A stretch of 64,000 nucleotides of DNA. Source: an uncultured bacterium (GTDB taxonomy: Bacteria > Hydrothermota > UBA3073 > NMUJ01 > CBEVQO01). Positions 1 to 64,000 of the stretch are shown piece by piece. Location of the stretch: positions 320,001-384,000 of the forward strand of contig CBEVQO010000002.1 in NCBI GenBank assembly GCA_965552055.1. Direction: 5' to 3'. Every line of letters begins with the position of its first letter. Position 1 is the first letter of the stretch. The position numbers and the translations under genes are program-made. The notes beneath the pieces were generated by a model. The model saw only the letters and a list, made by a program, of their open reading frames with translations. It was not told the DNA's origin and did not search any database.

Positions 1-210
1 AGGGAGAAAAAGAGAGATTTCAGGAGATTATGGATAATGAGGATTAATGCGGCTGTCAGACAGCATGGTTTAAATTACAGCACATTCATAAACGGATTGA
101 AGAAACTGAATATCCAGTTAAACAGAAAAATGCTGATGGAAATGGCACTGGAAGAACCAAAGGCTTTTGAGGAACTGGTAAATAAAGTAAAAGAGGTAGT
201 TGCAACCTGA
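1..210 (+). CDS. rplT: 50S ribosomal protein L20, 3' part (truncated by window start)
   Basis: Manual frame-1 translation [45 protein letters not shown]...VAT*, the L20 signature; not in ORF track. Confidence 0.96.
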
Positions 211-361
211 AGATTTATTAATTGAAAAGATTAAAAAATTGATTGAAGAACTGAAAAAAGAGAAGGATACAAAAAGGAAAATAAGCGAAAAGCTCAGGAA
301 GATGAGAGATAGGATTAAGAAATTCTTAGAAAATGAAGGTAGAAGTAGAGATATTGAATAG
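200..361 (+). CDS. small coiled-coil protein, ZapB-like (53 aa)
   Basis: Manual translation from TTG200: [53 protein letters not shown]; coiled coil directly upstream of zapA; start uncertain. Confidence 0.55.
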
Positions 362-596
362 GAAATTTCCATTAATTTGTGAAGCACCTTCAGAGGATTA
401 TGTTTTAAAGGTTGCGAATTATTTTAATGAGAGAATTAAAGAAATTCAGGAGACGGGTGTAACCGACCCTCTCTCCCTCGCCATACTCGCGGGTCTAAAT
501 ATAGTAGACGAGTTATTCGAGATGCGCTCGAAATACGAGAAAAAAGAGAAGGCGATAGAAGAGGCATTAAATTTATTATCTGAAGTCGAAATATAA
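333..596 (+). CDS. zapA: cell division protein ZapA
   Basis: [10 protein letters not shown]...LAILAGLNIVDEL motif; zapA-rny context. Confidence 0.9.
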   Translation: MKVEVEILNRKFPLICEAPSEDYVLKVANYFNERIKEIQETGVTDPLSLAILAGLNIVDELFEMRSKYEKKEKAIEEALNLLSEVEI

Positions 597-679
597 CCCT
601 GCGGTGTGCGTGACTGAAGGGACTTATTAGCCCAGCTCTGGGAAAGTTTTTGGTGGGTCCCTTGCACGGCACCGCGGGG
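597..679 (+). ncRNA. short 6S RNA-like long hairpin
   Basis: CCCTGCGGTG(597-606) pairs with CACCGCGGGG(670-679); CGTG/CACG; AAGGGAC(617-623)/GTCCCTT(657-663). Lies between zapA and rny where ssrS usually sits, but is only 83 nt. Confidence 0.5.
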
Positions 680-691
680 CAAGGAGGTAAA

Positions 692-2245
692 ATGTTATAT
701 TTTATTGCCGGTATAATCGGAGGAATTTGTGGTATAGGTGCAGGATATTATATCGCAGGCAAAATAAGAGAAAAAAGACTAAAAGAAGCGAAAAAGACAG
801 CTGAAGATATAATCTTAGAAGCAAAAAAAGAAGCAGAAAGAATAAAGGAAGCTGCAAAAACAGAGGTAAGAATCGAAAAATCAAAGATAAAAGAAACACT
901 GCAAAAAGAAAAAGAGAAAATGTTCAAAGAATTTGAGGAAAAAGAAAAAAATCTCAGAACAAAAGAAATAGAAATCGAAAGGAAAGCCGATATAATCGCA
1001 CGAAAAGAACACGAAATAAGAAATAAAGAAAAATCCATTGAAGAAAAAGAAAGGTCATTAAAAGCTAAACACGAAGAACTTGACAGAAGATTAAGAGAAG
1101 CAAATGAACAGTTACAGAGAATATCAGGGATGACCAAAGAAGAAGCGAAGAAAATTTTAATGGAAAATTTACTCGAAGAAGCAAGGCTGGAAGCTGCTCA
1201 AAAAATTAAAGAAATAAAGGAAAAAGCAGAAAGAGAAGCAGAAAAAGAAGCAATAAATATAATTTCTCAAGCAATCGAAAGATGTGCAGCAAGAAGGACA
1301 ATTGAGACGACAACGGTCACAGTTGAACTGCCTGATGACGCCTTAAAGGGAAGATTGATAGGAAGAGAAGGAAGAAACATAAGGGCATTTGACAGCATTT
1401 TTGGTGTAGACCTATTAATTGATGATACTCCAGGTGTTGTAACGATATCCTGTTTTGACCCGAGAAGAAGGGAAATTGCAAGAATAGCACTCGAACGCCT
1501 CATAAGAGATGGTAGAATTCATCCAGCCAGAATAGAAGAAGAAGCAGAAAAGGCAAAACAGGAATTCGAAAGAAGGGTCGAAGAAATAGGAAAAAAGACG
1601 GTAATAGAAGCAGGTATTAAAAATCTTCATCCCGAACTTGTGAAAATGATAGGAATGTTGAAATTCCGTTCAAGTTATGGACAAAATGTACTCGAGCATT
1701 CAGTCGAAGTGATGCAAATAGCATCCATAATGGCACAGGAACTCGGACTCGATGTTGAAACCACAAAAAGAGCAGCTCTACTTCACGATATTGGCAAAGC
1801 AGCAGGACAGGAATATCAGGGTAAACATCAGGAAATCGGTGCAAAAATAGCAAAAAGATTTGGTGAATCAGAAATAGTTGTAAATGCAATTGCAGCGCAT
1901 CATGGAGATGTTGAACCTATTTCCCCAATCGCAGTAATAGTGCAGGCAGCAGACGCTATATCAGGAGCAAGACCGGGAGCAAGAAGAGAAACATTCGAAG
2001 CATATATCGAAAGATTACAAAAACTCGAAGAAATCGTTATGTCTTTTGACGGCGTAGAAAACTGTTACGCAATTCAAGCAGGAAGAGAAGTTAGAGTAAT
2101 CGTGCAACCCGAAAAAGTACCAGATACAAGACTGCAAGATATGGCAGAAGAAATCGCAAAGAAAATAGAAAAAGAAATGAAATATCCGGGAGAAATAAAA
2201 GTAGTAGTTTTGAGAGAAACAAGAGCTATTGAATTTGCGAAATGA
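692..2245 (+). CDS. rny: ribonuclease Y
   Basis: N-terminal TM, coiled coil, KH (KGRLIGREGRNIR) and HD (LLHDIGK) domains; start moved to ATG692 after AGGAGG. Confidence 0.97.
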   Translation: MLYFIAGIIGGICGIGAGYYIAGKIREKRLKEAKKTAEDIILEAKKEAERIKEAAKTEVRIEKSKIKETLQKEKEKMFKEFEEKEKNLRTKEIEIERKADIIARKEHEIRNKEKSIEEKERSLKAKHEELDRRLREANEQLQRISGMTKEEAKKILMENLLEEARLEAAQKIKEIKEKAEREAEKEAINIISQAIERCAARRTIETTTVTVELPDDALKGRLIGREGRNIRAFDSIFGVDLLIDDTPGVVTISCFDPRRREIARIALERLIRDGRIHPARIEEEAEKAKQEFERRVEEIGKKTVIEAGIKNLHPELVKMIGMLKFRSSYGQNVLEHSVEVMQIASIMAQELGLDVETTKRAALLHDIGKAAGQEYQGKHQEIGAKIAKRFGESEIVVNAIAAHHGDVEPISPIAVIVQAADAISGARPGARRETFEAYIERLQKLEEIVMSFDGVENCYAIQAGREVRVIVQPEKVPDTRLQDMAEEIAKKIEKEMKYPGEIKVVVLRETRAIEFAK

Positions 2246-3027
2246 GAATATTATTTTTGGGTGATGTTTTTGGGAGACCGGGTAGAAGGATACTCGCTAA
2301 CTTTTTGCCTGAATTTAAAAAGAAATATAATATAGATTTTGTTATTGCGAATGGCGAAAATGTAGCCGGCGGTCAGGGAATAACACTTAACACCTATCAA
2401 AAACTTATATCATACGGAGTAGATTGTATTACCTGTGGAACGCATTTATGGGACAAACCCGAAGATGCAATGCAGGTTACTAAATCCGAAAAAGCATGGA
2501 GATTTTTAAGACCTGCAAATTATCCCTTTATACCGGGAAAAGGTTCGGAATATTTTGAGCCTCCGGGAATTGGCGTTATCAACTTGCTTGGCAGATTATA
2601 TATGCCACACCCACTAATTGATTGCCCTTTCAGAACAGCGCTTAAAGAAATTGAAAAATTAAGAGAAAAAACAAAAGTAATAATAATAGATTTTCATGCA
2701 GAATCTGTAATGGAAAAGAAAGCACTTGCCTGTTATCTTGATGGAAAGGTAACCGCTGTAATTGGTACCCATACTCATGTTCAATCTGCCGATGAAGAAA
2801 TCTTACCTCATGGCACTGCCTATCTCACAGATGCAGGGATGGTAGGTTCTTTTAATTCGATAATCGGAGTTAAACACGAAAAATCTCTTGCTGTATTTCT
2901 CACTGGGATACCTCATCGGTTCGACACTGCTTACGGAGAGCATAAAGTAAACGGTGTGTTAATAGATGCTGATGAAAAAACAGGAAAAGCATTGTCCATA
3001 AAAAGAGTATGGTGTGATGCAGGATAA
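2242..3027 (+). CDS. ymdB: YmdB-family metallophosphoesterase
   Basis: [24 protein letters not shown] motifs; follows rny. Confidence 0.93.
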
Positions 3028-3436
3028 ATACAAACAACCAAAACTCGCAGTAGATGCCATCATAGAAATTGGTGATAAAATCGTTTTAATTCGTCGCAAA
3101 AATCCTCCTTATGGCTGGGCATTACCCGGAGGCTTTGTGGAATACGGTGAGACACTTGAGCAAGCTGTAAGGAGAGAAGCAATGGAAGAAACGGGCTTGG
3201 AACTTTTAGACTTACGGCAATTTCATGCTTACTCTGAACCCGATAGAGACCCTCGTTTTCATGTTGTATCTGTTGTTTTCATCGCAAAAGGCAAAGGCAC
3301 ACCAAGAGCCGCAGATGACGCAGCAGGAATAGCACTGTTCTCAAAAGACGAATTACCAGAAGATATAGCATTTGATCATAAAAAAATACTCGAAGATTAT
3401 TTCAAATTTAAAGCAACAGGTGAAATTCCTCGATGA
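3014..3436 (+). CDS. NUDIX hydrolase (ADP-ribose pyrophosphatase-like)
   Basis: Nudix box [27 protein letters not shown]. Confidence 0.92.
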
Positions 3437-4493
3437 ATTTCGGGATAGAAATTTAGCCCAAAAATTAATTTCTAAAATAAAAAATTTCAAAAAAGAAGTC
3501 AAAATAATGGAAGTATGCGGTACTCATACTGTTAATTTTTTCCGCTTTGGATTACATAATTTAATTCCTCCTAATGTAAAGATAATATCAGGACCTGGAT
3601 GCCCTGTTTGTGTAACATCTCAAAAAGATATAGATTATGCTGTAGAACTATCAAACTTTACTTCAATTTTAACTTATGGCGATATGATGAGAGTGCCCGG
3701 CACCAGGTCTTCTCTCGAAAAAGAAAAAGCAAAAGGCAAAGATATAAGAGTAATTTATTCCGCATATGATGTCTTAAAAATTGTGGAAAAAGAAAAAGAC
3801 AAAAATTTTGTATTTTTTGCAATAGGTTTTGAGACAACAGCTCCTGCTACTGCATTTTTGCTTTGCGAAATGAAGAAAAATAATATAAAAAATTTAAAAA
3901 TCTTCTGCTGTCATAAACTTATACCTCCTGCTATGAAAGCAATCTGTGAAGGACAGATAAAAATAAACGCTTTCCTCTGTCCAGGACATGTATCAACAAT
4001 TATAGGTGAAACACCTTATTATGAAATCGCAGAAAAATATAAAATACCCTGCATTATAACAGGCTTCGAAGCTATTGATATACTTTTTGGAATAACGAAA
4101 GCGATTGAATTAATTGAAAAAGGTGATTATATTGTCTTTAACGCTTATAAAAGAGCGGTTAGAAAAAAGGGAAACGAAAGGGCACTCGAACTTTTAGAAG
4201 AAGTTTTTGATAAAGTAGATGCTGAATGGCGCGGACTTGGAGTAATTCCAGAAAGCGGCTACAGCATAAAAGAAGAGTTTAAGGATTTTGATGTTAGAAA
4301 TTTTTTTAATTTTAAAATTGAAAGCTACGAATATCCTGGCTGTCGTTGTGGTGATGTTTTAAAGGGACTAATTGAACCCATTGAATGTCCTCATTTTGGT
4401 AAAAACTGCACTCCTGAAAACCCTCTGGGTCCGTGCATGGTTTCATCGGAAGGCACCTGTGCTGCTTATTATAAATTTAAACTATCACTTTGA
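3420..4493 (+). CDS. hypD: hydrogenase maturation protein HypD
   Basis: [34 protein letters not shown]; start moved to GTG3420 (MKFLDEFRD). Confidence 0.96.
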
Positions 4494-6014
4494 AAACCTG
4501 CTCAAAAGCATACCTGTGAATAATCGCCTCTCCTGACGGTCAAATATCAGGAAATATCCGGCAATGTATGACACTATCAACGATAATATAAAAATCAAAG
4601 CAAGTGTTCTGAAGCTTGTAATTAAAGGCTTCATCAAATACATAAGAAATACAGGTATAAAGCCGATGAATATACAATCTTTTAAAACTCTCACTACATC
4701 TTTTAAGGATAGTGCTAACATATTTGAAGCGACATATCGCATAAAAACAGGCGTTAAGACGATTTCCTGGGCTAAGAAAGATATCGCTGCTCCCTTTATT
4801 CCAATTTTTGGTATCAGTAAAAAGCACAATGCAACATGGAGACAGGTTTTCGCAATCTGCACGAAAGCATTCATCTGAGGATAACCCATTCCCCGAGCAG
4901 TAATATCAGCCAGTCTTGAAAAATTCCTTATCAAAAAAGATAACGATAATAACTGTAATATAACTGCACTTTTAAGGGCAAAATTCTTACCCATCCAGAA
5001 GAAAAGTATTTCTCTCGAAAAGAAAATAACAGAAAAAAACAAAGGAATAATACCGAAGGACACATATTTTATGCTTTTTAAAAACAGCATGTTCCTTTTT
5101 TTCACTTCTTTTATTCCATCCAGTTCACTTATTGCAGGAAATATCACAGAGATTATGGCATCGGTTATAGCTCCGCCTCTTTTTGCAAGATTATATGGCA
5201 CAATGTAATAAGATACCCATGATACCGGCATAAATAATCCTATTATAAATTTATCAATATAGGCTGATGTTCGTTCAAAAATTTTACCAACCAGAACAAA
5301 GCCACCGAACTTTATAAGCTTTACGAAAATATCTTTCTCGAATAAAAATTTTAATGACAAAAAATTAAAAAATCTTTTAAAAACAATTAAATTCACAAAA
5401 AGTCCAAGAACCTGAACACATAAGTATGCTATCGCCACTTCTTTTAAATGGAATCCCATGTATAAAAGAATCACAAACAAAAGAATCTGTATACTGGTTA
5501 ATCCTGCGGTTATTTTCGTAGTTAAATCAAATCTCTGGAAGGCAGAAAAAACACTGTGAAAAACAGATTGACACATACCAAAAAAGAAGCTCACAGAAGC
5601 TATATAAAACACAAAATAAGATGTTTTCAGTAAATATGATGGTATTTTAAATAAAGATAGAAAAAATTTTGCAAATAATAGTATAACACCGCAACCTACT
5701 GCTCCTATCAAAAAATGTATGGTTAACGCAACGCCTATTATCCTGTTAACTTCCTCTTTTTTATCCTTACTCCAGTACTCTGATACAAATTTTATAACAG
5801 CATGATTTGTACCGAGATTTAGAAACTGGAAATAACCGAGTGTAACAAGCACCATTCCCCATATTCCGTAAGCTTCTTCACCGAGTTTATGAACGATATA
5901 GGGAGCGGTCAATATCGATAGCAAAAGCAACCATATCTGTAAAAATATGTTGTATAAAAAATTACGGGATAAAGTATAAGGGGAAGTTATAATTCTCTTT
6001 TGTGATTTATTCAA
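4485..6014 (-). CDS. Wzx-like oligosaccharide flippase
   Basis: Many TM helices; PYIVHKLGEEAYG and LLIPKIGIKGAA patterns. Confidence 0.85.
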   Translation of the reverse strand: MNKSQKRIITSPYTLSRNFLYNIFLQIWLLLLSILTAPYIVHKLGEEAYGIWGMVLVTLGYFQFLNLGTNHAVIKFVSEYWSKDKKEEVNRIIGVALTIHFLIGAVGCGVILLFAKFFLSLFKIPSYLLKTSYFVFYIASVSFFFGMCQSVFHSVFSAFQRFDLTTKITAGLTSIQILLFVILLYMGFHLKEVAIAYLCVQVLGLFVNLIVFKRFFNFLSLKFLFEKDIFVKLIKFGGFVLVGKIFERTSAYIDKFIIGLFMPVSWVSYYIVPYNLAKRGGAITDAIISVIFPAISELDGIKEVKKRNMLFLKSIKYVSFGIIPLFFSVIFFSREILFFWMGKNFALKSAVILQLLSLSFLIRNFSRLADITARGMGYPQMNAFVQIAKTCLHVALCFLLIPKIGIKGAAISFLAQEIVLTPVFMRYVASNMLALSLKDVVRVLKDCIFIGFIPVFLMYLMKPLITSFRTLALIFILSLIVSYIAGYFLIFDRQERRLFTGMLLSRFSK

Positions 6015-6021
6015 GATAAGG

Positions 6022-7664
<1,643 letters not shown>

Positions 7665-7672
7665 AAAACCCC

Positions 7673-8044
7673 CTAAAACTCCCTAAATTCCCTCTTTCTC
7701 AACATCGTTAAATCAATATCGCCTGTCATAGGATTTGGTATTAAGCCCCATTCTTCCATACATGTGGCACCTATTATCATCTCAATCTCCCTTCCATGCT
7801 CATCCCTTCCTATTTCTTCAATGGGATACGCTTTGACATCAAACTCAAGACCATCAATCGAACAAAGTAAAATACACGCTTCTTCTATTTCATAACTTTT
7901 ACCTCCAAGTCCCACTTCAAAAGGTTTTATTTTAAATTTTTTATCGGAAATGAGCTCTTTTTTAATATAAGAGCGCATAGAACCCGTATCAAATAGAGCA
8001 TAAACTTTCTTATCACCCACTTTTATTTCTTTAAATACTCTCAT
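7673..8044 (-). CDS. retropepsin-like aspartic protease
   Basis: ALFDTGS catalytic motif, IIG motif. Confidence 0.8.
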   Translation of the reverse strand: MRVFKEIKVGDKKVYALFDTGSMRSYIKKELISDKKFKIKPFEVGLGGKSYEIEEACILLCSIDGLEFDVKAYPIEEIGRDEHGREIEMIIGATCMEEWGLIPNPMTGDIDLTMLRKREFREF

Positions 8045-8867
8045 TTTTTTCGAATAATTCCAGGGATATTTTTTCCTGCTCTTTATAAGCTGCCAATCTT
8101 TTCAGCAACAAATCAAAATTGACCTTATGTCCATCAAATTCCGGTCCATCAACGCACGCAAATTTCGTCTCACCGCCAACCTCTACTCTGCACGCCCCAC
8201 ACATGCCCGTCCCATCAACCATTATTGGATTTAAACTAACTATAGTTTTCACTCCAAAGGGTCGAGTAACATCGGCACATACTTTCATCATTATAGTGGG
8301 ACCTATGGCTATCACCCTGTCAATCTTCCTCCCGCTTTCGAGCAACTCTTTTAAAACATCGGAAACAAAACCCTTTCTTCCGTAACTCCCATCATCAGTT
8401 GTGATGTAAACTTCATCCGATACTTTTCTTACCCAATCTTCCAATATTAAAAGTTCTTTAGTCCTTGCCCCGATTATTGAAATAATTGTATTGCCCTTCT
8501 CTTTGAGTGCCCTGATAATAGGATAAAGGGGAGCAATACCAACTCCTCCACCTACTCCTATCACAGTACCAAAATTTTCAATTTCCGAGGGTCTGCCAAG
8601 GGGTCCAATAACATGTGGTATCTCATCACCCTCATTAAGACAGGTACCTAAATATCTCGTAGTTTTACCTACTTCCTGAAATATCATTGTAAAAGTCCCC
8701 TTCTCTTTGTTCGCATCCACAATGGTCAAAGGAATCCTTTCACCTTTCTCATGAGCAATCACAACAATAAATTGTCCAGGTAAAGCTTTTTCCGCTATAT
8801 ACGGATTCTCAACTTCAAAAAGCTTTATACCGGGAGCCAGCTCCTCTTTTTTCATTATCCTATTCAT
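8031..8867 (-). CDS. nfnA: NfnA/SudB small subunit (FAD/NAD-binding, 2Fe-2S)
   Basis: GERIPLTI, GGGVGIAP, DGTGMCGACR...CVDGPEF. Confidence 0.9.
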   Translation of the reverse strand: MNRIMKKEELAPGIKLFEVENPYIAEKALPGQFIVVIAHEKGERIPLTIVDANKEKGTFTMIFQEVGKTTRYLGTCLNEGDEIPHVIGPLGRPSEIENFGTVIGVGGGVGIAPLYPIIRALKEKGNTIISIIGARTKELLILEDWVRKVSDEVYITTDDGSYGRKGFVSDVLKELLESGRKIDRVIAIGPTIMMKVCADVTRPFGVKTIVSLNPIMVDGTGMCGACRVEVGGETKFACVDGPEFDGHKVNFDLLLKRLAAYKEQEKISLELFEKNESI

Positions 8868-8910
8868 GACTTCACATTATACATAGAATACAGCTTTGCA
8901 AACAAAAATT

Positions 8911-9306
8911 TTAAAATAATTTTTCCGGATTCTTAATGCAAATTCCCACACCGCATTCTAAACTTTCGTATGCCACACGCAAATAGGGCAATAATCCCGC
9001 AGTTTTATAAATCTCTATCGGTCGCGTAAAATTGAGTGAAAAATTAAAACCAATTCCCCTTTCTGCTCCATCTGAATTATTCAAAAAACAGCAATCAAAA
9101 CCAATTTCAGGATAAATATTCAGGAAATAATTAAATCTCCTCGAATAAAAAAGTCTTAACATCTTAACATTTTCATATTCATAAATTGCAAAATTTACAA
9201 AATTTTCCTTGCCGGTATTTATTTCTATAACTTTCAGATAGGGGATATTCTCTGACAATCCGAAATTAAAAAAATTTAATCCAAGTTTAATAATAATCAA
9301 TGTCAT
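8911..9306 (-). CDS. hypothetical protein
   Basis: 131-aa ORF overlapping the DUF503 stop; no recognised motif. Confidence 0.5.
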   Translation of the reverse strand: MTLIIIKLGLNFFNFGLSENIPYLKVIEINTGKENFVNFAIYEYENVKMLRLFYSRRFNYFLNIYPEIGFDCCFLNNSDGAERGIGFNFSLNFTRPIEIYKTAGLLPYLRVAYESLECGVGICIKNPEKLF

Positions 9307-9565
9307 GCTCCAGAATTTCTACTCTTCCATCGTTTTCTATAAATTTTTTCAGTTTCTCGAACAATGCCGATAAATTTGGAGGTCCTGTATCAACGGCAGC
9401 TATTGTAATCTGACAGAAATTCCAGGAATTATTTGGCTCTTCACGAATGGAAACATTAAATCTGTTCCTTATCTTTTGCATCAAACTTTTTATAACTCTT
9501 CTTTTATCCTTCAAAGAAGCGCTATAGGGGATTATAAGTGCCAATCTCAGTACCCCTACCGTCAT
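9287..9565 (-). CDS. DUF503 (YlxP) family protein
   Basis: SLKDKRRVIKSL..KIRNRFNVS; follows infB. Confidence 0.9.
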   Translation of the reverse strand: MTVGVLRLALIIPYSASLKDKRRVIKSLMQKIRNRFNVSIREEPNNSWNFCQITIAAVDTGPPNLSALFEKLKKFIENDGRVEILEHDIDYY

Positions 9566-11682
9566 ATGGCAATTTCCCTCTTCTTTTCAACAATTTCATA
9601 TACTTCAATAATATCACCTTCTTTAATCTTGAAATTATCACTCAATCCTATTCCGCACTCGTATCCTTCTAACACTTCTTTTACATCTTCTTTGAATCTT
9701 TTAAGTGACGCTATTTCCCCATCGAATACAACTTCTCCATCTCTTCTAACTCTTGCTTTGGCATTCCTCACGACTTTACCTGAAAGCACATAACAACCTG
9801 CTATCCATCCTACATTCTTTATCTTAAAAACTTTGCGAACTTCTGCTTTGCCGAGCTCCTGTTCCTCGTATACAGGTGGAAGCAGTCCTGCCAGCACTTT
9901 CTTTATATCTTCGAGCGCATGATAAATTATATCGTAAGTCCTTATCTCTACTCCTTCTACTTTTGCAAGCTCCTTTGCTCTTAATTCGGGTTTCACATGA
10001 TAACCTATTATCACCGCGTTCGATGCCTTACCAAGAAGTACATCGCTTTCTGTAACAGAACCCACTCCCCTGTGTACAATTTTTACTTTAACATTTTCAA
10101 CCTGCACTTTCTCGAGTGAATCACAAAGGGCTTCCACCGAGCCAGCTGTATCACCTTTCACTATAACTTTTAACTCCTCAGCTTCACCTGCTGTTAAGCG
10201 CCTGTGAAATTCTTCTAAACTAACCATAGACCTTCGTGTCTCCACCTGTAATGCCTCTCTTCTTTTGCGTGCTAATTCTTTTGCTTCATCTTCCGACTCA
10301 CAAACTCTTAATTTATCTCCAACAAAAGGCAAATCTTCAAAACCTACAATTTGACCGGGTTCACCGGGACCTACACTTTCGAGTTCTCTCCCCCATTCAT
10401 CATAAATCATCCTGACCTTGCCGTATACTGCACCTGCTACAAACCAGTCACCCTTTTTAAGTGTACCTTTTTCTATTATTACAGTTGCTACTTTGCCTTT
10501 ACCTTTTTCTATTTTTGTTTCAATAATTGTCCCTCTTGCTGGACCATCTTTTGGAGCTTTAAGGTCGAGTTCTTCTGCTACTACAAGGATGGCGTGTAAA
10601 AGGTCTTCAATACCTTCGCCTGTTTTGGCAGATGTATGAACAGCTATCACATTTCCGCCGTAATCTTCGACCAGCACATTATAGTTAGCGAGTTCCCTTT
10701 TTACTCTATCCGGGTCTGCACTATCGAGGTCAATTTTATTGATAGCAACAACCATTGGCACACCTGCATCCCTTGTATGATTTATCGCTTCAACTGTTTG
10801 TGCCTTCACACCTTCATTTGCAGCTACTACAAGCACAACTATATCTGTAACCTGTGCACCCCTTGCACGCATGGCAGTAAAAGCTTCGTGACCAGGTGTA
10901 TCGATAAATGTAATCTTTTTGCCTTCATATTCAACGGTATATGCTCCTATGTGCTGGGTTATTCCTCCCTTTTCCTTAGCCGCTACCTGAGTTTTCCTTA
11001 TGTAATCAAGCAAACTTGTCTTCCCATGGTCCACATGTCCCATAACCGTAACAACAGGCGGTCGCGGATATAATTTTTCTTCGGCTTCTTTCTCTTCTTC
11101 TTTTTCTTCTTCCCAGTAAGGTATTAACTCTGCTTCATAACCGAATTCATGCAAAATCATCTCTGCATCTTCGAAAGGCAATCTTTGATTGATAGTTACC
11201 TGTTTGCCAAGTTTAAGGCATTCTGCAATAAGGTCAAGAGGGTCTTTACCTATTAATTCTGCAAGCTCTTTAACGGATACTGTTTCGCCCAATCTTATTA
11301 CTCTTTTTTCTTCTTCCTCTATTATTTCTCTCTTCGGTTTTTTATACTTCCTTTCAATTCTAGAAGCCTGCATTTTTGCATAGGTTTTTTCAACCCTCAT
11401 TTTCGCCCGTTCAAATTTCTTTTTCTCACGGGGCACAAAAGGTTTTTTCTTTTGAGGCTTTAAGCCCATTCTTTTTCTTACGATATCGCGTTTACGCATC
11501 ACCTTCATTATCCTTTCCCTTTCTTCCTCTATTCTCTTTTTGCATTCTTCAACTGCTTTCTCGGGTACAACACTGGAAGGTCCCCTCACATCATATCCGA
11601 GTTCGTGCAATACATGTAGCACAACAGAACTCGGCATATTTAATTCTCTTGCTAAATCACACAATCTTTTACCTTCAGGCAT
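9562..11682 (-). CDS. infB: translation initiation factor IF-2
   Basis: MGHVDHGKTSLLD, GGITQHIGAY, DTPGHEAF, SLKRFKEDV. Confidence 0.98.
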   Translation of the reverse strand: MPEGKRLCDLARELNMPSSVVLHVLHELGYDVRGPSSVVPEKAVEECKKRIEEERERIMKVMRKRDIVRKRMGLKPQKKKPFVPREKKKFERAKMRVEKTYAKMQASRIERKYKKPKREIIEEEEKRVIRLGETVSVKELAELIGKDPLDLIAECLKLGKQVTINQRLPFEDAEMILHEFGYEAELIPYWEEEKEEEKEAEEKLYPRPPVVTVMGHVDHGKTSLLDYIRKTQVAAKEKGGITQHIGAYTVEYEGKKITFIDTPGHEAFTAMRARGAQVTDIVVLVVAANEGVKAQTVEAINHTRDAGVPMVVAINKIDLDSADPDRVKRELANYNVLVEDYGGNVIAVHTSAKTGEGIEDLLHAILVVAEELDLKAPKDGPARGTIIETKIEKGKGKVATVIIEKGTLKKGDWFVAGAVYGKVRMIYDEWGRELESVGPGEPGQIVGFEDLPFVGDKLRVCESEDEAKELARKRREALQVETRRSMVSLEEFHRRLTAGEAEELKVIVKGDTAGSVEALCDSLEKVQVENVKVKIVHRGVGSVTESDVLLGKASNAVIIGYHVKPELRAKELAKVEGVEIRTYDIIYHALEDIKKVLAGLLPPVYEEQELGKAEVRKVFKIKNVGWIAGCYVLSGKVVRNAKARVRRDGEVVFDGEIASLKRFKEDVKEVLEGYECGIGLSDNFKIKEGDIIEVYEIVEKKREIAI

Positions 11683-12895
11683 TTTCTTTCACCTCACTAT
11701 ATTTTTGTGCTATCTCAAAAATACGCCTGGCTTTATCTTCTGTCATACCAGGAATTTCCATCAAACCCTCTATTCCCCTCTTAACTATAGTATCCGTCGT
11801 TAAAAAGCCATTATCTATTAACATCTTTTTCTCTTCTTTTGAATATTCTTTGACCAAACTTACTCCCTTCTTCTGATAATCAGATTCTGAAATTACCGTT
11901 ATCCTGTATCCTGTTAATTTCGATGCTAACCTTGCGTTCAAACCGTTAACTCCTATTACCTGTTTCATCGCATCATCCGGCACAACAACCGTTGCCTGCT
12001 TCTTATAATGATTTATTTTCTCATGGATTATCCTTGAAGTTGATAATGCCCTCGCTATAAAAACAAGAGGGTCATTTGACCACTGAATAACATCTATTTT
12101 TTCGTTATTTAACTCTTTCACTATGGTTTGTATCCTTGAGCCCTTTACACCGACGCATGCACCAACCGGTTCTACCCTGCTATCAAGTGATGTAACCGCT
12201 ACTTTTGAGCGCTGACCAGGCACTCTCGCGATACCTTTTATTTTAACAATGCCATCCCGGACTTCAGGGATTTCTAATTTAAACAACTCTTCAAGAAATT
12301 TCTCATGAGTACGGGACAAAATTATCCTTCCCCTTTCATCTACTTTTAAAATAAGGGCTTTTATGGGGTCGCCCTGCTTATACCGGTCACCTGGAATTTG
12401 CTCATCAGCAGGAAGATATGCTTCAGCATCCTTAAGCTGAATCAACATCCCTCTCCTGTCTATCTTTTTTACAGTGCCTGCAACAATCTGCCCTTCTTTG
12501 CCCTTATATCTCTCATATGCACTCTTTAACTCTGCCTCATAAATTCTTTTCCTCAATAAATCTTTGGCTTTCACAATAGCCAGTCTGCTTACTTTTTCGG
12601 GGGACAATTCGGTTTCTATGTAATCACCTGGCTGTGCATCAGGCTTTATTTTTTGTGCCTCCTCAAGAGAAATATCAAGATTGGGATTTCTAACTCTTTT
12701 TTTAACTTTCTTTTTCAAGATTATCTTTAAATCACCCTGCTGTGTAAATTTAACCTCAACTTCCGCATCCTCACCTATAGTCTTTTTTACTGCTTCTGTA
12801 AAACTATCTATAAAAATTTGTTTCACTTCTTCAATTGGTAAAGATTTCTCTTCTGCTATTGCTTTCATTTCTTCAAGCAAGCGCTTAGGCATCAC
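11675..12895 (-). CDS. nusA: transcription termination/antitermination factor NusA
   Basis: S1 and KH domains, LEIPEV, PVGACVGVKGSRI, G.NARLASKLTG. Confidence 0.97.
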   Translation of the reverse strand: MMPKRLLEEMKAIAEEKSLPIEEVKQIFIDSFTEAVKKTIGEDAEVEVKFTQQGDLKIILKKKVKKRVRNPNLDISLEEAQKIKPDAQPGDYIETELSPEKVSRLAIVKAKDLLRKRIYEAELKSAYERYKGKEGQIVAGTVKKIDRRGMLIQLKDAEAYLPADEQIPGDRYKQGDPIKALILKVDERGRIILSRTHEKFLEELFKLEIPEVRDGIVKIKGIARVPGQRSKVAVTSLDSRVEPVGACVGVKGSRIQTIVKELNNEKIDVIQWSNDPLVFIARALSTSRIIHEKINHYKKQATVVVPDDAMKQVIGVNGLNARLASKLTGYRITVISESDYQKKGVSLVKEYSKEEKKMLIDNGFLTTDTIVKRGIEGLMEIPGMTEDKARRIFEIAQKYSEVKENA

Positions 12896-14576
12896 TCCTC
12901 CCTATCTCTATTATTTTCGAAAGAGCTTCTCCCTCTTTAAACCTCAAAAATTCGCCCGTCTTCCTGTTCTTAACCTCTATAAAGCCCTCTTTTAACCTCT
13001 TACCAAGCACAATTATGTAAGGTATGCCTATTAAATCATTATCTTTAAATTTAACTCCATGTCTCTCATCTCTATCATCATACAAAACTTCAATCCCTTC
13101 TTTTACAAGCTTATCGTAAATTTCTTCTGCTGTTTTTCTAATTTTTTCATCGCTCATATCTACAGGTATTATGGAAAATTTAAAAGGCGCAATTGAAGTG
13201 GGCCATACGATGCCATCTTTATCAGACCATGTTTCAATAACGCTCATCATTATCCTTTCAATCCCTATCCCGTAACTTCCCATAACTATGGGTTTTTCTT
13301 TTCCATCTTTATCAACAAAATATGCACCCATAGATTCGGAATATTTTGTACCAAGTTCAAAGATATGACCAACTTCTATTGTTTTAACAAAATTCAAAGG
13401 TCTCCCGCAATTCACACACAAATCACCTTCCTTGGGCTCCTTCAAATCAAGATATGCTTTAACTTTTACATCACGCTCAATGTTCACACCTGTGTAGTGA
13501 TAATAATCTTCGTTCGCTCCTGTAACAAGACCTTTTCTCCCTTTCAAACTTTCATCAGCATAAACTTCGATATCCTTTCCGATAGGACTTATATATCCTG
13601 CTTCTGCACCGATTATTTCTTTTATCTCCTCAGATGTGGCAGGACGCAGATTCCCTATTTGCCTCAATTTATCTTCACTTACATCATGAGCTCCATCAAC
13701 AAGAACAAAAACAGGTTTACCATCATCTTTTATGAATAATAAACTTTTCATCAAATCTTTATCTTTGACTTTCAAAAATTTTGTTATTTCTTCAACAGTA
13801 CCAGGGACAGGTGTATGAACTTTCTTCAGCTCAGTATCCGGAAGGTCATCATAATTCACTTTTGTGCGTGCAAGTGAATGACTCGCTTTGTATCCGCAAT
13901 TATCGCAAACAACAATCTCATCTTCACCTGCATCGGAACGCACCATAAATTCTTCCGAATGCGCACCCCCCATAACACCAGAGGCAGCTTCTACCACCTC
14001 AACTTCAAGACCGCAGCGCTTGAAAATGCGTAAATACGCTTCCCTGTGCAACTTATAACTCTCATGTAATTCTTCAAAGCTCCTATCCAAACTGTAAGAA
14101 TCTTTCATTATAAACTGACGGGCCCTTAAAGGACCGGCACGCGGACGCTTCTCATCCCTAAATTTCAAATGAATCTGATACCATATTTGTGGCAAATCTT
14201 TATAGGACTTTATTTCCTTTCTCGCTATATCCGTTATGACTTCTTCATGGGTTGGTGCAAGGCACACGGTTCTTCCTGCTCTATCATGTAAACGAAACAT
14301 ATCCTCGCCAAAAGCAGATAATCTACCTGTTTCTTCCCACATATTTGCTGGAGTGAGATTACCGAGTAAAAATTCCTGACCGCCTATTCTGTCCATTTCT
14401 TCCCTTACAATCTGTATTATTTTTCTCAAAACTCTCCATCCGAGTGGCAAATAGTTATAAACACCTGACATCACAGGACGGATGAGACCTGCTTTTAAAG
14501 CAAGCATGTGCGAAAGGGTCTCAACATTTTTAGGCTTTTCTCTCATCGTCGGTATAAAAAATTTACTCCACCTCAT
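12885..14576 (-). CDS. proS: proline--tRNA ligase (bacterial type with editing insertion)
   Basis: LAPTHEE, FRDEKRPR, FIMKDSYS, EVGHIFELG, MGSYGIG. Confidence 0.97.
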   Translation of the reverse strand: MRWSKFFIPTMREKPKNVETLSHMLALKAGLIRPVMSGVYNYLPLGWRVLRKIIQIVREEMDRIGGQEFLLGNLTPANMWEETGRLSAFGEDMFRLHDRAGRTVCLAPTHEEVITDIARKEIKSYKDLPQIWYQIHLKFRDEKRPRAGPLRARQFIMKDSYSLDRSFEELHESYKLHREAYLRIFKRCGLEVEVVEAASGVMGGAHSEEFMVRSDAGEDEIVVCDNCGYKASHSLARTKVNYDDLPDTELKKVHTPVPGTVEEITKFLKVKDKDLMKSLLFIKDDGKPVFVLVDGAHDVSEDKLRQIGNLRPATSEEIKEIIGAEAGYISPIGKDIEVYADESLKGRKGLVTGANEDYYHYTGVNIERDVKVKAYLDLKEPKEGDLCVNCGRPLNFVKTIEVGHIFELGTKYSESMGAYFVDKDGKEKPIVMGSYGIGIERIMMSVIETWSDKDGIVWPTSIAPFKFSIIPVDMSDEKIRKTAEEIYDKLVKEGIEVLYDDRDERHGVKFKDNDLIGIPYIIVLGKRLKEGFIEVKNRKTGEFLRFKEGEALSKIIEIGRSDA

Positions 14577-14689
14577 CTATCCTAAATATTATAAAAATTT
14601 ACCAGTTTGTCAAGCTAAAAAATTATAGCTTTAAAAAATCCGTTATTACCTTATAACTTACAAAATTTTTGATAAATTCAAGTTGTAGT

Positions 14690-15340
14690 TTACTTCAAAA
14701 ATTTAAATATTGCCATCAATGTAGCGATTATGATGAACCAGATATTTGTATTCCATGTAATGATATTAAATCTTTTATCCATATCCTGGCGTAACTCATT
14801 TATTCTTTTATCTGTATCTTCACGCATCTCTGTAAATCGACGATTCATCTGGTCAACCAACAGCTCAAATCTCTTATCCAAATGTCTCATTAATTCTTCA
14901 AATCGACGATTTGTTTCTTCTCTCATCTCTGCAAACCTGCGGTTGTTCTCCTCCATCATTTCCTCAAACCTGCGGTTTATTTCTTCAAAACGTCGGTTGT
15001 TCTCTTCTCTCATCTCTTCAAACCTGCAGTTTATCTCTTCAAAGCGTCGGTTGTTCTCTTCTCTCATCTCTGCAAACCTGCGGTTGTTCTCCTCCATCAT
15101 CTCCTCAAACCTGCGGTTTATCTCTTCAAAGCGTCGGTTGTTCTCTTCCCTCATCTCTTCAAATCTGCAGTTTATCTCTTCAAAGCGTGCATTCATATCT
15201 TCCCTCAATTCATCTGTCCTTTTATTTATAGTCTCGATAACCATCTTATAAATGTTTAGCATTTCTGGCGTTAACCCCATATCCATTAAAGTTTCTTTTA
15301 CTATCCTTCTTACATCTTCTTCGGTCAGCGTTTTTGACAT
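14690..15340 (-). CDS. repetitive coiled-coil protein with C-terminal TM anchor
   Basis: RFEEINR/RFEEMREENNR repeats; C-terminal IWFIIIATLMAIF; AGGAGG RBS inside the mvhA end. Confidence 0.8.
   Translation of the reverse strand: MSKTLTEEDVRRIVKETLMDMGLTPEMLNIYKMVIETINKRTDELREDMNARFEEINCRFEEMREENNRRFEEINRRFEEMMEENNRRFAEMREENNRRFEEINCRFEEMREENNRRFEEINRRFEEMMEENNRRFAEMREETNRRFEELMRHLDKRFELLVDQMNRRFTEMREDTDKRINELRQDMDKRFNIITWNTNIWFIIIATLMAIFKFLK
14916..15187. repeat. intragenic tandem repeat, 141-nt unit twice, built of 21/33-nt subunits
   Basis: tctcatctctgcaaacctgcgg occurs at 14921 and 15062 (141-nt offset). Confidence 0.9.
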
Positions 15341-15341
15341 A

Positions 15342-16808
15342 TCACCTCCTTATTACTTCTATCAATTCCTTTTTATCATCATAAATTTCTATAACGAGGG
15401 GCATCTTACCGGGTAAAGAGTGTGTAGCGCACGCCAAACACGGGTCATACGCTCTAAACGCCATCTCCACCATATTCAAAATGCCATCATCTGCTTTGCC
15501 ATTTTTTATCAATTTTTTAGCAACTTTCCTTATCGCCATACACATGCTCCCATAGTTAAATGCTGTTGCAACGATTAAATTTACCTTCTGAGCTATCCCA
15601 TTTTCATCTGCAACATAATGATGTATTAAAGTGCCTCTGGGAGCTTCAACGATTCCTACTCCTTCGCCTTTATATTTCGATGGGTCAGGTATCTCCCTTG
15701 CTTTGCCTTCGACAATTTCTGGGTCCTTTGACAGCTCATAAGCCCTTTCTGCTGCATAAATCGTTTCTATCGCACGAGCTAGATGAAATGCCAGAACATT
15801 ATGACATGGTTTCGGAAACTTATCATAAAATCTTTCGTATGCTTCCTGAGCTTTGGGAGTTGCCATGCCACTTGCTACATTAAGACGACCAAGAGGTGCT
15901 GCACTCATCAGCCCACTGTCACGACCATCTTTTAAACCCTTCCAGCCAACTTTACGCAAATAAGGGAATTTCAAATAACTCCAGGGTTCTACATGCTCCG
16001 CAATGTAATCAAGATACTCATGCTCTGTAAATTTACAATATTCTTCACCATCAGGATAAATAACTTTTACCTTGCCATCATAAAAATTAACCTTATCTTC
16101 TTCATCAACAAGTCCTATGTAATATGTTTCAAGATAATACAAATCCTTATCTTCCACTATTTCCTTTAATTCTTTATTTTTCTCAATTGTATCCATCGCC
16201 AGATTAAAAGTAAACTCTGCAAAATCAATTATTTCCTTTGACATTTTCTCTATCTCTTCTCTTTCTTCCGGTGTAGGCTTTTTTGAAACTCCTCCCGGTA
16301 AATTCTGTACGGGATGGGCGGATTTACCTCCGAGAATATCTTCAATCTTCACAGCATTTGCTCTTGCTTTTATAAATGCTTTGCCAACATCAAGACCTGC
16401 TTTCTCAATCACTCCCAGTATATTTCTCAACGCTTTATTTTCTCTGGGACCTACAACAAAATCAGGTGCAAATGCCAGCACATAAATATGCTCTAAATGA
16501 CTTTCTATCATATGTGCACAGTATCCTAACTCTCTCAATTTCTTACCGGCAGAAGGCACTTCAACACCATAAAGGTCATCAAGTGTCTTACCCGATGCCA
16601 TGTGATGAGCCCATGGACAAACCCCACATAATCTCGTAGTTATCCTTGGCAATTCCTCAACAGGTCTGCCTTTGCAAAATTCTTCAAAGCCCCTGAATTC
16701 CACTATCTGAAAGAAAGCTTCCTCAACATTGCCCTTATCATCCAGAAATATTGAAATTTTGGCATGACCCTCAAGACGGGAAACAGGTTCTATCGTTATT
16801 ACAGACAT
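15342..16808 (-). CDS. mvhA: NiFe hydrogenase large subunit, group 3c (MvhA-like)
   Basis: RLEGH, RLCGVC (L1), DPCLACATH (L2) plus cleavable C-terminal tail. Confidence 0.9.
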   Translation of the reverse strand: MSVITIEPVSRLEGHAKISIFLDDKGNVEEAFFQIVEFRGFEEFCKGRPVEELPRITTRLCGVCPWAHHMASGKTLDDLYGVEVPSAGKKLRELGYCAHMIESHLEHIYVLAFAPDFVVGPRENKALRNILGVIEKAGLDVGKAFIKARANAVKIEDILGGKSAHPVQNLPGGVSKKPTPEEREEIEKMSKEIIDFAEFTFNLAMDTIEKNKELKEIVEDKDLYYLETYYIGLVDEEDKVNFYDGKVKVIYPDGEEYCKFTEHEYLDYIAEHVEPWSYLKFPYLRKVGWKGLKDGRDSGLMSAAPLGRLNVASGMATPKAQEAYERFYDKFPKPCHNVLAFHLARAIETIYAAERAYELSKDPEIVEGKAREIPDPSKYKGEGVGIVEAPRGTLIHHYVADENGIAQKVNLIVATAFNYGSMCMAIRKVAKKLIKNGKADDGILNMVEMAFRAYDPCLACATHSLPGKMPLVIEIYDDKKELIEVIRR

Positions 16809-16816
16809 AGCCCCTC

Positions 16817-17818
16817 CTATTTCAAATCTTTTTGCTTCCTTTTTAAAATGGAATCCGCCATCGAAAATCTATAAAAATATCCAGCAGGGTCTTTTATCCT
16901 ATCGATAAGCTTTTGTATCTCTTCTTCTGTCATATCCTTTTCTTTATCAACAACCAATATCGATGTGAAAGCAGAAAGCATAGCAGCTCCCTGTTCCAAT
17001 GCATTATCGGGCTTTCCGCAGCATCCTCTGCACGGCATATTAGCATTTATGCAGGGTGCACCACAGCCACCCCTTGTAGCAGGTCCCATACATAAAATAC
17101 CCTGTGCCAAAAAGCATTTATCAGGGTCGGGCGTAACTTCATGCAAATATTTAATGTCCTCAATTATCAATTTTTCTGGTTTTGTATCTTTTCTCGGACA
17201 TTCTTCACACAATGCTTTATCAAATGATGCAGGGAATTTTGATTCGGGTGGTGCACCTCCCTTTGCAAGATGCACTATCAAATCAAGCACCCTGTGAATC
17301 ATATCATGAGTCGGAGGACAACCCGGAATATAATAATCAACCTTCACCACATCATCCAGTTTTTTTACAGTATCAAACAATTTAGGTAATGTTAATTTAT
17401 ATTTACCATTTACTATGACTTCGGGCGATGGCAATACACCTTCGGGATTCTCAACCGATACCACTTCACGATAAGCAGTGTTAAGACAACCTCTGGCATC
17501 GGAGAAATTAGCGAGCGAAGGAATACCTCCAAAGCATGCACATGAACCAAAAGCAATAAGCACTTTGCATTTTTCACGCATAACCTTTGCCATCTCTTCG
17601 TTATCCTCATTTCGTATTGCACCATGGTATATACCGATGTCAACCGATTTCTCTGGCAGTGCTTTAAACTCCTTATATTTAACATCTACCAGTGTTGGAC
17701 CGAATACAATTTCAATATTTTCAAAAAGCTGGAGTAATTTTTCGTGCAGATTCAATATCTCAATCTCGCATCCAACGCAACTCGCTCCCCTTTTCGTGGC
17801 AAACTTCAATTTACCCAT
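16817..17818 (-). CDS. mvhG: NiFe hydrogenase small subunit (MvhG-like)
   Basis: SCVGC, GSCACFGGIP, PGCPP, CFLAQGILCMGPATRGGC...PCRGC; start moved to ATG17818 after GGAGG. Confidence 0.88.
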   Translation of the reverse strand: MGKLKFATKRGASCVGCEIEILNLHEKLLQLFENIEIVFGPTLVDVKYKEFKALPEKSVDIGIYHGAIRNEDNEEMAKVMREKCKVLIAFGSCACFGGIPSLANFSDARGCLNTAYREVVSVENPEGVLPSPEVIVNGKYKLTLPKLFDTVKKLDDVVKVDYYIPGCPPTHDMIHRVLDLIVHLAKGGAPPESKFPASFDKALCEECPRKDTKPEKLIIEDIKYLHEVTPDPDKCFLAQGILCMGPATRGGCGAPCINANMPCRGCCGKPDNALEQGAAMLSAFTSILVVDKEKDMTEEEIQKLIDRIKDPAGYFYRFSMADSILKRKQKDLK

Positions 17819-17836
17819 CATTCCCTCCTTACACCA

Positions 17837-17863
17837 AATATACTCAATCTCCCATTTTGTCAA
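17837..17863 (-). promoter_or_regulatory. sigma70-type promoter of mvhGA (TTGACA-N15-TATATT)
   Basis: Read directly; matches the recurrent N15 pattern in this window. Confidence 0.65.
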
Positions 17864-17875
17864 GGAAAATAAATG

Positions 17876-18424
17876 TTATAAAAGTGCGATAATCATTTGC
17901 ACTATTCCTACGAAAAAGCCGATAACTCCACCCATCAGAATTATGAAGCGTATCTCCCTGCCTGATGCCGTGAATACGAGTTTCTCAAGTTCTTCGAGAT
18001 TAAAACTCCTTATTTTATCCTCAACTATTTTGCCGAAGTCAACAGCAGATAGAGCTTTTTCGAGGAAACCGCGCTCAAGAGCACCTTCGATTGCCGCTTT
18101 TAAAACGGGTCTTATCATACTTAATATAATTCTATTGATTTTAAACTCCTTTTCAATTAATTCAATTATTGCGTTTACTGCTTTATCAACTCCTCCTTTT
18201 TCCGTTATCCATTTTTTAATGGTTTCGGTATCGAGCAAGTGCTTTTTTATAACATCACCTACTTTCTGGGCGACATCATCTTTGTATTTGGGAAGGAGGC
18301 CCTGAATCGTGAAAAACAGTATTTTACGGGGCTTTCTCGGTCTGAAAAGCATAATGATGGCAATCTTATTCGTAATCCACCCGATAAATGCACCAATAAA
18401 AGGCATCAGAAATTTGATAATCAT
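17876..18424 (-). CDS. DUF445 (YheB-like) membrane protein
   Basis: IGAFIGWITNKIAIIMLFRP...GLLPK; C-terminal IILMGGVIGFFVG. Confidence 0.88.
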   Translation of the reverse strand: MIIKFLMPFIGAFIGWITNKIAIIMLFRPRKPRKILFFTIQGLLPKYKDDVAQKVGDVIKKHLLDTETIKKWITEKGGVDKAVNAIIELIEKEFKINRIILSMIRPVLKAAIEGALERGFLEKALSAVDFGKIVEDKIRSFNLEELEKLVFTASGREIRFIILMGGVIGFFVGIVQMIIALL

Positions 18425-18428
18425 AACA

Positions 18429-19079
18429 TTACTCCTTTTTCTCTTCGCTCAACCTTTTAATTACACACATTAAAATAATCAATCCTTTTATCAATTTTTC
18501 TCTCATCTTTTTCCTCTGGAAATATCTAATAATTATCTCTAATGGTGACGGAGGAAACGGTAAAAGAGGAATAGGGCGAGGAAAAGGAGGAAGAGGAAAA
18601 GGATATTTTTTAATAGTTAATAATGTAATTAATGCAAGCAAATCTTTCGGACTCAAAGAGGGGATTTTTTCCTTTAATTTTTGCATCAATTTTTCTTTGT
18701 CTTCCTCATCGATTTTTGCTTTCTTCAATTCTTCTGCTAATTTTTCTCTTTCTTCGGGGCTTAAATGGTGTACTATTTCGAGTAAAACTTTTTCTGCTAT
18801 ATTCATTTCTGTTTCTTTTAGAGAGAGTTTCTTTTCGGCATTCCATTCATCTGCAATTTTTTCTATAATTTCTGCTTCTTTTTCTTTATATTTTTCTAAT
18901 GGAATATTTTTCTCACCTGTTAGCCATTCCCAAAGCATCAATCTCAATCCGGTTGGTGTGTATCTTTCTTTTAGTTTCTCAACTTTCACTTTAAATTCGT
19001 CCTCCGTACTCGCTCCCTGTATAAGTGCCAATAAAAACGCCAACTCCTCCCTTGACATTTTTAAAATCTCTTCATACAT
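18429..19079 (-). CDS. YaaW/UPF0174-like protein
   Basis: Pattern E.NIAEKVLLE..HHLSPEEREKLAEEL resembles YaaW family; Pro-rich segment near C-terminus. Confidence 0.45.
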   Translation of the reverse strand: MYEEILKMSREELAFLLALIQGASTEDEFKVKVEKLKERYTPTGLRLMLWEWLTGEKNIPLEKYKEKEAEIIEKIADEWNAEKKLSLKETEMNIAEKVLLEIVHHLSPEEREKLAEELKKAKIDEEDKEKLMQKLKEKIPSLSPKDLLALITLLTIKKYPFPLPPFPRPIPLLPFPPSPLEIIIRYFQRKKMREKLIKGLIILMCVIKRLSEEKKE

Positions 19080-20043
19080 TTTCCCCTCCTCCTGTTATTA
19101 AAACTTTATACTCCTCCCAATCACTTACATGTTTACCTGGCCAGAAAATTGATATATTATATAAAACTTTGTCACCTTCATATAAAGTAATTTCGTCAAA
19201 GGAAACGCTTAGTTCATAAAATAATCTCCACAATTCGCATTGTAACATGTTGGTACCAAGTATCTCCTCCCAAACTGGTTTTTGCAAATAAAGGCCACAA
19301 AGACCTTCTGCAAGTGCCATCATCACATTTACTTTATCTTCGGATAAGAAAAATGCACCTTTATGGAAGTTTATCAACCCGAGAAATTCTCTGAATTGCT
19401 GACGAATTAAAGAATCTTTTACTATTGAATTCCCTCTTATTTCTTTATAATTGGTAGGCATCTGTCCAAACACCATAACCGACATGCCTGTAAATTTTTC
19501 TTCCTGTGAAGTGTCCAGTTCTATAACTTCCTGTAATGCCCTTCTTCCTATTCTGCTTCTGTATAATGGTCTGCCTTCTATTCTGTGAACTTCTGCTGCA
19601 AATTCTTCGATCTCTGCCATAGCGATTTTAGGTATTATTATGAGTATCCAGTTGGGGTATCTCGATTTCATAAAAGCTTTGCTTAGCACAGATGAATATG
19701 TGCAACTTAAAAGAATATTAGTGTCAAATCCCAAGATTATATCGTCATAAGATTTAAGACGCTCGACTACTTCTTCGAAATTACCGTAATTAACTGCCCC
19801 GCATCTTAATAAAGCATCTCTCAATGCATCTTTTATCGACTTTTGTTTTTTCGCTTCTTTTATTTTATCAACTTCAGATAATACTTCAAACACATATCCT
19901 CTATTTTTTGAGTAAAATACCTTTAGCAATTCCATCTCCTTTTCGCATCCCCATTCTTTACATTTACTCTTAATCACAATCTCATTTGTCTCTATAAGTT
20001 TTCTAAATTCTTCCTCATATTTCTTAATAGTTTCCACTTTCAT
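19072..20043 (-). CDS. PIN-domain protein (putative RNase) with N-terminal extension
   Basis: LGFDTN, IIPKIAMAEI, KDSLI, LSEDK..MMALAEG: acidic PIN residues in the expected order. Confidence 0.8.
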   Translation of the reverse strand: MKVETIKKYEEEFRKLIETNEIVIKSKCKEWGCEKEMELLKVFYSKNRGYVFEVLSEVDKIKEAKKQKSIKDALRDALLRCGAVNYGNFEEVVERLKSYDDIILGFDTNILLSCTYSSVLSKAFMKSRYPNWILIIIPKIAMAEIEEFAAEVHRIEGRPLYRSRIGRRALQEVIELDTSQEEKFTGMSVMVFGQMPTNYKEIRGNSIVKDSLIRQQFREFLGLINFHKGAFFLSEDKVNVMMALAEGLCGLYLQKPVWEEILGTNMLQCELWRLFYELSVSFDEITLYEGDKVLYNISIFWPGKHVSDWEEYKVLITGGGENV

Positions 20044-20060
20044 CTACCCTCCTTTTTTCT

Positions 20061-20285
20061 TTATTGAGTTAATTTTATCCAAACTTCGGGTAACTGTACT
20101 TTTACCCATTCACCTTTTTTATCAATTATACGCACTTTAACCCCAGCGGATAAGAGGCCGATAATTTTACTTTCTTGATAGGGTTCTTTCCTCATCAGTA
20201 TTTCCTTATCCGTAACTATATATTTCTTTCTGCACCCTAAAATACTTATTGCAAAAAACGCCATTAAAATTACACACTTCCTCAT
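20061..20285 (-). CDS. SH3b-domain lipoprotein
   Basis: Lipobox ILGC; MRKEP..ESKIIGLL..G.KV.II.KKGEWVKV. Confidence 0.75.
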   Translation of the reverse strand: MRKCVILMAFFAISILGCRKKYIVTDKEILMRKEPYQESKIIGLLSAGVKVRIIDKKGEWVKVQLPEVWIKLTQ

Positions 20286-20297
20286 TTCATCCTCCCT

Positions 20298-22754
20298 TCA
20301 CAAATTTTTACTCTCAATTATCTTTTTTATTTCTTTTACAAATCTTTTCTTATCAGAATATAAACACTCTTCCATTGTCTCCCATATTTTTGCATTTTCT
20401 TTATCAATCTGCTTATAATACGATAAATAAAGTTTAAGCCCTTCCTTAGGAGTTTTTCTCGTAATTTCTCTATAAATCTTTTCAATTTTATTCACAATAG
20501 AAGGATTTATGTAATAAAATGTACTTTCTTCTATTGGAAATCCTTCAAATTGTTTAATTTCTATTTCTTTTTCTAAAATAGATGAATCGTTTAAGTCATA
20601 AGCAACAACCTTAAATATATTTTTCCCTAATTTTAATTGCAATGAAAGAATTAAGTCTATTTCTTTTTTATCAAACATTTTTCTTATCAATAAACTATCG
20701 TCCCAATAAAATTTTACTTGTTTAACCAAAGTATCGTCTTTCACTTTTACTTTTACTTTAATTATGCTATCACAAATTACATTTGGAATTTTAATGCTAA
20801 TTTTAGGCAATGTGACATCATTATAAAACTTAAAAGTTTTACTCATAAAGCCTTTATCAGTTTTCAATACCCATTTTATTGATATTTGATTTAGCATGGG
20901 ATTAAGGTAATGTCTGGTTAATATGAGAGGTAAACTTGTAGTTGAAAGAACGCGGTCATTTATTTTTACAATTAATTTTTTAATATGTCTCCTGTGTGAG
21001 CAATCAATCACCACTCTGTCTTCTTTCTTCTTTATTATAGGCTCTATTCTTGTAATTTTCAAAGAGTATACTCTCTCATTTCCGTATTTATCTAAAGCAA
21101 TGAGATTTACTCTCGAGATTTTTTCTTCTTGTAATTTATCGGTTAATAAAAAGAAATCTTCCTTTAGTTTTTTACTACTTATTTCTCTTTTAATTATTCT
21201 CTCATAAGAAGTATTCGGAGTAAAAACCGAACATTTTACAGTTGAAAGCATTGCATTATCCTCCACATAATATGATAACAATAAACTATCATTAATTATT
21301 TTATAATCCGCCATTTTAATTACCGGGGGCAATAAATCAATATATTTTTCAAAATCTTTAACCCACTTCCCTCTCCCTTTAAACAGAAGTAATTTTAATT
21401 TAAGGGTAGTTGCTAATGGTTTATTGATATAAATTGTCAGCTTATTTTTAGTACAATGATATTTATAAGGTATTTTACTCCTTATTTTAAGCGAGTCACA
21501 CTCACATTTTATCTGGATTTTGTTTCTCTTTTGCATTAATGCTAAATTTGGTTCTGACAATTCTATTTCTTCCCTTCTCACATTATTTGCTTTATCAAAT
21601 GCTATCAAATAAAGTTTTTCGTTTTCTCCTATTGGTAATGTTTTTTCTCCGCTCGCATCTATTTCATAAGTATTATCAGTTTTTAGAAAAACGCTGGATA
21701 TCGAAAAATTATCCTCTACTTTCCATTTGATTTTTATTTTGTCTCTTTTTATTTCATAAGAATAAAATATTTTGGGCGGGTTCTTATCCCATAATATTAC
21801 CTTTTCCTTTTCATAAGTTAAACCTTCTTTCAAGAATACTCTTAATTTAATTTTATGTTTTCCTTCTTTCGAAATAAATTTTTCTAAATTTAACTTTATT
21901 GAGGGAGATTTAGTTACCAGAACCGAGCGTCCATCAATAAAAAGAATTGCTTTTTTAAAAGGAAAGTTAGTCAATACTTTTACTTTAAATTTTGAAGCTC
22001 GGGGACCCCATTCCCTTCTTTCCGGAAATTCTATTTTTGCAATATTTTTTGTAACTGTAAGAGAATATTCTTTGTAAAAATCACTGAATGCCAAGATATA
22101 ATTATAATTACCGCTGGGTAAAATAAATTTCTCGGTTGAGAAAATACCATCTTCTTTTAATCCATCATTATGTTTTCCGTCATCATATAAAATGATTTGC
22201 TTATTAAGAGCTGGAATTATACATTTACCTACTGTATCTCTTATCCGGGTAGTGTACACCATCAGTTTTAATGTATCTTTTAATGCGTACCTTTCAGTAG
22301 CAATCTTATATTTAGTATTAAGTATCTTGATACCTTTAATGCGAGGTCCGAACATCCGTTTAGTTATATAAACTCCTGAAATAAAGGAAAATAAAAGTAA
22401 AAATGGAAGAGAGAGAATAATTGTTTTTACCACTTTTAATTGCTTCGTTATTTCTCCGATTATTTCAAAAATTTTTGTCTTTAAATTCTCCACAAAGTTA
22501 TTTACTTTTTCTTCAGTATTTTTCATCGAATAACTTAAATTTTCATTAAAATCGGTCAATATTTGTGAAATCTTTCTTTTGAGTTCTTCGTTCAATGCTC
22601 TAGTTATTTCCGGAAAAACTTCTCGTTTAAGCATTTCTTCTTTTAATTTGCAGACGATCGCCACTACCTGATCCACTAAAACTCTATCCCAGAATTCTTT
22701 TAATATCTCTTCTGTCTTCTTTTTTAATAATTCAAAAATTTCATCCCTTTTCAT
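20298..22754 (-). CDS. large single-pass membrane protein with Ig-like repeats and choice-of-anchor X-like motif
   Basis: N-terminal helical region; TM IILSLPFLLLFSFISGVYI; LYDDGKHNDGLKEDGIFS; repeated D..PP.I / A.DK.GN Ig-like ends. Confidence 0.7.
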   Translation of the reverse strand: MKRDEIFELLKKKTEEILKEFWDRVLVDQVVAIVCKLKEEMLKREVFPEITRALNEELKRKISQILTDFNENLSYSMKNTEEKVNNFVENLKTKIFEIIGEITKQLKVVKTIILSLPFLLLFSFISGVYITKRMFGPRIKGIKILNTKYKIATERYALKDTLKLMVYTTRIRDTVGKCIIPALNKQIILYDDGKHNDGLKEDGIFSTEKFILPSGNYNYILAFSDFYKEYSLTVTKNIAKIEFPERREWGPRASKFKVKVLTNFPFKKAILFIDGRSVLVTKSPSIKLNLEKFISKEGKHKIKLRVFLKEGLTYEKEKVILWDKNPPKIFYSYEIKRDKIKIKWKVEDNFSISSVFLKTDNTYEIDASGEKTLPIGENEKLYLIAFDKANNVRREEIELSEPNLALMQKRNKIQIKCECDSLKIRSKIPYKYHCTKNKLTIYINKPLATTLKLKLLLFKGRGKWVKDFEKYIDLLPPVIKMADYKIINDSLLLSYYVEDNAMLSTVKCSVFTPNTSYERIIKREISSKKLKEDFFLLTDKLQEEKISRVNLIALDKYGNERVYSLKITRIEPIIKKKEDRVVIDCSHRRHIKKLIVKINDRVLSTTSLPLILTRHYLNPMLNQISIKWVLKTDKGFMSKTFKFYNDVTLPKISIKIPNVICDSIIKVKVKVKDDTLVKQVKFYWDDSLLIRKMFDKKEIDLILSLQLKLGKNIFKVVAYDLNDSSILEKEIEIKQFEGFPIEESTFYYINPSIVNKIEKIYREITRKTPKEGLKLYLSYYKQIDKENAKIWETMEECLYSDKKRFVKEIKKIIESKNL

Positions 22755-24834
22755 GATATTTCCTCCTTATTTTCCTTATTTTTTCTATTTTTCTACTACA
22801 AAATTCCACTTTTTTATTCTCTTCGTTTATTCTTCTAATGAGTAATTCTTTTTCTCTATTTATTTCTTCCTCAGTTCTTTCTAAATCCTTTCTCAAAGTA
22901 TCTATTTGAGAATCAATTTCTTTAATTTTTCTTTTTGTTTCTTCCTTTATTTCTTTCTTGATTTCTTCACAGATTTTTTTACTTTTCTTTTTTACTTCAT
23001 CTTCATCAAATTGTTCATTAAATTTTTCAAATATCTCTTGTACTATTGATTTAGCATCTCTTTTTGCCCTTCGCCAATAGCAGAGACATTTAGCCGTAAA
23101 TGGTTCAGTCCAATCTTCTCTTTTATAGCCCCAGTATTCTGAATCTTTATTATCGATTTTCATTTTACACCAATTTACATAAGGCTCCAATTGCATTAAT
23201 CTAAATTTATTTATAATCTTACGCAAAACATTATTATTTTTTATTTTCATCTTACAATAATTCCTCAATTCTTCTCTCTTCTCTTCTAATAAATAACGCA
23301 AATCATTATCAAAATAATTTTTTACTTTTTTGTATTTTTTAATACCTAAAATGGTCTCGCCGGGTTCACATCTAATCTCTATGTCTTCCAAAACATCTTC
23401 ACATTCGCTTTCTATTTTTTGTTTCATCATGTTTATAGTATCTACGGCTTCCTTTTTATCTTTTTCAACTTTCTCTAATTTTATTCTTTCTTTTTCTTTA
23501 ATTATTCTTTTCATCTCCTCCAATCTACTTATTTCTGCTCTTAACCTTTCTTCCCTCTGGGTCTTTTCTTCTTCGAGCGCTTCTTTTCTTTTTTGCAAAC
23601 TTTCCATCATTTGACGATGATGTTCTTCTTTTTCTTTTAATTTTTCGAGCACTTCTTGAACTATTCCTAAAAGAGGTTCTTTGATCAAAGGTTCGTGCTT
23701 TTTCTCTAAATGAGATTTCAAATCGGATACAAATTTTTCCCATTCTTTGTCCTCTTTTCCTTCTTTTACATTTTTCACTGAGACAAAATAAACTTTTGAA
23801 ATTTTATAATCTTTTAACCATTTAAGTACAAATTCTCTTATTTCTTTTATTGCCTTCTCTCCTCCTTCTGAATATGGAATGTCTTTTTTGTTAATCACAA
23901 AAAATACCCTCTCATTCATTTCTTCTTTTCTATCAATAGTTGGTTTTATCAAATTTAAAATACAATCGAGTATTTCTTTTACATTTTTATTAAAACCTCC
24001 TTTTTGTCCTGGTGCCACGATTATAAAAGCATCACTTTTTATTATTTGGTCTACAGCTATTCCCGTATGTCTTTTTATTAGCGAATGAGTACCTGGAGTA
24101 TCAACTACTTCCACATCTTTCAAAATATCGAAAGGATATTTTACCTCCACTCTATTTATCAAAAAACCATACAAAATATCATCATAAGTTTTATATTTCT
24201 CAACTTTGGTCAGTAACTTTGATTCTATTGCCTTCATTTTTTCATAATCAAAATAAACTTTTACATTTTGTGGATATTTATCAGTAAACTCTTTTAAAAT
24301 TTCCATCTTCTGCTCCTCTTGTAACTTTTTGGAATATTCATATATTTTTTCTTTTATTTCATCCATGTAATTTTTCAGTTGTTGAGAGGAAATTTTTTCT
24401 TTTGTTTGTTCATTTTGAGCATATTTTATTAACCCATCATTTATAAACATTGTCAATGCTTTTATTGATTCATTTTCGGGAATTATCTTAACTCTTTTTT
24501 CATCTATTTCAGTTTTATATAATGTAAAACTTTGTTCTTTTTCAAAATATATTTTTTTCTCTTTTTGCCCGTAATGCACAAAAGTCACAGCACAAGTAGT
24601 AGGAGTAGGTCCTTCTGGTAACATGTCTTCTTTCAATAAACAATTTAGCAGAGAAGATTTTCCAGCCGAAAAAGGTCCTGTTACAGTAATATAATATTTC
24701 TCTTCTTCTATTTTCTTCTTCACCTCATCTATTCGCCTTAAAAGTAAAGGCAAGGGAATATCCTCTATCTCGTTTTTAATCTTCGTAAGCAGATTCTTTG
24801 CACGCATTTTACTTTCATGATGTAATGTTTTCAT
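22741..24834 (-). CDS. bacterial dynamin-like GTPase (4th in operon)
   Basis: G1 GPFSAGKSS, G2 PTT, G3 DTPG, G4 NKKD; long coiled-coil C-terminus; ATG24834 after AGGAGG. Confidence 0.88.
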   Translation of the reverse strand: MKTLHHESKMRAKNLLTKIKNEIEDIPLPLLLRRIDEVKKKIEEEKYYITVTGPFSAGKSSLLNCLLKEDMLPEGPTPTTCAVTFVHYGQKEKKIYFEKEQSFTLYKTEIDEKRVKIIPENESIKALTMFINDGLIKYAQNEQTKEKISSQQLKNYMDEIKEKIYEYSKKLQEEQKMEILKEFTDKYPQNVKVYFDYEKMKAIESKLLTKVEKYKTYDDILYGFLINRVEVKYPFDILKDVEVVDTPGTHSLIKRHTGIAVDQIIKSDAFIIVAPGQKGGFNKNVKEILDCILNLIKPTIDRKEEMNERVFFVINKKDIPYSEGGEKAIKEIREFVLKWLKDYKISKVYFVSVKNVKEGKEDKEWEKFVSDLKSHLEKKHEPLIKEPLLGIVQEVLEKLKEKEEHHRQMMESLQKRKEALEEEKTQREERLRAEISRLEEMKRIIKEKERIKLEKVEKDKKEAVDTINMMKQKIESECEDVLEDIEIRCEPGETILGIKKYKKVKNYFDNDLRYLLEEKREELRNYCKMKIKNNNVLRKIINKFRLMQLEPYVNWCKMKIDNKDSEYWGYKREDWTEPFTAKCLCYWRRAKRDAKSIVQEIFEKFNEQFDEDEVKKKSKKICEEIKKEIKEETKRKIKEIDSQIDTLRKDLERTEEEINREKELLIRRINEENKKVEFCSRKIEKIRKIRRKYHEKG

Positions 24835-25702
24835 TTTCACCTCCTTTTAACATCTCCATTCCTTTTAGTAAAAACCATAATGTAAAAACTTCTCCTAATG
24901 TATCAATCTCGTTCTTTACTTTATTCAAAATCCTTCTGATTTTGTCCAAATAAAATGCCGAACATTTCTCCAAAATTATTTTTAACACATCGTTCACATT
25001 AGTATGAGAGAACTTAACTATGTCCTTTTTACTGCAATTAAAATCTTTGAGGATTTGCTCCCTCGTCAATCGCACAAACTCATCCTTCCTTTCACTTTTT
25101 TCGTAATTTATTGCAAAGATAACTTCTTTGTTTACCCCAATTTTTATTTCTTCCACATTTTGACAGAAAAACGCATAATCTTCTCCCTCCTGGTGTATTA
25201 CTAAATTAATTAAATTAATGTCGGGACTAGTTTTAGAAACAAATTCCGGTATTTTATTCACATATTTTTCCCAATTTTTCTGTATTTCATCCTCTGCACT
25301 CCCCCAGCCCGGTGTGTCAATAAACCGGCAAATTAATAAAAGAGGATGATTATATTCTATCTCAGCATAAATAATTTTATTTACTTCATTCTGTGCCTTT
25401 TGATAAGATGCTACTTTTTGCCATTTCTTTTTATCATATATTGTTTTTTCATCACCATTCTCATACTTTATAAAAGCCCTAAAAGATTCTCCGTACTTCA
25501 CTAAAGTGAAAAAATAAGAAGTAGAAGTAAATCCCATAGGTACCAAATGTTCTGATTCTTTCGTTATATCAATATCTAGAAGTTTATTGATAAGTAAAGA
25601 TTTCCCCGCTTTATCACTCCCCCATATACCAAAAATTAATTCCGGCTCATCACTGCATAAGATCTGTTTTTTTACAAAAATTAAGTCCTCTAACTTTAAC
25701 AT
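24815..25702 (-). CDS. short, divergent dynamin-like GTPase (3rd)
   Basis: G1 GSDKAGKS, G3 DTPG, G4 degenerate (NYEK); little stalk. Confidence 0.78.
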   Translation of the reverse strand: MLKLEDLIFVKKQILCSDEPELIFGIWGSDKAGKSLLINKLLDIDITKESEHLVPMGFTSTSYFFTLVKYGESFRAFIKYENGDEKTIYDKKKWQKVASYQKAQNEVNKIIYAEIEYNHPLLLICRFIDTPGWGSAEDEIQKNWEKYVNKIPEFVSKTSPDINLINLVIHQEGEDYAFFCQNVEEIKIGVNKEVIFAINYEKSERKDEFVRLTREQILKDFNCSKKDIVKFSHTNVNDVLKIILEKCSAFYLDKIRRILNKVKNEIDTLGEVFTLWFLLKGMEMLKGGENENITS

Positions 25703-27261
25703 TTTATTTCTTCCTTTATTCTTTTAATCTCTTCTTTTATCTCTAATATTTCCTCATATTTTCTTTTTACATTTTCTAATTCTTTTTGATATTTATTTGC
25801 ATCAATTTTTGCATTTATTTGCTGTATATATTTATTTATTGCTTCTTGAAGATGCTCTTTTATCGCTTCCTGTGTCTCTTCGCATAAAGTATCAAGAATT
25901 TCATTAACCTTATTTTTGATACTACGCTTTTCCACTTCTTTTAGTACATTTTTCAAAATTTGACCGGTATATTTAAATACTCTCTTAAAAAATATCTTCC
26001 AGTTTTTTATTTTATCCATCTCCTCGGATCTTATCTTTTGCCCCGAAGATTTTTTCGAAAATTTCTTTACCAACTTTTCGGCTAATTTCTCCGAAATAGA
26101 GTCTAGTATCTCTTCTACTTTTTGATTTATTTTTTCTTTCCATTCCTCAGGCAAATTTTCAAAAATTTCTTCTATTTTAGAAATAACAGGCACAGGTAAT
26201 TTACCTTCCTCTTCTTTTGTTTCTATCTCTATTGGCATAATATCTATATTTTGCAATATACAAAACTTTTTAACTACTTCTTTAATTCTTTCACTAAATT
26301 TTGTCTCGAAATTCTGAAGCCATTCCTCGGGATATAAATTTTCATTTATCTCCAATTCACGCTCAAAATTTATTTTTCCTTCTTTTATTATACTTTTCAC
26401 TTCTATTAATACTCCTTCAAGCATATTTTGTAGCAAATGCATTCTCTTTTCCAGAGCAGATTTTACTCTCTTAACTCTTTCTGCTTCTTTTTCGCTTTCT
26501 TTCAATTTTTCTTCAATTTTTTTGAAGGTCTTATCGGCTAATTTTTCGATATTATTAATAAAAGTCTTCAAATGTGTTTGAGAGCCTTTTTGCTCTAAAA
26601 AATGCTCTAAATATTCTAAAAATCCTCCATCGATTTTATTCTTACCCGAAGTGAAAAACACGGGGAATTCCATACCCAAGTTTTTCTTAAAATTCGCAAA
26701 AAACTGCAAAAACTCCATTTTTGCTTCTTCTTTCACCTCGTCGATTTTATTCACAATTACAGCAAAATCTTTATTTTTTAAGTTCTTAATAAATTCTTTA
26801 ATTAAACCTGTCATAGGCTGTGAAGCTCTGGTAAAAACTGCAACAAAGTCAGCATATTTTACAAAAGAATTGGTAATTTCTGAAAGTTCTTTCTTTAAGG
26901 ATTTTAAACCTGGGGAGTCCACCCAGTAAATAGGGGGTAAATCCTCTTTCTTACATTCTAACGCATAAATATAATGTGAATTTAGAATCTTATTTAACTT
27001 TTGCGTCTTACCTTTATTTTTTATGAGTATAATCTTTTCAGTAGTGGGTAGCACATCTACTCTTAAATTCAGTTCAAAAAGAGAGTTCAAAAATGTGGTC
27101 TTGCCTGTGTTAAATTCTCCAGCAAACATTAGGATAAAAGGCTCCTGTAAAACTTCTTTTAACTTTTCGATTTCTTCTTTCTCATCGCAGTATTTCTGTA
27201 ACCTATCTGCCAAAGATTTACTTCTTTCTAATAAATTCATATAATTTTTCATCTCAAACAT
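25696..27261 (-). CDS. bacterial dynamin-like GTPase (2nd)
   Basis: GEFNTGKTT, PTT, DSPG, NKID; start moved to ATG27261 after GGAGG. Confidence 0.88.
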   Translation of the reverse strand: MFEMKNYMNLLERSKSLADRLQKYCDEKEEIEKLKEVLQEPFILMFAGEFNTGKTTFLNSLFELNLRVDVLPTTEKIILIKNKGKTQKLNKILNSHYIYALECKKEDLPPIYWVDSPGLKSLKKELSEITNSFVKYADFVAVFTRASQPMTGLIKEFIKNLKNKDFAVIVNKIDEVKEEAKMEFLQFFANFKKNLGMEFPVFFTSGKNKIDGGFLEYLEHFLEQKGSQTHLKTFINNIEKLADKTFKKIEEKLKESEKEAERVKRVKSALEKRMHLLQNMLEGVLIEVKSIIKEGKINFERELEINENLYPEEWLQNFETKFSERIKEVVKKFCILQNIDIMPIEIETKEEEGKLPVPVISKIEEIFENLPEEWKEKINQKVEEILDSISEKLAEKLVKKFSKKSSGQKIRSEEMDKIKNWKIFFKRVFKYTGQILKNVLKEVEKRSIKNKVNEILDTLCEETQEAIKEHLQEAINKYIQQINAKIDANKYQKELENVKRKYEEILEIKEEIKRIKEEIKC

Positions 27262-29015
27262 TGCTCCTCCTCTTTTATAACATCCATTGTCCTTCTTGTT
27301 AATTTTCTCAACTCTGTCCATTTATCCTTATTTTCTTCCAATTCTATTATTTTCTTATCTATCCCTTTTATTTTTTCGAGCATTTTGTCCTTTATCTTTT
27401 CAAAAGCTTCTCCAAAAACTTTTTTAAACTCCTCACACACTTTTTCTTCTGTCCTCTTAAACGCAATTTTCATTTCCGTATAAAGTTTGCTTTTCAATTC
27501 AACAAGTTTTCTTCTAAGAGTAAGAGAACCTAATATTATAATAATTATATCATCGATTGGACCAGGAATAAATTGAGCGATTACCAAAAGTATACTAATT
27601 ATGCCTATTTTTTGCCATATATCGTTAATAACATCAGCAATCATATTTTTTATTTCCTCTGGAGCTATTTCAGGTTTAATCTTTACCGGCAAACGCTCTA
27701 ACAAAGCGATTGTGAACTCCGATTCCATTAATTCTTTCACTTCTTTTTGTATTTTGTCCTGTATTTTTTCTACTTCGTGTTTTGTTTTTTCTTTTACTCT
27801 TTTCATCACTTCCTCTTTTAACTTATCTTTCTTCCTAAAATAGCTACTTATCTTACCTGTTATTCTCTCTATTTCGTTATACGATACCTCAAAATACAGC
27901 TCTCTCAGTTTCTTTATCTCATTTGAAATTATAAACTCAATTTTCTCTTCTATTCTTCTTTTTGCAGGATAGAGAGTTTCTTTTATATATTCATTTTCTA
28001 AACTTTTACGCTCATATAATTTTTCTAATTCACCTTTAATTTGTTCAATTTCTTTTACACAGATTTTATTCAATTTATTCAATTCTTTTTCCATTCCACC
28101 TAAAATTGATTTTATCTTTTGCGCTCTTAAACCTTTCACATTATCAAAAAACTCTTCTCGTAAGAATTTTATTAACGATAGGTATCCCCATCTATCTAAT
28201 TCTTTTTCATCAAAGCCATTTTTTAATATTTCTTTTACTTTCTTTGCGGAGTATAAAAATACTCTATTTTTCACCATCTCTTTACTAAAATTCACACTTA
28301 TCCAATCTTTTATTTTTTCGATATTTTCCTGTGATTCTTCTTGATCAATTTTGTTAATCACCCCCACAATACTTTTGCTGTATTCTTTTAACTCCTCTAT
28401 CAATGACTTTTCTATTTCCGAACCCGCTTGAGTAGCATCAAATATCCATATAGCAGCATTTACTTTCGGTAAATATTCATATACCACTTTATCGTCTAAT
28501 TCATAAGGAGAGTTAAATCCGGGAGTATTGACCATCACAAGATTTGTTAATTCTTTGCAGGGTAAAAATAACTTAATTATAGTTTCTTCTCTTTTTATCT
28601 TGTCCTCTTGATGTTTTATGTATTCCCATAAACTTTTTAAATCCTCTTTTTCATTTATTGCTATCTCCTTCTTTTTTGTTCCCATTAAAATCTCCGCTTT
28701 TATGTGTTCTCCATAATGTAATTCAGTAATAACTGCATCTGTCGGAGTAAATCCCTCTGGTAGTAATTGGTCTTCAATTAGAATGTGGTCAATTGCCTCA
28801 TTAGCTATTAACACCGAATTTATAAAAGTAGATTTCCCGCTCTTAGTTTCCCCAATTACCGCTAATCTAAATGGCTCTTCCACAACCTTTTTATATTTTT
28901 GCAAGTTCGAAAGCACCACGGGAATGAATGAATCAAGATTCTTGAATTTATCTGCCTCTTCAATAAAATTATCTATTGCACTAATTACTGCATTTTGTTT
29001 TATATCTGCAATCAT
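27249..29015 (-). CDS. bacterial dynamin-like GTPase (1st) with hydrophobic membrane segment
   Basis: GETKSGKST, PTD, NTPG (G3 D>N), NKID; IGIISILLVIAQFIPGPIDDIIIIILG. Confidence 0.88.
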   Translation of the reverse strand: MIADIKQNAVISAIDNFIEEADKFKNLDSFIPVVLSNLQKYKKVVEEPFRLAVIGETKSGKSTFINSVLIANEAIDHILIEDQLLPEGFTPTDAVITELHYGEHIKAEILMGTKKKEIAINEKEDLKSLWEYIKHQEDKIKREETIIKLFLPCKELTNLVMVNTPGFNSPYELDDKVVYEYLPKVNAAIWIFDATQAGSEIEKSLIEELKEYSKSIVGVINKIDQEESQENIEKIKDWISVNFSKEMVKNRVFLYSAKKVKEILKNGFDEKELDRWGYLSLIKFLREEFFDNVKGLRAQKIKSILGGMEKELNKLNKICVKEIEQIKGELEKLYERKSLENEYIKETLYPAKRRIEEKIEFIISNEIKKLRELYFEVSYNEIERITGKISSYFRKKDKLKEEVMKRVKEKTKHEVEKIQDKIQKEVKELMESEFTIALLERLPVKIKPEIAPEEIKNMIADVINDIWQKIGIISILLVIAQFIPGPIDDIIIIILGSLTLRRKLVELKSKLYTEMKIAFKRTEEKVCEEFKKVFGEAFEKIKDKMLEKIKGIDKKIIELEENKDKWTELRKLTRRTMDVIKEEEQCLR

Positions 29016-29191
29016 TTCCCCTCCTTTTCTATATCTTTTAAGATTTTATCTATTGTTTCGGCTACAATTTGCTTAATATTTTCAAAAGTTTTATTTAATT
29101 TTTCATCTGTGGTCTCGATGCAAAAATTTCTTAACTCTTTCAGTGAATCAATTAACCATTTTGTTTCCTTGTATAGTTTCTCCCTAAACAT
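29012..29191 (-). CDS. small helical hypothetical protein (59 aa, not in ORF track)
   Basis: MFREKLYKETKWLIDSLKELRNFCIETTDEKLNKTFENIKQIVAETIDKILKDIEKEGK*; ATGA overlap with the first dynamin. Confidence 0.7.
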   Translation of the reverse strand: MFREKLYKETKWLIDSLKELRNFCIETTDEKLNKTFENIKQIVAETIDKILKDIEKEGK

Positions 29192-29198
29192 GTTTATT

Positions 29199-29420
29199 TT
29201 ATTCTATTCCTAGCCATCTAAATGGGCAAATTTTACAAACGATAATCCTTAAAAACCACGGCACAGGACAATTCATGCACGGATGAATAATGCCCTTTTT
29301 CGTCTCACCTCCTTCCTTTTTTATCACTTTTTCATCGTGAAGTTTATTTATTTCTTTCTCATATGCGTCTAAATTCCATTTATCAGTTATATTTTTAACT
29401 ATTTCAAATCTTTCTCTCAT
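29199..29420 (-). CDS. small protein with two CxxC motifs
   Basis: PCMNCPVPWFLRIIVCKICPF; ATGA-coupled to the upstream 80-aa gene. Confidence 0.65.
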   Translation of the reverse strand: MRERFEIVKNITDKWNLDAYEKEINKLHDEKVIKKEGGETKKGIIHPCMNCPVPWFLRIIVCKICPFRWLGIE

Positions 29421-29659
29421 TTCCCCTCCTTTTCTGCTTCTTTTTCTAATTGTTCTGCTATTGTGCGCAGGGCTTCTGCTCCTGCTTTTAAGCCTGCTTT
29501 CTTCCAGAAGTCCGCTTTTTGGTAGCGTGATTTGCCATCCTTATCTTCCTGTGTGCCTTCTTCCATAAAATCTTTTACAAACCTTGCCATCACTTTACTT
29601 GCGAATTCCTCCCAGAATTCCTGTCTCTTCCAGAAAGGTACTTTTTCCTTTTCACTCAT
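29417..29659 (-). CDS. 80-aa hypothetical protein, copy A
   Basis: Strong RBS; near-identical to copies at 30256-30498 and 31331-31582. Confidence 0.8.
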   Translation of the reverse strand: MSEKEKVPFWKRQEFWEEFASKVMARFVKDFMEEGTQEDKDGKSRYQKADFWKKAGLKAGAEALRTIAEQLEKEAEKEGK

Positions 29660-29676
29660 ATCCCCCTCCTTATTAA

Positions 29677-29703
29677 AACTTAAATGAGTTACAGCAATGT
29701 CAA
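29677..29703 (-). promoter_or_regulatory. internal sigma70-type promoter upstream of copy A and the dynamin genes (TTGACA-N15-TAAGTT)
   Basis: Read directly; spacer nearly identical to that upstream of the sigma gene. Confidence 0.55.
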
Positions 29704-29820
29704 CAAATATATTCTAAAAGTTTGCTTTGGACCGATTAAATTAAATAAAGGAGCAAGTATTTTATAATACCAAGGAATAGGCAATCTAGGAATTCCTTTA
29801 ACAGTAATCGGCTTACTCAT
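29689..29820 (-). CDS. 43-aa hydrophobic micro-protein (not in ORF track)
   Basis: GGAGGTG RBS then MSKPITVKGIPRLPIPWYYKILAPLFNLIGPKQTFRIYLLTLL*. Confidence 0.6.
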   Translation of the reverse strand: MSKPITVKGIPRLPIPWYYKILAPLFNLIGPKQTFRIYLLTLL

Positions 29821-29830
29821 ATGCACCTCC

Positions 29831-30259
29831 TTATAACCCATATTCTGATGGATTTAATCTCCTTTTCTCACAATATCTTTTTAAATCTTTCTGTACAAGT
29901 TTAATGCAAAGCGCAATTACAGTAGCATCGTCGAGATACCCTATGACAGGAATAAAATCAGGAACAATATCCCAGGGATTGATGAAATATATTAAAGCTG
30001 CAGCAACAGCTGCAATAGTATACCACGGAACATCAAAATCGCCTTTGAAAGAATCTCTTAACATTTCGTATAAGAGCCTTATTTGCATCCCAAGTTTTAC
30101 CAACCAATCTATTGCTGAATCTAGCAAGCCTGCCTTTTCGAGTTTCTTAGGAGTCGCCTCAATTGCGTATTTTACATCTTCTTTGTCAACATTTTCCCTT
30201 GCTTTGTTATACATTGCTTCTATTTTTTTCTTCTGTTCATCGGTTAATCTTTCTCTCAT
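29831..30259 (-). CDS. YkvA/DUF1232 family membrane protein
   Basis: AALIYFINPWDIVPDFIPVIGYLDD. Confidence 0.92.
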   Translation of the reverse strand: MRERLTDEQKKKIEAMYNKARENVDKEDVKYAIEATPKKLEKAGLLDSAIDWLVKLGMQIRLLYEMLRDSFKGDFDVPWYTIAAVAAALIYFINPWDIVPDFIPVIGYLDDATVIALCIKLVQKDLKRYCEKRRLNPSEYGL

Positions 30260-30498
30260 TTCCCCTCCTTTTCTGCTTCTTTTTCTAATTGTTCTGCTAT
30301 TGTGCGCAGGGCTTCTGCTCCTGCTTTTAAGCCTGCTTTCTTCCAGAAGTCCGCTTTTTGGTAGCGTGATTTGCCATCCTTATCTTCCTGTGTGCCTTCT
30401 TCCATAAAATCTTTTACAAACCTTGCCATCACTTTACTTGCGAATTCCTCCCAGAATTCCTGTCTCTTCCAGAAAGGTACTTTTTCCTTTTCACCCAT
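30256..30498 (-). CDS. 80-aa hypothetical protein, copy B
   Basis: Identical to copy A except residue 2. Confidence 0.8.
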   Translation of the reverse strand: MGEKEKVPFWKRQEFWEEFASKVMARFVKDFMEEGTQEDKDGKSRYQKADFWKKAGLKAGAEALRTIAEQLEKEAEKEGK

Positions 30499-30507
30499 AT
30501 CCCCTCC

Positions 30508-31344
30508 TTATGGCATCCAATGGTTTATTTCCCCAGAATTTATAAATTTTTGTAAAATCTCTATCCTTTTTGCAGAAGGAGGATGATCTGATTTTATCCG
30601 CTCCCACCACGATAGATGCTTTTCATACATCCCCATTTTTGAAAGACAGCTTATAGCATATTCAGGAGGAATACCCGCTTCTTGCATCAGTTTTACTGCA
30701 CATTTATCTGCACTCACTTCTCTATCTCTTTGCCTCTTTTGTCTTATTAAAGGAACTTTATCAAGCCAGCTATATATCTCAAAATGTCCCAAAATCATAT
30801 GAGAAATTTCGTGGCTCATTATAAATATTATTTCATTTAAATCCAAATATTTAAAAGAAGCAGGGGTGATTGCAATCTCGCCTATAAAAGCTGCCCCAAA
30901 CTGCTGCGGCTTTACACATGCATTTATAGCGTAATTCATATACTCCACAGGAGTACAGCCTGCTTGCATTGCTTCTTCTATAATCTCATTTTGATAGTAG
31001 GGACGCACTCTTACAAGATGCCAGTCTATATTTGAATGCTTCATTTTAATTGTTTGTGCCAGAGGCAAATAAAATATTTCATTCGCTATTTTATTTAATG
31101 CAATCAAACGTTTACTCCAGACATCTGACCAGCGCTTTAACTGCAACAGCGCAAGTACGATTATAGCAATATTTACAAATAATTGCCATTTGTGAAAGTA
31201 TTTGAAATTAAAATAAATACCTGTAAGGAGAAGTGCTCCTGTGAGTAATTTTTTAACTTTTGCTGTCACATCATATTCTCTTAATAAACCCACAAGGGTT
31301 AAAATTGCAACAGCACAATAAAGTCCAATCTTAACGGCGTTCAT
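30508..31344 (-). CDS. M48-family membrane zinc metallopeptidase
   Basis: Three N-terminal TM segments; HEISH, E..AD and HPP...RI motifs. Confidence 0.85.
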   Translation of the reverse strand: MNAVKIGLYCAVAILTLVGLLREYDVTAKVKKLLTGALLLTGIYFNFKYFHKWQLFVNIAIIVLALLQLKRWSDVWSKRLIALNKIANEIFYLPLAQTIKMKHSNIDWHLVRVRPYYQNEIIEEAMQAGCTPVEYMNYAINACVKPQQFGAAFIGEIAITPASFKYLDLNEIIFIMSHEISHMILGHFEIYSWLDKVPLIRQKRQRDREVSADKCAVKLMQEAGIPPEYAISCLSKMGMYEKHLSWWERIKSDHPPSAKRIEILQKFINSGEINHWMP

Positions 31345-31582
31345 CCTTTTCCTCCTCTGCTTCTTTTTCTAATTGTTCTGCTATTGTGCGCAGGGCTTCT
31401 GCTCCTGCTTTTAAGCCTGCTTTCTTCCAGAAGTCCGCTTTTTGGTAGCGTGATTTGCCATCCTTATCTTCCTGTGTGCCTTCTTCCATAAAATCTTTTA
31501 CAAACCTTGCCATCACCCTGCCTGCGAATTCCTCCCAGAATTCCTGCCTCTTCCAGAAAGGTACTTTTTCCTTTTCACCCAT
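31331..31582 (-). CDS. hypothetical protein, copy C of the 80-aa family (83 aa)
   Basis: Same sequence with SK>GR and an altered C-terminus; ATG31582 after an RBS. Confidence 0.8.
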   Translation of the reverse strand: MGEKEKVPFWKRQEFWEEFAGRVMARFVKDFMEEGTQEDKDGKSRYQKADFWKKAGLKAGAEALRTIAEQLEKEAEEEKDERR

Positions 31583-31596
31583 ATCCCCCTCTTTCA

Positions 31597-32034
31597 TTAT
31601 CTTATACGATGAGATGGAAATTTTATGACAAAGAAATTTAAAATTTTTTCATCCTGCACTACCCAGACCCATAAATCTTCCTTAAACTCAACCTCCCCAT
31701 AATTGGATATTTCTTTTCTTTTGCCATTTTCCACAATTATTTTTATATTTTCCTTTTCCGGTGCTCCTATTCGCAAATAATATTTACCACGCTTCTTTCT
31801 AATCGCAAACTCCATCAAACAACCATCAATTTTGCGTTTAAATACCTTTTCCTCTTTGAGAAAAAAACGCAAAAGTGAATCGGAAATCAAAAAATAGAGA
31901 TTAGGTGCCCTGCAAAAATTAATTTTAGAAATCTCATAAGGTATATCTAACTTTACTTTCTTTAATCTCCTTTTCAAAATCTCAAATCGCTTTTTCTCCA
32001 CTTCTTCAATCATTCCATCGTTTTTTCTTGACAT
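31597..32034 (-). CDS. hypothetical protein
   Basis: Coupled ORF; N-terminal KRFEILK shared with 34876-35307; start may be ATG32013. Confidence 0.65.
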   Translation of the reverse strand: MSRKNDGMIEEVEKKRFEILKRRLKKVKLDIPYEISKINFCRAPNLYFLISDSLLRFFLKEEKVFKRKIDGCLMEFAIRKKRGKYYLRIGAPEKENIKIIVENGKRKEISNYGEVEFKEDLWVWVVQDEKILNFFVIKFPSHRIR

Positions 32035-32308
32035 ACTCGTAAATTGTTTTACCTAAATCATAAGCCGTCCAAGCTGCGAAGATTATTTGACCAGCTATAG
32101 GGATTGCAGTGGCTATTGAACCTTTGACTCCAATTTTGGTAAGAGTAATCGCCGTAGCTCTCAATAAACCTCCCCCTAAACTCTTTTTTATCTGATATCC
32201 TCCGAGACGAATTACAGGTTGTGCTAAATACCGACTTACTTTTATAGCGGTTCCAACATTATATGCTGTCTTCACGGTTTTGTTTATTAATTTATTTAAG
32301 TTATTCAT
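32006..32308 (-). CDS. small Gly/Ala-rich putative membrane-interacting protein
   Basis: GAGGGAG RBS; ATAIPIAGQIIFAAWTAYDLGK hydrophobic hairpin. Confidence 0.7.
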   Translation of the reverse strand: MNNLNKLINKTVKTAYNVGTAIKVSRYLAQPVIRLGGYQIKKSLGGGLLRATAITLTKIGVKGSIATAIPIAGQIIFAAWTAYDLGKTIYEYVKKKRWND

Positions 32309-32327
32309 AACTCCCTCTTTATTTTCT

Positions 32328-32355
32328 TATACGAATAAATTTTGATTTTGTGACA
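32328..32355 (-). promoter_or_regulatory. ECF-sigma-type promoter TGTCAC-N16-CGTATA
   Basis: Minus strand TGTCAC(32355-32350) aaaatcaaaatttatt CGTATA(32333-32328), 19 nt before ATG32308. Confidence 0.6.
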
Positions 32356-32404
32356 GAGAATTTTTATTTCTTGACTTTTTAAAAAAGTATTTAAATTATA
32401 ATGG

Positions 32405-32602
32405 ATGAAGGTAATTTATGACCCTGAAACGGATACATTAAATATTATTTTGCGTGAAAGCGAGATAATAGAAAGCGACGAAATACAGGGTGGTATAATC
32501 GTGGACTATGACAAAGATGGCAGAATCGTTTCTATCGAAATACTTGATGCATCCGAATATGTCGATAAACCCGAATCTATAATTTACGAATTAAAAAGGT
32601 AA
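32405..32602 (+). CDS. DUF2283 family protein
   Basis: YDPETDTLNI...IIVDYDKDGRIVSIEILDAS. Confidence 0.9.
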   Translation: MKVIYDPETDTLNIILRESEIIESDEIQGGIIVDYDKDGRIVSIEILDASEYVDKPESIIYELKR

Positions 32603-32603
32603 G

Positions 32604-34901
32604 TTATCTACCGTGATAAATGTAGGGTGCCCAGTATAGTGGATGCTTGAATTTCTCTCTTAATTTCAGCATAGCGCATCTGACCGCACCGCACACACCC
32701 CTATCCATATTCTCATAAAAATATTTTACAAAATCAAAAGAGGAAATCTGTGGAATTTTCCATAATGCCCCGAGCATAGAGTTCGCACCTGCACATAAAA
32801 GACCATACAAAAAGCCCGTTAAACGCTCCTGATAAAGATGGGGAACACCACTCTCACATGCATCCAAAAACACAAAAGATGAAAAAGGCAAAGAAATAAT
32901 ATCTGAAACACTCAAAACAAAATCTTCACTTATTATCAGCTTCGAATTAAAGGGATTTTCTCTGTCAAATTCACCATGAACCGAAAAATGAATTATATCC
33001 CAGCCTTCTTCCAACATGGACTTTAACTCCAAAACACTTTTGCCTTCAAATACTTTAACTTTACTAAATTTATTCGCACTCATTACAACTTTTCTTTCTA
33101 TGTCAAACTCAGGATTTAAAATTATTAATATAGAACATGGCTCTTTAACTTCTTTAAATTCAAGAAATACATCTTCACTATAGGCAAATGAAATCTCAAA
33201 ATCATCGATCAAATATCTATCCCGCTTCAAAATATGAAAAGGTAAAAGATGCAAAATCTTATGAGGAATTATTATGATTTTCTTTTTACCCTTAACATAA
33301 TCCCACACAGGATTTATCACTTCATACCATAAATCCATCAAACTCCTATCAATTTCACTTTCATTTAAAATTAGAGATATTAAATGGGTAACCTCTGAAA
33401 ATAAATCTATATTTAAACTTTTAACCTTTACATCGAAATTTTCCCTATCGATGCAGAAAATAGCAAGTTTATCTTTTGATAAATAGTATCGTAATAAAAC
33501 TTCGTCTTTTAAATTTTTCTGTAATTCCTTTAATTTTGGGATGTGTGCCTCTATCAATCGCTTTATGCCGGATTTACGCACCCAAACAGCTACCCTCGCA
33601 CCACACGCACGGGAACAAAAAGAAAACGCTACCCTTTTATTGTAATTCAACAAATTAAAAACAGCATAATCATACAAAGATTCTATAAAAACAGGATACT
33701 TAAATCCATAAAGATGAGAATTTTCTTCATAAAGATTTATCGCCTTATTGAAATATTTTTGGGCTTTCCTGTAATCACAAAGAAAATGATAAAATTTACC
33801 ATGTATTAAATTGAATTCCAGAATATCTCTTATATTCCACATCTTTAATTTTTTAAGTTTTGAAAGAATATTTTTAGCCTTATTAAATTTGCCCTCTTCT
33901 ATATAGAAATCAGCAAGATGAAGCATTGCAGGGATATATTCTTCAATATCCTTTGATTTCTCAAAGAGCTTTATTGCCTTCTTTAAATTTTCTTCTTTAT
34001 TCTCAATCTGCGATAATAATCTGTAAAATTTGCCTTCAAGTTTATATAATTTTTTGTCCCTTAAAATTTTCAGTCCTTTCTTTATTTTTTCTTTTGCTTC
34101 TTTAATCCTGCCTTCTTCTATGTATATGTCTGCGAGTCCTGCCAGTGCATGAATTTTTGGTAATAAAATTTTCTTTGATTTTATAAGAATTTGCTTTAAA
34201 AATTTTTCTGCTTCTTTTGTATCACCATAAAGTATGTGCCAGTCAGCCAGATTCGTAAGATAAAAGCAAATCGCTTCAACATCCCGTTTCTTTTCAGCAA
34301 GTTCAAATGATTTATTCCACAAATTATATGCATCGGTAAGATTGCCAGAATAAAACTCACATAAACCAATATTTAAATAACATCTTATCAAGCCCTCAAC
34401 ATCCTCTGTTTTTTCAACTATTTTCAAAGTATTTTCAAAATCTTTCTTTGATTTCTCAAACTCACCGAGATAAAGATAAATGGTACCCCTGTTAAAATAG
34501 CAAGCAGGTAAAAGGTCTAATTTATCTTCCTCTGGTAAATCACCGCAAACTTTAATTGCTCTATTCAAAACTTTTATACCTTCCTGATAATTTGAAGTCC
34601 TTGTTAAAAATATGCTCATATTGAGCAATGTTAATGCTATATTATAGGCATCTTCCTGATTTTCTGCAAGCGACAGCGCCTTTTTGCCATATAAAAGTGC
34701 TTTCATGTTATCACCCATGGTGTTATAGGTCAATGCTTTATAAAGATAATATTTGAAGCGTGCATCATCATCCGCATACTTTATCTTCCATCTCAGTTTT
34801 TCAAAAATTTCCAGAGATTTATCCGCTTCCCCTTCAATATTATACTTTTTTATCTTCTCAAGGGCTTCCTTTATTTCATTCGATTTTAATTTTGAATTCA
34901 T
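32604..34901 (-). CDS. TPR-repeat + CHAT (caspase-like) protease
   Basis: Multiple TPRs; IIIPHKILHLLPF, HFSVHG (catalytic His), LDACESG (catalytic Cys), ALWKI, HPLYWAPY. Confidence 0.92.
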   Translation of the reverse strand: MNSKLKSNEIKEALEKIKKYNIEGEADKSLEIFEKLRWKIKYADDDARFKYYLYKALTYNTMGDNMKALLYGKKALSLAENQEDAYNIALTLLNMSIFLTRTSNYQEGIKVLNRAIKVCGDLPEEDKLDLLPACYFNRGTIYLYLGEFEKSKKDFENTLKIVEKTEDVEGLIRCYLNIGLCEFYSGNLTDAYNLWNKSFELAEKKRDVEAICFYLTNLADWHILYGDTKEAEKFLKQILIKSKKILLPKIHALAGLADIYIEEGRIKEAKEKIKKGLKILRDKKLYKLEGKFYRLLSQIENKEENLKKAIKLFEKSKDIEEYIPAMLHLADFYIEEGKFNKAKNILSKLKKLKMWNIRDILEFNLIHGKFYHFLCDYRKAQKYFNKAINLYEENSHLYGFKYPVFIESLYDYAVFNLLNYNKRVAFSFCSRACGARVAVWVRKSGIKRLIEAHIPKLKELQKNLKDEVLLRYYLSKDKLAIFCIDRENFDVKVKSLNIDLFSEVTHLISLILNESEIDRSLMDLWYEVINPVWDYVKGKKKIIIIPHKILHLLPFHILKRDRYLIDDFEISFAYSEDVFLEFKEVKEPCSILIILNPEFDIERKVVMSANKFSKVKVFEGKSVLELKSMLEEGWDIIHFSVHGEFDRENPFNSKLIISEDFVLSVSDIISLPFSSFVFLDACESGVPHLYQERLTGFLYGLLCAGANSMLGALWKIPQISSFDFVKYFYENMDRGVCGAVRCAMLKLREKFKHPLYWAPYIYHGR

Positions 34902-35307
34902 CTATTTCCTCTTTATTGATGATTTTAACTTTGTATATTCCTTTTTGCAGTGCGGTAAAAGTGACTCTTCCCGATTTTGATGTTTCCTTCTCGATTTTTT
35001 CTTTTTTGCTCTCAAATATCACATTTATCCCTTCAACTCCCTTTCCTTCCTTTTCTACGGCGATCTCAACATTTATCCCTTTTTCTCCATGAATTGCCCT
35101 GCATATTATTGAATAACCTTTTTTCTCACGGACGATTTCGAACTCAGGCTTTATTTCTATCTCCTGACCTTTCACTTTTATTTTCTTAACACCTTTTTTA
35201 AGAACATCTGACAAAATTAAAATTTCTTTCTCTGCCTTTTTCTTCAAAATTTCAAATCTTTTTAATTCCTTTAAAAATTCAAAATCGTTATATTCTTTGT
35301 CTCCCAT
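34876..35307 (-). CDS. hypothetical protein with C-terminal beta-sandwich (carboxypeptidase-regulatory-like); candidate anti-sigma factor
   Basis: TSKSGRVTFTALQKGIYKVKI; overlaps both the sigma and CHAT genes. Confidence 0.6.
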   Translation of the reverse strand: MGDKEYNDFEFLKELKRFEILKKKAEKEILILSDVLKKGVKKIKVKGQEIEIKPEFEIVREKKGYSIICRAIHGEKGINVEIAVEKEGKGVEGINVIFESKKEKIEKETSKSGRVTFTALQKGIYKVKIINKEEIDEFKIKIE

Positions 35308-35998
35308 ATAACCTTTCCTCTATCCTTTTGCGTAAGCGACTGCGAATCCTCGAATACCTCTGATTCAATGTATTCAAAGGAATATTCAATGCCCTTGCTA
35401 ATTTTTTTCTATCAACCTTAGGCACATCAGCAATTATTTCAATCAGTTTTCCTTTATCATAACTTTTAGAAACTTCTTCCAAATCTTCTTTATTTATAAA
35501 TTCTGTTGCATTTGAGCATGCCAGAAATATAAATCTATCCAGTGGTGAAAGTTCTTCTATTGCTTCCAGTATTGCCCTTTTCATTTCCTCTTTTTCAATA
35601 TCTTTTTGAATGTCTCCCGGGTCGGGTATCAACTCTTCTTCTATTTCTTTAAATTGCCTTTCTTCTATTTTCTTCTGCAAATTGCATCTTTTAAAATCGC
35701 ACCATAAGGAAAGAAGTACCATTTCACAATAAGTTTTTATATCACTTTTATTTTCGTCAAATCCTTTGAATTTTTTATTAAGATGATCCGCACAATAAAT
35801 ATAAAAGTTTTGTCCAATATCCTCGATTTCATCCATAGTAAAGTAAATTTTCAAATGTGGTATCTGATAATAGAAAAAGTTCTGCATTATCAGCTTATAG
35901 GACAACTTTGAGGATATGAATTCCTGATAGGCATCATCGTCTCCATTTTTAATGCGCTTCACAAGAGAAAGGAGCTCATACCACTTTTCCTTTCTCAT
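35288..35998 (-). CDS. ECF-like RNA polymerase sigma factor
   Basis: LVKRIKNGDDDAYQEF and DEIEDIGQN (region 2); AIEELSPLDR...KLARALNIPLNTLNQRYSRIRSRLRK (region 4 HTH with insertion). Confidence 0.82.
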   Translation of the reverse strand: MRKEKWYELLSLVKRIKNGDDDAYQEFISSKLSYKLIMQNFFYYQIPHLKIYFTMDEIEDIGQNFYIYCADHLNKKFKGFDENKSDIKTYCEMVLLSLWCDFKRCNLQKKIEERQFKEIEEELIPDPGDIQKDIEKEEMKRAILEAIEELSPLDRFIFLACSNATEFINKEDLEEVSKSYDKGKLIEIIADVPKVDRKKLARALNIPLNTLNQRYSRIRSRLRKRIEERLYGRQRI

Positions 35999-36004
35999 CA
36001 AAAT

Positions 36005-36030
36005 ATTTTAAATGAGTTATAGCATGTCAA
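36005..36030 (-). promoter_or_regulatory. leaderless sigma70-type promoter of the sigma-CHAT operon (TTGACA-N14-TAAAAT)
   Basis: Read directly; ATG35998 lies 6 nt after the -10 box. Confidence 0.6.
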
Positions 36031-36054
36031 CAAAAAATTTTGCGATTATCTTGA

Positions 36055-36651
36055 TTAAGGCAATTTTTCTTTTATTATTTTAACTTTAACTTTGTATCCC
36101 GTCAATTGCTCAAATATTTTAAAGAAATTTTTCGCTTGATTTATTGACTTATCGTATAAATCGGTATTGTAAAGCAAAGAATCGACAACATTTTTTATAG
36201 CCTCGCGTGCATATAAAAATTGCTCCCTTCTCGTTAATAATTTTTCTGCCTTAAAACCAAATTTGGGCTCTCTTATCTCAATCGGCTTATAATCGGTAAT
36301 ATCAACCGAGATAACTTCGGGCTCCGGTAAACTTATTTCTATTTGTCTTAAGATATCATTTATTTTGATTTCTGTCCTATCAGCATCAAATCCCACTATT
36401 ACATGTGCACGAACTAACGCAATTACATCAAAATGATAGGTGAATAATCCTGATTTTTTCTCTTTCCTATATTCAATATCCTGTGAGATAAAAATATCTT
36501 GTGTTGCAAGCTTTAAAATGTCCTTTACATGTTCAACCGTTATAACTGCTTCTTTTTCCAGCTTCTCCCTTTGTAAAAATCCTGCCCTATACAAAATATA
36601 AACTATAAAAGCAATTACACAAAGTATTAAAAAAGTTTTTAAGAACCTCAT
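36055..36651 (-). CDS. DUF4230 family protein
   Basis: N-terminal TM; KLAT, VIVGFD, IEISLPEPEVISV. Confidence 0.8.
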   Translation of the reverse strand: MRFLKTFLILCVIAFIVYILYRAGFLQREKLEKEAVITVEHVKDILKLATQDIFISQDIEYRKEKKSGLFTYHFDVIALVRAHVIVGFDADRTEIKINDILRQIEISLPEPEVISVDITDYKPIEIREPKFGFKAEKLLTRREQFLYAREAIKNVVDSLLYNTDLYDKSINQAKNFFKIFEQLTGYKVKVKIIKEKLP

Positions 36652-36656
36652 CTTAA

Positions 36657-36712
36657 ATTTTACTCAAAAAATAGAATTGTCAATCTTGACATAGAAATTA
36701 TAAAGTTAAAAT
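36657..36712. promoter_or_regulatory. divergent pair of TTGACA-N15-TAAAAT leaderless promoters
   Basis: Minus 36683-36657 and plus 36686-36712; each -10 box is 5 nt before an ATG. Confidence 0.7.
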
Positions 36713-36717
36713 TTAAT

Positions 36718-37404
36718 ATGAAACTGCCATCGGGCAGACCACAAATTGTGAAAATTGAAGATAAAAAATTTTTAAGAATTGCAATAAAAACACATGTATT
36801 GACGGATAAAGATGATATGCTTAAAGTTATCAAAAAATATACAAAAGGCATCTTAAAGAGGGGAGATATAATTTGTGTGAGTGAAAGTCCTCTTGCGATA
36901 ACCCAGGGAAGAGCCATTCCCGAAGATAAAATAAAAGTTTCTTTACCCGCGAGAATTTTGTGGAGATTTGTTCGCAAAGTGCCGTATGGCATTGGATTAC
37001 GCAGTCCACAAAGCATGCAGGTGGCTATCAATGAAGCTGGCTTACTGCGGATATTAATTGCTTCAATTTTCTCGGCATTAACAAAGCCCTTTGGAATAAG
37101 AGGAGTATTTTATAAAGTGGCGGGCAAACAGGTAGCGATGATAGATGCAGCACACACAACACCTGTAAAGCCCTATGATAAATGCGTTATAAAAGGACCA
37201 AAAGAGCCAGAAAAATTTGTTTACAGGGTGAAAAAAGAATTGGGCAATCCCTGTGCCGTTGTCGATGTAAATGATATAGCAGGTGCATGGATTGTAGCAC
37301 ATACGAAAGACATAAATTCAAATTTGCTCAAAAAAATACTGGATGATAATCCAATGGGACAGGGAAAAGAACTGACCCCCATCTGTCTTGTAAGAGAAAT
37401 CTAA
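36718..37404 (+). CDS. coenzyme F420:L-glutamate ligase (CofE)-like protein
   Basis: IAIKTH, DIICVSES..AITQGR, VVDVND, DNPMGQ..ELTP. Confidence 0.75.
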   Translation: MKLPSGRPQIVKIEDKKFLRIAIKTHVLTDKDDMLKVIKKYTKGILKRGDIICVSESPLAITQGRAIPEDKIKVSLPARILWRFVRKVPYGIGLRSPQSMQVAINEAGLLRILIASIFSALTKPFGIRGVFYKVAGKQVAMIDAAHTTPVKPYDKCVIKGPKEPEKFVYRVKKELGNPCAVVDVNDIAGAWIVAHTKDINSNLLKKILDDNPMGQGKELTPICLVREI

Positions 37405-37487
37405 AAATCGTCATCAATGTTAAAGTTTCTTTGTCAATAAAAATTCGGTACTTTGATTACTGCGATTTTGAACTTATTAAAATAATT

Positions 37488-38588
37488 TCAAAGATATCTT
37501 TTTATTATTCTTAAAACATCTTCTTTTCTTATTTCTTTCGGGTCGTTTCTTTTTGAATATTCTTCAAGCAAAATTTTTATTTCTTTTTCTGTTAAACCAA
37601 ATTGCGAAAATCTCCATCTTACACCTGATATTTTTATAAATTCCTCTGCAAAATTATTTTTCCCGAATATTTTTATAATGTGCTTCATTTTTTCTTCATC
37701 TTTTTCAAATTCCACATATCCCGGCAAAAGCAAAGCATTTGCAACACCATGTGGTATTTCAATCAGACCTCCCATTATGCCCGATAAACTGTGAATAAGA
37801 CACAAGCCAGCGTTCAAAAAAGCCACCCCTGCACACATACTACCAAGCAATAGTTTGCCCCAGCAATTTACATCACCTTTACCTGTCAATACTTTGGCAA
37901 AACTATCTGAAAATAGTTCAAAGCATTTCTCAGCATAAGCATCGCTTAAAGGCGAAGCTTTCACGGATAAATAAGCCTCTACAGCATGACAGAGAGCATC
38001 CATACCCGCTGAAAGCGCGACATCAACAGGACAGTGAATCAAAAAATCTGGGTCAAGAATTGCATATTTTGCAAATAAAAAATCACTCCTTATGCTCCTT
38101 TTCCTCTTTGTCTCTGGATTTTTCAAAACACTGTTATTGGTAACCTCAGAGCCCGTTCCCGCAGTCGTTGGAACCGCAATAAAAGGTACACCTTCCTTCT
38201 CAACTTTTCTAAATCCATCTTTTTCAAGATAATCACTTGATTTGCCATCGGCATACATCAATCCAGCAACTGCTTTCGCAGTATCAAGCACACTACCTCC
38301 TCCTATACCGCAAATAACATCCGGCTCAAATTCCCTGCATTTCGATAGATAAAAATCAACATCAAAGGGTGCTGGCTCAGCAGGCACACCGGCAAATATT
38401 TTATAAACAACATTTCCCGATTTTAAAATCTTTTCAATCTCTCCAAGATAACCTTTTTCTTTCAAAAACTTTCTGCCACAGATAATGGCAACTTTGTTTC
38501 CGAATTCCCTTATAATATCCGGTAAAACCCTTATTTTGCCTGCACCGAAGATTATCCTCGTAGGAGCACGAAATATAAATTCATTCAT
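37488..38588 (-). CDS. iron-containing alcohol dehydrogenase
   Basis: GGGSVLD, PTTAGTGSEVT, DALCHAVE, HGVAN. Confidence 0.92.
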   Translation of the reverse strand: MNEFIFRAPTRIIFGAGKIRVLPDIIREFGNKVAIICGRKFLKEKGYLGEIEKILKSGNVVYKIFAGVPAEPAPFDVDFYLSKCREFEPDVICGIGGGSVLDTAKAVAGLMYADGKSSDYLEKDGFRKVEKEGVPFIAVPTTAGTGSEVTNNSVLKNPETKRKRSIRSDFLFAKYAILDPDFLIHCPVDVALSAGMDALCHAVEAYLSVKASPLSDAYAEKCFELFSDSFAKVLTGKGDVNCWGKLLLGSMCAGVAFLNAGLCLIHSLSGIMGGLIEIPHGVANALLLPGYVEFEKDEEKMKHIIKIFGKNNFAEEFIKISGVRWRFSQFGLTEKEIKILLEEYSKRNDPKEIRKEDVLRIIKRYL

Positions 38589-38964
38589 TTTTCTTTTCCT
38601 TTCTCTTTTTATAATCTTCTATCGCTGCTTTTATCGCCTGTTCCGCAAGCAAAGAGCAATGTAGCTTTTGAGGCGGTAAGCCTCCCAGAGCTTCTGTCAC
38701 AACCCTGTTTGATATCTCGAGTGCCTCTTCTATTGTTTTGCCTTTTATCATTTCCGTAGTCATAGAGCCCACAGCTATCGCTGCAACGCATCCAAAGGTC
38801 TCAAATTTCGCATCAACGATTTTACCATCCCTTACTTTTATATAAAGCCACATTACATCGCCACAAACAGGATTGCCAGCTTTACCCACACCATCTGCAT
38901 CTTCCATCCTGCCCATATTACGAGGATTCCTAAAATGCTCTATAACCTTTTCACTGTAATTCAT
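38581..38964 (-). CDS. iscU: Fe-S scaffold IscU/NifU
   Basis: YSEKVIEHFRNPRN, NPVCGD, FGC, KLHCS; start moved to ATG38964 after GGAGG. Confidence 0.93.
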   Translation of the reverse strand: MNYSEKVIEHFRNPRNMGRMEDADGVGKAGNPVCGDVMWLYIKVRDGKIVDAKFETFGCVAAIAVGSMTTEMIKGKTIEEALEISNRVVTEALGGLPPQKLHCSLLAEQAIKAAIEDYKKRKEKKNE

Positions 38965-39593
38965 CTTGACCTCCTGCATAGCTCTATCCCACCGTAAATT
39001 ACGCAACAAAGCCCCAGAATATAAATAAGCCAGTTGAATTTATGAGGAACAAAGTTGGCAAAATCCATACCTTTTCTAATTAAATTGATCGAAATTTCCA
39101 GAAAACTATAAAGAAGCAATGCAAATCCTGCAGGTATGGTTATCTTTGAAACTAAACTTATCTCAATTTTATCTTTATTTAATAAAAATCCACTGAAAAT
39201 CACAAAGCACAGTGCAATTAGCACCGGACAAATCCATGGTGCAAACCACGGCAACGGAATAAGGAACAAAACATCCCAATCTAAAATATGAGCTGGCCAG
39301 CCGATTAATATTTTTAACCAGATGTAATAAAATATATCCCATGCACCCCACAGGTAGAAAAAGATTGACAGACGATGAAACTTCCTGCGTTCAAAACAAC
39401 TTGCAACCGCATATAATATGAAAAGTGTAAAAAATTCACGAATAAGCTCAACTTTATAATCAAAAGGTGTAAACAATTTCAATGGAAAAATGCTCTTCAA
39501 ATTTTCAGGATAATACAATTCACGGAGATAAACAACCACAGCAGATTCTATATAGCCAGCAGATAAACCAATTAAAGTGAGCCAAACTATCAT
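38961..39593 (-). CDS. hypothetical integral membrane protein
   Basis: Multiple TM helices; ESAVVVYLR, WDIFYY, WDVLFLIPLPW. Confidence 0.75.
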   Translation of the reverse strand: MIVWLTLIGLSAGYIESAVVVYLRELYYPENLKSIFPLKLFTPFDYKVELIREFFTLFILYAVASCFERRKFHRLSIFFYLWGAWDIFYYIWLKILIGWPAHILDWDVLFLIPLPWFAPWICPVLIALCFVIFSGFLLNKDKIEISLVSKITIPAGFALLLYSFLEISINLIRKGMDFANFVPHKFNWLIYILGLCCVIYGGIELCRRSR

Positions 39594-39611
39594 TCCATCT
39601 GAAAGATAATA

Positions 39612-40517
39612 TCACACATATTTTATCATCTCGGTAAGTGCCCTTTTTGCTCTATCTATTATATCTGTGGGTAATTTCACTTCGTATCTCTCATATAGTA
39701 GGGCATCATAAACATCCTGTAAGCGCGTCAATTTCATATCGTAGCAGACCCTTGAATTACCCAGGGAATAAAATTTTTTATCGGGATTTTCCTTCTTTAA
39801 CTTTCTTATCATACCTTCTTCTGTCCCTATCACGAATTCTTTTGCATCGTTTTCTTTACAATATTTCAGCATTCCAGATGTTGATAGAACTGCATCAGCC
39901 TTATCAACTACCTGAGGGGGACACTCGGGATGCACCACAATCTTTGCACCGGGAAGCTCTTTCCTGACGAGCTCGGCATCTTCCACCCTGAAGCCCTGAT
40001 GAACATAACAAAATCCATTATATAAAATTATCTCTTTATCCTTTAAATTTTTCTGCACCCAGTTTCCCAGATTTTTATCCGGAATAAAGATTATCTTTTG
40101 TGCTTCTATATTTTGACAAACTTTTATTGCATTTGCTGAAGTACAGCAAACATCGGATACTGCTTTGACATCTGCCGTAGTATTTACATAAGCAACGACC
40201 TTAGCATCGGGATATTTCTTTTTTAACTCATTAACATCTTCTGGCTTTATGAAATCGGCGAGAGGACAGCCTGCGTTTTTAACGGGTATCAAAACCTTTT
40301 TATCGGGAGATAAAATTTTGGCAGTCTCAGCCATAAACCTCACACCACAAAATACAATTATATCTGCAGAGGTTTGGGATGCTTTTCGGGCAAGTTCAAG
40401 AGAATCACCTGTAAAATCCGCAATCTCCTGCACACCCATTATCTGATAATTGTGAGCAAGTATTATTGCATTCTTTTTCTCTTTCAATTCTTTGATTTTC
40501 TCAACTAAATCAAACAT
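39612..40517 (-). CDS. nadA: quinolinate synthase
   Basis: LAHNYQ, GDSLEL, FCGVRFMAE, YVNT, HPEC. Confidence 0.97.
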   Translation of the reverse strand: MFDLVEKIKELKEKKNAIILAHNYQIMGVQEIADFTGDSLELARKASQTSADIIVFCGVRFMAETAKILSPDKKVLIPVKNAGCPLADFIKPEDVNELKKKYPDAKVVAYVNTTADVKAVSDVCCTSANAIKVCQNIEAQKIIFIPDKNLGNWVQKNLKDKEIILYNGFCYVHQGFRVEDAELVRKELPGAKIVVHPECPPQVVDKADAVLSTSGMLKYCKENDAKEFVIGTEEGMIRKLKKENPDKKFYSLGNSRVCYDMKLTRLQDVYDALLYERYEVKLPTDIIDRAKRALTEMIKYV

Positions 40518-41676
40518 ATTTCTTCTCTTTCCAGAAAGGCGATAATTGACGCAACCTTTCCACTATCTCTGGCAACACTTCTAAAACTTTATCTATCTCA
40601 TCCTCAGTATTAAATTTGCTTAAACTGAATCTTATGCTACCATGTGCCAACTCGTGTGGCAAACCTATTGCGAGCAGTACATGTGAGGGCTCAAGCGAAC
40701 CCGAAGTGCATGCAGAGCCAGATGATGCACAAATTCCTTCAAAATCAAGTTCCATCAAAATACTTTCACCTTCTATATATTTAAAACATAAATTTAATGT
40801 ATTATAAAGGCGATTCTCAGGATGACCATTCACTATCACCTCGGGTATTTTTTCTAAAATTCCTCTTTCAAGTTTATCACGCAACTTTTTTACTTTTTTG
40901 GCTTCTTCCTGCATCTCTTTCATAGCAATTTCTGCTGCTTTACCGAGTCCTATTATCCCTGCTACATTTTCTGTTCCTGCGCGCCTGTTTCTCTCGTGAT
41001 GCCCTCCATGTAGAAGAGGATGAAATTTCACACCTTTTTTGACATAAAGTGCACCTACGCCTTTTGGACCATGAAATTTGTGCCCAGAAAGAGAAAGAAG
41101 GTCTATTCCCATCTTCTTTACATCAACAGGTATTTTGCCTACCGCCTGAACCGCATCCGTATGAAAATAAATACCATGTTCATGAGCTATTTTGGATATC
41201 TCCTCTATCGGCTCAATTGTGCCTATCTCATTATTTGCAAACATTATCGTTATCAAAATCGTATCTTTTCTTATTGCCTTTTTTAACTCATCGATATCAA
41301 CCACTCCGTATTTGTCCACAGGCAAATATGTTACTTCATAACCCATCTTTTCGAGCCATTTACAGGGATTTAGAACTGCATGATGCTCTATCTTTGAGGT
41401 AATAATATGCCTGCCTTTTTCTCTCAATGCAAATGCTATTCCTTTTATCGCAGTATTGTTCGATTCTGTTCCTCCAGAAGTGAAAATTATTTCTTCGGGT
41501 TCAGCATTTATAAGCCTTGCGACCTTTTCCCTTGCTTCTTCAACATCTTTTTTTACATTCTGTGCAAATTTGTAAATAGAAGAGGGATTGGCATACTGCT
41601 CCTTTAAATAGGGTAACATCGCATCAAACACCCTATCATCCATCTTTGTAGTGGCATTATTATCAAGATAAATCAT
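40510..41676 (-). CDS. iscS: cysteine desulfurase IscS/NifS
   Basis: YLDNNATT, SGHKFHGPKG, SSGSACTS. Confidence 0.96.
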   Translation of the reverse strand: MIYLDNNATTKMDDRVFDAMLPYLKEQYANPSSIYKFAQNVKKDVEEAREKVARLINAEPEEIIFTSGGTESNNTAIKGIAFALREKGRHIITSKIEHHAVLNPCKWLEKMGYEVTYLPVDKYGVVDIDELKKAIRKDTILITIMFANNEIGTIEPIEEISKIAHEHGIYFHTDAVQAVGKIPVDVKKMGIDLLSLSGHKFHGPKGVGALYVKKGVKFHPLLHGGHHERNRRAGTENVAGIIGLGKAAEIAMKEMQEEAKKVKKLRDKLERGILEKIPEVIVNGHPENRLYNTLNLCFKYIEGESILMELDFEGICASSGSACTSGSLEPSHVLLAIGLPHELAHGSIRFSLSKFNTEDEIDKVLEVLPEIVERLRQLSPFWKEKKYV

Positions 41677-42086
41677 TTTACCCTCCCTTCAATTAAATCC
41701 TTCAAAGTGATATTTCTTAATTTCTCTTTAAGCATCTCACTCAAATTTTTCCACATCTCTCTATTTCTGCAATTTTCAGAAAGATTACAAATTTGTGGAT
41801 TTTTTATACAATCGAGGAAATTCAAATCCTCATCCAATATTTCACATAGTTCAAAAATCGTTATTTTATCTGGTTTTTTCAAAATTTTATAACCGCCCCT
41901 TGCTCCCCTCTCACTCTCTATAATCTCATTTCTTTCAAGCACATTTGCGATTTGACGCAGATAAAAGGGAGAAACACCAATTTCACCTGCTATCTCACTT
42001 GTGCTCTTCTTCTCACCGCACGAAAGCGCCATCAAAAACCTTATCCCGTATCTCAACCTCGTCGATATCCTTATCATATCAATCAT
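41673..42086 (-). CDS. Rrf2/IscR-like transcriptional regulator
   Basis: RGARGGY; three Cys (C..C..C); heads the iscS operon. Confidence 0.9.
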   Translation of the reverse strand: MIDMIRISTRLRYGIRFLMALSCGEKKSTSEIAGEIGVSPFYLRQIANVLERNEIIESERGARGGYKILKKPDKITIFELCEILDEDLNFLDCIKNPQICNLSENCRNREMWKNLSEMLKEKLRNITLKDLIEGRVK

Positions 42087-42108
42087 AATTATTCAAATTG
42101 TAATTTTG

Positions 42109-42837
42109 TCAAGTAATTTTTTTGAGAAAGGATATTATGTAGTTTGATATCTGGGGGTTTGTTTCGCCTTCGTTTATTCCGTGCATCCCTTTTAGCCATC
42201 GTAATTCTTTTATTTTTGATTTCACATTGCGATAAATGAAGCGTGCGCTTTTGGGATGGGCTATGTCGTCATCAACAGAATGCAAAACCAGAATCGGTGC
42301 TTCTATTTTCTTTACAACCTTTTGCGCATCTTTTATCATCTCCTGTATTTCTTCAAATTTATCGAGAGGAATATTGTGGTAAATCCCTATACTCGTTACC
42401 CCTTTTCTCTTTAGTATCATTTCTACAATTTTTACTGCGATTACTCCTACTTTTACAATATTTGTGTAAAATAAAGGTGTATCCCACATCAATAATCCTG
42501 CTACTTTTTCTTTTTCCGCTATTTTAAGTCCGATTATTGCGCCTATTGATAATCCGCCAACGAATACATCTTCAACTTCCTTTTTGAATGCTTTGAATTT
42601 CCTGTGGGCATCTGCTATCCAGTCAGCAGGTGAAGTCTGGAAAAGGTCAAAAGGGTCAACCCTGCCTTCCTTACCTGTGCCATGACCAGGCAAAACAGGG
42701 CAATACACCGTAAAACCAGCTTCATTCAAATCAACTGCTATGCCTTCTAATTCTTTTGGAGTTTTGCCAAAACCATGAATTAGTAAGATACCTTTAGTTC
42801 CTCCCTGTAAAAATATCTCACCGTCACATATCTGCAC
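42109..42837 (-). CDS. alpha/beta-hydrolase carboxylesterase
   Basis: LLIHGF, PGHG, GLSIG nucleophile elbow. Confidence 0.88.
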   Translation of the reverse strand: MQICDGEIFLQGGTKGILLIHGFGKTPKELEGIAVDLNEAGFTVYCPVLPGHGTGKEGRVDPFDLFQTSPADWIADAHRKFKAFKKEVEDVFVGGLSIGAIIGLKIAEKEKVAGLLMWDTPLFYTNIVKVGVIAVKIVEMILKRKGVTSIGIYHNIPLDKFEEIQEMIKDAQKVVKKIEAPILVLHSVDDDIAHPKSARFIYRNVKSKIKELRWLKGMHGINEGETNPQISNYIISFLKKIT

Positions 42838-42874
42838 TTATTAAAATAATCGAGATATAGGATTGTCAATTATT

Positions 42875-45800
42875 TTATCTAATGTTTATCACTTTCTTTA
42901 CGATTTCTTTTTCGCCTGTCTTCATCTTAACAAAATAGACACCCGGATTTCCATTCCATTCAAATGTATGTAAGCCCTTCTCAATTCTTCCTTTATAAAG
43001 AACTGCATGGCATCTACCGAGTACATCGTAAACCGAAAGATTTATATCCATAGCATAAGGAACAGAAATGCTCAAAATAATCTTGCCTTTTGATGGATTT
43101 GGATAAACATTTAGATTTAAATTTTTAATAGGTATCTCAAGCAGAGATGCACTTATAGAAAATGAAAAAGTATCGGATGTGCTCTTATTTCCTGCCTTAT
43201 CAACGGCTTCAACAAACCAGTAATAAGTTGCATTACCAAGAGGTATTTCAATTTCTACTATCGTATCCTCGACTTCGACTTCTACTTGTGAAGTTTCTAC
43301 ATCAGGGCTCGTTGAAAGATGCATTATGTATTCTTCTGCTTCTCCCGACCATATTAATGTCACATAAGGGCTATTTAGGATTGTATCATCGGGTGGATAT
43401 TTAAGTATCGGTGCAGGCGGTGGTGTGGTATCCACGAAGAATACCCTTTTCTCCGAATAATCGCTCTTATTGCCTGCCTCATCGTAAGCCCAGACACGCC
43501 ACCAGTAAGTACCCTCGTCAAAATCAAGGGTTATCTTATTTACCTGCAGACCAGAAACATAAGAAATCAGGCTATCAAAGGCACTGTCGCTTGCGAATTC
43601 CAGATAATAGAAAACTTTTGTCCACTTAACTTCTGTCCATTTCAATGTGATGGATGTAATGTTGAACCATTGAGAATCAGCAGGGCTCAAAGGATAGGGT
43701 GCCAAAGGTGGAGTAGCATCAATTATTAATTTAAACGCATCTGTAAAGTCGCTTTCTTGTCCAACAATATCTATTGCTTTTACTCTCCAGTAAATTACGG
43801 TATCCGCTGTCGGTGGTAATGTATAGAATGTATCTGTGATATCTTTTATCGTTATAACATTATTTGTAAAACCGGAATCCGTAGAATATTGCAAAATGTA
43901 GTTTATTTTGCCGAGCACCTGTGGTCTTTTCCAGTGCAAAGTTGGTGTATTGTCGTTTATTACGCTTCCCGAAGCTGGCTCCGATAAAACGGGTTTCTCC
44001 GGCGGAAGTGCATACACGCTTCGCATCCAGCCCCTGCACATTTCAGCAAGGAACACAGCTTTATCCATTGCACAAATAGATGATGCAATAAAATCAAGAG
44101 TATCACATACAAAAGTTGAACCATCTGTGCTTCTTAAAAATAGTGAAATGTGGGCAGTATCGAAATATGCCATAAAAATATAACCCTGGGGCGAAAGCGT
44201 AAGCAATATAGGCAGGTCCGGGTTTGCACAGAAGTGTAGCAAAGTATCCATGTTGCCCGTAAGATTACATTTGAAAAGATAATAATCTGTGTCATTTGGA
44301 GTGAATATCAAATAAAGCAATTTTTTATCGCTGTCCCATGCAATTCTGCCTCCTATATTCAGAAATTCTTCCCATGTAAGTCCTTTGTCGTAGCTTACAA
44401 ATGTAGTTTCACCGGAGGCAAAAACGGTATCACTACCTTCAAGATATTTTACTTTGCTGTTCAAAACCATGTTCCATGTTGCACCGCAATCATCGCTTCT
44501 TATAACTGCTCCACCAGCAAAAGGATAATTGTTTATTCTGCATATTACACTGGAATCAGAAGGCGACACCCACATATCTGCTCCATAGTAATAAGTTGTT
44601 AATAGCCCGAGAATGTCCGTCTTTTCAGCATATTCCCAGTTTGTACCGAAATCGCAAGTGCGATAAAAAACATAAACAGAATCCGGACTTATTGAGGAAG
44701 CTTTATAACATTTAAAGCCATTTGCGTATATGATATTCCCATTCTCTGGATAAATCTGTGCTATCATGTTGTTTTTTGGAGCAGATTCAAAGAATTTGAA
44801 TTCACCATAATTGTAAACTCCATAAAGTAAACCTACGAACCTTTTTCCGAGCCCGATAAATGCAAATTTGTCATTAACACTTTTTGTCGCACTCCATTCA
44901 TGGCAGTAGATCGCATAAAGTCCATCATTATTTAACATGAACTCACCGAAATCAGACATTACCATTGCTCCTGCATCTGTAGCAACCCAAACTTCACCCC
45001 CGCTATTGTAATCAATATCGCTGGAATGTGCAGTCGAATCAAGACACCTGAATTTAAATGTCGTTAAATCACAATAATAAATACCATGAGCACCGAGACT
45101 CACAGCAAGTAGCATAGTGTCTTTCCTAACTATCTCCATATCCTCAATTCGTTTTATACCTATTTCTTTATTCAATTCATCTTTGGGAACCAATTTGTGC
45201 CATGTCAATCCTCTGTCAGTGGAATACAGAATGCACGAATCGTTGAAAGGTCCTGCATCAAAAGAGATGTAAATACCTGCACTATCATATCTGTTCAACA
45301 CGATATCCGTTGGATTTCCCATAAAATTTTTGGTAAAATAAAGAGTATCCCAGACGATTTTTCCCGAAGCAGACACCCCTCCCTTTAAAATCAAATTAAC
45401 ACTATCACCATAACCTACCGCAATGATTAAGCTGTCAAACGCAAAGAAAAAGTCAAGCTGTATGTCATCATAAGGATAAGGGAAATAGTCAATCATAGTA
45501 AAATCTCTGTAAGTTCCATCGTCATCGAATTCATAGAGATAAATGGTATCATTCATAAGAAGATATACACAGACGGTATCGCCCTTTTTATACATCTTTT
45601 CTTCAGATATGGCATCAGGCTCACCATTTATATTCCAGTCATAAAACCATGACATTCCTCCTGTTATTGAACGCATAATCCATCCATTTTGTATGAAAAC
45701 AAAACTCCTTTTGAAAGATACTGACTTTATATCGCCAAACTTCCAGTGCTCAAGATTCCTTATCCACATGCCACCCTGATAATACCACTGGTCTCTTCCT

Positions 45801-45937
45801 GAAAATGCCACAACCTGAGAATTGTCATTCACTCCTATTCTGTAAATCGCACCACCTTCTATGCTTTTCCTTTCCCAGTGGAAATCAATCGCAGAAAGCG
45901 TCCCCCATGCAAATATAAACAAACACAACCACCTCAT
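42875..45937 (-). CDS. secreted BNR-repeat / Ig-fold protein with T9SS type A sorting domain
   Basis: Signal peptide; S.D.G.TW BNR repeats; Ig/FN3 repeats; C-terminal VYPNP...YDVLGR...GVYFV. Confidence 0.85.
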   Translation of the reverse strand: MRWLCLFIFAWGTLSAIDFHWERKSIEGGAIYRIGVNDNSQVVAFSGRDQWYYQGGMWIRNLEHWKFGDIKSVSFKRSFVFIQNGWIMRSITGGMSWFYDWNINGEPDAISEEKMYKKGDTVCVYLLMNDTIYLYEFDDDGTYRDFTMIDYFPYPYDDIQLDFFFAFDSLIIAVGYGDSVNLILKGGVSASGKIVWDTLYFTKNFMGNPTDIVLNRYDSAGIYISFDAGPFNDSCILYSTDRGLTWHKLVPKDELNKEIGIKRIEDMEIVRKDTMLLAVSLGAHGIYYCDLTTFKFRCLDSTAHSSDIDYNSGGEVWVATDAGAMVMSDFGEFMLNNDGLYAIYCHEWSATKSVNDKFAFIGLGKRFVGLLYGVYNYGEFKFFESAPKNNMIAQIYPENGNIIYANGFKCYKASSISPDSVYVFYRTCDFGTNWEYAEKTDILGLLTTYYYGADMWVSPSDSSVICRINNYPFAGGAVIRSDDCGATWNMVLNSKVKYLEGSDTVFASGETTFVSYDKGLTWEEFLNIGGRIAWDSDKKLLYLIFTPNDTDYYLFKCNLTGNMDTLLHFCANPDLPILLTLSPQGYIFMAYFDTAHISLFLRSTDGSTFVCDTLDFIASSICAMDKAVFLAEMCRGWMRSVYALPPEKPVLSEPASGSVINDNTPTLHWKRPQVLGKINYILQYSTDSGFTNNVITIKDITDTFYTLPPTADTVIYWRVKAIDIVGQESDFTDAFKLIIDATPPLAPYPLSPADSQWFNITSITLKWTEVKWTKVFYYLEFASDSAFDSLISYVSGLQVNKITLDFDEGTYWWRVWAYDEAGNKSDYSEKRVFFVDTTPPPAPILKYPPDDTILNSPYVTLIWSGEAEEYIMHLSTSPDVETSQVEVEVEDTIVEIEIPLGNATYYWFVEAVDKAGNKSTSDTFSFSISASLLEIPIKNLNLNVYPNPSKGKIILSISVPYAMDINLSVYDVLGRCHAVLYKGRIEKGLHTFEWNGNPGVYFVKMKTGEKEIVKKVINIR

Positions 45938-45956
45938 CTTACCCTCCAATTTAAGT

Positions 45957-46019
45957 ATTTTAATGAAAAATTTCATTTGTCAACAAAAAATATTGACACA
46001 GATATTTTTTGCTTAAAAT
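45957..46019. promoter_or_regulatory. divergent pair of TTGACA-N15-TAAAAT promoters
   Basis: Minus 45983-45957 and plus 45993-46019. Confidence 0.7.
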
Positions 46020-46055
46020 TATTGATGTTATGCCGAAAAATAAAAGGGGGAGTAT

Positions 46056-47780
46056 ATGGAGAAGGCTCTTTTAACAGGAAATGAAGCTGTTGCAAGGGGC
46101 GCTTGGGAGGCAGGTTGCAGAGTAGCGTGCGCTTACCCGGGGACACCTTCTACCGAGATACTCGAAACCATCGGCAAATATTACAAGAAGGATATTTACT
46201 GCGAATGGTCCACCAATGAGAAAGTAGCACTCGAAGTTGCTTTTGGTGCTGCTATGGCAGGTGCACGGTCTATCTGCGCGATGAAACATGTAGGTTTAAA
46301 TGTAGCTGCCGACCCATTTTTCAGTGCAGGATATACAGGTGTAAAGGCAGGCTTTGTGATAGTATCCGCTGATGACCCGGAATGTCACTCATCACAAAAT
46401 GAGCAGGATAACAGACATTACGGGAGAGCTGCGAGAATACCGGTGCTCGAACCTTCTGATTCACAGGAAGCAAAAGAATTCACAAAAATAGCTTTTGAAA
46501 TCTCGGAAAAATTCGATACTCCAGTATTGCTCAGATTAACTACAAGGATAAGTCATTCACGAACGATTGTAAACCTTGAAGATAGAAAAGAAACGCCACC
46601 TCCTGAGTATAAACCCGATTTCAGAAAATATAACTTATTGCCGGTAAATGCAAGAGTAAGAAGAGTAGTCGCACAGGAGAGAATCAAAAAATTACAGGAA
46701 TTTAACGAAACTTTCGAATACAACAAAATTGAATGGGGTGATAAAGATATAGGCATTGTAACATGTGGCATCGCCTATCAATATGTTAAAGAGGTCTTTC
46801 CCACAAAAAGCGTCTTGAAACTCGCAATGACCTATCCCATTCCACCGCGCCTTGTAAAAGATTTCGCAAGCAAAGTTGAAAAACTTTATGTAATCGAAGA
46901 AAGAGACCCATTTATCGAAGAGCAAATTAGATTTCTCGGAATTGAAGTAATCGGAAAAGAAAAGGTACCCATTATCGGTGAATTAAATCAGGAAATTTTG
47001 AGAAAAAGTTTTGGCTTAGAAGAAAAAGGAAATAAAAAACTTGCAGAAAAAGTACCTTCGAGACCTCCTGTTTTGTGCCCTGGTTGTCCTCATCGTGGTG
47101 CTTTTTATGTTATAAATAAACTAAAACTTTACACCACGGGAGACATCGGGTGTTATACACTGGGAGCCCTTCCTCCCTTAAATGCGATGGATACCTGCAT
47201 CTGCATGGGTGCTTCCATAAGTAATGCTTTTGGACTCGAAGTTGCTTTAAGGGAAAAAATATGGGATAAACTTGTGGCAATCATAGGTGATTCAACATTT
47301 TATCATGCAGGGATTCCTCCTTTAATCGACCTTGTTTACAACAAAGGAAGGACAACGGTTATAATCCTTGACAACAGGACAACGGCAATGACAGGTCATC
47401 AGGAGCATCCTGGCACTGGCAAAACCCTAATGGGTGAAGATACGGTTGAAATAAAATTGGAAGATGTAGCAAAAGGATGCGGTGTGAAAAGAGTGAGAGT
47501 CGTTGATGCATTTAATTTGAAAGAAATTGAAGATGCTATAAAAGAAGAAGTAAAGGCACCTGAGCCCTCTGTAATCATAGTAAGGGGTGGATGTGCGCTC
47601 AGAACCCCTCGCAAACCTCCTTTAAAGGTAATCGAAGATAAATGTAAAGGTTGTAAACTATGCATAAAACTTGGCTGTCCTGCTATTTTCTTCAGAGAAG
47701 GCAAAGCTTTTATCTCTGATATTCTGTGTAATGGCTGTGGATTGTGCAAACAGGTTTGTCCATTTGGTGCAATTGAGTAG
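46056..47780 (+). CDS. iorA: indolepyruvate:ferredoxin oxidoreductase alpha subunit
   Basis: YPGTPSTEI, MKHVGLNVAAD, SSQNEQD, CPGCPH, C-terminal 2x4Fe-4S. Confidence 0.95.
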   Translation: MEKALLTGNEAVARGAWEAGCRVACAYPGTPSTEILETIGKYYKKDIYCEWSTNEKVALEVAFGAAMAGARSICAMKHVGLNVAADPFFSAGYTGVKAGFVIVSADDPECHSSQNEQDNRHYGRAARIPVLEPSDSQEAKEFTKIAFEISEKFDTPVLLRLTTRISHSRTIVNLEDRKETPPPEYKPDFRKYNLLPVNARVRRVVAQERIKKLQEFNETFEYNKIEWGDKDIGIVTCGIAYQYVKEVFPTKSVLKLAMTYPIPPRLVKDFASKVEKLYVIEERDPFIEEQIRFLGIEVIGKEKVPIIGELNQEILRKSFGLEEKGNKKLAEKVPSRPPVLCPGCPHRGAFYVINKLKLYTTGDIGCYTLGALPPLNAMDTCICMGASISNAFGLEVALREKIWDKLVAIIGDSTFYHAGIPPLIDLVYNKGRTTVIILDNRTTAMTGHQEHPGTGKTLMGEDTVEIKLEDVAKGCGVKRVRVVDAFNLKEIEDAIKEEVKAPEPSVIIVRGGCALRTPRKPPLKVIEDKCKGCKLCIKLGCPAIFFREGKAFISDILCNGCGLCKQVCPFGAIE

Positions 47781-47788
47781 GAGGGGCT

Positions 47789-48409
47789 ATGACATATTCC
47801 ATTCTTGTTGCAGGTGTTGGAGGTCAGGGCATTTTGTTATCGAGCGACCTTATTTCGATATGTGCTATGGAAGCTGGTTACGATGTGAAAAAGTCAGAAG
47901 TGCATGGTATGGCACAGAGAGGGGGTGCTGTAGTATCGTGTGTTAGATTCGGAGAAAAAGTTTATTCACCTCTCATAACTCACGGTGAGGCAGATTTTAT
48001 CTTATCTTTCGAAAAATTAGAGGCATTGCGATGGGCTGAATACATAAAAGATGGTGGAATTTTTATAGTTAACAATTTTGAATTCCCTACTCTTGCGATG
48101 AATATAGGAGATGAGGAATATCCCGAAAAAATTGAAGAAAAGTTAAAAAAATTCGGTGAAGTTTATATTATTGACGGTTTATCGCTTGCGCGTAAAGCAG
48201 GAGACCCAAGGGTTACAAATGTTGTTCTGTGCGGTGCACTCGCATTTATGATGAAGGAAAAAGGAATTGACCTCGGAGACGAAAACTGGCAAAAAGCAAT
48301 TGAAAAAAGAGTTCCCAAAAAATATTTGGAAATTAATAAGAGTGCCTTTAAGATGGGATTTGATGCCATGAAAGAGATATATGAGGAATCTCAAAAAGAA
48401 GGGGGCTAA
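47789..48409 (+). CDS. iorB: indolepyruvate:ferredoxin oxidoreductase beta subunit
   Basis: GVGGQG, EVHGMAQRGG. Confidence 0.95.
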   Translation: MTYSILVAGVGGQGILLSSDLISICAMEAGYDVKKSEVHGMAQRGGAVVSCVRFGEKVYSPLITHGEADFILSFEKLEALRWAEYIKDGGIFIVNNFEFPTLAMNIGDEEYPEKIEEKLKKFGEVYIIDGLSLARKAGDPRVTNVVLCGALAFMMKEKGIDLGDENWQKAIEKRVPKKYLEINKSAFKMGFDAMKEIYEESQKEGG

Positions 48410-48808
48410 CTTGGAATTCATAACAAGTTTTTCGCCCGAAGATGTTAGCGAAACAAGATATGATATTACACCTGCGAATATAAATCCCATAAATACTCCG
48501 AATGCCCCACCGAGCAATGAATCGAGGAAGCCCAGTTTCAGGAAAGTAAAAAATTTCTTAACAGAAAAACCTATAAAGTTTATCGCCAAAATCGTAAGTA
48601 TGAAGATTATCAAAAAGGAGACAAGTATTGCGAGTTTCGGATTTGAGATTGGCAAAGCAGATGCAAGTTTCGGGGAGAATCTCACACCAAGGAATACTCC
48701 GAGTGCAATTCCTCCGAGTCCAAAAAGAGCATGCGTTATGCCTTTGACAAAATAATAAATAGCGAATACGAATATAATGACAAGCAAAAGTATATCGAGC
48801 CCGGACAT
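48179..48808 (-). CDS. cvpA: CvpA (colicin V production) family membrane protein
   Basis: LDILLLVII...KG..., LDSLLGGAFG, NSKLAP; preceded by TTGACA-N15-TATAAT. Confidence 0.8.
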   Translation of the reverse strand: MSGLDILLLVIIFVFAIYYFVKGITHALFGLGGIALGVFLGVRFSPKLASALPISNPKLAILVSFLIIFILTILAINFIGFSVKKFFTFLKLGFLDSLLGGAFGVFMGFIFAGVISYLVSLTSSGEKLVMNSKLAPFFLRFLIYLFHGIKSHLKGTLINFQIFFGNSFFNCFLPVFVSEVNSFFLHHKCECTAQNNICNPWVSCFTRKR

Positions 48809-48846
48809 CTTAAATTATACATATATGAGTATTTTGTCAACAAAAA

Positions 48847-49860
48847 ATGGGGATAAAATTTATTCACACTGCTGACCTTCATCTTAAAGAAGATGAGCAA
48901 GGTTTCTCTGTCCTTCGTTTTATTATTGAAAAAGCGATAAAAGAAAACTGCGACGCTGTATTGATAGCAGGTGACCTGTTTGAAAGGAGTTCTTTTTCTA
49001 TTGATTTAAAAGAAAAAGTAAAAGAAATTTTCTCGCTTGCCCCCTCTATCAAAATTTTCATTTTACCAGGTGAATCGGATGTTGACTTTTTCCCTGCGGA
49101 TTACGGAGAAAATGTTGAAATAGTAAATAATGTTCCATTTTACTACAAAAAATTTAAAGATGTTGAAATAATTGGTGTGCCAGTTCAGGAAGGCTTTACT
49201 TTACGAGAAATATTATCGGACCTGAAAAACGACCCCCAGAGGTCAATTTTGCTCATTCATTGCACACTATTTCAGGAATTCGAAGTTTTTAAAGAAAACA
49301 TCATTTTCCCTGTCTTACCAGAAGAAATCGCAGATAAATTTGGTTATATAGCTATGGGACATTATCACAAAGAGATGAAAATTTATCGCCTCGGTAGGTT
49401 CACAAAAGCAGTTTACCCGGGCAGTCCTGTAATGCTTCAGGATACAACAGGAAAAAGAAAAGCAGTATTGGTGCATATTGATTCTTTTATAAGCATTGAA
49501 CCATTTACAATAGATACCCCGTATTTTTCTGAAAAAGAATTCTTCGTCCTTCCATCAGAAGAAGATGATGTATTACTAAAAGTAGAGTTGGAAGCAATGC
49601 AAAGTGATGCGAACAAAGTTTTGATAATCAGAATAAAAGGTGTTTATTCAAAAAAGGAATTTCGTGAAAAAATAGAAGAAATCGTTAAAAAATACATAAC
49701 CGAATTTGCGAACATAATACTTGATTTTCAGGCAAAGCATTTGACCGAAATAAACGGCTATGCAATCGAGAGCTTTTTATATGCTTTAAAATCCCAAAAT
49801 GTTTCCGAAAAAATTAAAATGAGAGCAATCGAAATGTTTATTAACGCTTTAAAATGGTGA
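48847..49860 (+). CDS. SbcD/Mre11-like metallophosphoesterase (degenerate motif III)
   Basis: HTADLH, AGDLF, GHYH and YPGSP present; PGESD replaces GNHD. Confidence 0.8.
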   Translation: MGIKFIHTADLHLKEDEQGFSVLRFIIEKAIKENCDAVLIAGDLFERSSFSIDLKEKVKEIFSLAPSIKIFILPGESDVDFFPADYGENVEIVNNVPFYYKKFKDVEIIGVPVQEGFTLREILSDLKNDPQRSILLIHCTLFQEFEVFKENIIFPVLPEEIADKFGYIAMGHYHKEMKIYRLGRFTKAVYPGSPVMLQDTTGKRKAVLVHIDSFISIEPFTIDTPYFSEKEFFVLPSEEDDVLLKVELEAMQSDANKVLIIRIKGVYSKKEFREKIEEIVKKYITEFANIILDFQAKHLTEINGYAIESFLYALKSQNVSEKIKMRAIEMFINALKW

Positions 49861-51947
49861 AAATCAAAAAAATATTCATAAGAAATTGCCCTCCTCTTGA
49901 AGATGCAGAAATAGAATTTAAAAATCTCCATTTAATTTATGACAAACTCGATTACAGGAAAAATTTTTTATCAAATCTACTACAGGAAATCATTTTCCAC
50001 AGATTTACAAATGTATCAGAGGCAATAATACAGATAGATTCCAAAGAATATACTTTCCCTTATGAGAAAACACTCGGAGAGCTTTTAAACCTTGCTAATA
50101 TAAATTTGCCAGAAGTTTTAATAGTGAAAAGTGGTGACCTTATCACAACGATTGCATCGGGTGCTTTCTGGTTCAATTTGAAAGAAGCACTGACAGGCAT
50201 TAATTTTGATACATTAAAAGAAAAAATAATGAAAAAATACTCCATCGAAGAAAATAGAATCACAAAGATATTATCCGAATTGCAGGACATCAAACGAAAG
50301 AAAGCAGATATAATCCTGTTAATGCAGGGAGAAAAAGAATTAAAGGCACTTGAATCACAATATGCTTTTATCAAACACAAATTGGCTCTCATTTCACAAC
50401 AGGAAAGATATTTAAGATACAAAAGATTAAAAGAATTGTATGAAGAATGGAAAAGAGCTTACGAAAAATATTCTCAATATGAGAATTTAAAAGAAGATGA
50501 TTTACAGAGATGGAATGAACTTGAGGAAAAAATTTTCAAAAAGAAATCAGAAATAGAAGCCCGCTCAAAAGAATTAATAGAAATAGGTGCAAGAGTCGCA
50601 GACCTAAAGAGAGAAGAAAGCGATAAAAGAGAAGAACTTCGTAAATTAAAGGAAATATTATCTACATCGAGAAAATGGAGAATAACAGAGCAAATTGATA
50701 GGTATAACAAATTAAAAGAAGAATTAACGAAATATACGCCAGAATATTTCTTCGTTGGACTTGGTGTTGCTTTATCCGGTCTTATTGTAAGTGCCTTTGG
50801 CATACTTCATTATGCCATCACGATACCCGGTGCTCTATGTCTCCTCACGGGTTTATTTATGCTGATAAGGCATGCAAGGGGCAGGCTAATAGCAGAAGAA
50901 GCTAAAGAAGTTGCAAAATTCCTCATGAAAAGTGCAAAAAACTTAAAATGGAATGGTGATACACCTGAATCAACAGTTGAATTCATCGAAGAAAAAGAAA
51001 AAAGAGCAGAAGAACTCGAAAAGGAAGAAATACCAAAAATAATGGAAAATCAAAAGGAAATGAATAAAAAAATGGAAGAAATAAAAGCAAAAACTAAAGA
51101 ACTGGGAGAAGAATTAAGAAGATTAGAAGAAGACCTCGAAATTTTAAAACATAGATTGGGTAATATCCCAAAATCCGAACTGGCAAAAAAACTTGATGAA
51201 AAAAAGAGATTGAAAGAATTAATCAACAGCTTGACGATAGAATTAAAAAAGCATTTTGAAACTGATAAACCAAGAGAATGGGAAGCAAAACTCGAAGAGA
51301 TGAAAACATCACCCCCTCAGGCATCTTTAAATATAACAGATAAAGAAAAATATGAAGAACTTCTGAATAAACTTCAAACAGAAATTGAGAAAACAAAAAG
51401 AAGAATGGAGGAATTGAAAAAAGAAGAGTGGATACCATCTGAATTCTACAAAATTTATCTAAAAGAGGGTGAACTCGAAAAAGAGCTCGAAGAAATAGAA
51501 CTGAATAAAAAAGCACTTGATTGTGTTATAAAAACAATCGATAGTTTATCAAAGAGATTAAACGGGATAGTCGAACATGCTGTAAAAATTGATTTACAAA
51601 ATTATCTCCCACGATTTACAAATGGTCAATATGTTGATATCGAAGTTGTAGATGGCAGGTTATATTGCAGGAGGTCAACAGGTGAACATGTGGAGCTATC
51701 TGCTTTGTCACGGGCAAATCAGGACTTACTTGCATTTCTCATAAAATTAACGATTGCTAAAAGATTATTGGGAAAAGGATTTTTGATACTCGATGATTCA
51801 TTTATAACAATGCCACAGAATATGAAAAAAGATTTGATTAAATTTATGGATGAAATAAAAGAAGAATGGCAATTCATTTATCTATCGAGCGACGAAAATA
51901 CGATGAAAATATTTAAAGAAATTGGTGCAGAAATTACTACAATATAA
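49854..51947 (+). CDS. SbcC/Rad50/YhaN-like coiled-coil protein (Walker A degenerate)
   Basis: Long coiled coil with internal TM pair; LSRANQD signature-like motif and LILDDSF Walker B; no GxxxxGK[ST]. Confidence 0.75.
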   Translation: MVKIKKIFIRNCPPLEDAEIEFKNLHLIYDKLDYRKNFLSNLLQEIIFHRFTNVSEAIIQIDSKEYTFPYEKTLGELLNLANINLPEVLIVKSGDLITTIASGAFWFNLKEALTGINFDTLKEKIMKKYSIEENRITKILSELQDIKRKKADIILLMQGEKELKALESQYAFIKHKLALISQQERYLRYKRLKELYEEWKRAYEKYSQYENLKEDDLQRWNELEEKIFKKKSEIEARSKELIEIGARVADLKREESDKREELRKLKEILSTSRKWRITEQIDRYNKLKEELTKYTPEYFFVGLGVALSGLIVSAFGILHYAITIPGALCLLTGLFMLIRHARGRLIAEEAKEVAKFLMKSAKNLKWNGDTPESTVEFIEEKEKRAEELEKEEIPKIMENQKEMNKKMEEIKAKTKELGEELRRLEEDLEILKHRLGNIPKSELAKKLDEKKRLKELINSLTIELKKHFETDKPREWEAKLEEMKTSPPQASLNITDKEKYEELLNKLQTEIEKTKRRMEELKKEEWIPSEFYKIYLKEGELEKELEEIELNKKALDCVIKTIDSLSKRLNGIVEHAVKIDLQNYLPRFTNGQYVDIEVVDGRLYCRRSTGEHVELSALSRANQDLLAFLIKLTIAKRLLGKGFLILDDSFITMPQNMKKDLIKFMDEIKEEWQFIYLSSDENTMKIFKEIGAEITTI

Positions 51948-52950
51948 AGAAGCACTATATTATGATAAACTTGATTCAAAATTACGATGCAAAATTTGTG
52001 CAAGATATTGTGTGATAGATGAAGGCAAATATGGTTTTTGCACTGCAAGGAAGAACGAAAATGGCAAACTTTATCTTCTGAATTATGGCTTGGTATCCGC
52101 TATTCATCTTGCTCCATCCGAGCTAAAGCCGATTTTCCATTTCAAACCCGGAAAGATATGGCTATCTGTAGGAACTTATGGCTGTAATTTCAGATGCAGG
52201 GGTTGTCAAAACTGGGATATTGCGCATTTTAGATTCAGTAAAGAGAAGCCACTTGGCGAAATAATAATGCCCGAAGAACTTGTTGATATAGCGATAAAGG
52301 AAAATTGCACAGGTTTATCTTTTACCTACAATGAACCAACGGTCTGGTATGAATACACACTCGATTGCATGGAACTCGCAAAAGAAAGGGGTCTTCATAC
52401 AAATTATGTTACAAACGGTTTTATGACACCTGAGGTTTTGAAATCTTTAAAAGGATTACTTGATGTCTTCCGTGTTGATATAAAGGGTAAGGAGAAATTC
52501 TATTCAAAATTGTGTCATTTAAAAAATTATGATGTCGTTTATAAAAATGCTATTCTTGCGAAAGAACTCGGGATGCATGTCGAAGTTGTAACGAATATTA
52601 CTCCGGGGTATAACGATGATACCGATACTTTACGCTATATAGCGCGCTTTATAAAAAATGAATTGGGAGAGGACACTCCATGGCACTGCACACGCTTTGT
52701 GCCTCATCTTTATCTCTCACATCTGCCAGCTACTCCCGTAGAAACACTTGAAAAAGCATACAAAATAGGAAAAGAAGAAGGACTTAAATTTGTATATCTT
52801 GGAAATGTACCGGGACACCCATGGGAAAACACCTATTGCCCTGCCTGTGAAAAATTACTCATAAAAAGATTTAATTTTAGAATCCTTGAATATAATATAG
52901 AAAATGGGCGATGTAAATTCTGTGGAGAAAAAATACCTGTGTATGAATAG
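51922..52950 (+). CDS. amrS: AmmeMemoRadiSam system radical SAM enzyme
   Basis: GCNFRCRGCQNWDI, FTYNEPT, YLGNVPG..ENTYCP.C. Confidence 0.88.
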   Translation: MVQKLLQYKEALYYDKLDSKLRCKICARYCVIDEGKYGFCTARKNENGKLYLLNYGLVSAIHLAPSELKPIFHFKPGKIWLSVGTYGCNFRCRGCQNWDIAHFRFSKEKPLGEIIMPEELVDIAIKENCTGLSFTYNEPTVWYEYTLDCMELAKERGLHTNYVTNGFMTPEVLKSLKGLLDVFRVDIKGKEKFYSKLCHLKNYDVVYKNAILAKELGMHVEVVTNITPGYNDDTDTLRYIARFIKNELGEDTPWHCTRFVPHLYLSHLPATPVETLEKAYKIGKEEGLKFVYLGNVPGHPWENTYCPACEKLLIKRFNFRILEYNIENGRCKFCGEKIPVYE

Positions 52951-52984
52951 GGTTGACAGTAACAAAATATCTTTAAAATAAATG

Positions 52985-53749
52985 ATGAACGCAGAAGAAA
53001 AATTCTGGGAGGCGTTGAGGAGATTATCGGAAGAAATCGATAGATTAAGAGAATCGCAAAAGAAAACAGATGAGCAGTTGAGAAAAACTGACGAACAGCT
53101 GAGGAGCACAGACGAGAAGATAGACAAACTGCGAGAAAGACAGGAGAAGACGGATGAACAGTTAAGGGATACAGACAGAAAGATTGAAAAATTACGAGAA
53201 AGGCAGGAGAAAACGGATGAACAGTTAAGGAAAACGGACGAACAATTGAGGAAAACTGACGAAGGGATGAAAGAATTACAAAGGCTCATTAAGGATTTAT
53301 CAAACAATGTAGGTGGTCTTAATCGCTCGTTTGGCAAGATACCCGAAGCATTGAGCGAGCCACAGGTTGAAGAAAAGTTTGAAGAAGCAGGATTTAGGGT
53401 GCTTGGTGCATATCCCAATATATGGGGCAAATACAACGATAAGAAAAAAGAGATTGACCTCCTGATAAAGGCAAAGCGTAAGGGTAAATCTTATATAATC
53501 GTGGTTGAAACCCAGGTGCAGTTCAGAGCCAAAAAGGAAATAGATGATTTTATCGGATTTTTGAAAAAAGATTTCAGGAAATATTTTGACGAATATGCAG
53601 GGATGAAAGTAATAGGTTGCGTCTGTGCACTTAAATTTAGCAGAGGAGTTGATGAATATGCGATGGAGAAAGGTTTATACTGCATGAAGCCAGTAAAAGG
53701 CATAATGGGATTGATAAATCCAAAAAACTTCAAACCTGAAGAATTTTGA
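52985..53749 (+). CDS. coiled-coil + PD-(D/E)XK-like domain protein (DUF3782-like), copy 1
   Basis: DEQLRKT heptad repeats; EIDLL...VVETQ; TTGACA-N15-TAAAAT upstream. Confidence 0.75.
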   Translation: MNAEEKFWEALRRLSEEIDRLRESQKKTDEQLRKTDEQLRSTDEKIDKLRERQEKTDEQLRDTDRKIEKLRERQEKTDEQLRKTDEQLRKTDEGMKELQRLIKDLSNNVGGLNRSFGKIPEALSEPQVEEKFEEAGFRVLGAYPNIWGKYNDKKKEIDLLIKAKRKGKSYIIVVETQVQFRAKKEIDDFIGFLKKDFRKYFDEYAGMKVIGCVCALKFSRGVDEYAMEKGLYCMKPVKGIMGLINPKNFKPEEF

Positions 53750-53751
53750 AA

Positions 53752-54390
53752 ATGAATGCAGAGGAGAAATTCTGGGAGGCGTTGAGAAGATTGATAGAGA
53801 GACAGGAGCAGTCAGAAAGGGAGACCCGAGCTCTCCGTGAAAGCATAGACAAACTGCGAGAAAGGCAGGAGAAGACAGATGAACAATTAAGGAAAACGGA
53901 TGAAGGGATGAAAGAATTACAAAGGTTAATTAAGGATTTATCAAACAATGTAGGTGGTCTTAATCGCTCGTTTGGCAAGATACCCGAAGCATTGAGCGAG
54001 CCACAGGTTGAAGAAAAGTTTGAAGAAGCAGGATTTAGGGTGCTTGGTGCATATCCCAATATATGGGGCAAATACAACGATAAGAAAAAAGAGATTGACC
54101 TCCTGATAAAGGCAAAGCGTAAGGGTAAATCTTATATAATCGTGGTTGAAACCCAGGTGCAGTTCAGAGCCAAAAAGGAAATAGATGATTTTATCGGATT
54201 TTTGAAAAAAGATTTCAGGAAATATTTTGACGAATATGCAGGGATGAAAGTAATAGGTTGCGTCTGTGCACTTAAATTTAGCAGAGGAGTTGATGAATAT
54301 GCGATGGAGAAAGGTTTATACTGCATGAAGCCAGTAAAAGGCATAATGGGATTGATAAATCCAAAAAACTTCAAACCTGAGGAATTTTGA
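53752..54390 (+). CDS. coiled-coil + PD-(D/E)XK-like domain protein, copy 2
   Basis: Same C-terminal domain, shorter coiled coil. Confidence 0.75.
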   Translation: MNAEEKFWEALRRLIERQEQSERETRALRESIDKLRERQEKTDEQLRKTDEGMKELQRLIKDLSNNVGGLNRSFGKIPEALSEPQVEEKFEEAGFRVLGAYPNIWGKYNDKKKEIDLLIKAKRKGKSYIIVVETQVQFRAKKEIDDFIGFLKKDFRKYFDEYAGMKVIGCVCALKFSRGVDEYAMEKGLYCMKPVKGIMGLINPKNFKPEEF

Positions 54391-54392
54391 AA

Positions 54393-55127
54393 ATGAATGC
54401 AGAAGGAAAATTCTGGGAGGCGTTGAGGAGATTATCGGAAGAAATCGATAGATTAAGAGAATCGCAAAAGAAAACAGATGAGCAATTAAGGAAAACGGAT
54501 GAGGAACTGAGGAAAGCATGGGAGCAAGCGGAAAAAGAAATGAGAGAATTGCGAGAAAGACAGGAGAAGACGGATGAACAGTTAAGGAAAACGGATGAAC
54601 AGTTAAGGAAAACGGACGAACAATTGAGGAAAACAGATGAAGGGATGAAAGAATTACAAAGGCTCATTAAGGATTTATCGAACAATGTAGGTGGTCTTAA
54701 TCGCTCGTTTGGCAAGATACCCGAAGCATTGAGCGAGCCACAGGTTGAAGAAAAGTTTGAAGAAGCAGGATTTAGGGTGCTTGGTGCATATCCCAATATA
54801 TGGGGCAAATACAACGATAAGAAAAAAGAGATTGACCTCCTGATAAAGGCAAAGCGTAAGGGTAAATCTTATATAATCGTGGTTGAAACCCAGGTGCAGT
54901 TCAGAGCCAAAAAGGAAATAGATGATTTTATCGGATTTTTGAAAAAAGATTTCAGGAAATATTTTGACGAATATGCAGGGATGAAAGTAATAGGTTGCGT
55001 CTGTGCACTTAAATTTAGCAGAGGAGTTGATGAATATGCAATTGAGAAAGGTTTATACTGCATGAAACCAGTAAAAGGCATAATGGGATTGATAAATCCA
55101 AAAAACTTTAAACCCGAGGAATTTTGA
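54393..55127 (+). CDS. coiled-coil + PD-(D/E)XK-like domain protein, copy 3
   Basis: Same C-terminal domain (M>I near the end), different coiled coil. Confidence 0.75.
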   Translation: MNAEGKFWEALRRLSEEIDRLRESQKKTDEQLRKTDEELRKAWEQAEKEMRELRERQEKTDEQLRKTDEQLRKTDEQLRKTDEGMKELQRLIKDLSNNVGGLNRSFGKIPEALSEPQVEEKFEEAGFRVLGAYPNIWGKYNDKKKEIDLLIKAKRKGKSYIIVVETQVQFRAKKEIDDFIGFLKKDFRKYFDEYAGMKVIGCVCALKFSRGVDEYAIEKGLYCMKPVKGIMGLINPKNFKPEEF

Positions 55128-55207
55128 TAATGAAAGTTGACAAATGGAACAATTCGGTTATAATAAAATGAGGATATTATGACAAAAATTTTGCTAAATA
55201 AAAAACG

Positions 55208-55969
55208 ATGAGGGCTATCTGGAAAGGTTCATTGTCTTTTGCACTTGTAAATTTCCCGATAAAACTTTTCAATGCAGTATCATCTAAAACTTTAAAATTC
55301 CACAGCTTATGTCCCGATTGTCATAATCAGATAAAATACAAAAAATGGTGCCCCTATTGTGAGAAAGAAGTGCAAAAACCTTTAAAGGGATACAAAGTTG
55401 GTAATGAATTTGTTATCCTTGATGATGCTGATTTTGAAAGAGTAAAAATTAAATCAACAAAGGTAATAGAGATTCAAAAATTTGTAGATGCTGACAAAAT
55501 ACCCGAAATCATGCATTCAAATACTTATTATATTGCACCAGAAACAGGTGCTGAAAAAATCTATGTTTTACTTAGAGAAGTATTACAAAGAACAGGCAAA
55601 GTTGGTATCGGCAAATTTGTGCTTCACAACCGCGAACATGTGGTAAAACTCGCTACTTATGAATCTGCACTGCTACTTCATACCTTATTTTACAAAACAG
55701 AAATAAGACAAATACCGGAAATTCCAAACTTGATTCAAAATATAAAACTCAATGAAGAAGAAATAAAACTGTGTGAAGAAATAATAAACAGGATGTCTGT
55801 ATCTGAAATAGATTTTGGCGAATATACCGACAAATATACAGAAGGTTTGCAGAAAATAATCGAAGCGAAATTGCAGGGCAAAGTTATAACCATTGAAGAA
55901 AAAGTAGAGCAACCAAAAGAAAGTTTAATGGATGCCCTTCGTGCATCACTTGAAGCCCTTTCCAGATGA
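55208..55969 (+). CDS. ku: Ku protein (NHEJ)
   Basis: MRAIWKGSLSFALVNFPIKL; C-terminal LMDALRASL. Confidence 0.95.
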   Translation: MRAIWKGSLSFALVNFPIKLFNAVSSKTLKFHSLCPDCHNQIKYKKWCPYCEKEVQKPLKGYKVGNEFVILDDADFERVKIKSTKVIEIQKFVDADKIPEIMHSNTYYIAPETGAEKIYVLLREVLQRTGKVGIGKFVLHNREHVVKLATYESALLLHTLFYKTEIRQIPEIPNLIQNIKLNEEEIKLCEEIINRMSVSEIDFGEYTDKYTEGLQKIIEAKLQGKVITIEEKVEQPKESLMDALRASLEALSR

Positions 55970-56886
55970 AATACTATAAACCAATGCTTGCATATCCAGG
56001 GGATACAAAAATATTTGAAACAAAAGATTTTATATATGAACCGAAACTCGATGGCACACGAGCAATTTGCTATATTGAAGATGGAAGGGTAAAAATCTTC
56101 AACAGAAGGGATTATGAAATTTCTGCAAGGTATCCCGAAATCGTTGAAAATTTGAAAAAATTAAAGGTTAAAAATTGTGTGCTCGATGGAGAGATTGTTG
56201 TGCTTACAAATAATCTTCCAGATTTCTATAAATTACAGGAAAGGGAACACATTGAAGATGAATTCAAAGCAAAATTGCTTGCAAAAAAGTATCCTGCCAC
56301 ACTTTTTGTTTTCGATATAATTTACCTTAACGATGAAGAACTCATTTTATTACCTTTAATTGAGAGGAAAAAAATTTTGGATGATACAGTGAAAAAAGAC
56401 GAACATATAGACCTTTGTATTTTCACAGAAGATGGCAAAAGATTATTTGAACTGACCAGAAAGATGGGTTTAGAGGGTATAATGGCGAAGTTAAAGCGCG
56501 GTTTGTATTATCCCGGAAAAAGGGTTAAAGAATGGCTTAAGTTAAAGCATTTCCAAACGATGGATTGTGTAATCTGTGGCTATACAAAAGGCAAGGGCAA
56601 GCGCGAAGGAGTATTTGGTGCGCTTGTACTTGGCACATTTGAAAATGGTAAATTAATCTGTCGTGGCAAAGTTGGCACAGGCTGGTCTAATGACTTTGCG
56701 AAATGGCTTAAAAATCAGCTTGATAAAATAAAAGTTGATAAGCCACATTTTGATTTCCCTGAAGAAGTCGTATGGGTGAAACCAGTTTACCTCTGTGAAG
56801 TGCAATTTATGGAGATAACAGAAGATGGCAAATTAAGAGCTCCCTCATTCAAAAGATTGCGATTTGATAAAAAACAACTTGAGTAA
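55966..56886 (+). CDS. ligD: ATP-dependent DNA ligase (LigD ligase domain only)
   Basis: EPKLDG, LDGEIV, FVFD, EGIMAK, WLKLK, GKVGTG, LRAPSF. Confidence 0.9.
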   Translation: MKYYKPMLAYPGDTKIFETKDFIYEPKLDGTRAICYIEDGRVKIFNRRDYEISARYPEIVENLKKLKVKNCVLDGEIVVLTNNLPDFYKLQEREHIEDEFKAKLLAKKYPATLFVFDIIYLNDEELILLPLIERKKILDDTVKKDEHIDLCIFTEDGKRLFELTRKMGLEGIMAKLKRGLYYPGKRVKEWLKLKHFQTMDCVICGYTKGKGKREGVFGALVLGTFENGKLICRGKVGTGWSNDFAKWLKNQLDKIKVDKPHFDFPEEVVWVKPVYLCEVQFMEITEDGKLRAPSFKRLRFDKKQLE

Positions 56887-56901
56887 TAAGAGGTTAATCT
56901 C

Positions 56902-57966
56902 TTATTGTTTTTTACGAAATCTAAGAAAGATTTTTCGACTCTCGTTTTTTGTGTTCACTAATATCACATATACTTTTTTATTTTCACTTATTTTAAAAGT
57001 AAACTCATGAGATACCGCAGGTCCAAAATCATACAAAGTTTCACACTCTCTCCCTGCTTTCCATTTGAAATAATTAAGTTCGTCTAATAAACCGACTGCT
57101 TCTAAAGATCCACCTTTAACAACAATAAATTGCCCTTCGTATTCCCCGGGAGGAATGTGAAGCATAAGAGGAGTAAAAGTAACAAATTCATCAAAAAGTC
57201 CGCATCCTTTAATTTGACAAACACATTGAAATTCTTCTCTATCACTAAAATTAACCTCGAATTCTGAAGTTTTAATAACAGGAAAAGAAGCATATTTTAT
57301 TAAATTATCCACTATTTCTTGCGCTTTCCGCCTATTTTTATAATCCCCTTTCTCTTGTAAAACTTGAATAATTTTAATGATACCTTTTATCCATTGATTT
57401 AATATCTCTTTATTTTGCGACATTTCTTTATAACCCCACACTAACGGGTTAAATTCAGGCAGAGTAAAATCTAAGACATAAGGGAATTTTTGTTTCTCTT
57501 CTTCTGGCAAAAGTCTCTCGATATCTTCTAGTTTACTTCCTAGCACATTACACAACCACTCTAATGGTGTAAGTAAAACATCACATGAAATAATAATCTC
57601 TTCTCGTCCATCATCGTCTAAATCTTGTAAAGATAATCTACTATTAGTAAAATGCGACAACTTATACTCTCCTACAACAGGTTTTTCTTTTGGACCCCAA
57701 TAAATTAGATAAAAACCGGATAATAAATTATTCTCTTGGATTTTTTTAATAAGAACAATGTCTAAGGAAGGCCATTTCAGTGTCTGCCATCGGCAATTAG
57801 TAAAGTCCGTATTTATTTCTTCCATTAATATTATTTTCCCATTATCGTCACGAATTATTAAAGTCTTTTGTGATATTTCAATTTGCTCCTTTTTTCTGTC
57901 TCCGTCTAAATCCGCATAATAATTTGTCACCCCTATTATAAACATTAAACATAAAAATTTCTCCAT
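56902..57966 (-). CDS. hypothetical exported protein with DLDGD-type motifs
   Basis: Short signal; ADLDGDRKKE and DLDDDGREEI; AGGAGG RBS. Confidence 0.65.
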   Translation of the reverse strand: MEKFLCLMFIIGVTNYYADLDGDRKKEQIEISQKTLIIRDDNGKIILMEEINTDFTNCRWQTLKWPSLDIVLIKKIQENNLLSGFYLIYWGPKEKPVVGEYKLSHFTNSRLSLQDLDDDGREEIIISCDVLLTPLEWLCNVLGSKLEDIERLLPEEEKQKFPYVLDFTLPEFNPLVWGYKEMSQNKEILNQWIKGIIKIIQVLQEKGDYKNRRKAQEIVDNLIKYASFPVIKTSEFEVNFSDREEFQCVCQIKGCGLFDEFVTFTPLMLHIPPGEYEGQFIVVKGGSLEAVGLLDELNYFKWKAGRECETLYDFGPAVSHEFTFKISENKKVYVILVNTKNESRKIFLRFRKKQ

Positions 57967-57988
57967 TTACCCTCCTTATTTTTATGAG

Positions 57989-58007
57989 GGGGAGGTGAGC
58001 CCTCCCC
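57989..58007. terminator. GC-rich hairpin downstream of the glutamate-synthase-like gene
   Basis: GGGGAGG-tgagc-CCTCCCC; no clear U-tract on the minus strand. Confidence 0.35.
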
Positions 58008-58023
58008 TATAAAGTTTTTATTC

Positions 58024-59604
58024 TTAACTTTCGAGTATCTTCTCTGCCTCTTCTTTATCGGCTTCCATTATGTAAGCGATACCCGATATTTCTGCTGCTT
58101 CTTTTGTCAGAGCTGCTATGTCATCCCTTGTTATGTATTCCAATGAAAACTTGCGACTACCTGCCATTATTTGACGCAGACCCTGAGCTATCCTCTGCAT
58201 GTAAGTGTAAACTCCCAAAGCACCTGTAGGTATGCGCTCAAAATCTTTACCAAATCTTCTTCGCAGTTCAGGTGCAGTAACGAATATCTCATCAGGGGTA
58301 TTGCCAAACCTCTGAATGTAAACAGGCACCCTGCCTTCCTGGATACGCTTCCCTATGGTCTTTCCAACCATAGCAGCTGTAAGCGGAGCCCTCGCCATTC
58401 CTATAAGTTTGAAATACGGAGCGCCAAGAGCAAGTCCCTTAAATATCTGGTCTTCAAAAGCAAATCCTCCTGCTATCGCAATATCAGGGACATATTCGCC
58501 TTTCTTTGCAAGTTTATCAACATATTTATAGAGCAGAGACCACAGCTCTACACCTGGCACTCCCCATTCGTTCATCATCCTCCATGGGCTCATGCCTGTT
58601 CCTCCTCCGGCAGCATCCACAGTCAGAAGGTCAATCTTTGCGATTGATGAATATTTCACTGCTCTTGCCAGATCCTGGGGTCTGTAAGCTCCTGTTTTCA
58701 AAAACACATATTTTGCACCTGCTTTGCGTAACTCTTCTACTCTTTTGACAAAACTTTCCTCTTCAACCATAGCAACTCTCGAATGACGCTCAAACTCCCT
58801 GAAAATACCTCGCTCAAATGCTTTTATAACATCTGGGTTATAAGGGTCAGGCAGCACTATATATCCTCTGTCTTTTAGCATCTGTGCACGCTTTAAATCT
58901 TTTATCTTGACCTCACCACCAATATCCTTTGCACCCTGACCCCATTTCAATTCCACTGCTTCAACTCCGAGTTTTTCTATAACATACTCGTGCACACCCA
59001 ATTTCGTATCCTCTACATTTGCCTGAACGATAATTGCTCCATATCCATCCTGTTGCCACTCTTTATAAAGTTTAACTCGCATCTCCATATCTTTGGAATA
59101 AACCACTCTCCCGTTTTCTATTTTAGCTTCGGGGTCCATTCCGCATACATTTTCACCGATAGTAAGCGGTATGCCTGCGATTGCAGCACCAATAGCGAGA
59201 CCCTCCCAGTTGTTTTTTGCGACAGCGGTTGAACCCATCGCAGAGATAATGATGGGGAGCTTAACCTTTATTCCTTTATCGCGTCCAATCCTTCTCTCGA
59301 GATTTACATTTGGGAAGATAGCTTTATCGGGGTCGGGTTCTATTCCTTTTGCACCCACACATGTTCCGAGTATTGTGAAGTGAGATAAATCAACAGGATA
59401 TTCCTTTACACCTGCTGCAGTGATTATCCCGAAAGGCTGAGGATATATCGCTTCCGCACCCCTATAAGCAGATTTGCCTACCTCGCACATCCCTATACAG
59501 CCATCAACACAGGTAGCACATAGACCGCTTATCGGGACAACGGAGTCTTCGGTTCTATTTTTTGTTAAAGTAGCTGCTGATGCATTTAATCTCGAAAAAG
59601 ACAT
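58024..59604 (-). CDS. FMN-binding glutamate synthase family protein (stand-alone)
   Basis: N-terminal CxxCxxxCxxxC; ELKWGQGAKDIGGE, LKTG, GGGTGMSP. Confidence 0.85.
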   Translation of the reverse strand: MSFSRLNASAATLTKNRTEDSVVPISGLCATCVDGCIGMCEVGKSAYRGAEAIYPQPFGIITAAGVKEYPVDLSHFTILGTCVGAKGIEPDPDKAIFPNVNLERRIGRDKGIKVKLPIIISAMGSTAVAKNNWEGLAIGAAIAGIPLTIGENVCGMDPEAKIENGRVVYSKDMEMRVKLYKEWQQDGYGAIIVQANVEDTKLGVHEYVIEKLGVEAVELKWGQGAKDIGGEVKIKDLKRAQMLKDRGYIVLPDPYNPDVIKAFERGIFREFERHSRVAMVEEESFVKRVEELRKAGAKYVFLKTGAYRPQDLARAVKYSSIAKIDLLTVDAAGGGTGMSPWRMMNEWGVPGVELWSLLYKYVDKLAKKGEYVPDIAIAGGFAFEDQIFKGLALGAPYFKLIGMARAPLTAAMVGKTIGKRIQEGRVPVYIQRFGNTPDEIFVTAPELRRRFGKDFERIPTGALGVYTYMQRIAQGLRQIMAGSRKFSLEYITRDDIAALTKEAAEISGIAYIMEADKEEAEKILES

Positions 59605-59605
59605 C

Positions 59606-60310
59606 TTACCCTCCTTTTTTTCTAGGTTCTTCTCTTATACATGTTCCACATTCTCCTTTTAATCCCATGTAACATTGATAATCTTCATAATAATCAATAC
59701 ATGTTGGCTGTAATGCATTATAACATCTACCACATACAACAGAAGGAGGTTCCGGACCCTCGCATCTCAACTGGCATGCAGGACAAATATAAATACAGCC
59801 ACCACATCTTCTGCAAATTTCAGATGTCTTATCAAAAGGCGTTGTTATCTTTAATTTACCTCCGCGATTTACAAAACCAATAGCCTTCGCCATCATCTGC
59901 TCTTCACATATTCTTACACAAAGTCCACAATATACACAATCTTCCCAATCGGGTTTGAACCTTGTTCTCTCGACCCCATATTTTGCTGCAAGGTCTTGTA
60001 TTTTCTTCGATGTTGGACAACTTGCAAGCAGTAATTCGATTAGTACTTTTCTCGCCCGAATAACCCTTTTTGTAGCAGTCCTTACAACAAGCCCTTCCTC
60101 AACAGGATAAGTGCAGGCAGTTACTAGCTTTGTATTCTTACCTTCGCCTATCTCAACCACACATAATCTGCAACCACCCCATGCACTAAGCCCTTCGTGA
60201 TAACAGAAAGTAGGAATCTCTATCCCCAGAAATTTCGCTGCATCAAGTATTGTCCAGCCCTCAGGGGCTTCAAAATCTATACCATCAATCCTTATTCTCG
60301 GCATATCCAC
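59606..60310 (-). CDS. NuoG/HydA-N-terminal-like Fe-S protein
   Basis: IPTFC...CRLCVVE...TAC (2Fe-2S); two 4Fe-4S motifs; extra Cys-rich tail; no H-cluster or Mo/W domain. Confidence 0.85.
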   Translation of the reverse strand: MDMPRIRIDGIDFEAPEGWTILDAAKFLGIEIPTFCYHEGLSAWGGCRLCVVEIGEGKNTKLVTACTYPVEEGLVVRTATKRVIRARKVLIELLLASCPTSKKIQDLAAKYGVERTRFKPDWEDCVYCGLCVRICEEQMMAKAIGFVNRGGKLKITTPFDKTSEICRRCGGCIYICPACQLRCEGPEPPSVVCGRCYNALQPTCIDYYEDYQCYMGLKGECGTCIREEPRKKGG

Positions 60311-60313
60311 CTC

Positions 60314-62143
60314 CTAAGTTATGACAACCGCATCATATTTGCACACATCATAACACATTCCGCATTTAATACATTTATCCTGTATTATGGAGTGCGGTTG
60401 TTTAGCTTCCCCTACTATCGCTTCTTGTGGACATACCTTTTTACAGGCCGAACAACCAGTACACTTGTCAGGGTCTATTGTGTATTTAATAAGTGCCTTG
60501 CATACACCCGCGGGACATTTTTTATCCCTTATGTGCGCAAGATATTCATCCCTAAAATATCTAAGAGTCGAGAGGACAGGATTCGGTGCTGTCTGCCCCA
60601 GCCCACATAAAGATGTATCCTTTACAACATTAGCCAATTCCTCCAAGGTCTCTAAATCTTCTTCTTTACCTTTACCTTCTGTTATATCTGTAATTATCTC
60701 GAGCATCTTCTGGATACCTTTTCTACAGGGCAGACATTTACCACATGACTCATCTTGTAAGAAAGTCAGGAAGTATTTTGCTACATCAACCATACAGGTG
60801 CTCTCATCCATCACAATCATCCCACCCGAGCCCATTATTGAGCCAGCCTGTGTGAGCGATTCATAATCCACTGGTAAATCCAGGAGCTCACTCGGAATAC
60901 ACCCTCCTGATGGTCCACCTGTCTGAACAGCTTTAAATTTCTTTCCGCCGGGTATTCCTCCTCCAATGTCAAATATTATCTCCCTTAAAGTTATCCCCAT
61001 AGGAACTTCAATAAGACCCGTGTTTCTAACCTTCCCAACCAGAGCAAATATTTTAGTACCTTTGCTCGTTTTTGTACCTATTTTTGAGAACCACTCTGCT
61101 CCCTTATCTATTATCTTTGGCACATTTGCCCATGTTTCAACATTGTTTATAACAGTGGGCTTGCCAAACAAACCTTTCTCAACAGGATATGGAGGTCTTT
61201 GCCTAGGAGTGCCTCTCTTACCTTCAATGGATAGCATAAGTGCTGTCTCTTCGCCACAAACAAATGCTCCTGCTCCCCTTGCTATCTTTATGTCAAAACT
61301 AAATCCCGAACCTAAAATGTTCTCTCCAAGCAATCCAGCTTCCCGTGCTTGCTCAATCGCTATTGTTACATGCTCAACCGCAAGGGGATACTCGTTTCGA
61401 ACATAAATCCAGCCCTCATTCGCACCAATCGCATAAGCACCTATTATCATCCCCTCAATTACGGAATGTGGATTCCCTTCGAGCAAACTTCTATCCATAT
61501 AAGCACCAGGGTCTCCCTCATCCGCATTACAGATTATGTATTTGATATCGCTCTTTTGCTTTCGCGCCAACTCCCATTTCCTTCCTGTGGGAAAACCAGC
61601 ACCCCCTCTTCCACGCAGTCCCGAAGCTTTTATCGTCTCGATTATCTCTTCGGGTGACATCTTCAATGCCTTTGCAAGCGATAAATAGCCTCCGCGCGCA
61701 AGATAATCCTCTATCCTCGTTGGGTCTATGAATGGATTATCACCCAAAAGTATTCTCATCTGTTTCTTATAAAAAGGAATATCCTTTTGATAGACATAGC
61801 GCTCACCTGTTACCTCATCTTTATAAAGCAATCTGTCTATTATTTCGCCTTTTAGCACTGTCTTTTCAACAATCTCTTTCGCATCTTCAGGTTTAAGATG
61901 CTGATAGAAAATTCCTTCAGGGAAGATTATCACATTTGGTTCAGCTTGACAGAAACCGTGACATCCTGTTACCTTAATGTCAATCTTCCCTTTTGCCTCT
62001 TCTTTAAAAGCTTCCACAACCTTTGTTGAACCCCTTGCGCGCCCACAAGTCCCAGACGATATTGAAATAAATCTATCCTTAGATTCGGCTCTCAACTTTG
62101 AAACTAAGGCTTCAAGTTCTTTTGAACTTTCTATTCTATTCAT
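60314..62143 (-). CDS. NuoF/HydB-like NADH-binding FMN subunit
   Basis: N-terminal thioredoxin-like Fe-S; GRGGAGFPTG, NADEGDPG, CGEETAL, SCGKCLPCR; C-terminal 2x4Fe-4S. Confidence 0.92.
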   Translation of the reverse strand: MNRIESSKELEALVSKLRAESKDRFISISSGTCGRARGSTKVVEAFKEEAKGKIDIKVTGCHGFCQAEPNVIIFPEGIFYQHLKPEDAKEIVEKTVLKGEIIDRLLYKDEVTGERYVYQKDIPFYKKQMRILLGDNPFIDPTRIEDYLARGGYLSLAKALKMSPEEIIETIKASGLRGRGGAGFPTGRKWELARKQKSDIKYIICNADEGDPGAYMDRSLLEGNPHSVIEGMIIGAYAIGANEGWIYVRNEYPLAVEHVTIAIEQAREAGLLGENILGSGFSFDIKIARGAGAFVCGEETALMLSIEGKRGTPRQRPPYPVEKGLFGKPTVINNVETWANVPKIIDKGAEWFSKIGTKTSKGTKIFALVGKVRNTGLIEVPMGITLREIIFDIGGGIPGGKKFKAVQTGGPSGGCIPSELLDLPVDYESLTQAGSIMGSGGMIVMDESTCMVDVAKYFLTFLQDESCGKCLPCRKGIQKMLEIITDITEGKGKEEDLETLEELANVVKDTSLCGLGQTAPNPVLSTLRYFRDEYLAHIRDKKCPAGVCKALIKYTIDPDKCTGCSACKKVCPQEAIVGEAKQPHSIIQDKCIKCGMCYDVCKYDAVVIT

Positions 62144-62610
62144 CCTTCCTCCTTTTCTATTCTTTTTATTAGCGAAAGTGCTTTCTGGGGTGTCATCCCT
62201 CCGTAATACTCACCATCTATCACAACAATGGGTCCTATAGCACAGCACCCAAGGCAATTAACCGTCTCTAATGAGAATTTCATGTCTTTGGTTGTCTCTC
62301 CCGGTTTTATCCCCAGTTCCCTTGAAATAGCCTCTACAATTCTTTGACCACCCCTTACATGGCAAGCAGTTCCGAGGCAAACAGTTATCAGGTGCTTCCC
62401 CCTCGGTTTTAAACTAAAAGCTTTGTAAAAAGTAGCAACACCATAAACATCTATAAGCGGAATCTGTAACCTGTCAGCAACCTCTCTCAGCACTTCCTCC
62501 GGTAACCAGTTGAGCTGAGATTGAATATCCAGTAGCAAAGGTATAAGGGACTCTTTCTTCGCACCATGTTTGCGAATTAAAGAGACAATCTTTTCTTTAT
62601 CGATATTCAT
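62140..62610 (-). CDS. NuoE/HydC-like 2Fe-2S subunit
   Basis: VATFY, CLGTACHVRG, CLGCC. Confidence 0.92.
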   Translation of the reverse strand: MNIDKEKIVSLIRKHGAKKESLIPLLLDIQSQLNWLPEEVLREVADRLQIPLIDVYGVATFYKAFSLKPRGKHLITVCLGTACHVRGGQRIVEAISRELGIKPGETTKDMKFSLETVNCLGCCAIGPIVVIDGEYYGGMTPQKALSLIKRIEKEEG

Positions 62611-62692
62611 AATCCACCTCCATTTTAATTACTACCTTCACTTTAAATTTATAATCTTAATACCAGAATGTCAATAAAAATTTTCATTTTAT

Positions 62693-62958
62693 TGCGAGGC
62701 GTAGCCGAGCACATTACATATGGGTTGTGAGCCAACACCCCGAGCAAGGCACTTTGTAGTTTTAAAGCGTATGGCTGGTTTATTTGACTTATTACGGGAA
62801 AGGCGTTCATAGAGCTACAGCGGGTTTGATTTTTGTTCATCTGGTTGAGAGGGTGATATCGCGTTTATTAAGGGTAAGAGAGTAAAGAAGCCACATCGTA
62901 GTCAAGGCTGTGCCTTGCGAGGGGTGTGCACGAGGGCGGTGGGGATAGGGAGGCGGGG
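62693..62958. other. GC-rich intergenic structured element with inverted repeats
   Basis: Hairpin TGC-GA-GGC-GTA-GCC-GA-GCA (62693-62711); IR ACACCCCGAGCAAGGCAC (62735-62752)/GTGCCTTGCGAGGGGTGT (62910-62927). Confidence 0.55.
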
Positions 62959-64000
62959 CTAAAAATTGTATGGCATAATCTTATAAAACTGTCTTTTGCC
63001 AATCTTTATATAATATTCTTTGTCAAAAATTATCTCCATGTAAGGGTCTTTTATTTTTTCTCCATTTATCTTTACTGCTCCCTGCTGTATCAATCTGCGT
63101 GCCTCACTGTTTGATGGCACACCAAGTTCCCTTAAAAGCTTTATTATCCCCATCTTTTTATATTTCGGGACATATTCCGGGGCATCTTCCGGGAATTCTC
63201 TCTTTTTAAATACTTTATCAAATTCTTCCCTTGATTTTATGGCTTCTTCTTTTGAATAATACATTTCTACAACTTTTTGTGCCAAATCTGCTTTTATATC
63301 GCGTGGATTTTCTCCTTTTTTCAGTCTTTCTTCTATCTTTTTTATCTCATCTTCGTGTAAATCCGTTGTCAGTCGATAATAATCGAGTATTAAATCATCT
63401 GGAATTGACATTATTTTTCCGAAGATTTCTTTTGGTGGTTCAGTTATCCCTATGTAATTTTTGTATGATTTGCTCATTTTTAATTTACCATCTGTTCCGA
63501 TAAGTAATGGCATCAGCATTATAACCTGTGGCTCCTGTCCCATCTGTAGCTGTAAATGTCTTCCCATTACAAGGTTAAACTTCTGATCAGTTCCACCAAG
63601 CTCCACATCTGCTTCAACCATCACAGAATCGTATGCCTGTAAAATTGGATAAAGAAATTCATGAACGGCTATCGGTATCCCTTCTTTATACCTTTTTTCA
63701 AAATCGTCTCTCTCAAGTATGCGTGCCACTGTCATCTTTGATGCAATCGAAATAAATCTCTCCAAATCCATATTTTCAAACCACTCACTGTTATATCGAA
63801 TTTCAAGATTATCTTTTCTTAAAATTTTAAAAAGTTGTTCCTTATAGGTTTTCATATAGTTTTCTACTTCTTTTTTACTCAGTTGTGGGCGGGTTTTTGA
63901 CCTTCCTGATGGGTCACCCACTCTTGCTGTGAAGTCACCCACTATCAAAACCGCTGTATGTCCCAAATCCTGAAACTGCCGTAGCTTACGCAAAACCACT
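62959..64000 (-). CDS. tyrS: tyrosine--tRNA ligase (5' end outside window)
   Basis: GDFTARVGDPSG, YPILQAYD, GGTDQKFN, KMSKS, C-terminal S4 domain. Confidence 0.97.
   Translation of the reverse strand, partial: VVLRKLRQFQDLGHTAVLIVGDFTARVGDPSGRSKTRPQLSKKEVENYMKTYKEQLFKILRKDNLEIRYNSEWFENMDLERFISIASKMTVARILERDDFEKRYKEGIPIAVHEFLYPILQAYDSVMVEADVELGGTDQKFNLVMGRHLQLQMGQEPQVIMLMPLLIGTDGKLKMSKSYKNYIGITEPPKEIFGKIMSIPDDLILDYYRLTTDLHEDEIKKIEERLKKGENPRDIKADLAQKVVEMYYSKEEAIKSREEFDKVFKKREFPEDAPEYVPKYKKMGIIKLLRELGVPSNSEARRLIQQGAVKINGEKIKDPYMEIIFDKEYYIKIGKRQFYKIMPYNF

What the first reader, a model, noticed from the sequence alone, without database searches (positions are those of the whole stretch)
22741..29015. 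Four tandem, mutually divergent dynamin-like GTPases, two with altered G motifs
Seen: four overlapping ORFs, each with G1 and G3. No. 1 has NTPG instead of DTPG and the only clear hydrophobic paddle. No. 3 is 295 aa with NYEK at G4. Nos. 2 and 4 are canonical but lack an obvious TM. Known: bacterial dynamin-like proteins mostly occur as pairs or fusions. Inference: a hetero-oligomer with divided labour (membrane anchor or pseudo-GTPase plus active subunits).
Basis: partly seen in the sequence, partly recalled or inferred. Interest (0 to 1): 0.7.

Follow-up and report, generated by a model that had tools for sequence, protein, structure and literature searches.

The report
Four-gene dynamin cluster with split double-GTPase
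An uncultured bacterium seen in hydrothermal-vent samples carries four real, overlapping dynamin-like GTPase genes that likely build a membrane-guarding machine, in which the predicted membrane-binding subunit is likely catalytically crippled and the last two genes are likely the separated halves of an unstudied two-headed dynamin that other bacteria encode as one gene.

Summary
Four overlapping minus-strand ORFs carry dynamin-type G domains, and contigs of other strains keep every junction, so this is no frameshift. ORF1 folds like BDLP/IniA/mitofusin and has the only paddle-like segment. It is likely a hydrolysis-poor anchor. ORF3 lacks a trunk and the G4 Asp. ORF3+ORF4 likely are the split form of a fused double-G protein found in 85 of 162 genomes of one Bacillota order, whose first head shares ORF3's HQxG motif and G4 loss (22 of 22). 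So there are four G domains but probably three ancestral units. None is an Eleos or DynA member by score. The cluster is low-GC, was not found in close relatives, and lies among sigma/TPR-CHAT, M48, DUF1232, PIN and DUF445 genes; membrane repair or phage defence is inferred. A single hetero-oligomer is untested. New variant of a known kind; interest 0.5.

The parts
27249..29015 (-). ORF1, 588-aa BDLP/mitofusin-class protein with G domain, neck, trunk and hydrophobic paddle (about 462-495); G2 Thr->Asp93 and G3 Asp->Asn163; predicted hydrolysis-poor membrane anchor
28737..28739 (-).
   Evidence: T/S in 238 of 239 other G domains; covered by X1 contig 28189-29011, whose single difference lies at 28465
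28527..28529 (-). ORF1 codon 163: Asn at the G3 aspartate (NTPG)
   Evidence: D in 239 of 239 others; covered by X1 and X3 contigs
25696..27261 (-). ORF2, 521-aa DLP with intact G1-G4, short G domain, no TM, basic/aromatic tip at 421-435
   Evidence: no homologue at E<=1e-3; best relatives in same-phylum G089 and G085
24815..25702 (-). ORF3, 295-aa trunkless G domain with G4 NYEK and HQEG motif; likely the N-terminal head of a split double-G protein
25097..25108 (-). ORF3 G4 codons 199-202 (NYEK; guanine-specifying Asp absent)
   Evidence: covered by X3 contig 24822-25172
22741..24834 (-). ORF4, 697-aa DLP with intact motifs, about 100-aa insertion between G1 and G3, own ribosome-binding site inside ORF3; likely the C-terminal half of the split double-G protein
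20298..22754 (-). 818-aa single-pass membrane protein (about 110-aa helical N-terminus, one TM, choice-of-anchor-X/Ig-like extracellular part); overlaps ORF4 by 14 nt
   Evidence: Atlas score 0.76, a lead only
20061..20285 (-). 74-aa lipoprotein-like ORF with SH3_3 domain
19072..20043 (-). 323-aa PIN-domain protein
18429..19079 (-). 216-aa helical protein of no family (weak JukA hit, 2e-4)
17876..18424 (-). DUF445 membrane protein, last gene before the hydrogenase genes
29012..29191 (-). 59-aa helical ORF overlapping the ORF1 start; its last 28 nt resemble the ends of the 80-aa repeats
29407..31588 (-). Upstream cassette: three copies of a 259-nt repeat (80-aa ORF) flanking DUF1232 (29831-30259) and an M48 peptidase (30508-31344)
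32604..36001 (-). TPR-CHAT protease (32604-34901), 143-aa ORF (34876-35307) and ECF-type sigma factor (35288-36001); candidate regulators, link to the DLPs inferred

Best explanation
The four ORFs are real, overlapping dynamin-family GTPase genes that likely build one membrane-guarding complex from three ancestral units: a predicted hydrolysis-poor membrane anchor (ORF1), a motif-intact partner (ORF2), and a likely split two-headed dynamin (ORF3 plus ORF4) whose trunkless first head is predicted not to recognise guanine. Shown: four intact frames, the motif changes, ORF1's paddle, and the junctions kept in other strains. Predicted (AF2, pLDDT 78): ORF1's BDLP fold. Inferred, about 0.75: ORF3 and ORF4 descend from one fused gene. 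Inferred, about 0.7: ORF1 binds lipid and perhaps GTP but hydrolyses poorly. Inferred from the Campylobacter pair and DynA, about 0.5: ORF1 inserts its paddle in the inner membrane, ORF2 and ORF4 dock through G-G and helical contacts and supply turnover, and ORF3 is a non-catalytic cap or adaptor on ORF4. Inferred from context, about 0.5: the complex tethers or seals damaged membrane under envelope stress or phage lysis.
For: Not an artefact: an X2 contig spans 22684-25974 with 50 substitutions and only 12 inserted nt (in frame, near 23090, inside ORF4); X1 contigs cross ORF3/4, ORF2/3 and ORF1/2 without gaps. Class: Dynamin_N; the ORF1 model matches BDLP (Foldseek E 9e-16), IniA (Z 23.8) and mitofusins (Z 22.4, rmsd 4.0 over 329 residues) above Era/EF-Tu (Z 16.9). 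ORF1: G2 T/S in 238 of 239 and G3 D in 239 of 239 other G domains, against D and N here. G2 and G3 bind Mg2+ and the gamma-phosphate (PMC5827413, passage), and dynamin T65D mainly affects kcat (PMC3323523, passage). Split gene: ORF3's hits P0077, P0082 and P0091 are double-G proteins with G1 at 29-30 and 372. With profiles of their halves ORF3 scores best on the N half (63 bits against 36/28/18) and ORF4, which took no part in finding them, best on the C half (93 against 28/19/13). In 22 family members HQRG is in 22 (ORF3 HQEG; 2 of 236 other rows, both one protein), Cys four before G3 in 19 (ORF3 yes; 2 of 236), and first-head G4 lacks Asp in 22. Family-minus-generic score puts ORF3 first (N half) and ORF4 first (C half) after the three family rows among 133 test rows; the careful tree joins ORF3 to the N halves at 90/87. 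Mechanism precedent: the Campylobacter pair needs heterotypic G-dimers for turnover (PMC6104087, passages); only DynA D1 binds membrane (PMC4159319, Discussion). Context: GC 28-31% against 38-40% in flanking housekeeping genes; no match in the 20 other genomes of its class and in 11 of 271 of its phylum. Related neighbours: sigma, TPR-CHAT, DUF697 and M48 before two DLPs in L085; DUF445, DUF1232 and M48 around an Eleos pair in G249.
Against: On raw score ORF3 ranks only 200 of 243 against the family N-half profile, below ordinary DLPs. Its tree position is unstarred and on a long branch, and the family was first found with ORF3 as query. ORF4 groups with family C halves and DynA halves alike (86/88). 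Of 17 family members measured, 14 have only 127-140 residues after the second G4, so most lack a trunk, unlike ORF4 (383). The family gene stands alone in all 24 loci (22 of about 5 kb, 2 of 20 kb), so it needs no ORF1/ORF2 next door. Monophyly of the four ORFs is not rejected (AU p 0.31, 36 rows). In Eleos both P-loops are needed for defence (bioRxiv 2022.05.11.491447, passage), which sits badly with a dead anchor. Selection on ORF3 is weak: 5 synonymous of 7 seen changes, P 0.047, from a partial list. Accessory co-occurrence is modest and seed-biased: M48 in 5 of 80 loci, 2 of them seeds.
Confidence: 0.5

Rival explanations
1. Two independent modules share one accreted operon: an ordinary anchor-plus-partner pair (ORF1+ORF2) and a split two-headed GTPase (ORF3+ORF4) that works separately, perhaps with the 818-aa membrane protein.
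For: The fused family stands alone in 24 of 24 loci. The operon shows repeated insertions upstream. Strain variation clusters in the ORF4 C-terminus and the N-terminus of the 818-aa protein. Partners differ between related loci.
Against: Tight 7-20 nt overlaps across all four genes. Same-phylum G089 shows the same order of types: paddle DLP, 519-aa no-paddle DLP (ORF2's best hit), then a trunkless-G plus G fusion, though its first head is a recent local copy and not ORF3's orthologue.
Confidence: 0.3
2. The odd motifs are rewired, not dead: ORF1's Asp at G2 replaces the carboxylate lost at G3 and keeps Mg-dependent hydrolysis, and ORF3 (like the family's first head) binds another nucleotide such as ATP.
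For: ORF1's two changes are complementary in charge and its P-loop Lys and G4 are intact. The family's first head keeps G1 and G3 but has an invariant Asp-free G4 (NCNL type) and HQRG in 22 of 22, which looks like a kept function. That the dynamin-fold EHD proteins are ATPases appears in entry titles.
Against: No such swap among 239 other G domains. T65D lowers kcat in dynamin. ORF1 and ORF3 also lost the hydrophobic third G1 residue kept in 239 of 239 (G1 counts are biased by the search pattern).
Confidence: 0.2
3. Decay: a duplicated DLP set is eroding; ORF3 is a truncated remnant and ORF1 a drifting copy, and only ORF2 and ORF4 work.
For: Long end branches. ORF3 is more degenerate than the family heads at G1 and G2. 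Split or shortened DLPs of similar size occur in L037 (280 aa plus a 333-aa ORF) and L110 (358 aa).
Against: No stops or frameshifts in strains up to 2% apart. ORF3 changes are mostly synonymous. ORF3's length, G4 loss and HQxG match a conserved family. ORF4 has its own ribosome-binding site.
Confidence: 0.1
4. Assembly artefact: ORF3 and ORF4 (or ORF2 and ORF3) are one gene broken by a sequencing error.
For: Relatives encode ORF3-like and ORF4-like halves in one gene.
Against: Contigs from runs of three coded studies keep the junctions without indels. A 98%-identical 694-aa ORF4 is a separate protein on another 25-kb contig. ORF3 lacks about 24 residues of the linker spacing (320 against 338-344).
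Confidence: 0.02

Closest known systems
Bacillus subtilis DynA (fused D1-D2; PMC8844932 passages, PMC4159319 Discussion)
   Same: Two G domains in tandem; ORF4 resembles D2 (long G-domain insertion, no TM); one membrane-binding and one non-binding unit; delays phage lysis.
   Different: Here there are four G domains in four genes. The head before the D2-like unit has no trunk and no G4 Asp. The NCBIfam DynA model scores 88 bits against a cut-off of 1600. DynA needs GTP at both heads.
Campylobacter jejuni DLP1/DLP2 pair (PDB 5owv; PMC6104087 passages)
   Same: ORF4's best PDB sequence hit is DLP1 (E 7e-12); heterotypic activation is the model for the inferred complex.
   Different: ORF4 lacks the N-terminal assembly domain (its residue 30 aligns with DLP1 residue 147). 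Both Campylobacter P-loops are needed for turnover. Two genes, not four.
Eleos / LeoA-LeoBC (PMC4159319; bioRxiv 10.1101/2022.05.11.491447 passages)
   Same: Tandem DLPs; precedent for a split DLP gene (leoC/leoB); anti-phage role; G249's true Eleos pair has DUF445, DUF1232 and M48 neighbours like this locus.
   Different: PADLOC scores here are 42-50 bits against 228-337 for the LeoA/LeoBC pairs of G249 and G085. The Leo split falls inside one G domain; here it falls between two G domains.
Nostoc BDLP, mycobacterial IniA, mitofusins
   Same: Fold of ORF1: G domain, neck, trunk, paddle.
   Different: ORF1 lacks the G2 Thr and G3 Asp.
Uncharacterised fused double-G family of one Bacillota order (P0077, P0082, P0091, L162-L185); not a named family
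   Same: Short N-terminus, trunkless first head, HQxG, Cys before G3, Asp-free first G4, long second G domain, no TM.
   Different: One gene standing alone there; two genes beside two other DLPs here. Most members lack a trunk after the second head. Identity to ORF3/ORF4 is only 23-33%.
DO-GTPase/GAP1 conflict systems (PMC7159879 passages)
   Same: Paralogous TRAFAC GTPases in membrane-proximal operons with variable partners.
   Different: DO-GTPases have Glu in Walker B and a GAP1 partner; these have D/N-x-P-G, dynamin folds and no GAP1 seen; the word dynamin does not occur in that paper's main text.

Membership tests
Bacterial dynamin-like proteins (BDLP/mitofusin class) | Dynamin_N G domain | tested here: met
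   ORF1, 2, 4 over the Pfam cut-off; ORF3 25.9 bits, just under 27, but nearest Atlas clusters are Dynamin_N (0.94) and its phmmer hits are DLPs
Bacterial dynamin-like proteins (BDLP/mitofusin class) | Helical neck and trunk with tip paddle (ORF1) | tested here: met
   AF2 model pLDDT 78; BDLP, IniA and mitofusins rank first
Bacterial dynamin-like proteins (BDLP/mitofusin class) | Neck and trunk in ORF2 and ORF4 | tested here: inconclusive
   351 and 383 residues after G4, typical length; not folded; helical HMMs uninformative
Bacterial dynamin-like proteins (BDLP/mitofusin class) | Trunk in ORF3 | tested here: not met
   97 residues after G4 against a median of 388; no trunk ORF in the other frames
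Bacterial dynamin-like proteins (BDLP/mitofusin class) | Canonical G1-G4 (G2 T/S, G3 D, G4 D) | tested here: not met
   Met by ORF2 and ORF4; not met by ORF1 (G2 D, G3 N) or ORF3 (G4 without D)
Bacterial dynamin-like proteins (BDLP/mitofusin class) | GTP turnover, oligomers and membrane remodelling | not testable with these tools
   needs biochemistry
Eleos (LeoA + LeoBC) | Strong match to LeoA and LeoBC profiles | tested here: not met
   42-50 bits here against 228-337 for pairs in G249 and G085; unrelated DLPs also score 28-78
Eleos (LeoA + LeoBC) | Phage protection needing both P-loops | not testable with these tools
   passage
DynA of Bacillota | Two complete DLPs fused; NCBIfam NF052648 | tested here: not met
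   88 bits against cut-off 1600; separate genes; first head trunkless
CrfC/YjdA | NCBIfam NF007368 match | tested here: not met
   14.4 bits against cut-off 1146
Campylobacter DLP1/DLP2 | N-terminal assembly domain on the long-G subunit | tested here: not met
   ORF4 begins about 115 residues into DLP1
DO-GTPase/GAP1 systems | Glu in Walker B | tested here: not met
   NTPG, DSPG, DTPG, DTPG; definition from passages
Fused double-G family of one Bacillota order (defined here) | First head: HQxG, Cys four before G3, Asp-free G4, no trunk | tested here: met
   ORF3 has all four
Fused double-G family of one Bacillota order (defined here) | Sequence score and tree place inside or beside the family | tested here: inconclusive
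   ORF3 raw rank 200 of 243, normalised rank first outside the family, tree 90/87 unstarred; ORF4 first outside the family by raw and normalised score
Fused double-G family of one Bacillota order (defined here) | Both heads in one gene | tested here: not met
   two genes in the window and in strain contigs

The most novel reading that the evidence does not exclude
This is a four-subunit bacterial dynamin machine built on two pseudo-GTPases: a catalytically dead membrane anchor and a trunkless, guanine-blind regulatory head. That head is the freed half of an unrecognised two-headed dynamin family carried by about half of one Bacillota order, and it may act as a nucleotide sensor or built-in activator that gates membrane sealing under a CHAT-protease/sigma stress switch.
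Probability: 0.25. Interest if true: 0.75.

Novelty: new variant of a known kind. Interest (0 to 1): 0.5.

Why it matters
Why bacterial dynamins come as unlike partners is an open question (PMC4159319 Discussion). A natural set in which the anchor has lost both Mg-site residues, and a regulatory head is a separate 295-aa protein, lets one ask directly whether a partner must hydrolyse GTP or only complete the site. The larger by-product is the fused double-G family in 85 of 162 genomes of one Bacillota order, with an Asp-free first G4 in 22 of 22 members read; I found no paper on it in searches (open-access library only). The limits: the window's arrangement is seen in one species, multi-DLP clusters recur, and function is untested.

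Tried and rejected
Complex prediction ORF4+ORF3: no answer (score 0.01, mark 0.32); no evidence either way. Single-sequence AF2 of ORF3 failed (pLDDT 34). No RNA holder listed. Runs X5-X8 had small shares; X5 was laid and gave only short chance pieces. The 1-nt deletion at 26166 lies in 31-32-nt pieces of other contigs and was rejected. The AU test on 89 rows did not finish; on 36 rows p 0.31. The idea that ORF1/ORF3 and ORF2/ORF4 are a duplicated LeoBC/LeoA pair was dropped: such weak PADLOC labels attach to any DLP. The idea that the 818-aa protein's N-terminus or the 59-aa ORF supplies ORF3's missing trunk got no support from helical HMMs, which were uninformative even for ORF2. The 216-aa ORF has no homologue in 271 other phylum genomes and does not match the 251-aa gene at the like place in G249. 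No orthologous four-gene locus was found: metagenome scans gave nothing for ORF4 and one near-identical 1.9-kb contig for ORF3, which may share the window's source; viral contigs gave nothing; plasmids gave nothing for ORF2. Promoter and terminator scans were at chance level; no Rfam match. The Pfam search of 40 relatives rang in 34, all at E 1.8e-6 or weaker over short G1 or G3-G4 stretches, which I read as other GTPases without checking each. The fused family was not found in 115 genomes of G272's order. One search repeated the genome set. Supplements of the bioRxiv Eleos paper were not seen and may list larger clusters.

Full report
Verdict. The four genes are real and dynamin-like. ORF1 looks like a hydrolysis-poor membrane anchor, and ORF3 plus ORF4 look like the split form of a two-headed protein that is one gene elsewhere. 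Function and complex formation are inferred, not shown.

Setting. The window is G000:C2:320001-384000 of a 2.2-Mb, 97% complete genome. Runs labelled hydrothermal vent metagenome hold it (X1 share 0.79, X3 0.37; laid). A Por secretion tail in the window suggests a diderm of the FCB group (inference). The four ORFs lie in a run of minus-strand genes from about 36650 to 17876. GC is 27.6-31.0% for ORF1-4 and the 818-aa gene, against 37.6-40.3% for six flanking housekeeping genes.

Observation. Three of four pass the Dynamin_N cut-off; ORF3 is at 25.9 of 27 bits, and its Atlas neighbours are Dynamin_N clusters (0.94). These four are the only clear DLP genes in the genome; one further weak G3-G4 hit lies on C5. 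An AF2 model of ORF1 from a 62-row alignment (pLDDT 78) matches BDLP, IniA and mitofusins first.

Artefact test. Contigs of four runs from three coded studies were laid on 20000-30500. One X2 contig covers 22684-25974 with 50 substitutions and 12 inserted nt in frame inside ORF4; it crosses the ORF2/3 and ORF3/4 junctions. X1 contigs cross ORF3/4 (23744-25010, 18 substitutions, no gap), ORF2/3 and ORF1/2. X1 and X3 are both 2018 vent runs and may be one campaign. ORF4 has a GGAGGTG site before its ATG, and a 98%-identical 694-aa copy exists as its own protein. In ORF3, 5 of 6 listed changes are synonymous (one search listed 40 of 149 places). With one more change from L161 it is 5 of 7, P 0.047 against a 0.34 neutral share: weak support for selection.

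Motif census. I aligned 243 G domains (4 window, 239 others; redundant and DynA-rich; G1 biased by the search pattern). G2 is T or S in 238 of 239, G3 is D in 239 of 239, and G4 ends in D in 235 of 239. ORF1 has Asp93 at G2 and Asn163 at G3, both covered by an X1 contig whose only difference lies elsewhere. G2 and G3 serve Mg2+ and gamma-phosphate binding (PMC5827413, passage); dynamin T65D mainly affects kcat (PMC3323523, passage). ORF3 lacks the G4 Asp. Three of the four exceptions at G4 were ORF3's own hits P0077, P0082 and P0091.

The split gene. Those three proteins (985, 960, 760 aa; 32-46% identical to each other; one named Clostridiales bacterium) have two G domains, with G1 at 29-30 and 372. 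ORF3 fits the first half and ORF4 the second (63 and 93 bits, next best 36 and 28). A profile of them found 2 of 401 genomes in a Bacillota sample and 85 of 162 in the order of those two. In the 22 members read (20 best hits plus 2), the first head has HQRG in 22, Cys four before G3 in 19, and an Asp-free G4 in 22; G1-to-G1 spacing is 338-344, against 320 for ORF3 and ORF4 end to end. ORF3 has HQEG and the Cys; each feature is in 2 of 236 other rows. Against this: ORF3's raw score on the N-half profile ranks 200 of 243. After subtracting a generic DLP score it ranks first outside the family, as does ORF4 for the C half. The careful tree of 45 rows joins ORF3 to the N halves at 90/87, unstarred, and ORF4 to the C halves and DynA at 86/88. 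Most members have no trunk after the second head (14 of 17 measured), none has a hydrophobic window above 1.5, and no second DLP lies in 24 loci. I put the split-gene reading at about 0.75.

How unusual is the cluster? Among the 80 best of 601 genome loci related to ORF1, 4 hold three DLP genes and none four; many are cut by contig ends. Plasmids of Calditerrivibrio and Lysinibacillus carry annotated triples. In the window's phylum 11 of 271 other genomes match at E<=1e-12, none in its class, with at most four candidates scored per genome. G082 and G109 have triples, and G089 has four adjacent genes with five G domains in a similar order of types. Earlier scan notes report three- and four-DLP clusters in other genomes (unchecked). 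No full orthologous locus was found: ORF1's relatives reach 33% over the G domain and ORF2 had none at E<=1e-3. Whether the four arose by local duplication is unresolved (AU p 0.31).

Neighbours. Upstream lie an ECF sigma factor, a TPR-CHAT protease, M48 and DUF1232; downstream a single-pass surface protein, an SH3 lipoprotein, a PIN protein and DUF445. L085 has sigma, TPR-CHAT, DUF697 and M48 before two DLPs; G249 has DUF445, DUF1232 and M48 around a true Eleos pair. Across the 80 loci M48 occurs in 5 (2 were seeds) and DUF1232 in 3. This suggests a recurring envelope-stress kit, but not a fixed system.

Mechanism. Known pairs divide labour: Campylobacter DLP1/2 turn over GTP only as heterotypic G-dimers (PMC6104087, passages); only DynA D1 binds membrane (PMC4159319, Discussion); DynA delays phage lysis and needs its P-loops for it (PMC8844932, passages); Eleos protects against jumbo phages (bioRxiv 2022.05.11.491447, passages). 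By analogy ORF1 anchors, ORF2 and ORF4 hydrolyse, and ORF3 caps or regulates ORF4, to tether or seal damaged membrane (0.5). Main rivals: two separate modules (0.3), rewired rather than dead sites (0.2, compatible with the others), decay (0.1), artefact (0.02).

Membership and novelty. It works like BDLP pairs and DynA. It fails membership of Eleos (42-50 bits against 228-337), DynA and CrfC and DO-GTPase systems (PMC7159879, passages). Papers seen: PMC4159319 first fifth, passages and Discussion; the others passages only; the rest search listings. Searches showed no listing on four-DLP operons or the fused family; several of these searches were noisy and cover open-access text only. Rating: new variant of a known kind, interest 0.5.

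Noticed in passing
L162-L185; G323 and G662 order: An uncharacterised fused double-G dynamin-like gene in 85 of 162 genomes of one Bacillota order; first head with HQRG and NCNL-type G4; stands alone. A conserved gene of about 250 aa with no Pfam match lies next to it in three genomes (G323, G662, G928). Worth a study of its own.
   Followed up: partly
L146 (G089:C10:34770-43683); L151, L152 (G085): Same-phylum DLPs carry WD40 propellers, inserted between G2 and G3 (1156-aa and 751-aa genes in G089) or placed before an ORF2-like G domain (G085).
   Followed up: partly
L149-L150 (G249:C1:130000-152000): Sigma-54 activator, DUF445 and a true LeoBC/LeoA pair, then Cmr-like CRISPR genes (read by eye, not scanned), a GTPase-DUF697, DUF1232 and M48; two more GTPases on the other strand.
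   Followed up: partly
window 22446-22683 and near 23090: Strain variation: contigs of X1 and X2 turn unlike at 22445, so the helical N-terminus of the 818-aa protein appears to have a second allele; X2 has a 12-nt in-frame insertion near ORF4 residue 581.
   Followed up: no
window 29407-31588: Three copies of a 259-nt repeat (100%, 100%, 91%) encoding an 80-aa protein; the 59-aa ORF before ORF1 ends in a similar 28 nt.
   Followed up: partly
window 31597-32034 and 34876-35307: A 145-aa and a 143-aa ORF on either side of the TPR-CHAT gene both contain KRFEILKK near their start; candidate anti-sigma or protease substrates. The CHAT domain shows HG and ACE motifs (read by eye).
   Followed up: no
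window 14690-15340: 216-aa ORF with internal repeats of an EEMREENNRRF-like unit and a C-terminal hydrophobic tail, between the hydrogenase and proS genes.
   Followed up: no
L085:1950-15345: Anoxynatronum locus with sigma, anti-sigma-like gene, TPR-CHAT, DUF697, M48 and two large DLPs: same gene kit as the window with unrelated DLPs.
   Followed up: partly
L037:9947-11787: A DLP split into a 280-aa G domain and a 333-aa trunk ORF; natural split or frameshift not tested.
   Followed up: no
window 55208-56886: Ku and ATP-dependent ligase genes (non-homologous end joining pair).
   Followed up: no
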